Shown here: one piece after another, positions 1 to 40,868 of the stretch | How positions within the stretch are numbered: position 1 is the first letter of the stretch | Layout of the letters: the number at the start of each line of letters is the position of its first letter | Source of the DNA: an uncultured Eubacteriales bacterium | Lineage (GTDB): Bacteria; Bacillota; Clostridia; Oscillospirales; Acutalibacteraceae | Direction of reading: 5' to 3' | Assembly (NCBI GenBank): GCA_964371665.1 | Contig: CAYJNP010000001.1 | Span: forward strand, 37,862 to 78,729 | DNA length: 40,868 nucleotides | Notes under the pieces: model-generated | Seen by the model: the letters and a program-made list of their open reading frames with translations, nothing else | Told to the model about the DNA's origin: nothing | Databases searched by the model: none | Translations under genes and position numbers: made by a program

Positions 1-245
1 AATTCACCAAAACCTTGTCTCATTGTTGTTAAAGGTTGATTTATAATATTTAACTTTTGTAAAAAATCAATATATTCTGGTCCACTATCATATTTTCTAA
101 TAGCTATTGTACCTTTTAACATTGGTGAATTCAAATTAGTTGTCATAACATCCCATGTTTCCCAAAAACCTTCAATATTAGCGTGTAATATTAACGCCGT
201 ATTTCCGTTATTAGAATAGGTTTGTTTTTCAATTTTCACTTTCAT
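1..245 (-). CDS. hypothetical protein, C-terminus cut by window edge (possibly DUF4313-like)
   Basis: Minus-strand ATG at 245..243 opens a frame that runs off the window start (81 codons, no stop): MKVKIEKQTYSNNGNTALILHANIEGFWETWDVMTTNLNSP... It is absent from the ORF track because it is edge-truncated. No clear SD. The family guess rests only on a remembered Y-x-NG-x-x-A-L ... T-x-N-L pattern. Confidence 0.45.
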   Translation of the reverse strand, partial: MKVKIEKQTYSNNGNTALILHANIEGFWETWDVMTTNLNSPMLKGTIAIRKYDSGPEYIDFLQKLNIINQPLTTMRQGFGE

Positions 246-264
246 ATATCTGAAATATAACATG

Positions 265-1572
265 TTATTTCTCTCTTTCTAATCTGAATTTCACAGATTC
301 TTGTAAATATTCGAAAAATTTATCATCTAAACACATTGTTTTTCCAGGTGTATCTGATATTTTGGCAACCGGTCTATCATTAACTTTTTGTAATTTAATT
401 ACAATATTTAATGCTGGTTTATTTGTGTGATTAGATAAATGTGTTCCGATACCAAATACTACATTAATTCTATCTTTAAAATGTTCATGAATCGCTTGTG
501 CTTTATCACAATCTAAAGAATCAGAAAATAATAAGGTTTTAGTTTTAGGATCAATTTTATATTTTTCATAATGTTTAATCATTTTTTCTCCCCATTCATA
601 TGGGTCTCCACTATCATGTCTTACACCTTTAAAACAATTTGCATGTTTAAAAGTGAAGTCTTTTAAAAATAAATCAGTTGTTAAAGTATCAGTTAAAGCA
701 ATCCCATTATCACCTTGATACTCATCGAACCAATCTTCCATCGCTTTATTATTAGTATAAGCTAATGGTAAATCATTTATACCTTGAAACATTTGTACAT
801 ATTCATGTGCATAAGTTCCAATTGGTATTAGATTGTATTTTTTTGCTAAATAAACATTTGATGTTCCATTCATACATTTTGTTTCTCTTAATCTGTTGAC
901 AACATGATCCTGCCAATCTCTAGAAAGTCTTCTTCTACAGCCAAATTCTGCAAATTTAAAATTATATTTTCCTTCTTTAAATTTATCAATTTTAGATGCT
1001 AACAATTTTTCAGCATGTGTATACATTTTTTCTTCTTCTTCGTCTTTATATGTATAATTAAAATAAATTTCATTTATTATTTCTAGTAAATAAATTTCAA
1101 ATTGCATAGCACTAAATAGAGGACCTTTTACAATTACTCGTAATTCATCATCTTTAGTCAAATAAGTATGAACGTATTCTCTAATTGGTCTCCATAATCT
1201 TAAAAATTCTACATAATCATAAGATAAAAACCTAATAGATTTTAAATAATCTAATTCATCTTCTGTGAATTTTAATGAACATAAGTGTTCAATTTCTACT
1301 AAAATTGCTACATACATTTCCCATGTGAATTTAACATCTTTACTTCTACATTTAAAATGGTATTCACCGACCAAATTAGAATGTTTATGAAACATTACTT
1401 GATTCATATTAAATTTATATAAATCTGTATCTAATAAAGATTGTATGATTCTTCCATTTGTTCCATTTTTTTCATAATAATTTTTTGCTTGTAATTGTGC
1501 TACCACTAATACATTCATATTATGTGTAATTAAAGCGTCTTTTGATTCTGGAAACATTTCACTTGATTTCAT
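265..1572 (-). CDS. pncB: nicotinate phosphoribosyltransferase (PncB family, NAD salvage)
   Basis: Near-colinear with E. coli PncB across all blocks I remember: LLDTDLYKFNMNQ, FGCRRRLSRDWQ, GTSNVYLAKK..IGTYAHEY (phospho-His region), GIALTDTLTTDLFLKDF, GVRHDSGDPYEWGEKMIKHYEKYKIDPKTKTLLFSDSLD, FGIGTHLSN..LNIVIKL..RPVAKISDTPGKTMC. SD AGAGGTAAAAT precedes the ATG. Confidence 0.93.
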   Translation of the reverse strand: MKSSEMFPESKDALITHNMNVLVVAQLQAKNYYEKNGTNGRIIQSLLDTDLYKFNMNQVMFHKHSNLVGEYHFKCRSKDVKFTWEMYVAILVEIEHLCSLKFTEDELDYLKSIRFLSYDYVEFLRLWRPIREYVHTYLTKDDELRVIVKGPLFSAMQFEIYLLEIINEIYFNYTYKDEEEEKMYTHAEKLLASKIDKFKEGKYNFKFAEFGCRRRLSRDWQDHVVNRLRETKCMNGTSNVYLAKKYNLIPIGTYAHEYVQMFQGINDLPLAYTNNKAMEDWFDEYQGDNGIALTDTLTTDLFLKDFTFKHANCFKGVRHDSGDPYEWGEKMIKHYEKYKIDPKTKTLLFSDSLDCDKAQAIHEHFKDRINVVFGIGTHLSNHTNKPALNIVIKLQKVNDRPVAKISDTPGKTMCLDDKFFEYLQESVKFRLEREK

Positions 1573-1583
1573 ATTTTACCTCT

Positions 1584-2654
1584 TTAAATTAATTTTATAT
1601 TTTGAATCATTTTACCATATGTTGATACAGAAACAAAAGAAAACTTCCTCAAATTATCTATATATTTATCGAAACCGATATAATATTTAGTATTTGTATC
1701 TTTTAATTTTATTAATATATCTTTTACATGCATATACATAAATAATTCAGTTTCAATTTCTTTTCCATCTTTAATTAAAATATCTTCTGTAGTTATTTCA
1801 TCTTCTAAATTTTTCAATATTAAAAGAGTTTTTCCGAAAATAAAATCTTCTTCTACTTCTTTTAATTCATAACTTATATCAAAATTGTCCACATTAATAT
1901 TTTCATTTTTTCTATTTATTATTAATTCTCTTTCCTCTTCAAACATATATAATTCATACATTTGTTTTCCTTCATAATAAACAGAAGTTTTGCTAATAGG
2001 TCTTTTCATTTCTTTACAAAATAAATATCTGAAATAAATTTCATTTTCTTCATCTCGTTTTTCTAATAAATGTAAACAATTCTTTTTACCTTTATTTAAT
2101 TTCAAATCTCTCAAAACTTTTATATCTTGAAGAGTTAAACGAACTGAACCACCTTTTAGTAACCATTGATAAAAACTATTATCAATTTCTTTTAATTCAA
2201 TTTCACAATTAGCAAATTGTACTTCATCGAATAGTATTTTTATCTTTCCGTCTTTTTCTATTAGAATTATTTCCTCTACAGTTTTATAAATATCTAAATT
2301 TTTTAACTCACTATAAATGAATTTAAAAAAATCAGAAACATTCATCTTCTCTTTATTGAGTTTTTTTAATTCTTCTTTTTCATTTTTTTCTAATTCTTTT
2401 TGTAAAGCTTTTTCAGCTTTTAATTTAGCTCTGTTTTCTTTTTCTATTTCTTTAATTTCTTTTTTTCTTGCAGAAATTTCTTTCTTATATTGTTTCAATA
2501 CAGAGTTTAATTCTAATCTTTCTTCTTCTGAAAGATTATCTATATTTTCAGATTTATTGATTAAATTATCAATAAATTCATTATTAATTTCTAATTCCAT
2601 AATATAAATGAAGAAGAGTAGAAATCTACTCTTCATCCTTTCTTTGTAATTCAT
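1584..2654 (-). CDS. hypothetical protein with K/E-rich coiled-coil N-terminal half
   Basis: Long ORF in an AT-rich background with a K/E heptad-like stretch (EISARKKEIKEIEKENRAKLKAEKALQKELEKNEKEELKKL). The start is uncertain: 2654 overlaps the upstream gene by 29 nt, and an alternative ATG at 2600 gives MELEINN. Neither has a good SD. Confidence 0.6.
   Translation of the reverse strand: MNYKERMKSRFLLFFIYIMELEINNEFIDNLINKSENIDNLSEEERLELNSVLKQYKKEISARKKEIKEIEKENRAKLKAEKALQKELEKNEKEELKKLNKEKMNVSDFFKFIYSELKNLDIYKTVEEIILIEKDGKIKILFDEVQFANCEIELKEIDNSFYQWLLKGGSVRLTLQDIKVLRDLKLNKGKKNCLHLLEKRDEENEIYFRYLFCKEMKRPISKTSVYYEGKQMYELYMFEEERELIINRKNENINVDNFDISYELKEVEEDFIFGKTLLILKNLEDEITTEDILIKDGKEIETELFMYMHVKDILIKLKDTNTKYYIGFDKYIDNLRKFSFVSVSTYGKMIQNIKLI
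2613..2634 (-). promoter_or_regulatory. intercistronic stem-loop overlapping the stop codon of 2626..3492
   Basis: 9-bp perfect inverted repeat gaagagtag (2613-2621) / ctactcttc (2626-2634) with a 4-nt loop. The downstream tract is only partly U-rich, so this may be an attenuator or an RNA-stability element rather than a full terminator. Confidence 0.3.
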
Positions 2655-3492
2655 AATTTATCAAATTTAAAATTTCTTCTTTGCGATTTTCATTTTCATT
2701 TAATAAATTAATTAATTCATTAAATTTTAATTCTATTTTATCTACATTTTTATCTTCTATTAGTTGAACTTCTAATTCTAAAAATTCACAAAATAACATA
2801 AAAGTTTTATCCCACATAGATGATGTATTTCTTAAAAGATTAATATCATTATATGCTTTCTCTGCTCTCTCTTCAAATCTTTCTGCATAATATTCTTTAA
2901 CATCATTATAAGTGATATTTCTTGCGTTCATATGTTGAATTATTGCAGCCTTTAAAGGTGGTGTATCTTCTGTTATTTTAAAATATAATCTTTTTGCATT
3001 TTTTTCTGGAATAGATTCCGTATAATTAAAATTAAATTTTTCATTAATTTTTTCTAAATATATATCTTTTTTATTTATATTTGTTTTTAATAACATTAAA
3101 AGTTCATTAGTCACTGTTAATAAATGATCATGTTCTCCTTTTGGTGTTAGTAATAAATCTAAATTTAAAAATTTACAAAATAATAAAAATGTTTTATCTA
3201 ACATAGATGAATTATTTTTCAATAAATTAACATCATTATATGCTTTTTCCACTTTTGCTTTACTATCAAAAATAGTTGAATAAAAATCTTTTACATCTGT
3301 ATAATAAATTTCTCTTTCATTAATATTTTCAATAATAATAGCTTTTAATGGTGGTGTTTCTTCATCAATATCGAAGTAGAGCCTTTTTACAGCTCTAACT
3401 TCTTTATTCTTTTTTAATTTACTTTTATTGGTTTTACAATCTTCGATAGATTGTAAAACTTCATTTAAAATAGTTTCTTTTAAATTGTTCAT
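2626..3492 (-). CDS. hypothetical protein made of two tandem ~125-aa repeats (possible HTH-like DNA-binding modules)
   Basis: Internal duplication: aa 36-113 (KRLYFDIDEETPPLKAIIIENINEREIYYTDVKDFY..AYNDVNLLKNNSSMLDKTFLLFCKFLNL) versus aa 167-243 (KRLYFKITEDTPPLKAAIIQHMNARNITYNDVKEYY..AYNDINLLRNTSSMWDKTFMLFCEFLEL). The spacing loosely resembles XRE-type HTH domains. Confidence 0.7.
   Translation of the reverse strand: MNNLKETILNEVLQSIEDCKTNKSKLKKNKEVRAVKRLYFDIDEETPPLKAIIIENINEREIYYTDVKDFYSTIFDSKAKVEKAYNDVNLLKNNSSMLDKTFLLFCKFLNLDLLLTPKGEHDHLLTVTNELLMLLKTNINKKDIYLEKINEKFNFNYTESIPEKNAKRLYFKITEDTPPLKAAIIQHMNARNITYNDVKEYYAERFEERAEKAYNDINLLRNTSSMWDKTFMLFCEFLELEVQLIEDKNVDKIELKFNELINLLNENENRKEEILNLINYELQRKDEE
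2764..3387 (-). repeat. in-frame tandem duplication inside CDS 2626..3492 (copies about 3154..3387 and 2764..2994)
   Basis: The two protein halves align residue for residue with a single 4-aa gap. Roughly half the positions are identical, including the PPLKA, AYND(V/I)NLL and DKTF(L/M)LFC(K/E)FL blocks. Confidence 0.8.
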
Positions 3493-3514
3493 AATCTATC
3501 CTATCTTCTATTTT

Positions 3515-4471
3515 TTATTGATCAAATAAAGAATTAATTGCATCCTCATCGATACTTTCAAATTCTTCAACTTCATCTGTAAATGCTGCAACTTTTGGAT
3601 TTTCTTTCATAAAATCTGATGGTTTAACATCATTATATGATGGCTGTTCTGCTTTAGTTGTATTTACAGTTTGTGATTGTTGTGTGTAATAAGGATTTTG
3701 TACCGCTGTACCATTTCCATAAGGTGATTGTCCGTATGATGGTTGAGGGATTTGATTCCCTTGATTATAATTATTTCTATTATAATTTCCATTTTGTCCA
3801 CCAGTTTGTCTAGTATTTGTCGTTCTTGTACCACTATTAGATGTCGGTGTTGTACCTCCGCTTATTTTTGTAGAAAGAAACGCTTGTGAGTGAAGTAAAT
3901 TTACTAAACCTAAGTTTAATTCTTGGATGATTAATGAAATCATGAAGAATTCTTTTAAACTTAATACTGATGCTGTTGGAGCACCTGGAATTGTAATTGA
4001 TACTGATGGGAAGAAATTTCCATTATTATCTTGGAAAACATCCGTTCTTAATTGGAAACTAATAAATGCATTTTTTACCCCAATATTTTGTACCGTAAAT
4101 GGTTGTGAAAATTTAGGATTTACTAATAATGATTTACTAATTACTCTACCTTCATTATCTTTATTATCAATTTCATTAAACGCTTCACCGCTATCAATTG
4201 CATTTTCTAACTTTTTAACAATTGCTTTTAATTCTTTTAATTGTGCTGCACTTGTATATACTGATTTTGATTGCATGAAATCATCAGCTACAAAATATGT
4301 AAATACTAAATAAGTACCTGCTTCATTATAAATTGTACCTTTATCTGTAATAGAAATAGTATCTCTTTTTGTTTTATCTTGTTTTTCTCTTGTAAATAAA
4401 GTTTCTGTTGTTAGCTTGAAAAAAGCATCCGTACTTTCAAATTCTCTTCTAATATATTTTTCTATTTTCAT
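3515..4471 (-). CDS. putative single-stranded DNA-binding protein
   Basis: Architecture only: a ~200-aa globular N-terminal domain, then a G/Q/N/Y/P-rich low-complexity linker (GGTTPTSNSGTRTTNTRQTGGQNGNYNRNNYNQGNQIPQPSYGQSPYGNG...), then an acidic C-terminal tip (EVEEFESIDEDAINSLFDQ). This matches bacterial and phage SSBs. It lies next to the helicase gene. Confidence 0.4.
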   Translation of the reverse strand: MKIEKYIRREFESTDAFFKLTTETLFTREKQDKTKRDTISITDKGTIYNEAGTYLVFTYFVADDFMQSKSVYTSAAQLKELKAIVKKLENAIDSGEAFNEIDNKDNEGRVISKSLLVNPKFSQPFTVQNIGVKNAFISFQLRTDVFQDNNGNFFPSVSITIPGAPTASVLSLKEFFMISLIIQELNLGLVNLLHSQAFLSTKISGGTTPTSNSGTRTTNTRQTGGQNGNYNRNNYNQGNQIPQPSYGQSPYGNGTAVQNPYYTQQSQTVNTTKAEQPSYNDVKPSDFMKENPKVAAFTDEVEEFESIDEDAINSLFDQ

Positions 4472-4496
4472 TTATTCTACCTATTCTTTCTTTAAA

Positions 4497-5930
4497 TTAA
4501 TTTTTCTTTTTATAATCAACAATTGACTTAACTTTGGCTTTGTAAAGCCTTTTTCTATCTGTTAACATTGATTTACATTGTGGAAAACCTCTATCGGTTA
4601 CATCAATATAAATATGTCTTTTGTCTTTTCCGTATCTTATTCTTCCCATAGTTTGTTCTAGTTTTACAGCACTTCTGAATTGATCGAAATTTATAATACA
4701 TTCAATCTCTTCTTTATCTAAAGCTTTCTCAAACATTTTACTTGTTGTTAAAATGAATTGATTTTTTACTGCTTCGATTCTATCTTTTTCTTTCATAGAA
4801 CCGGTTAATTTTGAACATTCTATTTCATATTTTTTTAAATATTCATCTAAAATTATTTTTGTATTTTCTATTAATTCTATTTCTGGTAATATAATAACAG
4901 TTTGCATTTTTCTATCGAATAATTTAAATTCGTCCATTATTTCTAATAAACATTCGTCAAATTTTTCTTTTCCTTTATCATATAACCATCTACACCAATT
5001 ATTAATTGAAAAACCTCTATTAGTACTAATATTGGCTTTTACAATTGCTGGTGGTTCTGAATCAAACCTATATAATATTACATTTAAATATCTTTCAACT
5101 ACATTATCTACAAATTTACCATTAAAATATGGTATCTTTTTAAATATACGACTATAAATTATATCTTCAGAAAATTGACTCCTAGATGGAGTTGCTGTTA
5201 AATATAAAATATATTCTACATTTGATAATGAATTTATTTGACACGTACTTTTCATATTATGATGTGCTTCATCAAAAATCTTAATTCCGATTTTTAAATC
5301 TTTACATAATTGACTCATAGAATTTTTATCTTTTGCAATCATACTATCTAGAGTTCTATTTACGGCTATGAATACTTCACAATCCGAATTTTCATCTTTA
5401 ATAGTTTTTGCTCCAGAAATAATTTTAATTTTATTTTCATTAATATCTGTATGTAATAAAAATTGGTTTCGCCATTGTTCAGCTAAACTTATTTTATCAA
5501 CAATTATTAATGGTCGAACATTTAATTCTTTTGTTAATAAGATACTTGTAAATGTTTTACCTTTTCCAGTAGCCAAAGATAAAAATCTTTGCTTGTTTTC
5601 TGGATCATATTTCATTCTCTTTAAAAATTTCAATCCTTCTCTTTGAAGGTCGTCACGTATTTGATTAACCATATTATATGATACTCCTGAATAAATAGAA
5701 GTTGTCAAATAATTCTTGACAACTTTTTTATTTGGAAAATATTTTAAAATAACATCTGCTGTTATACTTGATGGTATATATACATCATTGTTAACAATTG
5801 TAAAAACATTATTAACATATCTGAAACATACTTTATCGTAAACAGAAAATGCTTTATAAAAATCATCATATTCTTTTGTGTTAAAATCAACGTCACGAAT
5901 AACTATATTATTTCTACCTACTTCTATCAC
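4497..5930 (-). CDS. SF2 DEAH-box DNA/RNA helicase
   Basis: Motif I LATGKGKTFTS, motif II IFDEAHH, motif III LTATPSRS, motif VI QTMGRIRYG. GTG start preceded by SD AAAAGGTGAT. Confidence 0.85.
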   Translation of the reverse strand: MIEVGRNNIVIRDVDFNTKEYDDFYKAFSVYDKVCFRYVNNVFTIVNNDVYIPSSITADVILKYFPNKKVVKNYLTTSIYSGVSYNMVNQIRDDLQREGLKFLKRMKYDPENKQRFLSLATGKGKTFTSILLTKELNVRPLIIVDKISLAEQWRNQFLLHTDINENKIKIISGAKTIKDENSDCEVFIAVNRTLDSMIAKDKNSMSQLCKDLKIGIKIFDEAHHNMKSTCQINSLSNVEYILYLTATPSRSQFSEDIIYSRIFKKIPYFNGKFVDNVVERYLNVILYRFDSEPPAIVKANISTNRGFSINNWCRWLYDKGKEKFDECLLEIMDEFKLFDRKMQTVIILPEIELIENTKIILDEYLKKYEIECSKLTGSMKEKDRIEAVKNQFILTTSKMFEKALDKEEIECIINFDQFRSAVKLEQTMGRIRYGKDKRHIYIDVTDRGFPQCKSMLTDRKRLYKAKVKSIVDYKKKN

Positions 5931-5953
5931 AAATAATCACCTTTTTTATAATT

Positions 5954-5968
5954 TATAATAAATTGTTC
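5954..5968 (-). promoter_or_regulatory. phage promoter-like motif GAACAATTTATTATA (upstream of the helicase gene)
   Basis: One of 12 copies of GAACAAT-N-W-ATTATA. Intergenic and oriented toward the downstream gene. Confidence 0.55.
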
Positions 5969-5990
5969 TTTACATTATAAAATATTAAAA

Positions 5991-7862
5991 TTATTTATAT
6001 AAATGATCTAAATAAGAACTTTCTCTTTTTTGATATGTTCTCAAATCACCCAATTGTTGACTGATTCTTTCATACGATAAAGATTTAGTTATTGGACCAT
6101 TTAATATAGTTGTAGAAGCTCTTGAAATTTTATAATTCGGCTTTTTAGTTTTACTAAAATCTACTCTTTTTAAAGTTTTTGGATCTATTATTAATACTGA
6201 TAATAACATTTCTGCATGTATTGCTTGGATATTTCCAAGATTATTATCTATTGCTAGTTCACAGAATTTTTCTAATAATTCTTCATAATTATCAATATCT
6301 AAGTGATTCGATGATTCAAATAAACCAATGATATCATTCAATGATTTATTTAATTCGTGATTTTGTACAAAATATTTAAATACATAATCGTCGAATTCTT
6401 CAGACTTGATTGTTATGATGTCTTTATTACATTTTATTTCTGGGTTTAATAATAAATCAATCGGTAAATCATACTCTGTTGATGTTTTATTTTCTAAATC
6501 ATTTAAAGTTATCTTCCTGATGATAAATAAATCTGTATCTTCATCAATATCTTCAGGACTAGGTTTTTCGAAACTAATTGAATAATCAGCACTTGATTTA
6601 AATGCTATTGTATCTAAATTAATTTCAAAACATTCCATAAATTCTTCTGAAAAATCTATTTTCTTTGAATTTGTTGATAAGAAATGCTTTGCTGATAATA
6701 AATATTGCATAATAGGTTCCATAAGGTTCTTATTAGCATTAATACCCGTGTGTAAATATCTATTCTTTTCAGCTAATTCTCTACCATAACATGTTGTACA
6801 TACACTAGTTTTTCCTGCACAAGTAACCGGAGTACGTAAAGCTATAGTTTTCCCAATAAGATTTTTACTATCTTTGGTTTTTAAATCAATAGTATAAAGT
6901 TCAGGTAAGAAAGCCCCACTATCTTCATCTATTAATTTATAATGTCTTCCAGAAAACATTTTTAATTGTTTTTCTGATTTTATCGTTATTTTTGATAAAT
7001 GTTTAGTTCCACAATCATGAAAATCAGGATCATGAAATCTATCTACTGCTGCTAAATCTAGCGTTCTAGTCGTATAACCAGATTTTCTTACGTTATTATA
7101 ATTAATACATTGTGCTTTTCTTGTACCAACGCAATTCATATAATAAAATTCTTTTGTCGACATTCCATATAAATAGTTGTCCGTTACTACTTTATGGAAA
7201 ATACCATTATACATATCGGGTTTTAAACCTACAAAACATGCTAATTGTCTAAATTGATTTTTATTAATACCTGTTTTAGTTATACCGTAATCATATAAAG
7301 ATATTGATTTATCTTCAACAATTACTTCCATAAGTTCATCTGCTAAATTATTTGCTAATTTTTCTACTTCGTCAAACTTTAAATTCTTTGGAATCGTTGG
7401 ACGAACAATCTTTTTAAATCTTTGATTAGTCGCTATTAACTTAACGAAATCAAATAGTGAAAAATTAACTCCTAATTTTTTATTAAAATTAACACAAGAA
7501 ACTAAATCGTCTAGCATTAATTGTAAATTCGTTTTAAAAAATTCATAATCATTATTATTTTGTGTAAATCTATCAAGACATCTATTAGTATATTCACTAA
7601 TAATTTTAGAATTTATAATTGTTTCAAAATATAAATCCTCTTCTTCAATCTTGATATTTGAATCTACATAAAATTTTAATAAAATTAAATTAATTAATGC
7701 GAATTTTTGAGTAGTAGAATATTCTTTTTTATTCAAGATAATTGTGCACTTACCTTGTCTACTAGAGAAATATCTACTAATATGATTTTTTAATTCTTCT
7801 TTTGTCTTTACAAATAGTTGTGAATCATCTTGAAGTATGTCTAAATCATATACTGGATTCAT
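5991..7862 (-). CDS. multisubunit RNA polymerase beta-prime-like subunit, C-terminal portion (split rpoC-type gene)
   Basis: NYLYGMSTKEFYYMNCVGTRKAQCINYNNVRKSGYTTRTLDLAAVD matches beta-prime region F (..EGL...EYF.S.HGARKGL.DTALKTA.SGYLTRRLVDVAQD). RTPVTCAGKTSVCTTCYGRELAEKN..TGINANKNLMEPIMQYLLSAKHF matches the region G/trigger-loop block (..TC...VC..CYG.DLA...G..VG..A.QSIGEP.TQLT..TFH). At 623 aa it is only part of a beta-prime. SD GAGGACGTGA. Confidence 0.8.
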   Translation of the reverse strand: MNPVYDLDILQDDSQLFVKTKEELKNHISRYFSSRQGKCTIILNKKEYSTTQKFALINLILLKFYVDSNIKIEEEDLYFETIINSKIISEYTNRCLDRFTQNNNDYEFFKTNLQLMLDDLVSCVNFNKKLGVNFSLFDFVKLIATNQRFKKIVRPTIPKNLKFDEVEKLANNLADELMEVIVEDKSISLYDYGITKTGINKNQFRQLACFVGLKPDMYNGIFHKVVTDNYLYGMSTKEFYYMNCVGTRKAQCINYNNVRKSGYTTRTLDLAAVDRFHDPDFHDCGTKHLSKITIKSEKQLKMFSGRHYKLIDEDSGAFLPELYTIDLKTKDSKNLIGKTIALRTPVTCAGKTSVCTTCYGRELAEKNRYLHTGINANKNLMEPIMQYLLSAKHFLSTNSKKIDFSEEFMECFEINLDTIAFKSSADYSISFEKPSPEDIDEDTDLFIIRKITLNDLENKTSTEYDLPIDLLLNPEIKCNKDIITIKSEEFDDYVFKYFVQNHELNKSLNDIIGLFESSNHLDIDNYEELLEKFCELAIDNNLGNIQAIHAEMLLSVLIIDPKTLKRVDFSKTKKPNYKISRASTTILNGPITKSLSYERISQQLGDLRTYQKRESSYLDHLYK

Positions 7863-7928
7863 AATATCACGTCCTCAATATTACATTTCTGTAATTCTCT
7901 TACATTAAAGAATGATTTCATTATATCC

Positions 7929-7943
7929 ATTATTATAATATAT
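7929..7943 (-). promoter_or_regulatory. AT-rich motif ATATATTATAATAAT upstream of the RNAP gene (possible second promoter class)
   Basis: The RNAP gene has no GAACAAT motif upstream. This element resembles the TTGTTTATATATTATTAT 18-mer shared by 16533..16550 and 22131..22148. Confidence 0.25.
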
Positions 7944-7963
7944 AGATATAATTTTTTTTGATA

Positions 7964-7998
7964 AAAAGAACAAGAAGAAATTAATCTTCTTGTTTTTT
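7964..7998. terminator. bidirectional rho-independent terminator
   Basis: 10-bp perfect stem aacaagaaga (7969-7978) / tcttcttgtt (7985-7994), extendable with A:T and G:U pairs. Flanked by an A-run on one side and a T-run on the other. Overlaps the stop of the small ORF 7981..8151. Confidence 0.7.
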
Positions 7999-8151
7999 AT
8001 TTTTTGTTATTAAAGATTCATTTAAGTATTTTAAATTATCACCGAATTTACATTCTTTGATTAATTCTACTTTTTCCGATTCTGTTAATTGAACTTTTTT
8101 GATTTTATTTATTTCAATTTGTTCATTTAGTTTTTTAAATAATTTACTCAT
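7981..8151 (-). CDS. small hypothetical protein (56 aa), not in the ORF track
   Basis: ATG at 8151..8149 is preceded by SD GGTGA at 5-nt spacing (GATCGGTGAACTAAATG). Translation: MSKLFKKLNEQIEINKIKKVQLTESEKVELIKECKFGDNLKYLNESLITKNKKQED. The stop lies inside the terminator hairpin. Confidence 0.55.
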   Translation of the reverse strand: MSKLFKKLNEQIEINKIKKVQLTESEKVELIKECKFGDNLKYLNESLITKNKKQED

Positions 8152-8166
8152 TTAGTTCACCGATCC

Positions 8167-11100
8167 TTATTTGAAATTTTTTTCACTAGGAGTTTTTGCG
8201 ATACGTTTTGGAGTTGCTGATTCAATAACTGTTTGTTCAACATCATCAGCTTTTTCTGGATCAACTAAATCTTTATTATCTGCTTCGAAAGATTCTTCAT
8301 CTGGTTTACCTTCTTTAACTGCATCTGGTGCGAAGTTAACTCCAGCTTCACCTTCTGTTTCTTCTTTCATAATTTTACTATGATCCGCAGGAACTTCGGT
8401 TAAATCTTTTCCCATTTTTACAAGTTTATTTTCAAGTTTTTTAATTTTTTCTTGAATTTTATCTTGTTTAACCATATCAGATTCTTTTTGTTTTTTAACT
8501 TCTAAACTTCCAATTTTTTCTTTAATTTTTTGAACTTTTTTCTCATTCAATGCTTCTAAAATGAAATCGTCGATAACAACTTCTTCATTTAAAGCTTTTT
8601 TAATTAAAGTTAAATTAGTTTCATTAGCTTCAAAATCATTTGATTCAGAAAGGAATTCCATAATTAATTCATCAGAGAATCCTTCAATTAATGCTTGTTC
8701 AACATCATCAGCTTTTTCTGGATCGATTAAGTCTTCATTATCAGCTTCAAATGCTTTTTCTTGAGGTTCCCCTTCTTTAACAGCATCTGGTGCATCATTT
8801 GTTCCTAATTCTTCCATTTCTTTTAATAATGTATTAACATTATCATTAGCAACATCTACATATTTTTCTTGAATAGCATTGAATAATCTATTTGCATTTC
8901 CTAATACTTTTACATATTCTTCGAATAATTTATCTTCATTAGCTTCAGCTAAACTTAAAGCTACTTGTTCAGTTAATTTTTCTACTCTATCTTCAGAATG
9001 ATTGAAATAACCATAACCTAAAGCAACCGCTTCTTCAAAAGAACTATAAGGTTTTGCTTCATCATAATCAACTTTTGGAGCTGAATATGGAACTGCTTCA
9101 TCATATGGAACTGCTTCAGAAGTTTTAGATTCTTGTTCAATTTTTTCTACACCTTGATCACCAGCTGGTTCACATGGACATTCATTATCATCTTTATCAG
9201 TAGGAGTTTCACAAGCACACTCTTTACCAGTATCGTTGTTGATAATTTCTTCTCCAACTTCAGTAACTGATTCTTGTACAACTACTTCTTCTTTAGAATC
9301 TTCTTTTTCTAAATCTTCTACTTTATCTTCTAAATTTTCGATTTTTTCTTCTAATTTTTCAATATCATCTTCAACTGATTCTTTTATAGCGTTAATTTTT
9401 TCTAATTTACCAGTATTTTTTTCAGCTAATTTGATTTCATCTTCTTCATATTTTTTTAACTCTTTATCAGATTTCATATCTTTTTTAAGAGCTTTATATT
9501 CTTTTTTCAATTCTTTTAAATTAGAATTATGTTGTTTTGCTGCTTTATCACCTAATAAACCTTTAATTTTAGATTTTAAAGATTCCTCTAAAGTTTCATA
9601 GTCTTCACGGATAATTTCAACATTTTCTTTTGAAGGTGCATAACCACATTCTTCAAGAACTTTATATAATTCAAAATCAGAAACATTTTCGATAACAACT
9701 TGTTCTACGTCATCAGCTTTTTCTAAATCGTCAACAACTTCATCATTTTCTGCTTCAAAAGCTTTTTCAATAGCATCACCTAATTTAACAGCTTCTGGTG
9801 CATCATTTGTTCCTAATTCCTCTAATAATTTAACAAATAAATCATTACTTTCTTTCAATGAAACAAGATTTTTTTCAGAAGTTTTATAACCAGTGAATTC
9901 TAATAATTGATATAAATTATAATCGTTTATTAATGAAGCATTTATTAATTTATCTTTTATTTTTTGTGCTTCTGCTTCTTTTTTATTTTTTTTATCTAGT
10001 TTCTTTTGTGCTTTGGCGTTTTCTTTTTGTATCTTTGCAGCTCCAGAATATTTATCTTCTTGTTCTTTTTTGTAATTTTTTACAGATTCTGAATTTTTTG
10101 CATCGATTTTATTTTTATTATCTGATATTTTTTCATCTTGTATTCTTCTTTTTTCAGATTTTTTTAATTGTTTTACTTCTTTCCCGGCTTGTCTTTCATA
10201 TTTAGCTGTTTTTCTAGATACTCTACTGAAAGGATTAAATGCATAACCACCTAATGCTTCATTAATAGTCTCATATGTTTTTAAATTTTCTAAATTTTCT
10301 TTTGAAGGTTCATAACCGCATTCTTCAAGAATTTTATATAATTCAAAATCATTTAAAGATTCAATAACAACTTGTTCAACATCATCTGCTTTTTCTAAAT
10401 CATCAACAACTTCATCATTTTCTGCTTCAAATGCTTCTTCATCAGAAGGTCCTTCTTTAACTGCATCTGGTGCAAAGTTAACTCCAGCTTCTTCTTCGTT
10501 TAATAAATCTAAAATATTATCGAAAGATTCACCGATTGTATCTAACATATCATCAGAAACTACATCTAATTCTGGTGTTTTAGCATCTTCTAAATCTTCT
10601 AATTTATCTTCTAATTCTTCTTTATGATTTGGATCAAAGTCTGGATCAACAGATTTTTTATAGAAATCTTCTGGTACTAATCTATCTTCATTTAAATCTT
10701 CGAATTCTACAACTGTTTTATAATCTTCACGTAAAGTTTTAAGATTTTCTGAATCAGTATCGAAACCATATTTTTCTAATAATTTATATAATTCAAAATC
10801 AGAAAGATTTTCAATTAATACTTGTTCAACATCATCTGATTTATCTACTTTAACAACTTCATCATTAGTTGCTTCAAATGATTTATCATCTGGATTTCCT
10901 GGTTTTACAGATTCAGGAGCATGGTTAATTCCAGCGATTTCTCCAGTTGATTCTTTCATACTTTTAATTTCAGCATCAGCATATTCTTTACCTTTTAGAT
11001 GTTTTTTAGATTCAACATCATCTTCGTGTTTTTTTGCAAGTTTTAAGAATTTAGGATCTTTCATAGCTTTATCTGCTGCTTCAACATCTTTATCTTCTTT

Positions 11101-11520
11101 ATTTTCTATGATAACTTGTTCAACATCATCTGATTTATCTACTTTAACAACTTCATCATTATTTAAAGAAAAACTTTGCTCATCTGGATTTCCTGGTTTT
11201 ACAGCCTCGGGAGCATCATTTGTTCCTAATTCTTCATTTAATTTTTTTAATTTATTCATTTGATTTTCATCCTTTCCTTTTGATTCGCCAAAATAATTTA
11301 CATTATCTAAATCAATATCTATTTCTTTATTTCCAACAGCATTGAAAACATCATTATCTCCGTTTTCTTTTACTTCATCATTATCTTCATAATTGTTTTC
11401 TTCAGATTGTAATATTTCAGCTGCGGTTTCACTTTCTAAACTTTCAAGAATTTTATCTAATTCTTCTTGAGCTTTAGCTTCGTTTAAAAGAGCTTCTAAT
11501 TCTTTTACATTTTTACTCAT
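8167..11520 (-). CDS. 1117-aa highly acidic repeat protein (candidate internal head/scaffold-type polyprotein)
   Basis: Contains six copies of the module [GT]N[DHF]AP[ED][AS]VK.G...[ED]..F.....[ED].[VI]..[ED]K[AS]DDVEQ..IE. Four copies are followed by a SDFELYK.LEE.GY..S.EN helical unit. Also has a central Lys-rich segment and a CxC..CxC cluster. Preceded by a GAACAAT promoter and a split-SD leader, like the capsid, sheath and protease genes. Confidence 0.85.
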   Translation of the reverse strand: MSKNVKELEALLNEAKAQEELDKILESLESETAAEILQSEENNYEDNDEVKENGDNDVFNAVGNKEIDIDLDNVNYFGESKGKDENQMNKLKKLNEELGTNDAPEAVKPGNPDEQSFSLNNDEVVKVDKSDDVEQVIIENKEDKDVEAADKAMKDPKFLKLAKKHEDDVESKKHLKGKEYADAEIKSMKESTGEIAGINHAPESVKPGNPDDKSFEATNDEVVKVDKSDDVEQVLIENLSDFELYKLLEKYGFDTDSENLKTLREDYKTVVEFEDLNEDRLVPEDFYKKSVDPDFDPNHKEELEDKLEDLEDAKTPELDVVSDDMLDTIGESFDNILDLLNEEEAGVNFAPDAVKEGPSDEEAFEAENDEVVDDLEKADDVEQVVIESLNDFELYKILEECGYEPSKENLENLKTYETINEALGGYAFNPFSRVSRKTAKYERQAGKEVKQLKKSEKRRIQDEKISDNKNKIDAKNSESVKNYKKEQEDKYSGAAKIQKENAKAQKKLDKKNKKEAEAQKIKDKLINASLINDYNLYQLLEFTGYKTSEKNLVSLKESNDLFVKLLEELGTNDAPEAVKLGDAIEKAFEAENDEVVDDLEKADDVEQVVIENVSDFELYKVLEECGYAPSKENVEIIREDYETLEESLKSKIKGLLGDKAAKQHNSNLKELKKEYKALKKDMKSDKELKKYEEDEIKLAEKNTGKLEKINAIKESVEDDIEKLEEKIENLEDKVEDLEKEDSKEEVVVQESVTEVGEEIINNDTGKECACETPTDKDDNECPCEPAGDQGVEKIEQESKTSEAVPYDEAVPYSAPKVDYDEAKPYSSFEEAVALGYGYFNHSEDRVEKLTEQVALSLAEANEDKLFEEYVKVLGNANRLFNAIQEKYVDVANDNVNTLLKEMEELGTNDAPDAVKEGEPQEKAFEADNEDLIDPEKADDVEQALIEGFSDELIMEFLSESNDFEANETNLTLIKKALNEEVVIDDFILEALNEKKVQKIKEKIGSLEVKKQKESDMVKQDKIQEKIKKLENKLVKMGKDLTEVPADHSKIMKEETEGEAGVNFAPDAVKEGKPDEESFEADNKDLVDPEKADDVEQTVIESATPKRIAKTPSEKNFK
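8221..11232 (-). repeat. six dispersed in-frame coding repeats within CDS 8167..11520
   Basis: Copies at about 11101..11232, 10720..10938, 10270..10488, 9598..9822, 8596..8814 and 8221..8349 (aa 97-140, 195-267, 345-417, 567-641, 903-975, 1058-1100). Also visible at DNA level, e.g. cttgttcaacatcatctgatttatctactttaacaacttcatcatt near 10811 and 11114. Confidence 0.85.
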
Positions 11521-11589
11521 TTTATCACTAATTTTACAAAAATATTTATTTGGAATAAGCGAACCAAATTTGTAAAATATTATCTCCTT
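11518..11589 (-). promoter_or_regulatory. structured leader with split ribosome-binding site (acidic repeat gene)
   Basis: The minus strand reads AAGGAGAT (11589..11582), then AAT, then ATTTTACAAA (11578..11569), then a 28-nt loop containing TTTGG/CCAAA, then TTTGTAAAAT (11540..11531), then 10 nt, then ATG (11520). The 10-bp clamp is perfect. No SD lies next to the ATG. Confidence 0.55.
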
Positions 11590-11626
11590 TGTTGGAATTT
11601 TGTGCTTATTATTTTATATACTATTT

Positions 11627-11641
11627 TATAATAGATTGTTC
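11627..11641 (-). promoter_or_regulatory. phage promoter-like motif GAACAATCTATTATA
   Basis: A copy of the 15-nt motif, about 105 nt upstream of the ATG of 8167..11520. Confidence 0.55.
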
Positions 11642-11682
11642 AATTTTTTTACCCTATTTTATATTTTTTTATACTTAAATTA

Positions 11683-11979
11683 TTAAAAATCAGGGGTAAA
11701 AGTTACTTTTTTATCGTTTTTGAAGGTTTCGTTTAGAAATATTACTTTTTTACAATTATTAGAAATTAATATTTCATAATCACTTTCTTTCCAATAAACA
11801 TTCTTAATATTATCAGAAAAAATTATATATAATTCACCATATTCTAAATTATTTTTATATATTTCTGTATAATTTCCTATTAAACCTTCTGGTCTTATTA
11901 TTATTTTTTCTAGATCATAAATATAAGTTGTTTGAAAATATTTATTCATTTTATGAATATCGTCATTATATAAAATCAT
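11683..11979 (-). CDS. hypothetical protein
   Basis: ORF-track frame. I prefer the ATG at 11979 (MILYNDD...) because GGAGGT lies 6 nt upstream and TAATG overlaps the stop of the preceding gene. The track start at 11985 has only 0-1 nt of SD spacing. Confidence 0.6.
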   Translation of the reverse strand: MILYNDDIHKMNKYFQTTYIYDLEKIIIRPEGLIGNYTEIYKNNLEYGELYIIFSDNIKNVYWKESDYEILISNNCKKVIFLNETFKNDKKVTFTPDF

Positions 11980-12719
11980 TACCATACCTCCAAAACAATA
12001 TTTTCATTTCCGGTTTCTGAAAATATTTTCATTGTAATTAATTCATTATTATTTTCATCTGGAAATTCATATAAATCTACAATAATTACAGTATTTTCTA
12101 AATAAAAATTATTTGTTGTTATAATTGGGTTATTATTTTTATCAAAAAAAGAAACATTAATTCCCGATAAACTTCCATCAGATTTTAAAAAATAATTTTT
12201 CTTTTTAAAAAAAGTTAAGTTCTTACTTATTTTTTCTGGAATTATTTCTAAACCAGATTCTTCATCTATTAAACAATCATATTGTGATTGACCTAATAAA
12301 ATACCATTATCGTTTATATTTACTATGTTTCTAATTTGATAAAAATTATCGGCATCTTTTTCTAAATATAATTTATGGTAATTTATTAAAGAACTATTAT
12401 AATTATTTAATAAATTGTTTCTATCTTCATATAGAGTATCAGTATTTCCTTCAATATCTTCAACTAATAAATCATAAACAATAGTATAATCCCAATCATC
12501 TTTATAAATAAATAAAATACCAGTATTAGTTGATTTACTTATTACACCAGTTATTAAAGTTTCTGGGAATTCTATTAATTGAGGCTGAATAACATATAAA
12601 GTAACATCGTTATATTCGTTGAATGAATCTACTGTATTAATGTCATATGAAATTGGTTGGGTTGTATTTCTGATAATTAATTCATTATTATATTTTTTAT
12701 TTATTATATATCTATACAT
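11979..12719 (-). CDS. hypothetical protein
   Basis: 246-codon ORF with a TAATG stop/start overlap with the upstream gene (translational coupling). No recognisable motifs. Confidence 0.65.
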   Translation of the reverse strand: MYRYIINKKYNNELIIRNTTQPISYDINTVDSFNEYNDVTLYVIQPQLIEFPETLITGVISKSTNTGILFIYKDDWDYTIVYDLLVEDIEGNTDTLYEDRNNLLNNYNSSLINYHKLYLEKDADNFYQIRNIVNINDNGILLGQSQYDCLIDEESGLEIIPEKISKNLTFFKKKNYFLKSDGSLSGINVSFFDKNNNPIITTNNFYLENTVIIVDLYEFPDENNNELITMKIFSETGNENIVLEVW

Positions 12720-13063
12720 TAAAATCCAACTCCAATCACTAAACCTAGATTCAAACTATTTTGTATCTTTACATTTGAAATGCTGGTTTTATCAATTTTA
12801 TTCATCTGACAAATTATCATTTTTTTATCTTTGTAATTGAAAATAAATTTATTATCTGCAATGAAAATATTTTCATCGAAATTCTCTTCTGTAATAAAAA
12901 TACCTCTAAATAAATTAGTATCAATATTAGAATTTTCTGATATTTCTTGAACGAAATATAATCCGTTTTTAACATTTTGATCCGTTCTATAATAATCGAA
13001 TTCTAACTTATTGAATATATTTACATCAATAATTTCTTCTAAATAAAAATCCTTTTCATTCAT
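12719..13063 (-). CDS. hypothetical protein
   Basis: 114-codon ORF. SD AAGGAAGTGA lies 4 nt before the ATG. The GAACAAT promoter motif is directly upstream. Confidence 0.65.
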   Translation of the reverse strand: MNEKDFYLEEIIDVNIFNKLEFDYYRTDQNVKNGLYFVQEISENSNIDTNLFRGIFITEENFDENIFIADNKFIFNYKDKKMIICQMNKIDKTSISNVKIQNSLNLGLVIGVGF

Positions 13064-13082
13064 AAAATCACTTCCTTTTTAA

Positions 13083-13097
13083 TATAATATATTGTTC
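13083..13097 (-). promoter_or_regulatory. phage promoter-like motif GAACAATATATTATA
   Basis: A copy of the 15-nt motif placed just downstream of the terminator at 13117..13154 and about 20 nt from the ATG of 12719..13063. Confidence 0.55.
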
Positions 13098-13116
13098 AAA
13101 CTATTGTAAATTTAAA

Positions 13117-13154
13117 CAAAAAAAGAAAGAGAAACCTATCCTTTTAGATAGGTT
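13117..13154 (-). terminator. rho-independent terminator
   Basis: The minus strand reads AACCTATC-TAAAAG-GATAGGTT followed by TCTCTTTCTTTTTTT. The 8-bp stem is 13133-13140 / 13147-13154. It overlaps the stop codon of 13136..13444. Confidence 0.75.
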
Positions 13155-13444
13155 GCAATTTCTTGTAATTCTGCTACATCATAAGATGTGAATGATAACG
13201 TATTTTTCAACGTCTCGTTTCTTACTACTAATTTAAAACTATTTCTAGTTTTATATGTAGCCATTGATAATTCGCTTACTGCGTAAATATCGAATTTATT
13301 ATCAACGTGTTTATACATCGATAATGAAGCACTTGCTTCTGTTGCGTTATCCCAACGCACTCTTCTTTGAAGATTTTTTTCTCCTTGAAGATTTAACTCT
13401 GAGCTTACAAATGCTCTTTTTGTATTTGTATTATTTGTTGACAT
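13136..13444 (-). CDS. hypothetical 102-aa protein in a self-contained cassette
   Basis: Strong SD AAGGAGGACTTA before the ATG, its own terminator, and no GAACAAT motif upstream. Begins MSTNNTNTKRAFVSSELNLQGEKNLQRRVRWDN... Confidence 0.7.
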   Translation of the reverse strand: MSTNNTNTKRAFVSSELNLQGEKNLQRRVRWDNATEASASLSMYKHVDNKFDIYAVSELSMATYKTRNSFKLVVRNETLKNTLSFTSYDVAELQEIATYLKG

Positions 13445-13523
13445 TAAGTCCTCCTTAATAACTCACCCGAATCCTATTCAGTCATGGTTATTCATTATAA
13501 GGATATATAAATGTCTTTTATAA

Positions 13524-14135
13524 CTAGTCAAAATAATTTATTGTTGCTTCCTTCTCCATTATAAGAATATTTTCTTCTGGTTTTAATATTGTATATTTTC
13601 TGCTAGGCATTAAAAATTCTTTTTTAGAAATATTAAATTCTTTATCTGTTATAATTTCTCTAATAAGTTTTCTATCAGATGAAACAAATAAATTCCAATT
13701 ATTTTTTTCTAAATATTCTTTTATTAAATTTCTTGTTAATAAAATTGTTTTTATTTTTCTATTTTTAAACGATTTTATTATTTCTATTTGTTTTTCGTTA
13801 TAACAAATAACTGTAATTTCTTCTATTACATTATTATTTTCTAATGCAGAATTTTTAATAACTTTTTTAAAAAAATCTGTTATTTTGTTTTTAGAAAAAT
13901 TAGAATTATTTTTTATTTTTTCTAATATTTTTTTGAAATAAAATACATTCCCAGAATCAACTAAAAAATCTCTTTGTTTTCTTTTATTAAATTCTTTTTC
14001 ATTTTTTACATAATAATTTTCTTTTGGAAACATGTAAGAAAATTTCAACCAATTATATTTTATAAATAAATAAATATCATAATATTCTTTATTATAAACA
14101 ATATCGTCAAAATCTAAAACTATTCTTCCTTGCAT
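13524..14135 (-). CDS. hypothetical protein
   Basis: 203-codon ORF. SD GGAAGTGA immediately follows the promoter motif. The N-terminal IVLDFDDIV only loosely resembles HAD motif I. Confidence 0.65.
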   Translation of the reverse strand: MQGRIVLDFDDIVYNKEYYDIYLFIKYNWLKFSYMFPKENYYVKNEKEFNKRKQRDFLVDSGNVFYFKKILEKIKNNSNFSKNKITDFFKKVIKNSALENNNVIEEITVICYNEKQIEIIKSFKNRKIKTILLTRNLIKEYLEKNNWNLFVSSDRKLIREIITDKEFNISKKEFLMPSRKYTILKPEENILIMEKEATINYFD

Positions 14136-14147
14136 TATATCACTTCC

Positions 14148-14162
14148 TATAATAAATTGTTC
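14148..14162 (-). promoter_or_regulatory. phage promoter-like motif GAACAATTTATTATA
   Basis: The motif is followed directly by GGAAGTGATATAATG, implying a leader of only about 15 nt. It sits just downstream of the terminator at 14178..14206. Confidence 0.55.
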
Positions 14163-14177
14163 TTTTAATTATAAATT

Positions 14178-14206
14178 AATAAAAAAAGAATAGGTTTCCC
14201 TATCCT
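14178..14206 (-). terminator. rho-independent terminator after the DNA polymerase gene
   Basis: The minus strand reads AGGATAGG-GAAA-CCTATTCT (8 bp including one G:U) followed by TTTTTTATT. Overlaps the polymerase stop codon. Confidence 0.65.
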
Positions 14207-16197
14207 TTAAATATATTTGACATATAATTTTTTTGATCTCTATTAATACAATGTACTGCAAGAGATTCTAACATAATATTTCCAGAAGAAATATTGTTGA
14301 TTGCTGTTGATTCAATATCAATAAAAGGAATAATATAATCAGGTATTTTTTCTATTGTTTTTGGCGTAGCTAAAACATTAAATCCCATTTTCTTAAATCC
14401 TTTATTTTCATCTTCATCCGTATAAGATCTAAAAACAACATTCATAATAATTTCATATTTATCTGGATAATTTTCTTTTAACCATAACATTTCTGGACAA
14501 TCTTCTTTTGTTGAAACTAATTTCATCATATTAATACTATCTGGTAATATTATTTTATGTTCTGGTTCTAATTCATTCCATACCATAACACCACGAACCT
14601 GTGGTAAAGATAATAATCTACTTTGATCATAATTTTCAAAACCATCACATCTTTTAGGAATTAGATATGTTGAATTTCCAGCTTTTATATCATCGGATAC
14701 TTCTTTCTTTATTTCATAGAATTTATATAAAATATCCTTCACAGAAATATTTTTATTTTTTAGAATATCATAAAATAAAATATTTGAATATTTATCTCTG
14801 ATTTTTTCTGCAATAACTGATTTTCTAATAGAAATACCTTTCATATCCAAGCGTTTATCCATTTCATCATCATCATTACAATCAATAATTTTTCCAAACT
14901 CTGCCCATAAATATGCAGCGTATGCTTTTTTAGCTTTCGTCATCATAGTTTGAGCCATTAAATATTCATTTTTCATTTCTATTATTTTTTTATATTCATC
15001 TTCTATTCCTAAATTTGTTGTAAGTGTCCAATAAATTCTAGCCAATGCTTCTGTACAAAAATCTATATAAATATTACAAGATGATAATTCATTTTTTTCT
15101 GTTTCTTTTAAATCATATTCTTTTAATAAAGTTTGAATATGATTTCCTAAATATAAGAAATTTGAATCAGTATCACAAATTAAAACTGAGTTTCTTGTTT
15201 CTTGTAATGCTCTTCTATATCTATCATCTAATATATAATTATAGAAAGTAAAATCAATTACAATGTTAGTAAAATCATCGTCTCTTGTATGACCGTTAAT
15301 TTTCTTTCCATCTTCTCCGATAGTTCCATCTATTTCATTATATCTTTTAATTTTAGAGTTCATTATTTCTCTAATTTTCTTACCTGATAAGAATAAAATT
15401 AAATTGTTTTTATAGAATAATTCTGTTAATTCTCTTTCATCGTGGGTTAATAATAGATTTCCTAATACGTCTCTTTCGATTTCGAAATCGCATTTATTAT
15501 ATAAATAATCAACGACTTCTTCTCTATTAATAGGTCTATCAACATAATCGAAAATATCTTTTTCATGTTTTTCTCTTTTTACATTCATAATAAATTGTAA
15601 AACATCATCTAATTTTTTATAACGACAATTATTTCCTAAGAAGTCCTCCATTGCTATAATTGATGTTGATATGATGTCTTGTCCTGTAAATGTTACAGAG
15701 TTTTGTATTAACGAATTAAAGAATATTGATACATCTAAACCTAATGTTCCATAAAATGCATTCGCTGCAACTTTAAAACCTAATTGTAGTACTTTATATC
15801 TATTATAATCTAGAGAACCTTTTTCCGAAGCTTGCATTTTATTTTTATTAATTCCACGCATTTTACCTAAGAATTCTAAAACTTGAATTATTAAATTTTC
15901 ATCATCGTGTTTTTCAAATAAACAAGCATACCCAGACATTATATAATCACTATTTAAAAATAGATTTATAAATTCTTCAACATTCATAACTTGATTAGTG
16001 TTTTTAACGTTGTTCATAAATCTACCTTTTGGTAAATAACGTTTTTTATATATCTTCTTTAAATAATCTAAAAGTTCTGCGTCTGATAATACATCTTTTG
16101 TATATTTTAATCTAATTTTATCTCTTAAATCTTTGAATAAAAGATACATGAAACTTAATCTTTCTTCTTTGTTTCTATTTCTAATATCTAATCGCAT
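14200..16197 (-). CDS. family-B DNA polymerase, C-terminal part (palm motifs B and C plus thumb)
   Basis: Motif B KVAANAFYGTLG (K...N..YG), motif C VLICDTDSNFLY (DTDS), and KKAYA (the KKRYA-type motif). GYACLFEKHDDENLIIQVLEFLGKMRGINKNKM aligns with T4 gp43 NGWMYDKHQEGIIPKEIAKVFFQRKDWKKKM. No exonuclease domain and no DxxSLYPS motif A are present in this ORF. Confidence 0.85.
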   Translation of the reverse strand: MRLDIRNRNKEERLSFMYLLFKDLRDKIRLKYTKDVLSDAELLDYLKKIYKKRYLPKGRFMNNVKNTNQVMNVEEFINLFLNSDYIMSGYACLFEKHDDENLIIQVLEFLGKMRGINKNKMQASEKGSLDYNRYKVLQLGFKVAANAFYGTLGLDVSIFFNSLIQNSVTFTGQDIISTSIIAMEDFLGNNCRYKKLDDVLQFIMNVKREKHEKDIFDYVDRPINREEVVDYLYNKCDFEIERDVLGNLLLTHDERELTELFYKNNLILFLSGKKIREIMNSKIKRYNEIDGTIGEDGKKINGHTRDDDFTNIVIDFTFYNYILDDRYRRALQETRNSVLICDTDSNFLYLGNHIQTLLKEYDLKETEKNELSSCNIYIDFCTEALARIYWTLTTNLGIEDEYKKIIEMKNEYLMAQTMMTKAKKAYAAYLWAEFGKIIDCNDDDEMDKRLDMKGISIRKSVIAEKIRDKYSNILFYDILKNKNISVKDILYKFYEIKKEVSDDIKAGNSTYLIPKRCDGFENYDQSRLLSLPQVRGVMVWNELEPEHKIILPDSINMMKLVSTKEDCPEMLWLKENYPDKYEIIMNVVFRSYTDEDENKGFKKMGFNVLATPKTIEKIPDYIIPFIDIESTAINNISSGNIMLESLAVHCINRDQKNYMSNIFKG

Positions 16198-16481
16198 TTT
16201 ATACTTTCTTTAATATGACATTCTGTACATACATATTTTCCGTCCAATGTTTCGGTTAATTCATTTTTATAAAAAAGTTGTTCGCATTCAATACATTTAA
16301 TTATTCCTTTTTCTTCTAATTTAAAAGCTTTAATAGGATCATTAAGTATTTCTTTAGAATAATCTGATAAAAATTTAATCATTTCTTCTGGATTATCTTC
16401 ATCTTTATATGATGACATAAAAATATATTGTATTAATTCCTCAATTTTTTTTGCTATTTCTATTCTAGTTTCTTCTCTCAT
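16188..16481 (-). CDS. small zinc-ribbon protein
   Basis: CIECEQ...(17 aa)...CTECH forms a CxxC..CxxC pair. SD AAGAAAGGAAAATAAT precedes the ATG. The 3' end overlaps the polymerase start by 10 nt. Confidence 0.65.
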   Translation of the reverse strand: MREETRIEIAKKIEELIQYIFMSSYKDEDNPEEMIKFLSDYSKEILNDPIKAFKLEEKGIIKCIECEQLFYKNELTETLDGKYVCTECHIKESIKCD

Positions 16482-16532
16482 ATTATTTTCCTTTCTTTAA
16501 ATATTTTTATCAATATACTTTATTGACTCACA

Positions 16533-16550
16533 ATAATAATATATAAACAA
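16533..16550 (-). promoter_or_regulatory. 18-nt AT-rich element TTGTTTATATATTATTAT (possible second promoter class)
   Basis: Exact 18-mer shared with 22131..22148. Lies between the TAACAAT motif and the Zn-ribbon/polymerase operon. Confidence 0.3.
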
Positions 16551-16561
16551 AAATAGTTTTA

Positions 16562-16576
16562 TATAATATATTGTTA
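16562..16576 (-). promoter_or_regulatory. promoter-like motif variant TAACAATATATTATA
   Basis: Matches the 15-nt motif except for the first base. Placed just downstream of the terminator at 16594..16628. Confidence 0.45.
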
Positions 16577-16593
16577 GGACTATTATAAAATAA

Positions 16594-16628
16594 CAAAAAA
16601 AAATATAAGAGAAATTAATCTCTTATAT
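16594..16628 (-). terminator. rho-independent terminator
   Basis: 10-bp perfect stem 16603-16612 / 16619-16628 (atataagaga/tctcttatat) with a 6-nt loop. Followed on the minus strand by a run of about 9 T. Confidence 0.8.
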
Positions 16629-16633
16629 TTAAA

Positions 16634-18076
16634 TTACATAAATAATGATTTGCTTGGTTTCATTAATTTAGAACGTTGACCACTTTGTGTAGCGTTAATA
16701 GAATTAACGTTTATAATTAAATTTTTAACTTGTCTTAATTCTTTAATATATAAAGCTAAAGAATTGAATCTTAATGCAACAGTTTGTGTCATATATTTAG
16801 CAGATAAGAATAAATCACTAATTCTTTGTTGTAATGCAGATGTGAATGCAATATTAGAACCTAATTGTGCAAATTTATATCTAACATTTTCAATTTCTTT
16901 ATAAAGTTTTTCGAATTTTGTTTTCATTTTATCCATTTTTTTATATAATTGTTCTGCTTCTTTTTCACGAACATTTACAACTTTTAATATATTAATTAAT
17001 TGATTATAAGTTGCTGAAGTTATCATTGAAATTTCCATACCAGTTACATTTCTTATATATTGTTTTGTGTTCATACTTGAAAGTATATCTGAAATTAAAT
17101 TATTACATTCTTTAAATGCTTTTCCTAAATTATCAGTATTTATTTTAGTTCTTACTAAATTATCTTTCATTCTATCTGATGAAATAACATCTACACTAAC
17201 AGCTTTTCCACCGATAGCAAATTTAACATCACCAGCATATGATTTAATATCATCGAATGTTCTTTTTGTCATATTTAATAATAATTCTAAATCATCACTA
17301 CCGAATAACATTTCATCATTTGAACCAATTGAATTGTCGAATATATCAAAGAAATGTGTTAATTTACTTTTTAAATTCATTAATTCATCTGATACATCTA
17401 TTTTATTAATAGAAATATCTCTAAAAGTTGTTCTTTCATTTTCATTTAAACTAGATTCAGAAACCATTACATTTCCTTTAAGACTTCCAAGAACTACTTC
17501 TAAATCTTCCATATCTTTTTGAGAAATATTATCAAACTTTAATTTTGATTTATGATCTTGATAATCTACCATATATTTATTTTCAATTTTTTTAACTTTC
17601 TCAAATTTTAATTTTAAATCTTCTGGACTAATTTTATTTTTTGGATTTTCTAATCCAACTAATCCTCTTAATGATTTACTAAAAATATCTATTAATTTTA
17701 TAGCAATATTTTTAATCCATTTAACAATACTACCCAAGAATAAAGTTAAATTTTCTATAATACTATTATTAGTTGATAATTTTTTAACATCAACACGAGA
17801 AATTTCCGGATTATAAACTGGACTTTGTTGAGAACCAGACTTTCCTAATTCTAATCCTAATTTAAAAATATCTTTAAAAGTGTCTAATGCATTAGTACCT
17901 GTTAAATCAGTAGTAGTTTCATTTAATATTTTTTCTTCAACTTTTAACCAGTTAACCATAGCAGTATAACCTTCTTGAAGTTCTTTTTGTTCTCCCATAA
18001 GATATTTAAATTCTTTATTGAATTGTTCGTCTAAGAATTGTTCATAGACGTTTAGTTTGAATTCATTAATATTCAT
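16634..18076 (-). CDS. hypothetical coiled-coil protein, scaffold candidate by position
   Basis: Lies immediately downstream of the gp21-like protease, matching the T4 order 21-22. SD AGGTGATTAT. Helical, charged sequence with no diagnostic motif. Confidence 0.6.
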   Translation of the reverse strand: MNINEFKLNVYEQFLDEQFNKEFKYLMGEQKELQEGYTAMVNWLKVEEKILNETTTDLTGTNALDTFKDIFKLGLELGKSGSQQSPVYNPEISRVDVKKLSTNNSIIENLTLFLGSIVKWIKNIAIKLIDIFSKSLRGLVGLENPKNKISPEDLKLKFEKVKKIENKYMVDYQDHKSKLKFDNISQKDMEDLEVVLGSLKGNVMVSESSLNENERTTFRDISINKIDVSDELMNLKSKLTHFFDIFDNSIGSNDEMLFGSDDLELLLNMTKRTFDDIKSYAGDVKFAIGGKAVSVDVISSDRMKDNLVRTKINTDNLGKAFKECNNLISDILSSMNTKQYIRNVTGMEISMITSATYNQLINILKVVNVREKEAEQLYKKMDKMKTKFEKLYKEIENVRYKFAQLGSNIAFTSALQQRISDLFLSAKYMTQTVALRFNSLALYIKELRQVKNLIINVNSINATQSGQRSKLMKPSKSLFM

Positions 18077-18095
18077 ATAATCACCTATGCCTTTC

Positions 18096-18995
18096 TTATT
18101 TTCTTTTTTTCAATAAACTTGAATATTCTTTTTTATCATTTTGTAAAGATTCATTTAAAATATTATTTCTAACATTTTTTAAAAGATAATCTTCTAATTT
18201 TACTGTTTTTACTACGTTCCCGTTTTGTAATTTTACAGTACCGAAACTATTTGAATAAGTTTCCATTAATAATTTATCAGAATCATCATAGAAATATAAT
18301 TTACTAAAATGAACTAATTCACCTGAACCATTATCAATTAAATTTTCATAAATTAAACCTGAATTTTCTAAATTTTCTGTTTCTAATAAACCTTCATTTA
18401 AATTTAAAGATTCTGAAACAAAAGACTCATTTAAACAAGCTGATTCGTTAACACTTAAGTTTCCAATTTCTCTCATATAAGCTTTATCATGACTTGGATT
18501 CATAACCCAATCCCAACCAACAATTCTTAATCCTGGTTTTACAACAGTTCCTCCACCAAATCCTGGAGCAACATCACCTTGAGCTCTTAAACTAAATCCG
18601 ACTTGAACGCCTTGTTCTATTAATCCAGCCATACCTTTACCAACATCATTGTTTGCTGTTTCAAGATCACCAACTAATAAATCGCCTTCCCACCAAAGTT
18701 TTCTAATAATATGAGAGAATTTTAATGGATTAAGTTGACTTTGAACAGCCATATCTTTATTAGTAGGGTGTCCTGCTTCTCCACCAAAGTTCAATGTAGC
18801 CATACCTTTAGTAACAGTGAAATCTTTCATACCTTGTTCAAGGACGTTTTTAGGATAAGTTCTTCTATTTCTATTTTCTCTATTAGCCTCTTGAATTACA
18901 GCAGTAAATCTTATAGTTCCTAATGGAGTTTTTTTAAAATTTCTAATTTCAGCTACATGAGCTGACTCTAGAATTAAATATTTTCCTGTATTCAT
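18096..18995 (-). CDS. prohead core protease (T4 gp21 family)
   Basis: VIQEANRENRNRRTYPKNVLEQGMKDF aligns with T4 gp21 QAEVVNRNKRLYPKRILEKAVKDY. GGEAGHPT aligns with GELNHPP (catalytic His). KLWWEGDLLVGDLE aligns with DMWWKGNDVYGRARV. VGFSLRAQG aligns with PGVSSRGLG (catalytic Ser). I use the ATG at 18995 (MNTGKYL); the track's GTG at 19001 lies inside the leader spacer. Confidence 0.88.
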   Translation of the reverse strand: MNTGKYLILESAHVAEIRNFKKTPLGTIRFTAVIQEANRENRNRRTYPKNVLEQGMKDFTVTKGMATLNFGGEAGHPTNKDMAVQSQLNPLKFSHIIRKLWWEGDLLVGDLETANNDVGKGMAGLIEQGVQVGFSLRAQGDVAPGFGGGTVVKPGLRIVGWDWVMNPSHDKAYMREIGNLSVNESACLNESFVSESLNLNEGLLETENLENSGLIYENLIDNGSGELVHFSKLYFYDDSDKLLMETYSNSFGTVKLQNGNVVKTVKLEDYLLKNVRNNILNESLQNDKKEYSSLLKKRK

Positions 18996-19055
18996 GTACA
19001 CTATGCTTTACATTTCAAACGGCTAAGTCCTACCTATGACGTAAAGCGTCTCCTT
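18993..19055 (-). promoter_or_regulatory. structured leader with split ribosome-binding site (protease gene)
   Basis: The minus strand reads AAGGAGAC (19055..19048), GCTTTAC (19047..19041), a 29-nt loop, GTAAAGC (19011..19005), 9 nt (ATAGTGTAC), then ATG (18995). Confidence 0.55.
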
Positions 19056-19121
19056 TTCTAAATGTTTTTGACTTATTATTTATTACAAAATATCAAATTT
19101 TATACTTATTATTTTATTTTA

Positions 19122-19136
19122 TATAATTTATTGTTC
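19122..19136 (-). promoter_or_regulatory. phage promoter-like motif GAACAATAAATTATA (protease operon)
   Basis: A copy of the 15-nt motif. Divergent partner of 19238..19252. Confidence 0.55.
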
Positions 19137-19237
19137 GGAAAAATAGGTAGAATTTAATAAAATATAGCCTTTTTATATTTTTTTACCCTTTTTTTATAAA
19201 ATTTACTATTTTTTTAACTTTTTTATATTACAATTAC

Positions 19238-19252
19238 GAACAATAGATTATA
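19238..19252 (+). promoter_or_regulatory. phage promoter-like motif GAACAATAGATTATA
   Basis: A copy of the 15-nt motif, 75 nt upstream of the ATG at 19327. Confidence 0.55.
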
Positions 19253-19326
19253 TAAATAGTATTGCAACACTAATTATGCTTTACATTTTATATGGTTTTA
19301 ATAAAGTGGAAAGGACGGATGTAATT

Positions 19327-19947
19327 ATGAAACACTTTTTTACAAACGGACTATTGAACATTAAAGAAGATAAAAATTCAAATTCCTCTGAAAAAACTTT
19401 TGAAAAGGCTATTAAAACAAATCTGTTAGAAAATGAAAATATTGTAGCAGAAGAACAAGTTGAAGAACCGCAAGAAATTGTGGAAGAACCTGTAGTGGAA
19501 GAAGAGCCTGTTGATGATGGATATGTCGAAGAAGAAATTCAAGATGATCTATCTTATATGGAACAACTACCCCCTAATTCAAAAGAAAATTCAACGGAAC
19601 ACGAAAAAATGAAATCTTTATTTATTTGTTCTGAAAATCTTTATGATTATTCTAAATTAGTAGAGCAGAATATTAAAAATATTGATAAAAGTACGATTGA
19701 TAGAGTGACTGTTGTAAAATTAGCTCAATTAGAAGACAAAATGAATCTTTATATTAATAAAATAAAAGATTTTGTTGCAGAAGTGTTTATTAGAGAAACA
19801 TATGAAAAAAATTTATATTTATTTTATACTCTAAGAAACGAATTTATTACTATAATAAAAATAATAAGAAAATTATTGAAATTAGAAACAATGGAACATG
19901 ATGATATTTCAAAGGATTCGCAAGAAGGATTAATTGAAATTAAATAA
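19327..19947 (+). CDS. acidic hypothetical protein upstream of the capsid gene (possible scaffold/internal head protein)
   Basis: I prefer the ATG at 19327 (MKHFFTNG) because the SD block GAAAGGACGG lies 8 nt upstream. The track start at 19276 has no SD. Contains an acidic tract EEQVEEPQEIVEEPVVEEEPVDDGYVEEEIQDD. Confidence 0.65.
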   Translation: MKHFFTNGLLNIKEDKNSNSSEKTFEKAIKTNLLENENIVAEEQVEEPQEIVEEPVVEEEPVDDGYVEEEIQDDLSYMEQLPPNSKENSTEHEKMKSLFICSENLYDYSKLVEQNIKNIDKSTIDRVTVVKLAQLEDKMNLYINKIKDFVAEVFIRETYEKNLYLFYTLRNEFITIIKIIRKLLKLETMEHDDISKDSQEGLIEIK

Positions 19948-19964
19948 AAAAAATAAAATCCCTA

Positions 19965-19979
19965 AACAAACTATTAAAA
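19965..19979 (+). promoter_or_regulatory. weak variant AAACAAACTATTAAA (retains AACA-N6-TA only)
   Basis: Only the AACA core and its spacing to TA are kept. It lies 7 nt before the capsid-leader SD. The capsid gene may instead be read through from 19238. Confidence 0.25.
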
Positions 19980-19985
19980 AATAAC

Positions 19986-20076
19986 AAGGAGAGACTTTAC
20001 ATATAGTTGGTTAGTTTACCATGGGAATAACAATTAGTTATCTATAAATATAAAAAGTAAAGTATATAAAATTATG
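19986..20076 (+). promoter_or_regulatory. structured leader with split ribosome-binding site (capsid gene)
   Basis: AAGGAGAG (19986-19993), ACTTTAC (19994-20000), 56 nt with further imperfect pairing, GTAAAGT (20057-20063), 10 nt (ATATAAAATT), then ATG (20074). Confidence 0.6.
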
Positions 20077-21894
20077 AACTTTAAAACAAAATATGATAGC
20101 ATTAATGAAATATTTTTAACTACAGACAGATTCTTACAAGAAAGTACAGGATATGGATTAGTTGGTGAAGATGCTACAATTAAAAGACTTTTCACAAATG
20201 AAGAAACGAGAGAATCAATCATTACTTCAATGGTGGAAGGTGTAAGTGCTGACGAAGAAGTACAATTAAGACAATTATTAGAAAACACTGCTAGAAGAAC
20301 TATCCAAGAGTCTGCTGGTGGAATCGCTGGTTTAGCTTCATTAAATATGCCAGTAATTAGAAAATTATGGTACAAAACTAGAGCTAAAGATGCTTTAAAA
20401 ACTGTTGTTGCAAATAGTCCAACTATGGCTGTTGCTTATACAAAACCATATTTATTCAGATATGTTGGTGGAGTAAAAGAAACTAAAGATTTACCTTATG
20501 GTGCTATGTATGCTAACGCTGCTTTAAATGCTGCTAATGGTTTAGATTTATATAGTGGTGATGGTTTAGATTTCCAATCAGTTACATCAATTAAACCTTT
20601 AACTGATGCTGCTGGTTTAAACGGAACAATGGTAACAATCGATTACTGTGAAGGTAGCGATATTGACGAAATCGACAGAGATTACTTTGTAGATAAAGTT
20701 GAAGTTTATGCTGCTGCTGTTAAAGTTGTTGATGGTAAAGTTGTAAATGCTGATGATACAGATGCTGTATTAGAAGAAAGCTATTACGTAGGTTTAGAAA
20801 AACCAATCGCTGATACAATTTATGGTACATTAATCGTTCCTTCAACTGCTACTGTTGATGCTGGTAAAGTTGCTGGTCAAATCGTTGTAAATGTTGCTAT
20901 GACTAAAGGTACTGCAGATATTTCTGTATTAAAAGGTGCTTTTGGTGCTTTAAAAGATGCTGTAAGTGGATCAGTTGTTGTTTATACAAGAGCTCATTTA
21001 TCAGCTGAAAAAAATGTTGCTTCATGGTCAGTTGCTACTGAAATTGCAAAACAAGAAATTACAATTGGAACTGGTACACATATCAATGCTCCAATGACTA
21101 TTGAATCTATTCAAGATTCAGAAGCATTATACAAAATTGACTTAACAGCAGAAATTACTGATGTTATGACTCAAGTATTTGCTCAAAGATTAGATGAAGA
21201 ATTAATTGACTTCATGATTAGAAAATTCGTAAACAGACCAACTAACGTTGAATTTAGAAATAACCCTGCTTATACTGGTGCTGCTGCTCATACATATACT
21301 TTTGATGTAGCTACAATGACTGGTTATACTGGTGGACCAAAAGCTTGGCGTGAAGAATTAAAACCTGTTATCGATGACGCTGCTATCGCTATTATGGAAG
21401 AAAGTAGATTCCAAGAAGGTACATTTGTATTAATTTGTCATCCAAAAACTGCTCAATTATTAAAAAATCCAGAATGGCAATATAAAGGTGGAAACGGTGG
21501 AAACGTTGATGGTACTTCTGTATCTTTCGATACTGCTGTATTTACTTCAGATTCATTCATTTATAAATTAATTAGTTCATTCAATTACCCTAAAGGTATG
21601 ATCGGATTATCATTTATCCCAGCTGGTGAAAAACAATTATCACAAGTTTATTACCCATATGCATTCACTATGAGTACAAGTGCTGGTTATAGAGATCCAA
21701 ATCAAGAAAACACTCCATCATTAGTTATGACTAAACGTCATGCAAAATGGGAATTCACTCCTACTTCTGCATTAATCGTTATCAAAAACTTAGATGGTAC
21801 TTCAAGATTCCATGCTGGTAACTTATGGTCTAACCAATTCTTAAGTAATGCTGATGTTCAAAACGGAGATTTAATTTATACACCAAAACCTTAA
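20074..21894 (+). CDS. probable major capsid protein
   Basis: Noticeably higher GC and strong codon bias (GCT/GGT/GTT/ACT) indicate very high expression. It lies divergent from the protease/scaffold operon, is preceded by an acidic protein gene, and is followed by a strong terminator. The 606-aa size fits large-phage capsid proteins. I recall no diagnostic motif, so the call is contextual. Confidence 0.65.
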   Translation: MNFKTKYDSINEIFLTTDRFLQESTGYGLVGEDATIKRLFTNEETRESIITSMVEGVSADEEVQLRQLLENTARRTIQESAGGIAGLASLNMPVIRKLWYKTRAKDALKTVVANSPTMAVAYTKPYLFRYVGGVKETKDLPYGAMYANAALNAANGLDLYSGDGLDFQSVTSIKPLTDAAGLNGTMVTIDYCEGSDIDEIDRDYFVDKVEVYAAAVKVVDGKVVNADDTDAVLEESYYVGLEKPIADTIYGTLIVPSTATVDAGKVAGQIVVNVAMTKGTADISVLKGAFGALKDAVSGSVVVYTRAHLSAEKNVASWSVATEIAKQEITIGTGTHINAPMTIESIQDSEALYKIDLTAEITDVMTQVFAQRLDEELIDFMIRKFVNRPTNVEFRNNPAYTGAAAHTYTFDVATMTGYTGGPKAWREELKPVIDDAAIAIMEESRFQEGTFVLICHPKTAQLLKNPEWQYKGGNGGNVDGTSVSFDTAVFTSDSFIYKLISSFNYPKGMIGLSFIPAGEKQLSQVYYPYAFTMSTSAGYRDPNQENTPSLVMTKRHAKWEFTPTSALIVIKNLDGTSRFHAGNLWSNQFLSNADVQNGDLIYTPKP

Positions 21895-21912
21895 GAATAA
21901 CTTAAATTAAAT

Positions 21913-21950
21913 AAAAAAAAGAAATAGTTAACGCTATTTCTTTTTCTTTT
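21913..21950. terminator. bidirectional rho-independent terminator after the capsid gene
   Basis: Stem agaaatag (21920-21927) / ctatttct (21934-21941) with loop ttaacg. An A-run lies upstream and TTTTCTTTT downstream. Confidence 0.75.
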
Positions 21951-22041
21951 TACTTATAGCGAAAATTCCTCTTCCGCTACAGATTATTGTACTTTGGCTT
22001 TTGTATATTTTATACTTTTTTAATTTAAATAAATTTATCAT
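21934..22041 (-). CDS. 35-aa lysine-rich peptide (candidate small gene, not in the ORF track)
   Basis: ATG at 22041..22039 is preceded by the strongest SD in the window (GGGAGGATAAAAAT). Translation: MINLFKLKKYKIYKSQSTIICSGRGIFAISKKKKK. The stop lies in the terminator stem. Confidence 0.4.
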   Translation of the reverse strand: MINLFKLKKYKIYKSQSTIICSGRGIFAISKKKKK

Positions 22042-22130
22042 ATTTTTATCCTCCCGATAGTATCAATGGGTTTTACATTGTAATACATAAAATATGAAAT
22101 AAGAGTTTATCATATTATTTCTTATTCTTT

Positions 22131-22148
22131 ATAATAATATATAAACAA
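22131..22148 (-). promoter_or_regulatory. 18-nt AT-rich element TTGTTTATATATTATTAT (second copy)
   Basis: Exact match to 16533..16550. Lies between the terminator at 22149..22183 and the small ORF 21934..22041. Confidence 0.3.
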
Positions 22149-22183
22149 TAAAAAAGAAAAAACATAAATTCTTTCGAATTTAT
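22149..22183 (-). terminator. rho-independent terminator
   Basis: The minus strand reads ATAAATTC-GAAA-GAATTTAT followed by GTTTTTTCTTTTTT. The stem is 22164-22171 / 22176-22183. Confidence 0.65.
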
Positions 22184-22186
22184 ATT

Positions 22187-22891
22187 TTATGCACCTTTTA
22201 TTTTTCTTGAATAAGTTAGTATTGAATTTTGAGCAAATTTTTCTATTAATGCTTCTCTTTCTGCTTTTGCATTTTCAACTTGATCTAAAAATAAACTTAT
22301 ATTACCATAAGGTGATTCTATATTTTCAAATCTTTTTCTAATAGGAAATAATGTTACTAAAAAATCTAATAAACATAATTGTAGAAAATGCTCTCTCAAT
22401 CCAGTATCAATTGTACTCAAATGTTCTGGATGAACAGCCATTATCATTGCTAAAGCATAACTTGATGACCATAATTTTGGAAAAATTTCGACTTTATTTG
22501 GTGGAATAAATACTGGTGTTATTCTTGTTTGTGTATATGATTGAAAATCAGCATATAATTGATTATTGACTGGATCTGTTGAATTCATCAATGCTAAATT
22601 ATTATAACTATTTAGATCACTTAAATAAACTTCAGAAACACCGACGATTCTTAATCCATCAACATTAGGTATTGTATATACATTTTTTCCACGAATTATT
22701 TCATCTTTTTCTCTTAAACCTACTCTAAATTTAAATGGGAAATATTTACTAAATGTTACTAGAGATTCTTGGAATACTGTTTTCATCATTTCTTCATCAG
22801 ATATCTCAGCTTCAATATCATAAACAACATCACCAATATTTCTTTTTATATAACGGATTACTTCCGTAGGATTTAAACTAAACATAGCCAT
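22187..22891 (-). CDS. hypothetical protein (probably virion-associated, by context)
   Basis: I use the ATG at 22891 (MAMFSLNPTE). The track start at 22900 is a TTG. The GAACAAT motif lies 25 nt upstream. Confidence 0.65.
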   Translation of the reverse strand: MAMFSLNPTEVIRYIKRNIGDVVYDIEAEISDEEMMKTVFQESLVTFSKYFPFKFRVGLREKDEIIRGKNVYTIPNVDGLRIVGVSEVYLSDLNSYNNLALMNSTDPVNNQLYADFQSYTQTRITPVFIPPNKVEIFPKLWSSSYALAMIMAVHPEHLSTIDTGLREHFLQLCLLDFLVTLFPIRKRFENIESPYGNISLFLDQVENAKAEREALIEKFAQNSILTYSRKIKGA

Positions 22892-22915
22892 ATAAATCAA
22901 CTCTTTTCTTTATAT

Positions 22916-22930
22916 TATAATATATTGTTC
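22916..22930 (-). promoter_or_regulatory. phage promoter-like motif GAACAATATATTATA
   Basis: Back-to-back with 22940..22954. The two GAACAA cores form an inverted repeat separated by 9 bp. Confidence 0.55.
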
Positions 22931-22939
22931 AATTTTACC

Positions 22940-22954
22940 GAACAATTTATTATA
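22940..22954 (+). promoter_or_regulatory. phage promoter-like motif GAACAATTTATTATA
   Basis: A copy of the 15-nt motif, 30 nt upstream of the ATG at 22985. Confidence 0.55.
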
Positions 22955-22984
22955 TAATAACAAATAACGAAAGGACGGATGCAT

Positions 22985-23731
22985 ATGCAAAACGTAGATA
23001 TAGAATTATTAATAAAATTATTTAAATCTCAAAAGATTTCAGAATATACTTTTGGTTCAGAATTAGAAAATATTATAGGTGGACTAACTAGAACTAATGT
23101 TGAATTTATTGATGGAACTTTTGGTTCTTCTGGAAATGATTATCTTGTTTCTTCATTACCTATATTAATTCCAAATGGATATAAATTTAAATTTATCGTA
23201 GATAGAACTTTATTTAAAGGTTCACTTTTTTCAGATACAGATATTTCTAGAATTATTGAAGATGTGTCAAAAGGACAACTTCAAATCTTAAATGTATTAA
23301 ATAAAAAATTCAATAAAAAGAAAAATATTGAAATTGGTATGAGAGAATTAATAAAAATTTATTTAGAGCTTTATTTAGCTAATATTAAATTAATAAATCC
23401 ATCAATTTTATCTAAAATTCAAAAAGAAAATATTCTAAACATTAATGATTTAGAAAAATTTATATTCGAATACGATGATAATAACTTATCTTTAGAAGAA
23501 GTATTAGAATTTATTTCTGTTAAACATTTATTACCTGAGCCTTATATAATGGAAGCTAAAAAGCAATTTGGAAGTCAAGTTGAAAGTATTTATGGAAAAG
23601 GTGCTAATCACGATGAACCGGATTACTTTGATGTAAAAAATATGAAAAAAGAACCTTTCGATAACGATAAAGATGATCCTGTTATAACTAGAGAAATTCC
23701 TCATGACTATAAACCTCCTTATAGTTATTAA
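22985..23731 (+). CDS. hypothetical protein
   Basis: The track start at 22979 is part of the conserved block GAAAGGACGGATG, which also precedes 19327. With that SD, the ATG at 22985 (MQNVDIELL) has 6-nt spacing while 22979 has none. Confidence 0.65.
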   Translation: MQNVDIELLIKLFKSQKISEYTFGSELENIIGGLTRTNVEFIDGTFGSSGNDYLVSSLPILIPNGYKFKFIVDRTLFKGSLFSDTDISRIIEDVSKGQLQILNVLNKKFNKKKNIEIGMRELIKIYLELYLANIKLINPSILSKIQKENILNINDLEKFIFEYDDNNLSLEEVLEFISVKHLLPEPYIMEAKKQFGSQVESIYGKGANHDEPDYFDVKNMKKEPFDNDKDDPVITREIPHDYKPPYSY

Positions 23732-23736
23732 AAAAA

Positions 23737-23767
23737 GAAAATAGAACTTATTGTTCTATTTCTTTTA
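23737..23767. terminator. bidirectional terminator between convergent genes
   Basis: 9-bp stem aaatagaac (23739-23747) / gttctattt (23753-23761) with loop ttatt. A-run upstream and T-rich tract downstream. Overlaps the last codons of the ATPase gene. Confidence 0.65.
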
Positions 23768-26270
23768 TTTTTTCTATACTTTTTGAAGTCCAATTTACCA
23801 TTTTGCTTAATAAATAATATAATGGTGTTCCAAATATAAAGATAGCAACTAATAATAAATAGTTACCTGTATTTAGATATTTTAAACTGTCTGAAGCTGT
23901 TATAAAATCACCTTTAAATAAATTAACTAAAGAAGAATGATAATCGAAAATCATATCTTTTAAACTATCCAATCCATTTTTAGAGGAATAAAATGTAACT
24001 AGTACAATATCTGGATTGACTAATAAAATACCTATTCCTAAAATCATAGATATTATGACGACTATTTTTTTATAATTATTTAATGGTTTACATAAAATTA
24101 TTAATAATATATAACCGGAAACAGCCATAGATAATAATGCCATAGAATCTCTTACATATATATTTCCAGGATTAAAAGCATGTATCGAGAATATAATTGC
24201 AACTGGAAAGAATATTAATAAAGCAGAACTTATTGAATTCAATATTACTCCTTTGATAAATCTTCCGGATATTGGATGGGATGATTTTTGCAAAGATAAA
24301 AATAGAGAACTAAATCCTATAATTGCTGTTTCAAATATTGTAAAATTTTCAGTACTAAATGGATATTTTCCACCTAACATAATTATTGAATAAATTGACA
24401 TTAATATTACAAAAAATGTTTTCATTAAAAATAAAGTTGATGTTAATTGAATATTATTTATAACTCTTCTTCCTTCATTTACAACTTTAGGAAGATTTGA
24501 AAAATCAGAATCCATTAACACGACTTGAGATACTGCTTTGCTAGCCTCTGATCCAGAAGCCATTGCAATAGAACAATTTGCTGTTTTTAATGCTAAAATA
24601 TCATTTACACCATCACCAGTCATTGCTACATTTTTCTTATTGTCTTGTAAAGATTTTATTAAAATTGCTTTTTGTTCCGGTGAAACACGACCGAATACTG
24701 TAAATCTATTGGCTGCGTCTCTTGTTTCTTCTGCTGTTAAATGTTCTAAAGAAATGCATTTATCTGCATTATCTACACCGACTTGTTCGGCTATTCTTGA
24801 AACTGTAAGCGGATTATCACCAGAAATAATTTTAATATCTACATCGTTATCTTTGAACCATTTAATAGTATCTGCAGCCGTTTCTCTAATATTATCTTTG
24901 ATAACAAATAGAGCATATGGTATTAATTTATCATTAATTGATTTTGATTTATGATTTATTTTTTCATCATTTGCTGAAGTTGCTAAAACAACAACTCTAT
25001 AACCTTTGGAAGCATATGAATTCGCTAATTCTAAATGTTTAGGATAATGTTCTTTTTTTATTATAAATTCTGGAGCACCTAATATGAATGTTCCTCCAAC
25101 TTCAAAAGTTAATGCAGAATATTTTCTATCACTAGAGAAATCCAATTGATCTATAACTTTCATATCATTTCTTAATTTAAATCTTTCAGTTAATGCAACA
25201 TTTGTTTGATTATTTCCATTAATATAATTTAAATAATTCCCCATAATTTTTTCAACTAAATTTATATTAGCTTCTAAAATAACTGTATCAATAACTGTCA
25301 TTGTTCCATCGGTAATAGTTCCTGTTTTATCTAAACATAAAGTATCTATTCTTGCTAGAGACTCTATTGAATATAAATCTTTTACCATTGTATTGTTATT
25401 TGATAATCTAACAACACCTACAGTTAACGCTATTGTTGTTAGTAAAAACATACCAGTTGGAATTATTTGTGTCATTAAAGCACCTTGTGCTAATAAAGCT
25501 TCGTCCATATCAGTATCGCTTCCTAACATAGCCAGAAAACTGAATAATAATAGGGGAACTATTATAAAAGATAATCCTTTAATAATATTTGTTAAAGATG
25601 ATAATAAAACAGACTTTTTCTCTTTTATAGATTTTGTTTTATTTTGTAATTTATTGACAAAACAATCATTACCTATTTTATTTACAAAAGCATAAGCTTT
25701 TCCAGATACAACAAATGAACCACTTAACAATTCACTATCTTTTTCTTTTTTAATTAAATCTGATTCTCCAGTTAATAAAGACTCATTAACTTCTATTTGT
25801 CCAGATAATACTATACAATCGGCTGGTATTTGTTCACCAATATTCAATTCTATAACATCATCTAATACTAACATTTCTGATTTTATTTTATATTTATTAT
25901 CATTTCTTATAACTGTTGTACTTGGTGCGTTTATTAATTTTAAATTATCCAATGTTAATTTTGTTCTTATTTCTTGAATTATTGCAGTAGCAGTATTTAT
26001 TAAAACAGGTATTAAAAATAAATACATACTAAAAGGTGCACCGGCTATAATAAATAATAATATAGCGATCATAAAAAGAGAGTTGAAAAATGTAAATATA
26101 TTTTTATAAAAAATGTTCCATATTGTATTAGAAACTTCTACATTAGCTTTATTTATTAAACCAGCTTTTTCTCTTTCTATAACTTGTTCAACAGTTAAAC
26201 CTTTTTTAGAAACTTCATATCTTTCGATTTGAATAACTTCTAAAATTTTTTCGTTTAATAGTTTTTTCAT
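23748..26270 (-). CDS. P-type cation-transporting ATPase (E1-E2, HAD-IC type); substrate unknown
   Basis: Actuator motif LTGESD, phosphorylation motif CLDKTGTITDG, LGAPEF (KGAPE-like), hinge MTGDGVNDILALKTANCSIAM, and multiple hydrophobic helices at both ends. No N-terminal metal-binding domain or CPC motif. The M4 helix reads IIPTGMF instead of the PEGL of Ca-type pumps. Confidence 0.92.
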   Translation of the reverse strand: MKKLLNEKILEVIQIERYEVSKKGLTVEQVIEREKAGLINKANVEVSNTIWNIFYKNIFTFFNSLFMIAILLFIIAGAPFSMYLFLIPVLINTATAIIQEIRTKLTLDNLKLINAPSTTVIRNDNKYKIKSEMLVLDDVIELNIGEQIPADCIVLSGQIEVNESLLTGESDLIKKEKDSELLSGSFVVSGKAYAFVNKIGNDCFVNKLQNKTKSIKEKKSVLLSSLTNIIKGLSFIIVPLLLFSFLAMLGSDTDMDEALLAQGALMTQIIPTGMFLLTTIALTVGVVRLSNNNTMVKDLYSIESLARIDTLCLDKTGTITDGTMTVIDTVILEANINLVEKIMGNYLNYINGNNQTNVALTERFKLRNDMKVIDQLDFSSDRKYSALTFEVGGTFILGAPEFIIKKEHYPKHLELANSYASKGYRVVVLATSANDEKINHKSKSINDKLIPYALFVIKDNIRETAADTIKWFKDNDVDIKIISGDNPLTVSRIAEQVGVDNADKCISLEHLTAEETRDAANRFTVFGRVSPEQKAILIKSLQDNKKNVAMTGDGVNDILALKTANCSIAMASGSEASKAVSQVVLMDSDFSNLPKVVNEGRRVINNIQLTSTLFLMKTFFVILMSIYSIIMLGGKYPFSTENFTIFETAIIGFSSLFLSLQKSSHPISGRFIKGVILNSISSALLIFFPVAIIFSIHAFNPGNIYVRDSMALLSMAVSGYILLIILCKPLNNYKKIVVIISMILGIGILLVNPDIVLVTFYSSKNGLDSLKDMIFDYHSSLVNLFKGDFITASDSLKYLNTGNYLLLVAIFIFGTPLYYLLSKMVNWTSKSIEKIKEIEQ

Positions 26271-26321
26271 TTCTTTTCCTTTCTTATTAATAAAGAACGG
26301 AAATCATAAAGATTCCCATTC

Positions 26322-27062
26322 TTAGAATTTTATTAATTTCTCCATAGGAGATGTTTTTTCTTCTCGATTTTCTCGATTATGTAAAATTGCAGCAGCAATT
26401 TGTTGTTTTGAGTCTTCACCCATTATACCAGTAAATGTACTTGTTAATTCTGGTAATTTATTCAATTTAACTTGTTTATAATTATACATTGCTTTAGGAT
26501 TATTATTTATATAAAATCTAAATGCTTCAACTATTTTATTTTTATTTCTAAATAATTCTGAAATTAATAATTCATAAGTTGTTGATGAAACACCTAATCC
26601 TATATAACCACTTGCTTCCATAGCATTTATTAATAGAGGCAGAATAGAATCGTAAGAAATAATTTTAGGCATTTTTCCTTCTTCTATTAATTTAGAAATG
26701 AAGAAAACCAAATCATCAGGATCTTCCATATGGTTTAAATCATAACAAAAAGCATCTCCGGGTTTTAATTTGAAAACGATATAATCATCTGCTTCTATAC
26801 CTGGTTTCAATCTACCAGACCATTTATATTTTTCAGAAAAGCTAAACATCATTTTAATCGGATAACTTAATTTATAAACTTTATCTTTAAATTTAAATAA
26901 GAATAAACCTATTGTTTCTATATTTTCACCTATTTGTCTAGCCATAGCACTTTTAGTACCACTCATATAACTTTCTGGAATATATATTTCTAATAATAAA
27001 TCTTTAAAAGTTAATTGTGTTCTTAGGTCTATTTTTTCTTCTTTTAGAAAACTATACTTCAT
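26322..27062 (-). CDS. hypothetical protein
   Basis: ORF-track frame. Of the clustered starts (TTG 27074, ATG 27065, ATG 27062), the ATG at 27062 has the best spacing to GGTGA. Confidence 0.6.
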   Translation of the reverse strand: MKYSFLKEEKIDLRTQLTFKDLLLEIYIPESYMSGTKSAMARQIGENIETIGLFLFKFKDKVYKLSYPIKMMFSFSEKYKWSGRLKPGIEADDYIVFKLKPGDAFCYDLNHMEDPDDLVFFISKLIEEGKMPKIISYDSILPLLINAMEASGYIGLGVSSTTYELLISELFRNKNKIVEAFRFYINNNPKAMYNYKQVKLNKLPELTSTFTGIMGEDSKQQIAAAILHNRENREEKTSPMEKLIKF

Positions 27063-27534
27063 CATTATCACCAACTAATTCTTTTGTTATTTTTTCTTTG
27101 AACATACCAGAAGAAGATAAACTTCCTATTCCAGCTTTCAAATCTTTTCTAAATCTGAATACAAATTTTTTTGCATAAATTTCATCTCTTTTTATTATAA
27201 TTACAACTGGAACACCGTAATCTAATCTAGTCACTTCTATATGATATAAAATTCCTATATTGTCTTCTATTCCATTATATTTATCCATTAAATTATCTAA
27301 ATAAGAACGAATTTCTTGCTCAGTCATTACATCACCAATCATTTGTCTTAATATATGTAAATCTTGTCTTAATTCTATTCTTTCTTTACAAAAATTATTA
27401 ATTTCTCCAAATAATAGATGTTTTATCTTAGGATAGTAAATTGAATTTTCAATATTAGGGTTTAAAGAGTCACCAACATTTATCATTATCTCATTTAATT
27501 GTGAAAATGTTTTAGGATCTTTTTTGATGATCAT
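27052..27534 (-). CDS. hypothetical protein
   Basis: 160-codon ORF. SD GGGGTGATTTC precedes the ATG. Confidence 0.65.
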   Translation of the reverse strand: MIIKKDPKTFSQLNEIMINVGDSLNPNIENSIYYPKIKHLLFGEINNFCKERIELRQDLHILRQMIGDVMTEQEIRSYLDNLMDKYNGIEDNIGILYHIEVTRLDYGVPVVIIIKRDEIYAKKFVFRFRKDLKAGIGSLSSSGMFKEKITKELVGDNDEV

Positions 27535-27538
27535 GAAA

Positions 27539-28120
27539 TCACCCCATCAAACAATTTGATAATTCTTTAATTAATAATAAATTTTTTACTGATTCATTAA
27601 CAACTTCTAAAGATAAATCTTCAATTTTTATATGATTTAATTGATCATATAAATTATCACTATAAATTTCTTCTTTAGTTTTTATTTTAGATAAATTTTT
27701 ATGTAAAATATCTGCATTTTTTATTTCATATTTATCGCAATATTCTTCCATATTATTCCCTAAAAAATTTTTCATATTAGTAAATTCATCTTTAGTTTCT
27801 TCAAATTCTAATAATAAATTTCCAATATAAGCAACTTTCATTGCTTCTTTTAAAGATAGTTTTAAACCATTTCTAGAAGATAACATTATATTTCTTAAAT
27901 TTTCTGCTGTTTTTAAAGATAAAATATCTTTAACTTCAGAGTTATTTCTAAATGCAAAATAATTTGCAATTGCATCTTCAGTTGATTCATTTATTAAATT
28001 AGAACCTTCTACTAATACTTTATTCAAAGTATTTTCAACTTCTTCTTTAATTTCTTTTTTATATTTATTCATTGTTGTGACTTGTTTCACAAAATTTTCT
28101 TTTATAACATTTTTAATCAT
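27539..28120 (-). CDS. hypothetical protein
   Basis: ORF-track frame. The ATG at 28120 (MIKNVIKENF) overlaps the upstream stop (ATGATTAA). The track start at 28132 is a GTG. Confidence 0.6.
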   Translation of the reverse strand: MIKNVIKENFVKQVTTMNKYKKEIKEEVENTLNKVLVEGSNLINESTEDAIANYFAFRNNSEVKDILSLKTAENLRNIMLSSRNGLKLSLKEAMKVAYIGNLLLEFEETKDEFTNMKNFLGNNMEEYCDKYEIKNADILHKNLSKIKTKEEIYSDNLYDQLNHIKIEDLSLEVVNESVKNLLLIKELSNCLMG

Positions 28121-28928
28121 TATATCGACCACTTTCTATTTTTTTATTATATAATGTATTGTTCTCTATAATTTCTTCAATTTTAGCTTTAAGTAATCTA
28201 TTTTTTTCTAATTCTAAATCATGATCAGTCATTAATGAAATAAGATGTAAAAATACTGCATTTACCCTTGATATATTTTTATTTACAATAATATCAAAAT
28301 ATAACATTCCAATAAATTTTTTAAATCCTTTTATTTTATGACATAAATTAGTAGTTAATTGTTGTCTTATTTTTCTTAAATCTTTATGAACTTGTTCTAC
28401 TGTGAAAATTAATTTGCCAGCTACAGCTTTTGTCATAAATATTTCAAAATTTACAAAGTCTAACGATAATACAGTTTCTATTAAACTATTTTCACCATGT
28501 TGCATTCTTAAATATTCAATAGTTTCTTCAATAGGGACATATCCTTTAATATTTAAATCACTTGTTCCTGTTATATCAAATAATTGATCTGGATTTTGTA
28601 ATTGTAGTAATTTAAAATCATTTTCATCGTCATTTAATAAACATTTAACTAATCTTTCAACATTTGCAATTGTCCATCCAGGTAAAAAACTTCTGAATCT
28701 TATATATAAAATTGCTTCTAAATTTTCTTTATCATCTATTGTTGTTTTAACTTGCTCTATAATTTCTTTTAGTACTGAAAATTCAGCATTAGAAAATTTA
28801 TAAAATAATTCTTTTTGTTCTAGTTTTTCTTCTTGAAAAATTCTTGTTTCATTTTCATTTAAATTAACTTTACCTAAAATATCAGTTAAAGCATTTTCTT
28901 TCTCATAGTTTTTCTTATTAATATTCAT
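28113..28928 (-). CDS. hypothetical protein
   Basis: 271-codon ORF whose start overlaps the upstream gene's end by 11 nt. No recognisable motifs. Confidence 0.65.
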   Translation of the reverse strand: MNINKKNYEKENALTDILGKVNLNENETRIFQEEKLEQKELFYKFSNAEFSVLKEIIEQVKTTIDDKENLEAILYIRFRSFLPGWTIANVERLVKCLLNDDENDFKLLQLQNPDQLFDITGTSDLNIKGYVPIEETIEYLRMQHGENSLIETVLSLDFVNFEIFMTKAVAGKLIFTVEQVHKDLRKIRQQLTTNLCHKIKGFKKFIGMLYFDIIVNKNISRVNAVFLHLISLMTDHDLELEKNRLLKAKIEEIIENNTLYNKKIESGRYND

Positions 28929-29754
28929 TCTTCTCTTCCATTTCTATATTTTTCAATAATTTTAATACAATTTCATTTCTTATATTTGTGAAATATTCCA
29001 TATCATCTGTTATAGCGAAATATTTATCTGATGCTTCATTATCATCAATAATTGTTAATTCTTTTCCATAATTAATCAACATTTCGTCCATTTTATTATT
29101 ATAAGTTTCATATAAATCGATAAAAGTTATTTCTTTGAATAAACCTAAACCTGAATTATAAGTAGCTCTAATATCATAGATTATTTCTGTAATATAATTT
29201 AAAATTAAATTATCTTCGAAGTTTTTAAATTTTTTCTTATCTTGTAGAACAAATAAATCTTGTTCTTCTTCGTTATTGAAAACATCTCTGTATCTATCCG
29301 CAATTATTTGTTTATTATTTATAATATATCTGTAGATTACATCTCTAATATTTTCATAGTTTCTTATGAAGAAAAATTCATATAAAACTTCATATTTTTC
29401 TAATAATTCTATAATATCAACTGTTTCATCCGTGTCCTCTCCAATTTCAACTGAATAGATTTCTCTTAAACCAAATGAAACAAGATCAATTAATTCATTT
29501 ATTCTATCTAAAAAATGTTCTTTTAAATCACTTGTAATTATATCCTCTTTATTTTTTTCTACTCTTTCTTTAAATAATGTTACAAAGTTAACCATATCGA
29601 TTAGAGAAGTTTTACCTTCTATTTGATCTTTTATATTTTTAATAACAATATCAATAGACAAATCCTCGTCGAGATTTTGAATTCTCTCTACAATGGAATA
29701 TGTTTCTTTTTCTTCTTCTTTTTCTTCTATTAATATATATCCGTTTTTTGCCAT
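28918..29754 (-). CDS. hypothetical protein (first gene of a five-gene operon)
   Basis: 278-codon ORF. SD GAAAGGAAACGACA precedes the ATG. The GAACAAT motif lies 29 nt upstream. Confidence 0.65.
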   Translation of the reverse strand: MAKNGYILIEEKEEEKETYSIVERIQNLDEDLSIDIVIKNIKDQIEGKTSLIDMVNFVTLFKERVEKNKEDIITSDLKEHFLDRINELIDLVSFGLREIYSVEIGEDTDETVDIIELLEKYEVLYEFFFIRNYENIRDVIYRYIINNKQIIADRYRDVFNNEEEQDLFVLQDKKKFKNFEDNLILNYITEIIYDIRATYNSGLGLFKEITFIDLYETYNNKMDEMLINYGKELTIIDDNEASDKYFAITDDMEYFTNIRNEIVLKLLKNIEMEEKNEY

Positions 29755-29782
29755 TGTCGTTTCCTTTCATATTTTTTATTTA

Positions 29783-29797
29783 TATAATAAATTGTTC
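29783..29797 (-). promoter_or_regulatory. phage promoter-like motif GAACAATTTATTATA
   Basis: A copy of the 15-nt motif just downstream of the terminase stop/hairpin. Confidence 0.55.
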
Positions 29798-29811
29798 TTT
29801 GCATTATAAAA

Positions 29812-29846
29812 TAATAGAAAAAATAAAAGGCTTATAAAAACCTTTT
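29812..29846 (-). terminator. weak terminator-like hairpin after the terminase gene
   Basis: The minus strand reads AAAAGG-(10 nt)-CCTTTT followed by ATTTTTTCTATT. The stem is only 6 bp with a large loop. Confidence 0.35.
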
Positions 29847-31854
29847 ATGAATTCCACTTTTTAAATGTATTTTGTAATCTATCTTCCGTTGGTGTAAAAT
29901 CTTCTTCTTTTCCATAATAAGCCCCACTATCAAAATCTCTTGATGCACTCGTTACTATACCATCGTTATTTTTTGTTCCACCGTTTAAAAATCTAGATTC
30001 TATATGATTTATAGAAACTGTTGCTCTTAAAGTTTTAGCTCTAACTTCTTCTATATTTTCAATATTAAATACTCTATGATTTAAAATTCCATATTGTTTA
30101 AAGAAATCACCATCAGAAACAGCATATCTAAATACTAGATAAGACATAACGGAGTCATCATGACATCCAGGAGATGCTTGAGGTTTCCCTTTTATTTCTA
30201 CTAATGTTCCTAATTCATTTATTATTTTTTTAGAAACGAAAACATCCGGTTCGTCTCTAACAATTGCAGTTAGCATACTGAACATCAAAGGTCTACTATA
30301 TCTATCGGTGTGAACACCATAAGTATATTCAAATCTTTTCTTTTCTATTTTTTTACTATACTCTTTTGTTACAGATGCTTCTTTTACTGATTTTTTCTTA
30401 TATATTCTTGGTTCTAATTGAGGATTTTTAATTAATCTATCTAAAATTGCTTTACCGTAACTATTTCTTTCGACCACTAATAATGAATTTATGAAATAAC
30501 TAGTCATCAGTTTATCTATTAATGAACCAAATAAGTTTATATCTATTTTTGAACTTGCTATATCGCCAACTATTCTAAAATCTGAAGGATGTATTATATT
30601 AATTACTGAGCTATCTTGATTTGTACCTCCGGCAACGTCACAAGATAGAATGTATCTTTGTTTTAAATCGGGTAATTCATAGAAATCAATAAAATAAGGA
30701 ATTCTATTTATTACTTTACCTTTAACTTCTATATCAACATCTACTCTTAGAACGAAAACAGAATCTTTAGCGTAACTATTTACAATTTCCATATCTTCAG
30801 TAGAAAATAGACCGTTATCTATTGAATTCGTCCAAACTAAATCTAATTCCCTTTTTTTCTTTAATTCGCTTGACATTTGCGAACACATTTCATCGTACCA
30901 ATCTTGTGTTCTACCTATTTCTTGCCAACTATATTGAATATGAACAAATGGTTTCTTTCCATTTTTTTTCATAAAACGTTTTATTTCTGATTCTGTCATA
31001 TCATAAAATTCATATCTAAATGGTGTACATTCTGAAATAAATTTATGAGCCCACTTACCAGTTTCTGTATCTATATTATTTGGTGTTGTTGTAAAATGCA
31101 TTCCATAAGGCACGCCGTTTCGTTTAGCATTTTCTGCTGCTGTTCTCCATGCTGGAACACAGGCATCATAAATAATATCTACTTTATTCATGAAGGCTAA
31201 CTCGTCTTTATAAATTATAGCTGAAGTCAAACCCCTACCTAACTTATCGGCTTGAGCTGCTGAAGTTGCAGATGATTTAATTAATAATTGATTTTTTAAT
31301 CTACTTATAAATTTTTCATTTACATTATCTTTATCATGTTTATGTTTAATAATTGTTTGTAAAAATCTAGGTAATAATTCCTTTATTGCTTTAAAACGTC
31401 TACCATTTTCAATAGCATCTGGATATTGTTTATTAAGATAAATTGCTTGACATCCTTTTGTTGCAAATAACATTATCCATGTATGTTCAATAACACAACC
31501 TATTGTCTTACCTTGCTGACGTGGTAATAAAGAAATAAAATTTAAATTTTTTGAAACTGCGAATGATTGAGCTAAATTTCCTAAATTTAATTTATAAGGA
31601 ATACCGTCCGACCCAGTATCTGGAATTAATACTACTTCTCTTATATAATACCATTTATTCCTACAAATTTCATTATATATTCTTATTTTTTGTTCTGCTG
31701 TTAAATTATCACTTCTAGGATCAACTCCGACTAAAGATTTATCGTATAATTTTAGCATAAATTTATTATTTTTTACACCTTTTTTCTTTAATTGGTTTGA
31801 TACGAATAAAAATGAAAGATTTTTTGTATTTATATCATAAATAAAATCAGCCAT
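29845..31854 (-). CDS. terL: terminase large subunit
   Basis: Walker A-like LPRQQGKT (compare T4 gp17 SRQLGKT), Walker B IIYKDELAF, coupling motif FTTTPN, nuclease acidic residues in SCDVAGG and CHDDSVMS. SD AGAAGTGATATA. Confidence 0.9.
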   Translation of the reverse strand: MADFIYDINTKNLSFLFVSNQLKKKGVKNNKFMLKLYDKSLVGVDPRSDNLTAEQKIRIYNEICRNKWYYIREVVLIPDTGSDGIPYKLNLGNLAQSFAVSKNLNFISLLPRQQGKTIGCVIEHTWIMLFATKGCQAIYLNKQYPDAIENGRRFKAIKELLPRFLQTIIKHKHDKDNVNEKFISRLKNQLLIKSSATSAAQADKLGRGLTSAIIYKDELAFMNKVDIIYDACVPAWRTAAENAKRNGVPYGMHFTTTPNNIDTETGKWAHKFISECTPFRYEFYDMTESEIKRFMKKNGKKPFVHIQYSWQEIGRTQDWYDEMCSQMSSELKKKRELDLVWTNSIDNGLFSTEDMEIVNSYAKDSVFVLRVDVDIEVKGKVINRIPYFIDFYELPDLKQRYILSCDVAGGTNQDSSVINIIHPSDFRIVGDIASSKIDINLFGSLIDKLMTSYFINSLLVVERNSYGKAILDRLIKNPQLEPRIYKKKSVKEASVTKEYSKKIEKKRFEYTYGVHTDRYSRPLMFSMLTAIVRDEPDVFVSKKIINELGTLVEIKGKPQASPGCHDDSVMSYLVFRYAVSDGDFFKQYGILNHRVFNIENIEEVRAKTLRATVSINHIESRFLNGGTKNNDGIVTSASRDFDSGAYYGKEEDFTPTEDRLQNTFKKWNS

Positions 31855-31872
31855 TATATCACTTCTCTTTCT

Positions 31873-31887
31873 TATAATATATTGTTC
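31873..31887 (-). promoter_or_regulatory. phage promoter-like motif GAACAATATATTATA (terminase)
   Basis: A copy of the 15-nt motif, 19 nt upstream of the terminase ATG. Confidence 0.55.
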
Positions 31888-31929
31888 GCTTTTTTAGTTG
31901 TTTTTATACATTTTTATACTAATTTCATC

Positions 31930-31944
31930 GAACAATAAATTATA
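31930..31944 (+). promoter_or_regulatory. phage promoter-like motif GAACAATAAATTATA (sheath/tube operon)
   Basis: A copy of the 15-nt motif. Divergent partner of 31873..31887. Confidence 0.55.
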
Positions 31945-31998
31945 TACTATAATATAAATTAAAATAAATCAGATAAACTAAAAGCGAAAAAATATAAA

Positions 31999-32102
31999 AA
32001 GGAGAGTCTTTACGATAGATGGATTGCTTTTATCCATATCTGTGACATAAAATGTTTCTATAATATAATGAAAATTATATTAAGTAAAGAATATAAAATA
32101 TG
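31999..32102 (+). promoter_or_regulatory. structured leader with split ribosome-binding site (sheath gene)
   Basis: AAGGAGAG (31999-32006), TCTTTAC (32007-32013), 70 nt containing the inner hairpin GATGGAT/ATCCAT, GTAAAGA (32084-32090), 9 nt (ATATAAAAT), then ATG (32100). Confidence 0.6.
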
Positions 32103-33803
32103 GCAAATACTATAATAAATTATCCTAGAGTTTCTGTAACTTATAATGCTAGTTTAACTCAATTACCTACAGCTGCTGAAAATAATGCTACAATTTTGTT
32201 TGCACCTTTTATATCTAATAAAGGACCTGCAAATAAACCAACATATATATCTTCTTATAGTGACTTTGTTTCTTTGTACGGAACTTTGGATTATAATAAA
32301 AATGGACAACAAGTTTTGAATATAGGAAATTGGTTAAATTCTTTTGGTCAAATTTTAGCATATAGAATTGTTGATTTCGATTCAATAAAACTTACAGGTG
32401 GGATTAATGATATTGATTTAACTAATGCTTTATCTGATACAGATTTAAAAAGTTTTTTAAATTTTTATTCATTAGTTCTTGAAAATGGTTCGACGGTATA
32501 TTTTGTTAATGGTGTTGAATTAGATAATGATTTAACTTCATTTGTTGATACTTATACATTAAGTGTCGAATCAGATGGCTCATTAAAAATAGGAGAAGAA
32601 AATTTAACTAACAACAGTCGTAATGTTTCTATAAATGATCCTTCTTTATATGCATTATATGGAACTGATATTTCTGAAACAGCACTTGCTATTAAATCGA
32701 TTAAATTTATATATCGTTCTAAAAATATTGGTTCAGATTATCAAAATTTTAAATTAAGTTTTGAAGGTTCAAGTATCGAAAAAACATTTAATATTGTTTT
32801 AAGTAACAATAATAAAGTTATTCAAACAATAAGAAATAGAACTTTAAGTAATTATAAAAGTGCATTAATAAAAGATGAAGATCCTTTTTCATATATAGAT
32901 ATGATTTATATAAATGGAGGATTTGATATAACTTCAACTATAGGATATTCAAATTATATTCAATTAATTCAAAATAAAATAGATGGTGATAATATTTCTT
33001 CTGCTTTTGATGCAATAGCTGATCCATTGGTTTATCCTTGTGATGTTGTTTTAGATGCTGGTTTCTCTAGTGATGTAAAACAAGCTATTGTTAATAAAAT
33101 TGAAAATGTTCGTTATGATGTATTTTCGTTTTTAGATTATTTTGAAAATAAAAATAATAAAATGATCCAATTAACGAGTGCACCTACGGTAATTAAAGGT
33201 GATAATTTTGCAATTTATCAACAATATGGGACAACTGAAGACATTTATTCTACAGTTTCTCAAGGTGAAATTAAAGTTACACCTACATATTTCTTAGCAA
33301 ATCTTATTCCTTTTAATGATAGACAATATGGATACGGTAAAACTCCTGTTGGTTTAAGATACGGTGTATTAAATGATGTTATTTCTATAAATCAAATTCC
33401 TAATAGTGATGAAAAAGAAGAATGGTTCCAAGCCGGAATTAATTATATTGAAAAAGATTCTCGTTCAACACAATTCTTTACTCAAAGAACTATGTTTGAA
33501 GTTCAAGATGGTTTTGTGTCAGCATTACAATTTATTAACAACTCTCGTATTGCAAAAAGAATAGGTAGAGATGTTACAAATATTGCTAGATGGGAAATCG
33601 GTGAAGTAAACGATAATACAACAGTGACAAATCTAAGAGATAAAATAAATAGATATTTGGATACATGGGTTCAATTAAGAGTATTATCTTCTAAAGAAGT
33701 AATAGTTGAAATAGATCCATTTGATAATGTAATTTTAAATGTTACATTAAATATATTATTTAACGGTACAATTGAATACATTCCAATTGTAATCAATTTA
33801 TAA
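32100..33803 (+). CDS. tail sheath protein
   Basis: The N-terminus has the usual sheath layout (YPRVSVTYNAS...ATILFAPFISNKGPANKPTYISSYSDFVSLYG). The C-terminal block is GINYIEKDSRSTQFFTQRTM. It is followed by a tube-like gene. Confidence 0.75.
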   Translation: MANTIINYPRVSVTYNASLTQLPTAAENNATILFAPFISNKGPANKPTYISSYSDFVSLYGTLDYNKNGQQVLNIGNWLNSFGQILAYRIVDFDSIKLTGGINDIDLTNALSDTDLKSFLNFYSLVLENGSTVYFVNGVELDNDLTSFVDTYTLSVESDGSLKIGEENLTNNSRNVSINDPSLYALYGTDISETALAIKSIKFIYRSKNIGSDYQNFKLSFEGSSIEKTFNIVLSNNNKVIQTIRNRTLSNYKSALIKDEDPFSYIDMIYINGGFDITSTIGYSNYIQLIQNKIDGDNISSAFDAIADPLVYPCDVVLDAGFSSDVKQAIVNKIENVRYDVFSFLDYFENKNNKMIQLTSAPTVIKGDNFAIYQQYGTTEDIYSTVSQGEIKVTPTYFLANLIPFNDRQYGYGKTPVGLRYGVLNDVISINQIPNSDEKEEWFQAGINYIEKDSRSTQFFTQRTMFEVQDGFVSALQFINNSRIAKRIGRDVTNIARWEIGEVNDNTTVTNLRDKINRYLDTWVQLRVLSSKEVIVEIDPFDNVILNVTLNILFNGTIEYIPIVINL

Positions 33804-33821
33804 GAAAGGAAATGATAATTT

Positions 33822-34655
33822 ATGTCTTATGCTAAAAAAACAATTTTTCCTTACGTAGATGAAAACCCACTTGAAACTATTAAAGGACCAGCAAGTTCAT
33901 TTAATACTGGTTTAGATAATTTATTAACAAATAAATTCTCTCAATTAATAGTATCACATGCTTATATTTACTGGTTAAGAGTTCCATCTTGGTTTGAACA
34001 AGATGATGATTTAAAATTTTTCAGAGCTTTAACACAAAGAAACTTCAATGCATTCGATGGTGTTTCTGATGTTACATTGAATAGTGCTGATAGATTAGGA
34101 CTTAATGGTAATCCAATTCCAGTTGTTGCTGGTGTTGAATTAGGTAATAATGATTTCACTATTGAACATAATGAATCTATCGGTTCTCCGGTTAGAAAAA
34201 TGTATCAAAAATGGATTTCATTAGTAAGAGACCCAGATACTAAAATTAGTCTTTATTCAAGACTTTTTGGAGTTCCATATTCAGATTATGAAAATACTGG
34301 TGAATTAATGTTCATGGTTGTTAGACAAGATGCTAATAACGAAAAAGATGACATTTTAGAATTTGCTATGTACTATTCTGGTGTTTTCCCAACTAATGTA
34401 CCTTTATCACATTTTGCATTTAGACGTGGTCAAGAAGAAGCTCCAGTTTTATCAATTTCATTTAAAGGTACACCTAAATTTGGTCCTTTAGTTGATGATT
34501 TTGCTAGAAGATTGTTGAGAGATAGAGTATTAGTAATTTCTCCTGAATCAGAAGAAGGTATTGGTGCTTACTTAGATAGTTATGGTACTGATGAACGTGT
34601 TGGTCCGTTAGTGACTTCTACAACTGCTAAAGAATTCTACAATCCAGAAGGATAA
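33822..34655 (+). CDS. tail tube protein (T4 gp19-like)
   Basis: Lies directly after the sheath gene. Sequence blocks NDFTIEHNESIGSPVRKMYQKWISLVRDP and FAMYYSGVFPTNVP resemble my memory of the gp19 family. Codon bias suggests high expression. Confidence 0.65.
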   Translation: MSYAKKTIFPYVDENPLETIKGPASSFNTGLDNLLTNKFSQLIVSHAYIYWLRVPSWFEQDDDLKFFRALTQRNFNAFDGVSDVTLNSADRLGLNGNPIPVVAGVELGNNDFTIEHNESIGSPVRKMYQKWISLVRDPDTKISLYSRLFGVPYSDYENTGELMFMVVRQDANNEKDDILEFAMYYSGVFPTNVPLSHFAFRRGQEEAPVLSISFKGTPKFGPLVDDFARRLLRDRVLVISPESEEGIGAYLDSYGTDERVGPLVTSTTAKEFYNPEG

Positions 34656-34693
34656 AAAAAAATAAGAATAAACCGTTTGGTTTATTCTTTTTT
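34654..34693. terminator. bidirectional rho-independent terminator between the tube and portal genes
   Basis: 11-bp perfect stem aagaataaacc (34664-34674) / ggtttattctt (34679-34689) with loop gttt. A 9-A run lies upstream and a T-run downstream. Confidence 0.85.
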
Positions 34694-34694
34694 A

Positions 34695-37058
34695 TTAATA
34701 ATCTGAATATCCATCATCTGGAATTGTTTCTTTTATTTTAGAAACTATTTCTTTAGATTGTTTTATTTTCAATTCATTTTCAGCGTAATCTAAATATTTT
34801 TGCCAATCGATTGATTTACATTCATTTTTTAAATAAAATGCTTTTAATTCGGCTGCATTATCATCGTTTGATTGATCCATTTTAGGTGGAAAAACCGTTT
34901 CAGCTACTGTTTGTGCTACTTCTGAATAAATTTGAACTTGTTCAGATATTGTTTGCATTAATAATGTCGTTGGTGCATGAAGTACAACTTCTATTTTATC
35001 TATATTTGTCGTTTCTTCTAATTTTGAATCTCCGTCATCATTATATTTATATTCATTATAATATAATTTTTGTATAAATTGTGTGAATGGTTCTTGGAAA
35101 TCGAATTGTTTTTTAACGATTGATCTAGCGAATGCACCATTGGTTACAGAAATTGTTCTGGCAAAATCTATTTCAGTCATCATATCTAATAAAATTGGAG
35201 GTACTGACATACCGTTTATCATAGAATTTTTTAAATATTCTAAAAATGAATTATTATTAATATCTAAATCTTGACCTTGGAAAGTATCTACATCAAATGG
35301 TCTGTTTCCTGAAATTTGCGGGATAAATAAATCATCTAAAACACCAAAATTTAAATTAAGAATTGTTGTAATATCTTCTTCATTCATTCTTAAATCTTTA
35401 GATTTAATATTCATAATCATATTATCAATTGCTTGATCTGCATTACCATCTAATCCAACATTTACATAAAATACACGTTTATCATGTCCTCTAGATAGAT
35501 TTATGATAATTAAATTTGTTAACATTGCTAAATATAATTTTGCAAAATAAACAATATTTTCATATAATGGTGGTGTTTCTGTTTTAATATATTCATCTGG
35601 AGCAAGATAAGTTATTTTTGCTTGTTTTTTAACAGTATATTCTTGTTTAACCATTGTATAAATAAATTCTTTAAAATCTTTATTATTTCTTACGAAATCT
35701 TTGTCAATTTTTTGTGATAAAGATTTTAAAAAAATATCAGAAATTAAATTTATTTTTTCTTGCGAAACATTATAAGTTTTTGAAGCTACACTTGAATTAG
35801 AACCAGCTTGAGGTATGTTAGCTGATGTTCCAGTTGAACCTAATGAAGGTACTGTTTGATTAACATTTCCATAATAACCAGTAGCTGCCATTGCTGGATA
35901 ATCTCCAGGTTGTGCTTTATTTGGAGTTAGATCATTGTACTCTATATAAAATATACCATATTTGATTCCATCTAATTCTAAATCAATAACATTTCTAGGA
36001 TCTAAATCTTTAATTACTGAACCACTTAAATATAAAGGTTTATTATCAGTTCTACTTTTTTTCTTTTTACCTTTACTATTAATATTTTCCGTTAAGTAAT
36101 CATTGTATTCTTTAGATTTTATTGTAGTTTCTCTTGCTGCAGATAGACTTTCTTTAAATAAATCTAGTTTAGATGTTATTTGAAATTTTTCGTTAATTTG
36201 TTTTATTATTTCTTCATTAATACTATTATCAATTCTTTTAGATTCATTTAAACTTTTTGATTCTTTTTTTTCTATTTTAAAAAATTCTATTAAAGCATCT
36301 CTTTGTTCTGTATTTAGGTTTAAATCTTCATATGTAATATCTACATTAGTGTAATTTTTATCATAATTAGATAAGGATTCATTTAACATCTTATTATTCA
36401 TTACATTATCAGATAACATCATATCTAATTCACGTTCTAACGATAATACCGCTACATAATCTACACCATATAATAATGAATTTCTTGTAATTTTTTCAAT
36501 TTTTTTATTTAATTTATATTTCGAAATTAATTTTTCTACGTTGTTTCTAATTTCTTGTTTCTTTGATTCATCAGTTGAACCTTTATAATCGGTATCAAAA
36601 ATAACTTTATTAAAATTATCTGGAGAAATAATATTGTCTATATAAATTTCCAAACCTTTTGATAATTCTGGAATATGTTTATACATTGCATGATAATTTG
36701 CAAATAATACTGATTTTGCTGTATCAGCCATTATTAAATCATTTGCTTTTGATACATTATTCATTTCCATGAATTTTTTGAAATATGTATTAGCTTCCTC
36801 TGCATTTTTTGTTTTAATACCTTTAGATTGTAATACTGCTTTTGATAAGGAACCATATGTGTAAGTATCTAAATTTTTACCGTTAGTTCTTTCTCCGTGT
36901 TTTTGTGTAATCCTTAGAGTTGTTTGTCTTACTGAATCTCTAAGATTTATATCTTCTAAAGTGATAGAATCACTTACGCCTCTTAGAGCCATATTAGACT
37001 TTTCAGCATCTTTATTTAATTGTTTATTTAATTTTTGATCTTTTGTTAAATTTGGCAT
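34695..37058 (-). CDS. portal protein (T4 gp20-like)
   Basis: YKHIPELSKGLEIYIDNIISPD matches the portal signature as I recall it (Y..PEI..ALDIYADE...D). The 787-aa size and location in the structural region fit. TAATG overlap with the upstream gene. Confidence 0.7.
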   Translation of the reverse strand: MPNLTKDQKLNKQLNKDAEKSNMALRGVSDSITLEDINLRDSVRQTTLRITQKHGERTNGKNLDTYTYGSLSKAVLQSKGIKTKNAEEANTYFKKFMEMNNVSKANDLIMADTAKSVLFANYHAMYKHIPELSKGLEIYIDNIISPDNFNKVIFDTDYKGSTDESKKQEIRNNVEKLISKYKLNKKIEKITRNSLLYGVDYVAVLSLERELDMMLSDNVMNNKMLNESLSNYDKNYTNVDITYEDLNLNTEQRDALIEFFKIEKKESKSLNESKRIDNSINEEIIKQINEKFQITSKLDLFKESLSAARETTIKSKEYNDYLTENINSKGKKKKSRTDNKPLYLSGSVIKDLDPRNVIDLELDGIKYGIFYIEYNDLTPNKAQPGDYPAMAATGYYGNVNQTVPSLGSTGTSANIPQAGSNSSVASKTYNVSQEKINLISDIFLKSLSQKIDKDFVRNNKDFKEFIYTMVKQEYTVKKQAKITYLAPDEYIKTETPPLYENIVYFAKLYLAMLTNLIIINLSRGHDKRVFYVNVGLDGNADQAIDNMIMNIKSKDLRMNEEDITTILNLNFGVLDDLFIPQISGNRPFDVDTFQGQDLDINNNSFLEYLKNSMINGMSVPPILLDMMTEIDFARTISVTNGAFARSIVKKQFDFQEPFTQFIQKLYYNEYKYNDDGDSKLEETTNIDKIEVVLHAPTTLLMQTISEQVQIYSEVAQTVAETVFPPKMDQSNDDNAAELKAFYLKNECKSIDWQKYLDYAENELKIKQSKEIVSKIKETIPDDGYSDY

Positions 37059-37798
37059 TATAATTCACCACTTTCGTATTTTATTATTCTATTATTTAAT
37101 TTTGTATTAAATATAAGTAAAGAATTTTTTAATTTTTCTTTATTTGTTATTGTAAATTCATTAACATTACCACCTAATGGAACTTCATCACCATATGTTT
37201 CATAATTTAAGATATATGAAAAAACTTGTATATTTTCTTCTACAAGAGATGATTCATAATTTATTCTTAAAAATAATTTCGTTAATAATGGTAATGTATC
37301 TATACCTTTATCGTAGTCCAAAATGTGATGAAATATATTATCAATATTTTCTTTATCATCAAAACTTAATGAATTGTATATTATTTCAACTGTTGATATA
37401 ATTGATTCTAAGTTTTTATAAATTATATTATTTGTCTTTATACTATGAAATGTATTTATTATTAAATCTCTTACATATATATTTTTTTTAACTGATTTTG
37501 TGTTAATATTATTAATTATTCTTTTAATAACTTCGTTTTCTAAATTAGGATTATCTATTATTTGAAAATCATTTTTAAATAAATTATTAATAGATATTTC
37601 TTCATTATATAAGAGAAATATTAAATAAATATAAATATTATTTTTATTTTCTATATCTGATAGACTATCTAAAGTATAAATAAATTCATTTATAATGGTT
37701 ATATTATTTTCATTCAATAAGAAATTAAAAAACGAATCAAAATCATCTATATAATTATATATTAAATCAACGGTAGATTCATATTTTATATTATTCAT
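37058..37798 (-). CDS. hypothetical N/I/Y/K-rich protein
   Basis: The ATG at 37798 (MNNIKYEST) has AAGGTGG 8 nt upstream. The track start at 37816 is itself part of that SD. Confidence 0.6.
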   Translation of the reverse strand: MNNIKYESTVDLIYNYIDDFDSFFNFLLNENNITIINEFIYTLDSLSDIENKNNIYIYLIFLLYNEEISINNLFKNDFQIIDNPNLENEVIKRIINNINTKSVKKNIYVRDLIINTFHSIKTNNIIYKNLESIISTVEIIYNSLSFDDKENIDNIFHHILDYDKGIDTLPLLTKLFLRINYESSLVEENIQVFSYILNYETYGDEVPLGGNVNEFTITNKEKLKNSLLIFNTKLNNRIIKYESGEL

Positions 37799-39536
37799 AT
37801 AAAACACCACCTTCATTTATTTCTCTTATATTAACATATCCATCTATATCTTCATAATAATTATTCATTAAAACTTCATATCTATAATCATAATCTTTAT
37901 TTAATGTATTAATAAGTTCTATTGTCGCCATATAAGAATGATGTAAATTAAATAAAAGCTTATATAAATTGAATACATTACTATCAACATTTAATTTTAA
38001 AAAATTATTATCATAAATTCTATTTTCATCAAATATATAAATAATATATTGAAAGAATAGATAATTTATAAAGAAAGAATTTATGTTTTCATTCATAGAA
38101 ATTTCTTCATCATATTTAAAGAAATCATTAATTTGATATATTATATTATCAAATAATTTTTTTAAATCATTTTGATATATGAAAATATTTTCTTCTATTT
38201 TTAATTTTTTATTTAAGTTATTATAAGAATTTAAAAAATTATATGTTTCTTTACTCTCTATTTTACCTTCTGCATCAAAAATAATAGCTGGCATTATATT
38301 TATCATTTCAGAATGTTTTTCTTTACTTGTTAAAAAAACTTCATTTGAATATATATTATCTTCTTCTATTATTTCTTTTAATTTAATATTTAATGTTTTA
38401 ATAAATTCTGAAATTTGTAAGGTATAATTTACAGACAATCCATCAATAGTTATATTTCCAGTTTCATCTATTTCATTATTATTGAATTGATAGTTAACTA
38501 AAGTTTCATCTGTTGTAAAATTTTTAATTTTTGTTGTTGTATTATAACCGCTTGTTACTGCTTCTTTATTTTGTTCCATTATATAATTTAATGTTTTTAA
38601 ATAATTTGTTCCACTAGTCTCAGTTATAATATTAGTCTCTACTAATTTATCCATAGAAATATTATAATCATTAATTGGTAATGGTTTATCTTTCGCACTT
38701 TTTAAAAAGAATTCAGCAAATAATTCTTTTATATTACTTAAACTAACATAAAATTGTCCTTTTCTATTTATAAAAAAATCATTTGAATAAAATAAACTTA
38801 TCTTATTTGCGAAAACTTTTATTAATTTTGATGTATTACTATTAAAATTATTTATTCCGGGAGATCTAATTTCTATTGTTTCTTTTATCGGATTAGTATT
38901 ATTATTTAATCCGTTAAAGTTGAGGTTATCGTTTTCTGCACCTTGTTCAAGAAAACTAAAATCATATATAGTTTTATATGTTATAATATCTTTTGGTATC
39001 CATTCTATTAAACTAAAATATGTTTTAAATAGATTTATTTCACCGCTGTAAAAAAACAAATTTCTATTTTTAAAAACACTAAAATCAATATTAACAACCA
39101 TTCTATTTTCGGTTCTATTTATAATATTATTAAAACCATTTGTAAAACTTATTGTATCTTTTTTTAATAATGATAATAAAAAATCTTTTCTGAAATTAAA
39201 GTCGTCATTATTATTATATTTTTTTAAATCTAAATCGTTTATTTCATTAGAAAATAATAAATGTAAAATTGTAGAAAAATGTTCTTTATTATATGTTATT
39301 ATTTTTTTAATTTCATTTATGTTTTCTATGTTGACTTTTCTATATATTTCATTAAAAAAATCATCTTCAGTATATGTTTTTATATTCATATCTGATTTTT
39401 GAAAAAATGGTTCACTTTCATATTCATTAACCGTATCTTGTTGATTTAAAAAATTTTTAGATGTTAATAATTCTCTAAAAAAAGAATTGCTATATTTAAT
39501 TGTTAAACCATTATTATGTTTTATATTATAAATCAT
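37791..39536 (-). CDS. hypothetical N/I/Y/K-rich protein
   Basis: A 581-codon uninterrupted ORF in extremely AT-rich DNA. Overlaps both neighbouring genes. Confidence 0.65.
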   Translation of the reverse strand: MIYNIKHNNGLTIKYSNSFFRELLTSKNFLNQQDTVNEYESEPFFQKSDMNIKTYTEDDFFNEIYRKVNIENINEIKKIITYNKEHFSTILHLLFSNEINDLDLKKYNNNDDFNFRKDFLLSLLKKDTISFTNGFNNIINRTENRMVVNIDFSVFKNRNLFFYSGEINLFKTYFSLIEWIPKDIITYKTIYDFSFLEQGAENDNLNFNGLNNNTNPIKETIEIRSPGINNFNSNTSKLIKVFANKISLFYSNDFFINRKGQFYVSLSNIKELFAEFFLKSAKDKPLPINDYNISMDKLVETNIITETSGTNYLKTLNYIMEQNKEAVTSGYNTTTKIKNFTTDETLVNYQFNNNEIDETGNITIDGLSVNYTLQISEFIKTLNIKLKEIIEEDNIYSNEVFLTSKEKHSEMINIMPAIIFDAEGKIESKETYNFLNSYNNLNKKLKIEENIFIYQNDLKKLFDNIIYQINDFFKYDEEISMNENINSFFINYLFFQYIIYIFDENRIYDNNFLKLNVDSNVFNLYKLLFNLHHSYMATIELINTLNKDYDYRYEVLMNNYYEDIDGYVNIREINEGGVLYE

Positions 39537-40560
39537 TTACAACAACCCTTTCTTTAAATCTTTTATCTTCTTTTATTATATTTTTTATATTTATTATCAT
39601 TTTATAAATTTCGTTCATATCATAATAAAAATATGAATCATTATTATTAAAAATTCTGATAAATAATATTTTTTTAATATCGTTTAATGTTGATGGTTCT
39701 CTATAGTCCATATAAGCCTCTATATAAATATAAAAATAATTTTGTATTTGAAAATCTGTAGCTTTTACTTTATTAATTAAAAATTCTATGAATAAATCTA
39801 ATTCTTTAATAAAATCTTCCTCAGTTAAAAATAAATCACTTTCTTTTGTAAATTTAGAATTTATAAAATAATTATATATTTTATTTAGTTCAGAATTATA
39901 AAATAATCCTGGATTTTCATTTGGTAAAAATAATAATATAGGTTTTGTTTTTAACTCGTTTATAATTTCTTTTAATATTGACAATGTATTATCTAAATAT
40001 GTTGGTATTATTATTTCTATATTTTTTATATATTCTCTATATTTAAATTCGGCTGTTCTGAAATTTCTGAAAGATGTTTCATCGTCTATAATATTATTTG
40101 TATCAAAAACTAATTCATTTACATTTTTATTAAAATTATTTTTTATATCAAAATTTAATGTGTTTAAAAAATTATATAAATTACCATTAACATTTTCACT
40201 ATATGTTATATTTGAATAAAGAAGTAACTTATTTATTTCTTCTTTTCTATTATTTATTTGAATATTATAATTTGATAAATAATTAAAAACTGTTAGTTCA
40301 CTTATAATATTATTAGAAAAATAATTTATAAATAAATAAATGTCTATTTCTGAATTACTTAATAATAATTCTAAAGATTTATTATTTAATTCACTTTCAT
40401 TTGATAATAATTTTAATATTTTATATTCTATTGAATCTATTTTTGACCAAATGATATATTCTTGTGATTCATCAAAATATAAATTATTATTTGTACAATA
40501 GTTTATGTTTAATTTTCTAATTAATATATCTAATTCTTCATTAGTAAATTTTTCATTCAT
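39526..40560 (-). CDS. hypothetical N/I/Y/K-rich protein
   Basis: The ATG at 40560 (MNEKFTNEE) has GGTGG 6 nt upstream. The track start at 40596 is a TTG inside the 3' end of the upstream gene. Confidence 0.6.
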   Translation of the reverse strand: MNEKFTNEELDILIRKLNINYCTNNNLYFDESQEYIIWSKIDSIEYKILKLLSNESELNNKSLELLLSNSEIDIYLFINYFSNNIISELTVFNYLSNYNIQINNRKEEINKLLLYSNITYSENVNGNLYNFLNTLNFDIKNNFNKNVNELVFDTNNIIDDETSFRNFRTAEFKYREYIKNIEIIIPTYLDNTLSILKEIINELKTKPILLFLPNENPGLFYNSELNKIYNYFINSKFTKESDLFLTEEDFIKELDLFIEFLINKVKATDFQIQNYFYIYIEAYMDYREPSTLNDIKKILFIRIFNNNDSYFYYDMNEIYKMIINIKNIIKEDKRFKERVVVNDL

Positions 40561-40561
40561 A

Positions 40562-40868
40562 TTAACCACCAACTTTTGTTTTCTTATAATATACAAAATA
40601 TGCTAATGATTTTATTTTTTTCATCTCATCTTCAGTTATTTCGTTTATTATCATAAAATTTCTATCAGAATCAGATATTTTAATATTATTATAATCTATT
40701 GGTATTAATAATTCATTTCTTGATATTAATATTTTATCAAAGAAATCATTATTAGAAATTATTTCATTAAAAGAATTACCTATAATATCTTTTGATACTT
40801 CATCTATATTAGAATTACTTATTAAATCATATAATATGTCTATTTTTTCATCTTCAATTAAACTAATA
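40562..40868 (-). CDS. hypothetical protein, N-terminus cut by window edge
   Basis: Open minus-strand frame from the window end to TAA at 40564..40562: ...ISLIEDEKIDILYDLISNSNIDEVSKDIIGNSFNEII...MKKIKSLAYFVYYKKTKVGG. Not in the ORF track because it lacks a start. Confidence 0.55.
   Translation of the reverse strand, partial: ISLIEDEKIDILYDLISNSNIDEVSKDIIGNSFNEIISNNDFFDKILISRNELLIPIDYNNIKISDSDRNFMIINEITEDEMKKIKSLAYFVYYKKTKVGG

Follow-up and report, generated by a model that had tools for sequence, protein, structure and literature searches.

The window, as we call the whole 40,868-nucleotide stretch of DNA analysed here, contains a long minus-strand ORF whose product raises the question of how a phage might use so large and so acidic a protein, built from repeated modules. 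The initial annotation, made from the sequence, proposed that the protein is packaged into the prohead and cut at the module ends, or that it acts as a DNA mimic. The predicted product is 1117 aa long, with 16.7% E, 10.3% D and 13.3% K (D + E = 27%), a net charge of −141 and a pI of 4.4. It is very acidic and predicted to be largely disordered. The ORF and its six acidic modules, of 44–45 aa each, are as follows; a slash directly after the Glu of a motif marks a proposed cleavage point.

8167..11520, minus strand: complete ORF with an ATG start, encoding the hyper-acidic 1117-aa protein
11104..11235, minus strand: acidic module 1, aa 96-139, ending VIIE/N
10810..10941, minus strand: acidic module 2, aa 194-237, ending VLIE/N
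10360..10494, minus strand: acidic module 3, aa 343-387, ending VVIE/S
9688..9822, minus strand: acidic module 4, aa 567-611, ending VVIE/N
8683..8814, minus strand: acidic module 5, aa 903-946, ending ALIE/G
8221..8352, minus strand: acidic module 6, aa 1057-1100, ending TVIE/S

Each of the six modules scored 55–65 bits against the module HMM, and at the DNA level they are six 126-nt copies with identities of 63–83%. All six terminate in DDVEQ-x-[VIL]-I-E, and the next residue is N, S or G. The pattern [LIV][LIV]E[NSGA] occurs 8 times in the protein, versus 1.6 ± 1.2 times in shuffled sequences. The hydrophobic-x-Glu motif is kept at the module ends of distant relatives. The whole-family alignment of 107 module copies includes 92 ungapped ones, of which 75 have the terminal Glu; the residue before it is V, I or L, and the residue after it is mostly S, E, A or N. 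Near-invariance in the module is confined to P in NDAP, D-V in DDV and E in V-x-E, and the Glu of the module's APE is found in only about half of the copies.

Structure prediction, which the initial annotation had proposed as a check, was carried out with AlphaFold. In two runs, one on the full-length protein (module pLDDT ~30) and one with a 44-sequence module alignment (pLDDT 54–64), the modules showed no secondary structure, and they are predicted to be disordered. PDB sequence and fold searches with the window protein revealed nothing similar. Comparison between module copies gave dS values of 0.4–1.4 and dN/dS values of 0.21–0.78; the copies are old, and constrained despite their predicted disorder.

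Between and around the modules lie helical and short-motif regions, including five helix-loop-helix units.

11386..11520, minus strand: N-terminal helix, aa 1-45 (AlphaFold helix 2-45, pLDDT 70-88)
10696..10809, minus strand: helix-loop-helix (HeH-like) unit 1, aa 238-275 (AlphaFold helices 241-250 and 257-275; weak Pfam LEM match)
10255..10359, minus strand: helix-loop-helix unit 2, aa 388-422 (AlphaFold and DNA repeats)
9922..10197, minus strand: Lys-rich region, aa 442-533, a single long helix in the AlphaFold model
9841..9930, minus strand: orphan helix-loop-helix unit 3, aa 531-560, with no preceding module (repeat family D5)
9556..9687, minus strand: helix-loop-helix unit 4, aa 612-655 (AlphaFold)
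9301..9552, minus strand: charged helical region, aa 657-740, probably a coiled coil (AlphaFold)
9166..9222, minus strand: CxC-x10-CxC cysteine knuckle ECACETPTDKDDNECPCE, aa 767-785
9043..9120, minus strand: (A/K)PY mini-repeats, aa 801-826
8587..8682, minus strand: degenerate helix-loop-helix unit 5, aa 947-978 (AlphaFold)
8416..8568, minus strand: C-terminal coiled-coil-like helices, aa 985-1035 (pLDDT 84-91)
8170..8220, minus strand: conserved basic C-terminal tail SATPKRIAKTPSEKNFK

The N-terminal helix carries a motif common to the family (L-E-x-L-L-x-E-A ... I-L-E-[ES]-L), and across 26 N-termini L12 is invariant and E14 and E26 are at least 90% conserved; this segment could be a targeting segment or a propeptide. 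Homology of the helix to the N-terminus of gp153 from phage AR9 was not supported by hhalign (3.6%). Clusters of Cys are also present in the relatives, at positions that are not fixed. The helices at aa 985-1035 are the best-confidence part of the AlphaFold model, and the basic tail has the family motif KR[IV]AKT.SE.N. The architecture given in the initial annotation was confirmed: the six modules lie within 1–2 residues of where it put them, and the ends VIIEN, VLIEN, VVIES, VVIEN, ALIEG and TVIES were all found. A Lys-rich island does lie at aa ~430-530 (its net charge is positive), the cysteine knuckle is present at aa 767-785, and the PY mini-repeats take the form (A/K)PY. To the four module-following helical units it described, the orphan at aa 531-560 is added.

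The helix-loop-helix unit, (S/N)DFELYK.LEE.GY..S.EN, directly follows four of the six modules. It resembles HeH, SAP and LEM domains in its repeat of ~35 aa, its pattern L-S-D-x-E-L-x-x-x-L-x-x-x-G, and its predicted 10-residue helix, 5-6-residue loop and 15-20-residue helix. In the sub-model of unit 4, the helices span residues 53-63 and 69-89 (pLDDT 80-86). The units differ from these domains in their sub-threshold Pfam LEM score (16.5 bits at best, below the cut-off of 24) and in Foldseek comparison of the sub-model with the PDB, which gave nothing better than E 6; the SAP and Rho_N profiles did not match. The HeH/SAP/LEM assignment is not supported by the Pfam threshold or by Foldseek.

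An exhaustive profile search returned 57 relatives of the protein. The survey of module copy number envisaged in the initial annotation, run on these relatives, gave 1–8 modules per protein. Common to all relatives found is a helical domain of ~80 aa, referred to here as the gp153 domain.

8803..9045, minus strand: helical gp153 domain, aa 826-906 (AlphaFold helical hairpin, pLDDT ~80)

Comparison of the close family with the AR9/BpSp/LPJP1 group by hhalign gave 94.1% (E 1.2e-7), and a domain HMM including the window protein gave scores of 45 bits for AR9 gp153, 35 for LPJP1 and 33 for BpSp. AR9 gp153 belongs to PHROG 26909, "virion structural protein" (E 1.4e-56), which was matched directly by 14 of 55 relatives; it was not among the matches when the window protein itself was compared with PHROGs by hmmscan at E ≤ 1. 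Profile–profile comparison and intermediates place the window protein in PHROG 26909 / AR9 gp153 at the superfamily level. The 1117-aa protein is therefore no orphan: with 57 relatives and homology to AR9 gp153, it is by sequence a module-bearing variant of a family that is known but uncharacterised. The earlier statement that no characterised family was known remains true of the module but needs correcting for the whole protein, which has the PHROG 26909 / AR9 gp153 domain and groups with at least 57 metagenomic proteins. Members of the family range from 99 aa to ~1290 aa, with no obvious tie to capsid size, and in the small AR9-type proteins [F/L/Y]-x-E/A is conserved ~25 residues from the N-terminus.

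Gene order was compared across phages. In the window it runs 114 aa, 246 aa, 100 aa, the 1117-aa gene, RNA polymerase (RNAP) beta' (623 aa) and helicase (477 aa), and in the distant relative P0053 it runs 119 aa, 245 aa, 87 aa, a large gene, beta' (626 aa) and helicase (471 aa). In AR9 the order is gp153, gp154 (non-virion RNAP beta'), gp155 and gp156 (helicase). The position directly upstream of the gene for the C-terminal part of the non-virion RNAP beta', with a helicase gene farther downstream, is common to the window, AR9, BpSp, LPJP1 and P0053 loci. By position and sequence, the window gene is assigned as the orthologue of the 99-aa AR9 gp153 (PHROG 26909). AR9 gp153 has been found in virions: it is annotated as "virion protein" in GenBank, and g153 has been called a virion-protein gene, with late transcription detected by primer extension (PMC5312081). 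The window gene is flanked by the following elements.

11628..11640, minus strand: promoter-like motif AACAATCTATTAT of the AR9 late type AACA-N6-TA, 108 nt upstream of the ATG
7981..8151, minus strand: conserved 56-aa ORF directly downstream of the gene
7969..7994, minus strand: terminator-like hairpin with a T-run, closing the transcription unit

The AR9 late-promoter consensus was taken from PMC5312081. The promoter motif AACAATNNNTTAT occurs at 15 sites in the window versus 1.35 expected, and is also found upstream of the protease, capsid, terminase and sheath genes and of the orthologues of the window gene. The DNA polymerase and helicase genes are also preceded by a AACAATNNNTTAT-type promoter. 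The window gene is separated from the beta' gene by a terminator and by another motif, of early-like type, which places the two in separate predicted transcription units, and the downstream 56-aa ORF apparently shares the unit of the window gene. Homology, synteny and promoter type mark the product as a predicted late virion protein from a jumbo phage of the AR9/PBS1 type, and the virion association put forward in the initial annotation is backed by homology and synteny with AR9 gp153.

The enzyme proposed for processing is encoded ~7 kb away.

18096..19001, minus strand: prohead protease, Peptidase_S77 (Pfam), T4 gp21 family

Its match to Pfam Peptidase_S77 (E 3.9e-15, 56 bits versus a 27-bit cut-off) agrees with the gp21-family identity given to it at first reading. 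The window gene is ~7 kb from the capsid genes also, and lies amid replication and transcription genes; an acidic 223-aa ORF (19276..19947) sits between the protease and capsid genes, in the classical position of a scaffold. The propeptide of the capsid protein has [I/L]-Q-E/S just ahead of the conserved core, in common with AR9, and two further hydrophobic-x-E-[SG] sites. Glu makes up 17% of the window protein, and hydrophobic-x-Glu is accordingly common in it (52 occurrences of [LIV].E, versus 37 ± 5 in shuffles), so that the presence of the motif is by itself weak evidence of cleavage. A protease-processed head protein is plausible because of the kinship with gp153 and because the module-end motif fits a head-maturation protease. 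Our inference, to which we give about an even chance, is of a late virion protein, probably residing in the head interior and probably cleaved by the prohead protease.

Relative to the 99-aa gp153, the protein has been enlarged ~11-fold through insertion of disordered acidic 45-aa modules, helix-loop-helix units and long charged helices; a conserved N-terminal helix and the ~80-aa gp153 domain are kept. According to the proposal, the precursor would be taken into the prohead interior, where the S77 protease would cut after the Glu of V-x-E/(S/N/G) at every module end, and possibly also at the N-terminal LL-x-E/A and at SF-E-E/A ahead of the gp153 domain. The expected products are ~7 pieces of 11–38 kDa, a small N-terminal peptide and the basic 17-aa tail. 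Head proteins of SPN3US lose short (20–24 aa) and long (111–254 aa) propeptides, the long ones through multiple cuts (PMC10052503). By analogy with these long propeptides and with T4 core proteins, the acidic disordered pieces would mostly be lost from the head, either ahead of DNA packaging or in its course, and the virion would retain the gp153-like domain.

Four other explanations were weighed against this one. The protein may remain uncleaved in the virion, its conserved disordered modules serving as short linear motifs for repeated docking on a partner, for example the inner face of the capsid, the portal, the virion RNA polymerase or DNA-binding proteins; the V-V-V-E run, with its acidic flanks, could supply this partner with a beta-strand, and the modules would tether or organise partners. 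Disorder combined with sequence constraint, conservation of module positions beyond the Glu (P of NDAP, D-V), a copy number of 1–8 as predicted by valency tuning, and the same evidence of virion association all suit such a multivalent protein, which we nevertheless consider rather unlikely. What is best conserved is precisely a hydrophobic-x-Glu with a small residue after it, sites of this type are found again at the family N-terminus, before the gp153 domain and in the capsid propeptide, and many intact copies with a net charge of −141 would be electrostatically costly beside DNA. Complete loss from the mature virion is predicted for a T4 gp22-like scaffold or core, which would fill and shape the prohead and then be fully degraded and expelled. 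In T4, gp21 cleaves gp22, gp67 and gp68, and the head loses most of their fragments (PMC7411985); the window protein is highly charged and rich in helix and coiled coil, with many candidate cut sites, and no scaffold is yet assigned in the window's phage. However, the AR9 orthologue is a 99-aa protein described as a virion protein, the length of the family members shows no obvious relation to capsid size, the acidic 223-aa ORF already holds the classical scaffold position, and the window gene does not adjoin the protease and capsid genes. A scaffold is improbable on these grounds.

A DNA-mimic or anti-restriction role was raised by the initial annotation on account of the extreme negative charge. 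On an anti-defence reading, acidic fragments, packaged and ejected with the genome, would titrate host DNA-binding defences such as restriction enzymes, nucleoid proteins or uracil-DNA glycosylase (UDG). The probable virion location would suit this role, and packaged anti-restriction proteins exist, among them T4 IPI* and P1 Dar; AR9-type phages, moreover, need UDG inhibition. The idea gained no positive support and is very improbable, as the modules are predicted to be disordered and offer no rigid DNA-like charge array. Neither a folded carboxylate array of the Ocr, ArdA or Ugi type nor any sequence or fold likeness to solved proteins, known mimics included, was found, and the AR9 orthologue is basic and entirely without acidic modules. 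Distinctly improbable, too, is a non-structural factor in transcription or replication, acting for example as a hub or chaperone for the non-virion RNAP or as a nucleoid organiser. Very distant relatives keep the gene next to those for the non-virion RNAP beta' and helicase, the DNA polymerase and helicase genes share its promoter type, and the five helix-loop-helix units have a weak LEM match. Against this, AR9 g153 is described as a late virion-protein gene, the terminator and different promoter motif set the transcription unit apart from beta', and the HeH assignment does not withstand the Pfam threshold and Foldseek.

The preferred reading, a protease-processed head protein, was finally compared with known systems. 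As with T4 gp22, gp67, gp68, IPI-III and Alt, which gp21 processes, the gene has an S77 (gp21-family) protease encoded in its vicinity, hydrophobic-x-Glu sites are conserved at the borders of domains, and the protein is acidic, charged and rich in helix; the conserved short N-terminal segment ending in L-x-E/A may correspond to the T4 capsid-targeting sequence. Unlike the T4 core proteins, to which it has no sequence homology, the window protein is encoded outside the head-gene cluster, is at least four times the size of any of them, and is built of repeated modules. PhiKZ, 201phi2-1 and SPN3US are likewise jumbo phages with multisubunit RNA polymerases, and their head proteins lose propeptides of 20-254 aa through multiple cuts by gp21-like proteases. 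No homology to their inner-body or ejection (E) proteins was detected. The PhiKZ-type proteases cut at A-x-E (S/A/G-x-E) instead of L/I-x-E, whereas the site in the window family is V/I/L-x-E and the A-P-E of the module is not conserved; PhiKZ-type propeptides are N-terminal only, whereas the window modules lie to either side of the conserved domain. The closest likeness is to AR9 gp153, PBS1, BpSp gp218 and LPJP1 gene 121, with which the window protein shares a homologous helical domain of ~60-80 aa with the motif EQ.AL..A.EN.D.L[FY].E...A.RL...I..KY, a hydrophobic-x-Glu-Ala site ahead of the domain, the slot directly upstream of the gene for the C-terminal subunit of the non-virion RNAP beta', and a putative late-type AACA-N6-TA promoter. 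The AR9-type proteins are basic, 98-107 aa long and devoid of modules, helix-loop-helix units and coiled coils, whereas the window protein, with 1117 aa and a net charge of −141, carries the same domain at aa 826-906.

The ORF at 8167..11520 on the reverse strand encodes a 1117-aa protein rich in Glu (16.7%), Asp (10.3%) and Lys (13.3%), with a net charge of -141 and a pI of 4.4. Inspection of the sequence recovered every element listed in the initial annotation (acidic module, helical unit, Lys-rich island, Cys knuckle and PY repeats), with the following coordinates.

aa 96-139, 194-237, 343-387, 567-611, 903-946 and 1057-1100: six acidic modules of 44-45 aa
directly after four of the six modules: helix-loop-helix unit of ~35 aa, LSDFELYK.LEE.GY.PS.EN
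aa 531-560: fifth, orphan helix-loop-helix unit
aa 767-785 (nt 9166-9222): CxC-x10-CxC knuckle
aa 801-826: PY mini-repeats

The module consensus is EELGTNDAPEAVK.G.P.EK.FEA.N.D....EKADDVEQ.[VIL]IE, and at the DNA level the copies correspond to six 126-nt repeats with 63-83% identity. All six terminate in [VIL]-I-E, with N, S or G as the next residue, and the motif [LIV][LIV]E[NSGA] occurs 8 times in the protein, versus 1.6 ± 1.2 times in shuffled sequences. The repeat architecture and the conserved V-x-E module ends are thus clear features of the protein. Pairwise dS between module copies is 0.4-1.4, with dN/dS of 0.21-0.78, which argues that the modules are old paralogs under purifying selection, and not recent duplicates. 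About 50 nt separate the ATG from the only good upstream Shine-Dalgarno sequence (AAAGGAG, ~11570, within 11521-11640 of the reverse strand); in the orthologs AAGGAGG directly precedes the start, and the ribosome-binding site in the window is displaced. The ATG at 11520 is backed by the N-terminal alignment.

A word-indexed search revealed only two full-length homologs, of 1183 and 1254 aa, one of them on a 322-kb contig. An exhaustive HMMER search with a profile built from the last 300 aa (family cut-off E ≤ 1e-3) returned 57 proteins. About a dozen contain the complete architecture of N-terminal helix, modules, helix-loop-helix units, charged center and a C-terminal tail, KR[IV]AKT.SE.N. The remaining relatives contain mainly a single helical domain of ~75-85 aa, equivalent to aa 826-906 of the window protein and mostly near the C-terminus; many of them also contain the N-terminal helix motif L-x-x-LL-x-E-A ... 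LLEEL, and many contain divergent acidic modules, again terminating in V-V-x-E-(S/E). The initial annotation had proposed a survey of module copy number, and a module HMM detected 111 copies distributed over 32 proteins, each of which has 1-8. Every family member is acidic (D+E 16-33%). The family thus numbers at least 57 proteins, and its architecture combines an N-terminal signal helix with acidic modules, helix-loop-helix units and the domain at aa 826-906.

About 15 of the 57 members contain one or two Gly/Ala-rich hydrophobic (glycine-zipper-like) segments beside the Lys-rich region (examples are P0003, P0007, P0008, P0010, P0011, P0014, P0015, P0035 and P0053), and a few others (P0022, P0040, P0049) contain a classical C-terminal transmembrane segment. 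Neither type of segment is present in the window protein.

Searches of Pfam and PHROGs with the window protein itself gave nothing except a sub-threshold match of the helix-loop-helix unit to Pfam LEM (16.5 bits, below the 24-bit cut-off). The 45-aa acidic module matched no family in the libraries searched, in agreement with the earlier remark that no known family contains it. A tblastn search of 50,697 phage records with the whole window protein gave no hits, the low-complexity filter probably masking much of the query; searches of the same records with three distant relatives or their domains, and two IMG/VR scans with alignments, also gave no match. Fusobacterium phage JD-Fnp4 was considered as a cultured carrier and rejected, since no member of the family is encoded upstream of its RNA polymerase beta' gene.

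A connection to a cultured phage was found through the C-terminal domain. While hmmscan of the window protein alone gave no match to PHROG 26909 ('virion structural protein', a 99-position profile), 14 of 55 relatives matched it. The 99-aa 'virion protein' encoded by g153 of Bacillus phage AR9 matches this PHROG along its full length (E 1.4e-56). An HMM of the domain matched AR9 gp153 with 45 bits, and the equivalent small proteins of LPJP1 and BpSp with 35 and 33 bits, respectively. Profile-profile comparison of the close-family domain with these three small proteins gave 94.1% probability (E 1.2e-7, 57 columns). In each locus examined, the domain is confined to the syntenic ORF. The gene order in the window (114 aa, 246 aa, 100 aa, 1117 aa, beta' of 623 aa, helicase of 477 aa) parallels that at the locus of the relative P0053 (119 aa, 245 aa, 87 aa, the large gene, beta' of 626 aa, helicase of 471 aa), and AR9 g153 immediately precedes the orthologous beta' gene (gp154, a non-virion RNA polymerase subunit). 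The window protein therefore belongs to the gp153 family and is syntenic with gp153, and the PHROG matches, gene order, domain HMM and profile-profile comparison together indicate that it is a ~11-fold expanded ortholog. An orphan-looking giant ORF is thus tied to an experimentally detected virion protein. The similarity of the N-terminal helix to the N-terminus of AR9 gp153 was not significant.

At the equivalent position, ahead of its beta' gene, Yersinia phage phiR1-37 encodes a 347-aa 'phage structural protein' (g101, locus L010 4667-5710). By eye, this protein contains poly-Glu/Lys repeats, followed by a C-terminus that we take to be HU/IHF-like. It showed no similarity to the gp153 domain HMM, and may represent an acidic virion protein that arose by convergence at this conserved locus. 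Literature searches on AR9 gp153, on acidic repeat virion proteins, on BpSp or phiR1-37 proteomics or cleavage sites, and on a capsid structure of PBS1 or AR9 yielded a single useful source, a transcription study of AR9 (PMC5312081).

The window has a G+C content of ~24%, and encodes a T4-type portal, prohead protease, major capsid protein, terminase and tail sheath, together with a split multisubunit RNA polymerase beta', DNA polymerase and helicase. The capsid protein shares 24-32% identity with its counterparts in Listeria phage LPJP1, Bacillus phages AR9 and PBS1, and Staphylococcus jumbo phages, which makes the source a distant, uncultured AR9-like jumbo phage. A ~480-aa ORF directly after the protease gene is conserved in three loci (window 16634..18076, reverse strand; L003 389-1825; L004 3644-5083); it is assigned to no family, and from its position could encode a head-assembly partner. 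The ORF at 19276..19947, considered as a homolog of AR9 g116, showed no similarity. The relative on the 322-kb contig (L001) has an IS605 OrfB / Cas12f-like TnpB gene between the large gene and the helicase gene (18723-19919), and in L001 and L003 the DNA polymerase is apparently split into two ORFs (DNA_pol_B and divDNApol).

Transcripts of AR9 g153, described as a virion-protein gene, were detected by primer extension only from 20 min post infection, and the AR9 late promoter consensus is AACA-(6N)-TA/G (PMC5312081). The motif AACAATNNNTTAT, with the wider form (G)AACAATNNNTTAT(A), extends this consensus and occurs at 15 sites in the window, versus 1.35 expected.

AACAATNNNTTAT sites 1-8: 5955-5967, 11628-11640, 13084-13096, 13533-13545, 14149-14161, 16563-16575, 19123-19135, 19239-19251
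AACAATNNNTTAT sites 9-15: 20029-20041, 22917-22929, 22941-22953, 28151-28163, 29784-29796, 31874-31886, 31931-31943

Thirteen of these are intergenic and oriented toward the downstream gene, the exceptions being 13533-13545 and 28151-28163. One site lies 108 nt upstream of the large gene, which thus has a late-type promoter motif, and its orthologs in four other loci have the motif 42-55 nt upstream. It also precedes the protease, pre-capsid ORF, capsid, terminase and sheath genes, as well as those for DNA polymerase and helicase. Since the motif extends the AR9 late consensus, promoter recognition by the non-virion RNA polymerase may be conserved in this distant clade. Downstream of the large gene, the following features precede the beta' gene.

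7981..8151, reverse strand: conserved 56-aa ORF, with its ATG at 8151, 16 nt past the stop of the large gene (ends 8167)
7969-7994, reverse strand: terminator-like hairpin
7935-7945, reverse strand: motif CTATATATTAT, before the beta' gene

CTATATATTAT is similar to the early promoters annotated in AR9, whose consensus is AAATATATATTAT. Because a late motif lies upstream, and a terminator-like hairpin and an early-like motif precede beta', the large gene is probably a separate late-type transcription unit, neither early nor co-transcribed with beta'. Similar TTTATATATTAT motifs are present upstream of the DNA polymerase gene, where the late motif is also found, and of ORF 22187..22900. An ORF of 56-59 aa (M.KLFK.LNEQIEV.KIK..P.TES...) directly 3' of the large gene is also present in three related loci (L001 13766-13945; L004 12720-12893; L003 10886-11281).

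A full-length AlphaFold model, based on 13 sequences, had a mean pLDDT of 51, with confidence varying along the protein as follows.

aa 2-45: N-terminal helix, confident (pLDDT 70-88)
five helix-loop-helix units: four moderately confident (pLDDT ~60-80), the orphan at 531-560 low
aa 442-533: Lys-rich region, predicted as one long helix
aa 842-906: gp153 domain, a helical hairpin (pLDDT ~80)
C-terminal coiled-coil-like helices: pLDDT 84-91
six modules: without secondary structure (pLDDT ~30)

A second run took one module with one helix-loop-helix unit and an alignment of 44 module-copy sequences; here too the module lacked secondary structure (pLDDT 54-64), and the helix-loop-helix unit was confident (80-86). 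Foldseek searches of the PDB with both models gave no match below E 2.8, and PDB sequence profiles gave only composition-driven matches to Zuotin (E 0.01-0.08). The absence of secondary structure in both runs and of a PDB match suggests that the modules are conserved intrinsically disordered segments, and not small folded domains.

The T4 gp21 cleavage consensus is L/I-x-E. The T4 gp21-family prohead protease reported in the initial annotation was confirmed by a match of the ORF at 18096..19001 (reverse strand) to Peptidase_S77. Substrates of T4 gp21 are gp22, gp67, gp68, the internal proteins and Alt (PMC7411985). The related SPN3US enzyme cuts after A-x-E, preferring V at P4 and S at P1', and removes short propeptides of 20-24 aa and long ones of 111-254 aa, the latter by multiple cuts (PMC10052503). 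Over 107 aligned module copies, the best-conserved columns are a P (80 copies), D-V (91 and 98 copies) and the run V-[VIL]-[VI]-E. Of the 92 ungapped copies, 75 retain the final Glu, and the residue after it is S (37), E (20) or A (11). The A-P-E of NDAPEAV, considered as a phiKZ-type A-x-E site, is an unlikely cut site, because its Glu is present in 52 of the 107 copies and is replaced by Asp in three of the six window modules.

The propeptide of the capsid protein (20074..20320, forward strand, ~80 aa) contains three hydrophobic-x-E-[S/G] sites in common with AR9, one of them [I/L]-Q-E|S directly before the conserved capsid core, and one A-x-E site also in common; the capsid maturation cut is likely after T-I-Q-E79, before SAGGIAGLASL. 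The small AR9-type proteins contain a conserved [F/L/Y]-x-E|A-[NS]-[VI]-V-R ~25 residues in, and the large proteins a near-invariant LL-x-E-[AS] at residues 11-15. S-L-K-E-A usually precedes the gp153 domain, and is S-F-E-E-A in the window protein. The motifs surviving across this fast-evolving family are mostly 'hydrophobic-x-Glu-small', a circumstantial fit to T4-type specificity. The motif [LIV]-x-E, common in any Glu-rich protein, occurs 52 times in the window protein, versus 37 ± 5 in shuffles.

From these patterns, we infer that the precursor would be incorporated into the head interior and cut by the S77 protease after the Glu of V-x-E at the module ends, with the acidic pieces lost and the gp153 domain retained. 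The precise candidate boundaries are E14, E139, E237, E387, E611, E946 and E1100. Cuts at E14 and all six module ends would give fragments of 1.6, 14.0, 10.9, 17.2, 25.7, 37.9, 17.4 and 1.9 kDa, all acidic save a basic 17-aa tail. If real, these cuts would show which sites the prohead protease of the AR9-like clade recognizes, and would be an extreme example of propeptide or core expansion in the heads of jumbo phages, whose assembly is poorly understood.

The same conservation is open to other explanations. A V-V-V-E run with acidic flanks could equally be a strand-forming binding motif, making the protein an uncut multivalent binder and its conserved disordered modules candidate multivalent binding motifs. 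A scaffold that is completely degraded is disfavored by the AR9 ortholog being a 99-aa virion protein, and by the extremely variable length of the family. A tape-measure protein was rejected on the size of the same ortholog, and because the gene lies outside the tail genes. An ejected DNA mimic or decoy, the former also raised in the initial annotation, gained no positive support, and the modules are predicted to be disordered. A transcription- or replication-associated factor is a further rival.

A bolder extension of V-x-E processing, which we think improbable, is that a tiny internal virion protein has become a giant disordered polyprotein in metagenomic AR9-like jumbo phages, from which the prohead protease would free 1-8 conserved acidic modules in the head, yielding packaged acidic peptides of a distinct class. 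Such peptides might be electrostatic spacers setting DNA packing and ejection pressure, or co-ejected decoys against host DNA-binding defences; if true, either role would represent a new mechanism, the engineering of capsid content through modular expansion. The window protein is best classified as a new and greatly enlarged variant within a virion-protein family that is known but functionally uncharacterized.

Follow-up and report, generated by a model that had tools for sequence, protein, structure and literature searches.

Four late genes of an uncultivated AR9-like jumbo phage, those for the capsid, the tail sheath, the prohead protease and a 1117-aa acidic repeat protein, seem on balance, as read from their leader sequences, to be translated from split ribosome-binding sites. 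In each leader an insert of 43–84 nt lies between a Shine-Dalgarno (SD) sequence and the ATG, and the insert is closed at its base by a short helix, the clamp. A scan of the window (the whole 40,868-nt stretch of DNA analyzed) that was blind to stem sequence returned exactly four SD/stem-loop/ATG layouts, all with one stem core. An earlier note on this DNA had described the capsid leader and claimed that the same layout precedes three further genes, and these were located at the sheath, protease and acidic protein genes, with the coordinates given below. The phage resembles AR9 and PBS1 in having a homologous capsid, a multisubunit RNA polymerase and late promoters of the form A(-11)ACA-N6-T-A/G. 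Its capsid protein is 24–32% identical to those of AR9, PBS1, S6 and phiR1-37, and the window encodes an RNA polymerase beta-like protein (phrog_3015).

The capsid leader contains the following elements; SD duplex energies here and below were computed against an assumed Firmicute-type 16S tail, which may not be that of the host.

19986..19993, + strand: distal SD AAGGAGAG, with GGAG at 19988-91; duplex of −8.3 kcal/mol
19994..20000, + strand: 5′ arm of the clamp, ACTTTAC, which pairs perfectly with 20057-63
20001..20056, + strand: interior of the insert, 56 nt, with two weak hairpins
20057..20063, + strand: 3′ arm of the clamp, GTAAAGT
20064..20076, + strand: 10-nt A/U spacer ATATAAAATT and the ATG (20074) of the capsid gene, 20074-21894

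The SD, both arms and the ATG lie exactly where the earlier note had placed them. Its statement that the 20 nt before the ATG hold no SD also held, as the region from −22 to −3 forms a duplex of just −1.3 kcal/mol with the 16S-tail sequence. The gene product was identified as the major head protein (phrog_20655, E = 6.5e-74) and its N-terminus aligns with 15 homologues. Because an in-frame TAG is present at 20035, the reading frame has no upstream extension, and this stop codon together with the N-terminal alignment excludes an upstream or non-AUG start and gene-60-style bypassing. No start codon was found 5–12 nt downstream of the distal SD at any of the four leaders. Additional pairing within the capsid loop, as proposed in the earlier note, is possible (12 of 13 pairs, four of them G:U), but it is energetically poor, at −3.3 kcal/mol where the best fold with a closed clamp reaches −10.0 kcal/mol, and the loop is no more structured than shuffled loops (z = −0.13). 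The loop also holds an 8-codon uORF at 20022; translational coupling to uORFs was rejected because none of the small loop ORFs has an SD and their spacing from the main start is not consistent. Likewise, an AACA-N6-TA match at 20029, which occurs in the capsid loop and in none of the other three, was dismissed as a promoter (PWM 2.2, compared with at least 19.9 for real promoters).

The other three leaders have the same order of elements.

31999..32006, + strand: distal SD AAGGAGAG of the sheath gene; duplex of −9.8 kcal/mol, compared with −1.8 kcal/mol for local pairing
32007..32090, + strand: stem-loop insert of the sheath leader, 84 nt, with arms TCTTTAC (32007-13) and GTAAAGA (32084-90)
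32091..32102, + strand: 9-nt spacer ATATAAAAT and the ATG (32100) of the sheath gene, 32100-33803
19048..19055, − strand: distal SD AAGGAGAC of the protease gene; duplex of −9.5 kcal/mol, compared with −2.1 kcal/mol for local pairing
19005..19047, − strand: stem-loop insert of the protease leader, 43 nt, with arms GCTTTAC (19047-41) and GTAAAGC (19011-05)
18993..19004, − strand: 9-nt spacer ATAGTGTAC and the ATG (18995) of the protease gene, 18096-18995
11583..11590, − strand: distal SD AAAGGAGA of the acidic protein gene; duplex of −9.2 kcal/mol, compared with −5.3 kcal/mol for local pairing
11531..11578, − strand: stem-loop insert of the acidic protein leader, 48 nt, with arms ATTTTAC (11578-72) and GTAAAAT (11537-31)
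11518..11530, − strand: 10-nt spacer TAGTGATAAA and the ATG (11520) of the acidic protein gene, 8167-11520

The sheath gene was assigned to tail sheath families phrog_19666 and phrog_23, and the protease contains a Peptidase_S77 domain (E = 3.9e-15) and has an alternative in-frame GTG start at 19001; no Pfam or PHROG family was found for the acidic repeat protein. For the capsid, sheath, protease and acidic protein genes, respectively, the linker from GGAG to the stem is 2, 2, 2 and 5 nt (in the acidic leader TAAT follows the SD, leaving ATAAT between GGAG and the stem), and the spacer from stem to AUG is 10, 9, 9 and 10 nt, as the 9–10 nt of the earlier note had implied. Loops measure 29 nt (protease), 34 nt (acidic protein, where the clamp can be extended to 9 bp), 56 nt (capsid) and 70 nt (sheath, with three hairpins) rather than spanning 28 to 70 nt. 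With the clamp closed, the gap between GGAG and ATG would shrink from 82, 95, 54 and 63 nt to 12, 11, 11 and 15 nt; the approach of the SD to the AUG on closing thus stands, but the resulting distance is not the ∼10 nt originally proposed, and 11–15 nt (plus the width of the helix) is longer than the roughly 5–9 nt at other genes of this phage.

The four distal SD duplexes (−8.3 to −9.8 kcal/mol) are of normal strength for the capsid, sheath and protease genes, whereas start-proximal pairing to the anti-SD at these three genes (−1.3, −1.8 and −2.1 kcal/mol) is the weakest among 32 genes, for which the median is −10.3 kcal/mol. The acidic protein gene is below the median in strength (−5.3 kcal/mol) and lacks a local SD only in part, with a weak partial SD, AGUGAU, near its ATG. 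As a separate observation, the capsid and sheath copies have nearly identical flanks of 15–19 nt.

Comparison of the four clamps gave the consensus N-Y-UUUAC/GUAAA-R-N, with 7–9 bp and the UUUAC/GUAAA core common to all four. The earlier note had assigned a CTTTAC/GTAAAG core to every member, which is correct for three clamps but not for the fourth (AUUUUAC/GUAAAAU). Every stem cell is paired (28 of 28), and two of the seven pairs have changed on both sides with pairing preserved: the outermost, which is A:U, U:A or G:C and whose covariation had already been claimed, and a second, newly found pair, which is U:A in the acidic clamp and C:G in the other three. Only 7 of 500 shuffles matched both the complete pairing and the two covarying pairs, the sample being four paralogous leaders. 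The inner 5 bp are invariant, although the loops are unrelated in length and sequence, and simple bridging of SD and AUG would not need such constancy; the invariant core hints at sequence-specific recognition. The family was searched for with a descriptor scan, as MAFFT failed to align the 3′ arms across loops of 29–70 nt. The same scan of 520 kb of control DNA gave three matches, all unrelated, and no copy of the clamp was found outside late-gene leaders in the 41-kb window. None of the Rfam 15 covariance models reached its gathering score in the window and, at E values up to 10, none covered any of the four SD-to-AUG elements, which ruled out a known small ribozyme or riboswitch.

In relatives of this phage the corresponding sites are uninterrupted. 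The capsid gene has a contiguous site, AAGGAG(A)-N7-12-ATG, in all ten relatives examined (AR9, LPJP1, PB50, SA1 and six metagenomic sequences), that of AR9 being AAAAGGAG-N9-ATG. Canonical sites also precede the protease orthologues examined (three of three; L004, L042 and L044) and the one sheath orthologue examined (L044). The distal SD motif of the capsid leader is the same as the contiguous SD of these relatives, and removal of the insert in silico yields AAGGAGAG|ATATAAAATTATG, which can be compared with AAAAGGAGAGAAATTAAATTATG of LPJP1. Because the relatives are canonical and deletion of the hairpin recreates their site, the hairpin is, on these comparisons, an insertion specific to this lineage that interrupts an otherwise normal ribosome-binding site. 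A blastn search of 50,697 phage records with the region as query gave no match, no related locus was found in IMG/VR by way of the capsid protein, and exact motif scans of IMG/VR, JGI metagenomes and GTDB genomes returned coding or chance matches only, none at a ribosome-binding site. No close relative of the phage was thus present in the collections searched, and covariation was therefore taken from paralogues.

We favor, with moderate confidence, a split site of the kind found at T4 genes 25 and 38, here as a family of four genes with much larger inserts. A stem-loop of 43–84 nt would have been inserted into an ordinary AAGGAGA-N10-AUG site, directly after the SD. The 30S subunit would bind the distal SD; the clamp of 7–9 bp at the base of the insert would close, probably co-transcriptionally, before the coding region exists; the insert would loop out from the ribosome platform; and the AUG, 9–10 nt past the clamp, would come to lie 11–15 nt from the SD, where initiation could occur. 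Initiation from the distal SD, clamp formation in vivo, ribosomal tolerance of such large inserts and translational control by the fold are inferred. The adjacent AAGGAGA of the relatives, the restoration of their layout on removal of the hairpin and the local SDs of three of the genes, the weakest of the 32, all strengthen the split-site interpretation put forward in the earlier note. The architecture and the four-gene family that it described were borne out, but its account of the fourth clamp's core, of the loop sizes and of the inner pairing was not, and its description of the products as the most abundant late proteins may not apply to the protease and the acidic protein. An intrinsic terminator or RNase III site was rejected, as the stems are short and AU-rich and cutting would detach the SD. 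We know of no convincing complement to the clamp arms in 16S rRNA.

Late promoters of AR9, which are recognized by its non-virion RNA polymerase, have the consensus A(-11)ACA-N6-T-A/G(+1) (PMC5449584). The window contains 13 strong matches of this type, with the extended consensus GAACAATNNATTATA, and as in AR9 strong matches lie upstream of the leaders; this likeness provides context only.

19238..19252, + strand: late promoter GAACAATAGATTATA; PWM 24.9, predicted +1 at 19250
31930..31944, + strand: late promoter of the sheath operon; PWM 22.8, predicted +1 at 31942
19122..19136, − strand: late promoter of the protease operon; PWM 25.0, predicted +1 at 19124
11627..11641, − strand: late promoter of the acidic protein gene; PWM 22.1, predicted +1 at 11629

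Measured from the predicted transcription starts, GGAG lies at about +43, +60 and +72 in three leaders. The candidates for a promoter of the capsid gene itself score 6.0 and 2.2, and transcription from the promoter at 19238..19252 probably covers ORF 19327-19947 and reads through into the capsid gene, whose leader is probably intercistronic.

Inverted repeats are common in an AT-rich genome, and 5-bp pairs occur in the window at 21 places for TTTAC/GTAAA (17.6 expected) and 42 for CTTTA/TAAAG (18.6 expected), while about 7 of 33 genes would be expected to have some 7-bp stem that ends near the start. However, once an SD is required as well, the layout is expected at 0.10 genes in shuffled upstream regions and was observed at four; exact CTTTAC..GTAAAG pairs number three, compared with ∼0.13 expected; and the four leaders share core and geometry, the genes concerned being the three whose local SDs are weakest and a fourth that is below the median. 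The arrangement is not random, and a chance origin is effectively refuted. The inserts could instead be selfish or neutral palindromic insertions (MITE-like elements or expanded hairpins) that have no function and are tolerated through the re-closed site, in keeping with their absence from every relative examined, their 7-bp terminal inverted repeats with a common core, the lack of excess structure in three of the four interiors and the almost identical flanks of the capsid and sheath copies. We consider this unlikely: the interiors share neither sequence nor length and cannot be aligned, target-site duplications were not seen, no copies occur beyond the late leaders in the 41 kb or in the viral, metagenome and genome collections, and the compensatory changes in the repeats indicate selection on pairing. 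Still less probable, in our estimation, is the alternative raised in the earlier note that the distal SD is a 5′ stabilizer of the STAB-SD type, at which a parked 30S subunit would block 5′-to-3′ decay while initiation at the AUG would be SD-independent. The Bacillus thuringiensis cry3A STAB-SD is likewise an SD-like element in a long leader, far from the start codon, and its binding to the 16S 3′ end does not direct initiation (PMC4113751); the late-gene leaders here are long with a strong SD far from the AUG, and relatives of the phage infect Firmicutes, where RNase J1 decay operates. Yet the highly expressed cry3A gene has a separate ribosome-binding site, and the stabilizer fits poorly here because a second SD is lacking at three of the four genes. 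In addition, the motif corresponds in position to the translational SD of the orthologous genes, it would lie ∼43–72 nt from the predicted 5′ end in three leaders, and neither the fixed 2-nt and 9–10-nt distances nor a base-paired clamp would be predicted for a stabilizer.

Folding of the leaders showed that the clamp is weak (duplex energies of −2.7 to −6.7 kcal/mol) and thermodynamically marginal in three of the four. The minimum-energy structures of the protease and sheath leaders contain it, as do those of the capsid and acidic leaders when coding sequence is left out. The protease clamp has a probability of 0.99–1.0 in every context folded, whereas the capsid and acidic clamps fall to ∼0 in equilibrium folds with 20–40 nt of coding sequence, and the sheath clamp does not exceed 0.5 in any context and is lowest in the shorter ones. 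The sheath insert as a whole folds at −18.6 kcal/mol (z = −2.45 compared with loop shuffles); the loop interiors of the other three are no more structured than shuffled sequence. In folds that include coding sequence, base pairing takes up most of the AUG in the capsid and sheath leaders and part of it in that of the acidic protein. One clamp arm in each of these three leaders has an alternative partner in the first codons, and such pairing would hide the AUG; in the capsid leader it is the 3′ arm, with ACUUUA in codons 2-3 (20078-20083). The protease leader has no such partner.

These alternative pairings bear on a different reading, in which the clamp is mainly an operator for a phage or host RNA-binding protein, an RNase or a small RNA that co-regulates the late structural genes, and in which the approach of SD and AUG is secondary or is itself what is switched. 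The unchanging 5-bp core, identical despite wholly different loops, lends some support to the regulator or RNase site suggested in the earlier note. A fifth copy of the hairpin is also present in another late leader, that of ORF 19327-19947, where it lies 5′ of a canonical SD and outside any SD-AUG gap.

19278..19307, + strand: degenerate hairpin GCUUUAC ... AUAAAGU, 6 bp including one G:U

The leader of this ORF further contains a 14-nt repeat complementary to the 3′-arm region of the protease leader. On the other hand, the analysis turned up no candidate factor, and two stem positions are free to vary provided that they pair, which points to the helix rather than its sequence. The alternative pairings differ in kind among the leaders, with none in the protease leader, and short AU-rich complementarities are common in a genome of 24% GC. 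We give the operator reading a low probability, and similarly long odds to its extension, that the shared clamp is the operator of a translational switch coordinating synthesis of head and tail structural proteins. In the ON state of such a switch the clamp would be closed, with the SD beside a free AUG; in the OFF state an arm would pair instead with the first codons or with a different leader, hiding the AUG and stranding the SD 54–95 nt away. The choice could be set by co-transcriptional folding, by temperature or by a phage factor recognizing the UUUAC/GUAAA helix. If so, the switch would constitute a multi-gene, structure-gated ribosome-binding-site regulon, for which we know of no counterpart described in phages.

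Split translation-initiation regions at T4 genes 25 and 38 were reportedly described by Nivinskas et al. in 1999 and by Malys and Nivinskas in 2009, and to our knowledge split SD-AUG sites have so far been shown only for these two genes. Mutation and DMS probing showed that a hairpin reduces the SD-AUG spacing from 22 to 5 nt at gene 38 and from 27 to 11 nt at gene 25 (PMC3014915). As proposed for the leaders described here, an over-distant SD is brought closer by an intervening hairpin. In both cases the genes belong to the late morphogenesis set of a large myovirus, and only a sub-lineage has the arrangement, ordinary sites being present in more distant relatives. The T4 inserts are about 16–17 nt, however, compared with 43–84 nt here, where the sheath insert is a three-hairpin junction; here, unlike in T4, one clamp sequence is common to four genes, the residual spacing is 11–15 nt, and the phage is AR9/PBS1-like, with relatives on Gram-positive hosts, and known from sequence alone. 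Another split ribosome-binding site, at E. coli thrS, is said to come from the work of Sacerdot et al. At thrS the ribosome accommodates a long hairpin (PMC3936740), so that, as proposed here, a large hairpin in the ribosome-binding region is tolerated rather than unfolded. The thrS hairpin differs in that it sets off an adjacent SD and AUG from an upstream single-stranded binding segment and is also the operator for ThrRS, whereas the hairpin here parts the SD itself from the AUG.

If the split-site interpretation is correct, a giant phage very unlike T4 arrived at this solution independently, split sites can form a family that serves several major structural genes together, and the ribosome may tolerate multi-hairpin inserts of 43–84 nt between SD and AUG. 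Gene finders and ribosome-binding-site calculators with an upstream search range of only 20 nt would report no site for the capsid and sheath genes. The four leaders and the natural hairpin-less versions of the relatives are ready constructs for studying the limits of 30S loop-out.

ORF 19276-19947 was rejected as the fourth gene meant in the earlier note, as it has no upstream SD and its degenerate hairpin lies 5′ of its own SD; the fourth member of the family is the gene at 8167-11520. The real start of ORF 19276-19947 is probably the ATG at 19327, which has its own SD.

We scanned both strands of the window for any perfect 7-bp stem, of free sequence, with GGAG or GAGG at most 9 nt from its 5′ side, a loop of 4–119 nt, and a 3′ arm ending 6–13 nt ahead of the first codon of an ORF that spans 80 aa or more. 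Exactly four sites were returned.

Split leaders: start, strand and gene; Shine-Dalgarno (SD) sequence with linker; 5′ arm of the stem (clamp); loop; 3′ arm; spacer to the ATG.
ATG 20074, + strand, capsid: AAGGAGAG; ACTTTAC; 56 nt; GTAAAGT; ATATAAAATT
ATG 32100, + strand, tail sheath: AAGGAGAG; TCTTTAC; 70 nt; GTAAAGA; ATATAAAAT
ATG 18995, − strand, prohead protease: AAGGAGAC; GCTTTAC; 29 nt; GTAAAGC; ATAGTGTAC
ATG 11520, − strand, 1117-aa acidic repeat protein: AAAGGAGATAAT; ATTTTAC; 34 nt; GTAAAAT; TAGTGATAAA

On re-reading, the capsid layout (19986–20076) proved an exact match to that given in the earlier note. Since the scan returned ATG 11520, the fourth gene of that note is the one for the 1117-aa protein; the proposed four-gene family was recovered, except that the acidic clamp departs from CTTTAC/GTAAAG (second pair C:G to U:A, changed on both sides). 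Shuffling the 150-nt upstream regions of 33 genes gave an expectation of 7.3 genes carrying a 7-bp stem close to their start, and of 0.10 genes, versus four observed, when an SD was also required. The identical scan of 520 kb, drawn from relatives and from unrelated contigs, returned three scattered matches with unrelated stems. The four-gene layout is not due to chance. When the clamps were aligned with loops trimmed, 28 of 28 stem cells were paired, with both-side changes in 2 of 7 pairs; 7 of 500 column shuffles did as well and the signal was lost on sliding the partner columns, upholding the covariation described earlier for the outermost pair.

Anti-SD pairing was calculated over the −22 to −3 region of 32 genes against an assumed Firmicute-type 16S tail, from which the host's own may differ. 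On that assumption the median local value was −10.3 kcal/mol, and the three weakest local SDs were those of protease (−2.1), sheath (−1.8) and capsid (−1.3 kcal/mol, the weakest of all, in agreement with the reported lack of an SD before this ATG); the acidic gene gave −5.3 kcal/mol. The distal SDs of the four split leaders were of normal strength (−8.3 to −9.8 kcal/mol). The capsid ATG at 20074 begins the gene for a major head protein of 606 aa (phrog_20655, E = 6.5e-74). Aligned with 15 homologues, its N-terminus corresponds residue by residue, and the reading frame cannot extend further upstream because of an in-frame TAG at 20035.

Capsid identity was 24–32% to AR9, PBS1, Staphylococcus phage S6-like phages, Listeria phage LPJP1 and Yersinia phage phiR1-37; among 5.8 billion proteins the closest capsid homologue had 42% identity, and this search found no close relative of the phage. 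We read the capsid leaders of ten relatives, comprising metagenomic contigs (L001, L004, L007, L042, L044, L045) and cultured phages (AR9, LPJP1, PB50, SA1), together with the protease leaders of L004, L042 and L044 and the sheath leader of L044 alone. Every one had a contiguous SD-ATG site (10/10 capsid, 3/3 protease, 1/1 sheath), for example:

L001, capsid: TAAAGGAGACACGAATT-ATG
L004, capsid: AAAAAGGAGACAAATT-ATG
L004, protease: AAAGGAGACCAATT-ATG
LPJP1, capsid: AAAAGGAGAGAAATTAAATT-ATG

Without its stem-loop, the window capsid leader reads AAGGAGAG|ATATAAAATT-ATG, the LPJP1 layout. No CTTTAC...GTAAAG hairpin was found in ∼110 kb of those relatives. Because their sites are contiguous and hairpin-free, the stem-loops are lineage-specific insertions into canonical ribosome-binding sites, and the distal AAGGAGA is the positional counterpart of the orthologues' translational SD. 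Scans of the IMG/VR, JGI metagenome and GTDB genome collections showed the exact motif at no ribosome-binding site.

Folding, which the earlier note had proposed as a check, gave minimum-energy structures that contain the clamp for each of the four leaders alone, the sheath leader being folded from 31990; when the sheath fold began instead at the predicted transcription start, a competing structure lower by 0.9 kcal/mol took over. As duplexes the clamps are weak (−2.7 to −6.7 kcal/mol). Only the protease clamp was robust (p = 0.99–1.0 in every context folded), the sheath clamp having a probability of at most 0.5 in any context, lowest in shorter ones. Adding 20–40 nt of coding sequence displaced the capsid and acidic clamps: the capsid 3′ arm GUAAAGU pairs with ACUUUA in codons 2–3 (20057–20083, +), and the acidic 5′ arm AUUUUAC with GUAAAA at +5 and +14 (11578–11501, −). 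At equilibrium, the AUG of the capsid and sheath leaders is then largely paired, and that of the acidic leader partly so. Because the arm-to-codon pairings take the place of the clamp and hide the AUG, the leaders may act as an on/off switch. Folding during transcription would favour the clamp, since both its arms are synthesised ahead of the coding region. Interior structure exceeded that of shuffled loops in the sheath alone (z = −2.45), and the inner pairing suggested earlier for the capsid loop can form but is poor (−3.3 vs −10.0 kcal/mol).

The best-supported reading is that the split leaders are split ribosome-binding sites of the T4 gene 25/38 type, in which the 30S subunit would bind the distal SD, the insert would loop out and the AUG would be brought 11–15 nt from GGAG. 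In T4, spacing falls from 22 to 5 nt (gene 38) and from 27 to 11 nt (gene 25), as confirmed by mutation and probing (PMC3014915), and the split thrS site contains a long hairpin that the ribosome can accommodate (PMC3936740). The window phage differs from the T4 cases in lineage, in the involvement of several genes with one common clamp, and in inserts three to five times longer. The interpretation first put forward is partly supported: the architecture and the split-site inference are now stronger than they were then, but in the folding models the clamp's thermodynamics are marginal in three of four leaders. The alternative then offered, that the distal SD is a STAB-SD (an SD-like 5′ mRNA stabiliser), fits poorly: cry3A has a ribosome-binding site of its own (PMC4113751), whereas the capsid, sheath and protease genes have no second SD, and the fixed distances of 2 nt and 9–10 nt are not expected of a stabiliser. 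A mobile palindrome as the source of the inserts also fits poorly, given unalignable interiors, no target-site duplications and no copies elsewhere; Rfam families gave no match.

Simple bridging leaves two features unexplained: the UUUAC/GUAAA core is constant while the loops it encloses are entirely unlike, and a fifth, degenerate hairpin copy (GCUUUAC 19278–84 with AUAAAGU 19301–07, +) occurs 5′ of an ordinary SD in the ORF 19327–19947 leader. These leave room for sequence-specific recognition of the clamp, or for a switch. A 14-nt direct repeat, TATGCTTTACATTT (19002–19015 and 19274–19287), makes the leader RNA of this ORF complementary to the 3′-arm region of the divergent protease leader.

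Other features accompany the split leaders. In the protease leader (−), an in-frame GTG (18999–19001) lies two codons 5′ of the ATG and 3 nt past the clamp; it may be an alternative start, because clamp closure would leave it 5 nt from GGAGAC. The capsid and sheath inserts (+) hold 8-codon ORFs (20022–20048, MGITISYL; 32019–32045, MDCFYPYL), both finishing Tyr-Leu-stop, and the acidic insert (−) a TTG ORF (11567–11517), its TGA sharing bases with the main ATG in the sequence ATGA; all lack an SD of their own. The acidic protein (8167–11520, −) has ∼6 copies of a ∼60-aa module, …GTNDAPEAVKPG…NDEVV…ADDVEQV.IE..SDFELYK.LE…, and no Pfam or PHROG match.

Thirteen matches to GAACAATNNATTATA in the window had a late-promoter position weight matrix score of at least 19.9, the next best scoring 13.

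Promoter matches
− strand: 5967, 11640, 13096, 14161, 16575, 19135, 22929, 28163, 29796, 31886
+ strand: 19239, 22941, 31931
Predicted +1 of strong promoters
31942, + strand: sheath
19124, − strand: protease
11629, − strand: acidic protein

GAACAATNNATTATA extends the consensus of AR9 late promoters, A(−11)ACA-N6-T-A/G(+1), which the non-virion RNA polymerase recognises (PMC5449584). These matches suggest that the uncultivated phage, like AR9, uses a template-strand-reading polymerase and possibly has uracil-containing DNA. Genes for a phage RNA polymerase beta-like protein and a family B DNA polymerase also lie in the window. The capsid gene lacks a strong promoter of its own (candidates score 6.0 and 2.2) and is probably read through from 19239, in which case its "leader" would be an intercistronic junction, as in T4 gene 26-25. 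The remaining nine promoters precede short leaders with ordinary SDs.

A 13-nt block, GAAAGGACGGATG, identical at ∼19309–19321 and 22969–22981 (+), precedes two late genes. Its ATG is probably not a real start in either; the first copy reads ATG-TAA at 19319, and the second gene's likely start is 22985. An 840-aa P-type cation ATPase (23748–26270, −; E1-E2_ATPase E = 7.9e-40), unusual for a phage, is also encoded in L001 and L007. A nicotinate/nicotinamide phosphoribosyltransferase gene (265–1572, −; NAPRTase E = 2.3e-70) points to phage-encoded NAD salvage.

Follow-up and report, generated by a model that had tools for sequence, protein, structure and literature searches.

Which RNA polymerase (RNAP) reads a 15-nt motif, GAACAATNWATTATA, that recurs in front of genes in a 40,868-nt stretch of phage DNA (the window, by which we mean the whole stretch that was analysed)? 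The original prediction, made from the letters alone, listed 12 copies of the motif and took them for promoters of a phage-encoded, non-virion RNAP (nvRNAP) of the type known from jumbo phage AR9, a beta' fragment of which is encoded in the window. In AR9 this enzyme consists of gp105, gp089, gp270 and gp154, together with the sigma-like gp226 (PMC5312081, PMC5449584, PMC9209446). The AR9 late promoters attributed to it have the consensus AACA-(6N)-TA/G, whose last base is the transcription start site (TSS) (PMC5312081, PMC5449584); the form given in the original prediction, AACA(N6)TW, was correct. The enzyme reads the template strand as 3'-U(-11)UGU(-8)-5', for which it needs uracil at -11 and -10 as well as gp226 (PMC5449584, PMC9209446), and its footprint much exceeds its consensus (PMC9209446). 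AR9 early promoters, AAATATATATTAT-(6N)-G(+1), are attributed to the virion RNAP, and genes that are expressed continuously carry both promoter types (PMC5312081).

The phage and its relatives

The window has a GC content of 24%. It encodes a T4-type major capsid protein (MCP), portal, terminase, tail sheath and prohead protease, along with an SF2 helicase and a family B DNA polymerase of divergent sequence. Matches to the capsid protein come from the AR9 group alone (phages of Bacillus, Staphylococcus and Listeria, and Yersinia phage phiR1-37), at 24-32% identity; overall, the window proteins share 24-33% identity with those of cultured relatives, AR9 among them, with no similarity at the DNA level. 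Judged by these proteins, the window belongs to a new AT-rich jumbo myovirus of the AR9/PBS1 group. The beta' fragment named in the original prediction is indeed a homolog of AR9 g154 (Table 1), and the order DNA polymerase, beta' C-terminal half (beta'C), helicase is that of AR9 g152, g154 and g156. BetaꞌC is the only nvRNAP core subunit encoded inside the 40.9-kb window, which lacks the other three.

With 7 kb of the window as query, megablast found no match in a phage collection, and searches of sequencing runs with two stretches of the window listed no run. The beta'C protein has no exact match on record in public contigs, and a search for relatives through beta'C in viral contigs found none; the same protein led us to five metagenomic loci (L002, L003, L127, L128 and L129), which serve as relatives below. 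No homolog of AR9 gp226 was found by phmmer or tblastn in the window, which is part of the genome, or in these five loci. Database searches for gp226 returned only homologs close to AR9 and a handful of remote ones, the latter on short, unrelated contigs; none could be linked to this clade.

Number, position and surroundings of the motif

Scanning the window, we found exact GAACAATNWATTATA 10 times, against 0.02 expected from dinucleotide-preserving shuffles; allowing one mismatch added three copies, for a total of 13 (Table 1). All 12 copies that had been listed are present at the coordinates given for them. Ten of these are exact and two have one mismatch: that at 16562 had been declared as a TAACAAT variant, and that at 19238 strays from the consensus claimed for it, because a G occupies the W position. 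The count of 12 missed a thirteenth copy, at 28150 on the minus strand. AACA-N6-TA, said to fit every copy, is present in all 13, the newly found one included. This minimal pattern by itself occurs 71 times in the window against 60 expected, without enrichment; the enrichment signal rests on the long motif and not on minimal AACA-N6-TA. When words made only of A and T (e.g. TATAAAA) are excluded, GAACAAT is the most intergenic-enriched 7-mer, with 11 of its 23 occurrences intergenic.

Our gene map comprises 34 long ORFs and makes 93.7% of the window coding and 6.3% intergenic. Twelve of the 13 copies fall in this intergenic 6.3% (binomial P ~5e-14), and all 13 point toward the next gene start. 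The claim that every copy faces a downstream ORF is thereby borne out in full, while the claim that every copy is intergenic stands for the 12 listed and fails for copy 28150, which falls in the final codons of ORF 28113..28928; the GTG start of 27539..28132 follows 17 nt further on. In the three divergent gaps the copies stand back to back in outward-facing pairs, one pair per gap, and the convergent gaps of the window hold none. Pfam and PHROGs scans assigned mostly no family to the genes directly downstream of the motif.

Table 1. Late-type and early-type motifs of the window, weaker matches, and the beta'C gene, with the genes that they precede
Feature	Sequence	Position	Strand	Predicted TSS	Context
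nvRNAP beta' C-terminal half gene		5991..7862	-		AR9 g154 homolog (31% identity, E 3e-50)
Late-type, exact	GAACAATTTATTATA	5954..5968	-	5956	26 nt upstream of SF2 helicase gene 4497..5930 (AR9 g156 ortholog); synteny places the mapped late promoter P155 here in AR9
Late-type, exact	GAACAATCTATTATA	11627..11641	-	11629	5'UTR of 109 nt to 1117-aa ORF 8167..11520
Late-type, exact		13083..13097	-	13085	5'UTR of 22 nt to ORF 12719..13063; terminator hairpin 13133-13154 precedes
Late-type, exact		14148..14162	-	14150	5'UTR of 15 nt to ORF 13524..14135; Shine-Dalgarno GGAAGTGAT directly after motif; terminator 14185-14208 precedes
Late-type, one mismatch (TAACAAT...)	TAACAATATATTATA	16562..16576	-	16564	Upstream of early-type motif 16529..16544, ORF 16188..16481 and DNA polymerase gene 14200..16197; terminator hairpin 16601-16630 precedes
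Late-type, exact		19122..19136	-	19124	Long leader to prohead protease gene 18096..19001 (AR9 g114 ortholog; AR9 P114 is a mapped late promoter)
Late-type, one mismatch (G at W)	GAACAATAGATTATA	19238..19252	+	19250	5'UTR of 26 nt to ORF 19276..19947; divergent from protease promoter, as AR9 P114/P115
Late-type, exact		22916..22930	-	22918	5'UTR of 18 nt to ORF 22187..22900 (ortholog of AR9 g112 virion protein); back-to-back with next copy, 9 nt apart, predicted TSSs 34 nt apart
Late-type, exact		22940..22954	+	22952	5'UTR of 27 nt to ORF 22979..23731
Late-type, one mismatch	GAACAATACATTATA	28150..28164	-	28152	Predicted TSS 20 nt upstream of GTG of 27539..28132
Late-type, exact		29783..29797	-	29785	5'UTR of 31 nt to ORF 28918..29754; terminator hairpin 29823-29848 precedes
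Late-type, exact		31873..31887	-	31875	5'UTR of 21 nt to terminase large subunit gene 29845..31854 (AR9 g121 ortholog; AR9 P121 is a mapped late promoter)
Late-type, exact		31930..31944	+	31942	158-nt leader to tail sheath gene 32100..33803 (AR9 g126 ortholog; AR9 P126 is a mapped late promoter)
Candidate weak late-type	CAACAATAAATTATT	13532..13546	-		Upstream of ORF 13136..13444; fits AACA-N6-TA
Minimal-consensus match	AACAAACTATTA	19965-19976	+		Upstream of MCP gene
Minimal-consensus match	AACAATTAGTTA	20029-20040	+		Upstream of MCP gene
Early-type	ATATATTAT-AATAAT-G	7928..7943	-		Upstream of beta'C gene; AR9 g154 is annotated with an early promoter
Early-type	ATATATTAT-TATTGT-G	16529..16544	-		Precedes ORF 16188..16481 and the DNA polymerase gene (AR9 g152 ortholog; AR9 g152 is annotated with an early promoter)
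Early-type	ATATATTAT-TATAAA-G	22127..22142	-		Before 35-aa ORF 21934..22041(-), between MCP gene and ORF 22187..22900

Around the 13 copies the flanking sequence is unconserved, except that A is favored at -20 (12/13), a preference that falls to 19/29 when the copies of the relatives are added, so this is a short motif; we rejected a dispersed repeat element on the same ground. We also asked whether TTTATAAT, which stands some 5 nt before the motif, might be a -10 box for sigma-A or one arm of an inverted repeat with ATTATAA, and rejected it as a general feature; it accompanies five window copies, mostly those beside terminators.

The motif is kept in all five relatives, again with unconserved flanks. 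L002 and L127 (45-46% beta' identity) have the window motif upstream of genes, including between beta'C and the next gene, and L003, L128 and L129 (36-38% identity, 29-36% GC) have GAACAAYWAWTTATA upstream of genes. A scan of viral contigs for GAACAATNWATTATAT gave at least 118 loci, none with more than one match, which we regard as chance matches.

As the original prediction had observed, hairpin and T-run terminators directly precede four copies (13083, 14148, 16562 and 29783), and Shine-Dalgarno sequences begin at or just past the motif end, for instance at 14148 (ATTATAggaagtgatataATG) and at 5941 in L128 (ATTATGgaggtagagtATG). Because these Shine-Dalgarno sequences abut the motif, the TSS would have to fall within it, as it does in AR9. 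This bears on whether a phage sigma factor or activator could bring the host RNAP to the motif. Phage factors redirect the host enzyme at the T4 gp55 late promoters (TATAAATA) and at the gp28 and gp33/34 promoters of SPO1; in the window, the AT-rich ATTATA(T/A)A bears a loose likeness to an extended -10, and some copies have TTATAAT about 5 nt upstream. A TSS 6-7 nt past TATA would, however, hit or pass the Shine-Dalgarno at several sites, the upstream TTATAAT is unconserved in the relatives, and the invariant GAACA has no counterpart in the T4 or SPO1 promoter types. Nor is there the -35/-10 geometry of sigma-A/sigma-70 promoters, with TTGACA and TATAAT spaced by 16-18 nt: sigma-70-like matches in the window number 128 against 145 expected in one count and 158 against 159 in another, and none stands at a consistent position relative to the motif, in agreement with the original remark that a sigma-A-like arrangement is lacking. 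The phage, moreover, encodes an AR9-type RNAP, and recognition of AACA-N6-TA is established for the AR9 enzyme. We regard redirected host RNAP as extremely improbable.

Comparison with the late promoters of AR9

We place the motif in the AR9 register with its G1 at -12 and its A13 at +1. We rebuilt the AR9 matrix from the 94 late promoters with the consensus in Table S3; besides AACA and TA, it shows a preference for A at both -7 (59%) and -3 (75%), and for T at -2 (54%). The comparison with published AR9 promoters that the original prediction had proposed thus turns out in its favor: at -7, -3, -2, -1 and +1, the window motif is fixed on the base that predominates in AR9 (A, A, T, T and A, respectively). 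A-11 and A-10, the positions at which AR9 needs template uracil, are invariant across the 13 copies.

The window motif is also far stricter, having 13 of its 15 positions invariant or nearly so, unlike AR9. It is fixed at -12 (G), -7/-6 (A-T) and +2/+3 (T-A), where AR9 shows a weak preference or no constraint. Over -12..+3, the information content is ~11 bits for AR9 compared to ~19 bits for the window motif, a figure somewhat inflated because the sites were picked by the pattern itself. A match to AACAATNNATTA is present in only six of the 94 AR9 promoters, and a match to the full consensus with G at -12 in none of them; within the range of AR9 late promoters, the window motif therefore occupies a small region closest to the consensus, and for the same reason its recognition rules may differ in detail from those of AR9.

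The genes served by the motif correspond as well. In both the window and AR9, the protease (g114), terminase (g121), sheath (g126) and helicase unit (P155) stand behind a late motif, the AR9 promoters of these four having been mapped by dRNA-seq. The gene at the position of AR9 g115 carries the motif too, although here the correspondence is by position only, without sequence similarity. Back-to-back divergent pairs are common to both phages, and the median 5'UTR is 26 nt (predicted) in the window compared to 32 nt in AR9. One difference concerns the MCP gene: AR9 g117 has a mapped late promoter, aaacaaaaaattA, whereas our scan assigned no full motif to the window MCP gene, which has two minimal-consensus matches upstream. 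The candidate at 13532..13546, with two mismatches, is within chance expectation.

A motif that is no promoter, acting instead as an RNA element in 5' leaders (a processing site or translational operator) or as a DNA operator of a phage regulator, could produce some of this picture, in that a leader element would also look like an oriented motif just before ribosome-binding sites. Yet little read-through RNA would carry the four copies that intrinsic terminators directly precede; the divergent pair 22916/22940 fits promoters, like AR9 P114/P115; the motif is not palindromic; the window has no match to any Rfam family; and sequence and register are exactly those of the mapped AR9 TSS motifs. 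An RNA element or operator seems to us very unlikely.

A separate early-type motif

The window holds a second motif, ATATATTAT-N6-G, which matches the virion-RNAP early consensus of AR9 including the downstream G and is found five times against 0.84 expected. Three of these sites are given in Table 1; of the other two, one overlaps a late copy and one lies within coding sequence. The early motif is present upstream of beta'C in the window, L002, L003, L128, L129 and AR9, while on the L127 contig no more than 58 nt precede the gene. No late motif stands upstream of beta'C in the window, while the DNA polymerase operon has a late-type variant and an early motif together upstream. The early core TATATTAT is also found in Staphylococcus phage MarsHill (bioRxiv 10.1101/2020.12.14.422802).

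Set in the same register, the early consensus AAATATATATTAT and the window late motif AACAATNWATTAT differ at two fixed positions, with CA substituted for AT in the late motif. The window motif and AR9 early promoters have the ATTAT core and an AT-rich scaffold in common; unlike the latter, the window motif has an invariant C-9 and G-12 and lacks a conserved G 7 nt downstream. Given the shared ATTAT and the four late copies that contain the early core ATATATTAT, some reading of the motif by the virion RNAP is possible.

These likenesses invite the stronger proposal that the motif is itself an early-promoter variant, read by the injected virion RNAP with its TSS ~7 nt downstream of ATTAT. Besides the alignment and the four ATATATTAT-containing copies, copy 31873 has a G at N6+1, and long conserved AT-rich motifs are typical of virion-RNAP promoters, the AR9 late promoters being short (PMC5312081). 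The distinct early motif with its downstream G, however, precedes orthologs of AR9 early genes in the window, and its presence before beta'C and the DNA polymerase operon argues against the 15-nt motif being an early promoter. The position equivalent to the early +1 is A in six copies, C in one, G in two and T in four, with no preference for G; a TSS 7 nt downstream would remove the Shine-Dalgarno at 14148 and at L128 5941; and the downstream genes are mostly structural, with AR9 orthologs that are late. AR9 itself supplies a natural counterpart in g057, whose promoter AACTATATATTAT is an early-like sequence turned into a late promoter by one A-to-C change; this promoter initiates at the A of ATTAT and is inactive as an early promoter (PMC5312081). 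The g057 case supports both our register and C-9 as the discriminator. That the motif is an early promoter we consider quite unlikely.

Proposed promoter programme

On this combined evidence, we hold with considerable confidence that the motif is a promoter of the phage-encoded nvRNAP in an uncultured AR9/PBS1-like jumbo phage, an assignment reached by sequence comparison. The central proposal of the original prediction is thereby supported, by the separate early motif, the orthologous late genes, the five relatives and the Shine-Dalgarno sequences that abut the motif. AACA would serve as the -10-like element, whose template-strand form, 3'-UUGU-5', is what gp226 recognizes in AR9; the register would be as in AR9 (A-11 A C A-8, N6, T-1, A+1), with G1 at -12. 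Transcription would start at A13, the second A of ATTATA; the reading enzyme, the recognition of the template strand and any dependence on uracil are inferred. The predicted leaders would be 15-31 nt long, with a Shine-Dalgarno, at nine of the 13 sites and 83-158 nt long at the other four. The fixed G-12, A-7 and T-6, and ATTATA across the start, may reflect additional contacts or initiation preferences.

The polymerase genes would be expressed from the second class, ATATATTAT-N6-G, read by the injected virion RNAP; placing beta'C behind such a promoter would give an AR9-type two-polymerase programme of early and late transcription. The 15-nt motif is not strictly “late”, since it also stands before the helicase gene and, as a variant, before the DNA polymerase operon, and “nvRNAP-dependent” is the safer label.

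The late promoter of this clade carries ~8 bits more than that of AR9, and it differs from the early promoter by C-9/A-8 in place of A/T, plus G-12. A more speculative reading, to which we give a low probability, is that the clade may no longer rely on template uracil (having thymine DNA, or an altered sigma-like -10 pocket, cf. the engineered AR9 gp226 V206G), that the longer consensus would supply specificity, and that the two-base switch on a shared AT-rich scaffold would partition promoters between paralogous polymerases. In AT-rich metagenomic contigs there are remote gp226 homologs that carry Ser or Thr at the V206 position, but none of these is linked to this clade.

What we describe is a known kind of promoter, with an unusually strict consensus, in a new phage clade, and current understanding is not overturned. 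The late motif is long and nearly invariant in this uncultured clade, so that transcription units can be read straight from sequence; early ATATATTAT-N6-G and late GAACAATNWATTATA can serve as a key for annotating this deep branch among the AR9-like jumbo phages. Natural variation among these promoters helps to ask which positions beyond AACA and TA the nvRNAP contacts, and the idea of a two-base early/late switch becomes testable.

Comparison with other phage systems

Among MarsHill-like Staphylococcus phages, MEME recovered the early motif and not a late one, the late motif being too weak or short to be found in this way. In Listeria phage LPJP1, our own scan found a looser AACA-N6-TATA upstream of genes near the capsid gene, and we found no published description of late-type sites in this phage. 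LPJP1 shares T and A at +2/+3 with the window motif; unlike the window, it has AACAT (T and not A after AACA), no fixed G at -12 and a looser spacer.

The nvRNAP of phiKZ is like the AR9 type in having a split beta/beta' enzyme with a fifth subunit, and in using a short consensus that overlaps the TSS, with no -35. Its late promoters, which we compared along with its middle promoters, are TATG with G as the TSS; there is no AACA element, unlike in the window motif; the window capsid protein likewise matches the AR9 group and not phiKZ-like phages. With AR9, the window has in common an nvRNAP beta'C homolog, the same gene order, and a separate early class of promoter before the polymerase gene.

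Early- and late-type promoters

The AR9-type early promoter of the virion RNAP, ATATATTAT-N6-G, is kept both in the uncultured clade and in AR9; copies from the window and from metagenomic relatives found through β′C, the C-terminal half of the non-virion RNAP (nvRNAP) β′ subunit, are collected in the table. The third window copy is predicted to drive an unannotated 35-aa ORF at 21934..22041(-), which has a terminator-like hairpin on one side and the 3′ end of the capsid gene on the other. When early and late consensus sequences are placed in the same register, two fixed bases differ, AAATATATATTAT against AACAATNWATTAT. In AR9, the promoter of g057 (AACTATATATTAT) belongs to the late class and not to the early class (PMC5312081). 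The two-base difference, taken together with the late assignment of g057, suggests that C at -9 is what switches a promoter between the phage's two polymerases.

Early-type promoters in the window and in metagenomic relatives, and leader elements in the window
Feature	Sequence	Position	Strand	Motif
Early-type promoter	Window	7928-7943	-	ATATATTAT-N6-G
Early-type promoter	Window	16529-16544	-	ATATATTAT-N6-G
Early-type promoter	Window	22127-22142	-	ATATATTAT-N6-G
Early-type promoter	L002	9922-9937		
Early-type promoter	L002	17152-17167		
Early-type promoter	L003, L128, L129	5′ of β′C gene		
Leader element, protease gene	Window	18993-19058	-	AAGGAGAnnCTTTAC + GTAAAG
Leader element, major capsid gene	Window	19985-20076	+	AAGGAGAnnCTTTAC + GTAAAG
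Leader element, tail sheath gene	Window	31998-32102	+	AAGGAGAnnCTTTAC + GTAAAG

Five of the window's late-type copies (5954, 13083, 14148, 16562, and 29783) carry TTTAYAAT exactly 5 nt 5′ of GAACAAT, at positions -25 to -18 as counted from the predicted transcription start site (TSS). This sequence could be an upstream contact or merely the AT-rich tail of a terminator; four of the five copies directly follow terminators, and A at -20 is found in 12 of the 13 late-type copies in the window, but in no more than 19 of 29 once relatives are included. One back-to-back pair of late-type promoters has predicted divergent TSSs at 22918(-) and 22952(+); their 34-nt spacing is the same as that of the mapped divergent late pair P114/P115 of AR9 (TSSs 89691 and 89725).

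Distant homologs (27-29% identity) of gp226, the sigma-like specificity subunit of AR9 nvRNAP, are encoded on AT-rich metagenomic contigs: P0062 (contig L130, 5486-6979) and P0063. Both have Ser or Thr at the position of AR9 gp226 V206, which imposes the specificity for uracil. The gene on L130 has an early-type motif on its 5′ side and a GroEL-like gene nearby, as in AR9. Database searches tied none of these homologs to the clade of the window.

Auxiliary and other genes

The phage encodes a full-length P-type (E1-E2) cation-transporting ATPase of 840 aa (window 23748-26270(-); Pfam E1-E2_ATPase at E 8e-40, with a HAD hydrolase domain as well), unusual as a phage auxiliary gene; it is kept in relative L002 (1410-3923(-)), with a late-type motif 5′ of the gene. 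A nicotinate phosphoribosyltransferase gene (window 265-1572(-); NAPRTase, E 2e-70) is an auxiliary gene for NAD salvage. Directly 5′ of the β′C gene lies a gene for a protein of 1069-1213 aa (window 8167-11520(-); L003 6656-9865; L129 3417-7058), whose 1117-aa window form has no match in Pfam or PHROG and no AR9 homolog by tblastn. A small ORF of 97 aa with weak zinc-ribbon matches (16188-16481(-)) overlaps the 5′ end of the DNA polymerase gene and separates that gene from the early- and late-type promoters.

A candidate split ribosome-binding site

One sequence, AAGGAGAnnCTTTAC, recurs in the long 5′ leaders of three genes, those for the protease, the major capsid protein, and the tail sheath (three occurrences against 0.12 expected), and in all three GTAAAG takes the place of a Shine-Dalgarno (SD) sequence ahead of the start codon. 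Long-range pairing of the two hexamers, extended by one flanking base, gives a 7-bp stem with a covarying outer pair (GCTTTAC/GTAAAGC, ACTTTAC/GTAAAGT, and TCTTTAC/GTAAAGA); an SD is located 1 nt 5′ of this stem, and the ATG follows 9-10 nt 3′ of it. The stem is present in the minimum-free-energy folds of the protease and sheath leaders and absent from that of the capsid leader, and the element is not in relative L002. The element also points to ATG 18995, not GTG 19001, as the protease start. The element looks like a split ribosome-binding site that would be joined by RNA folding. T4 genes 38 and 25 have split ribosome-binding sites assembled through RNA folding, and the three window leaders resemble them.
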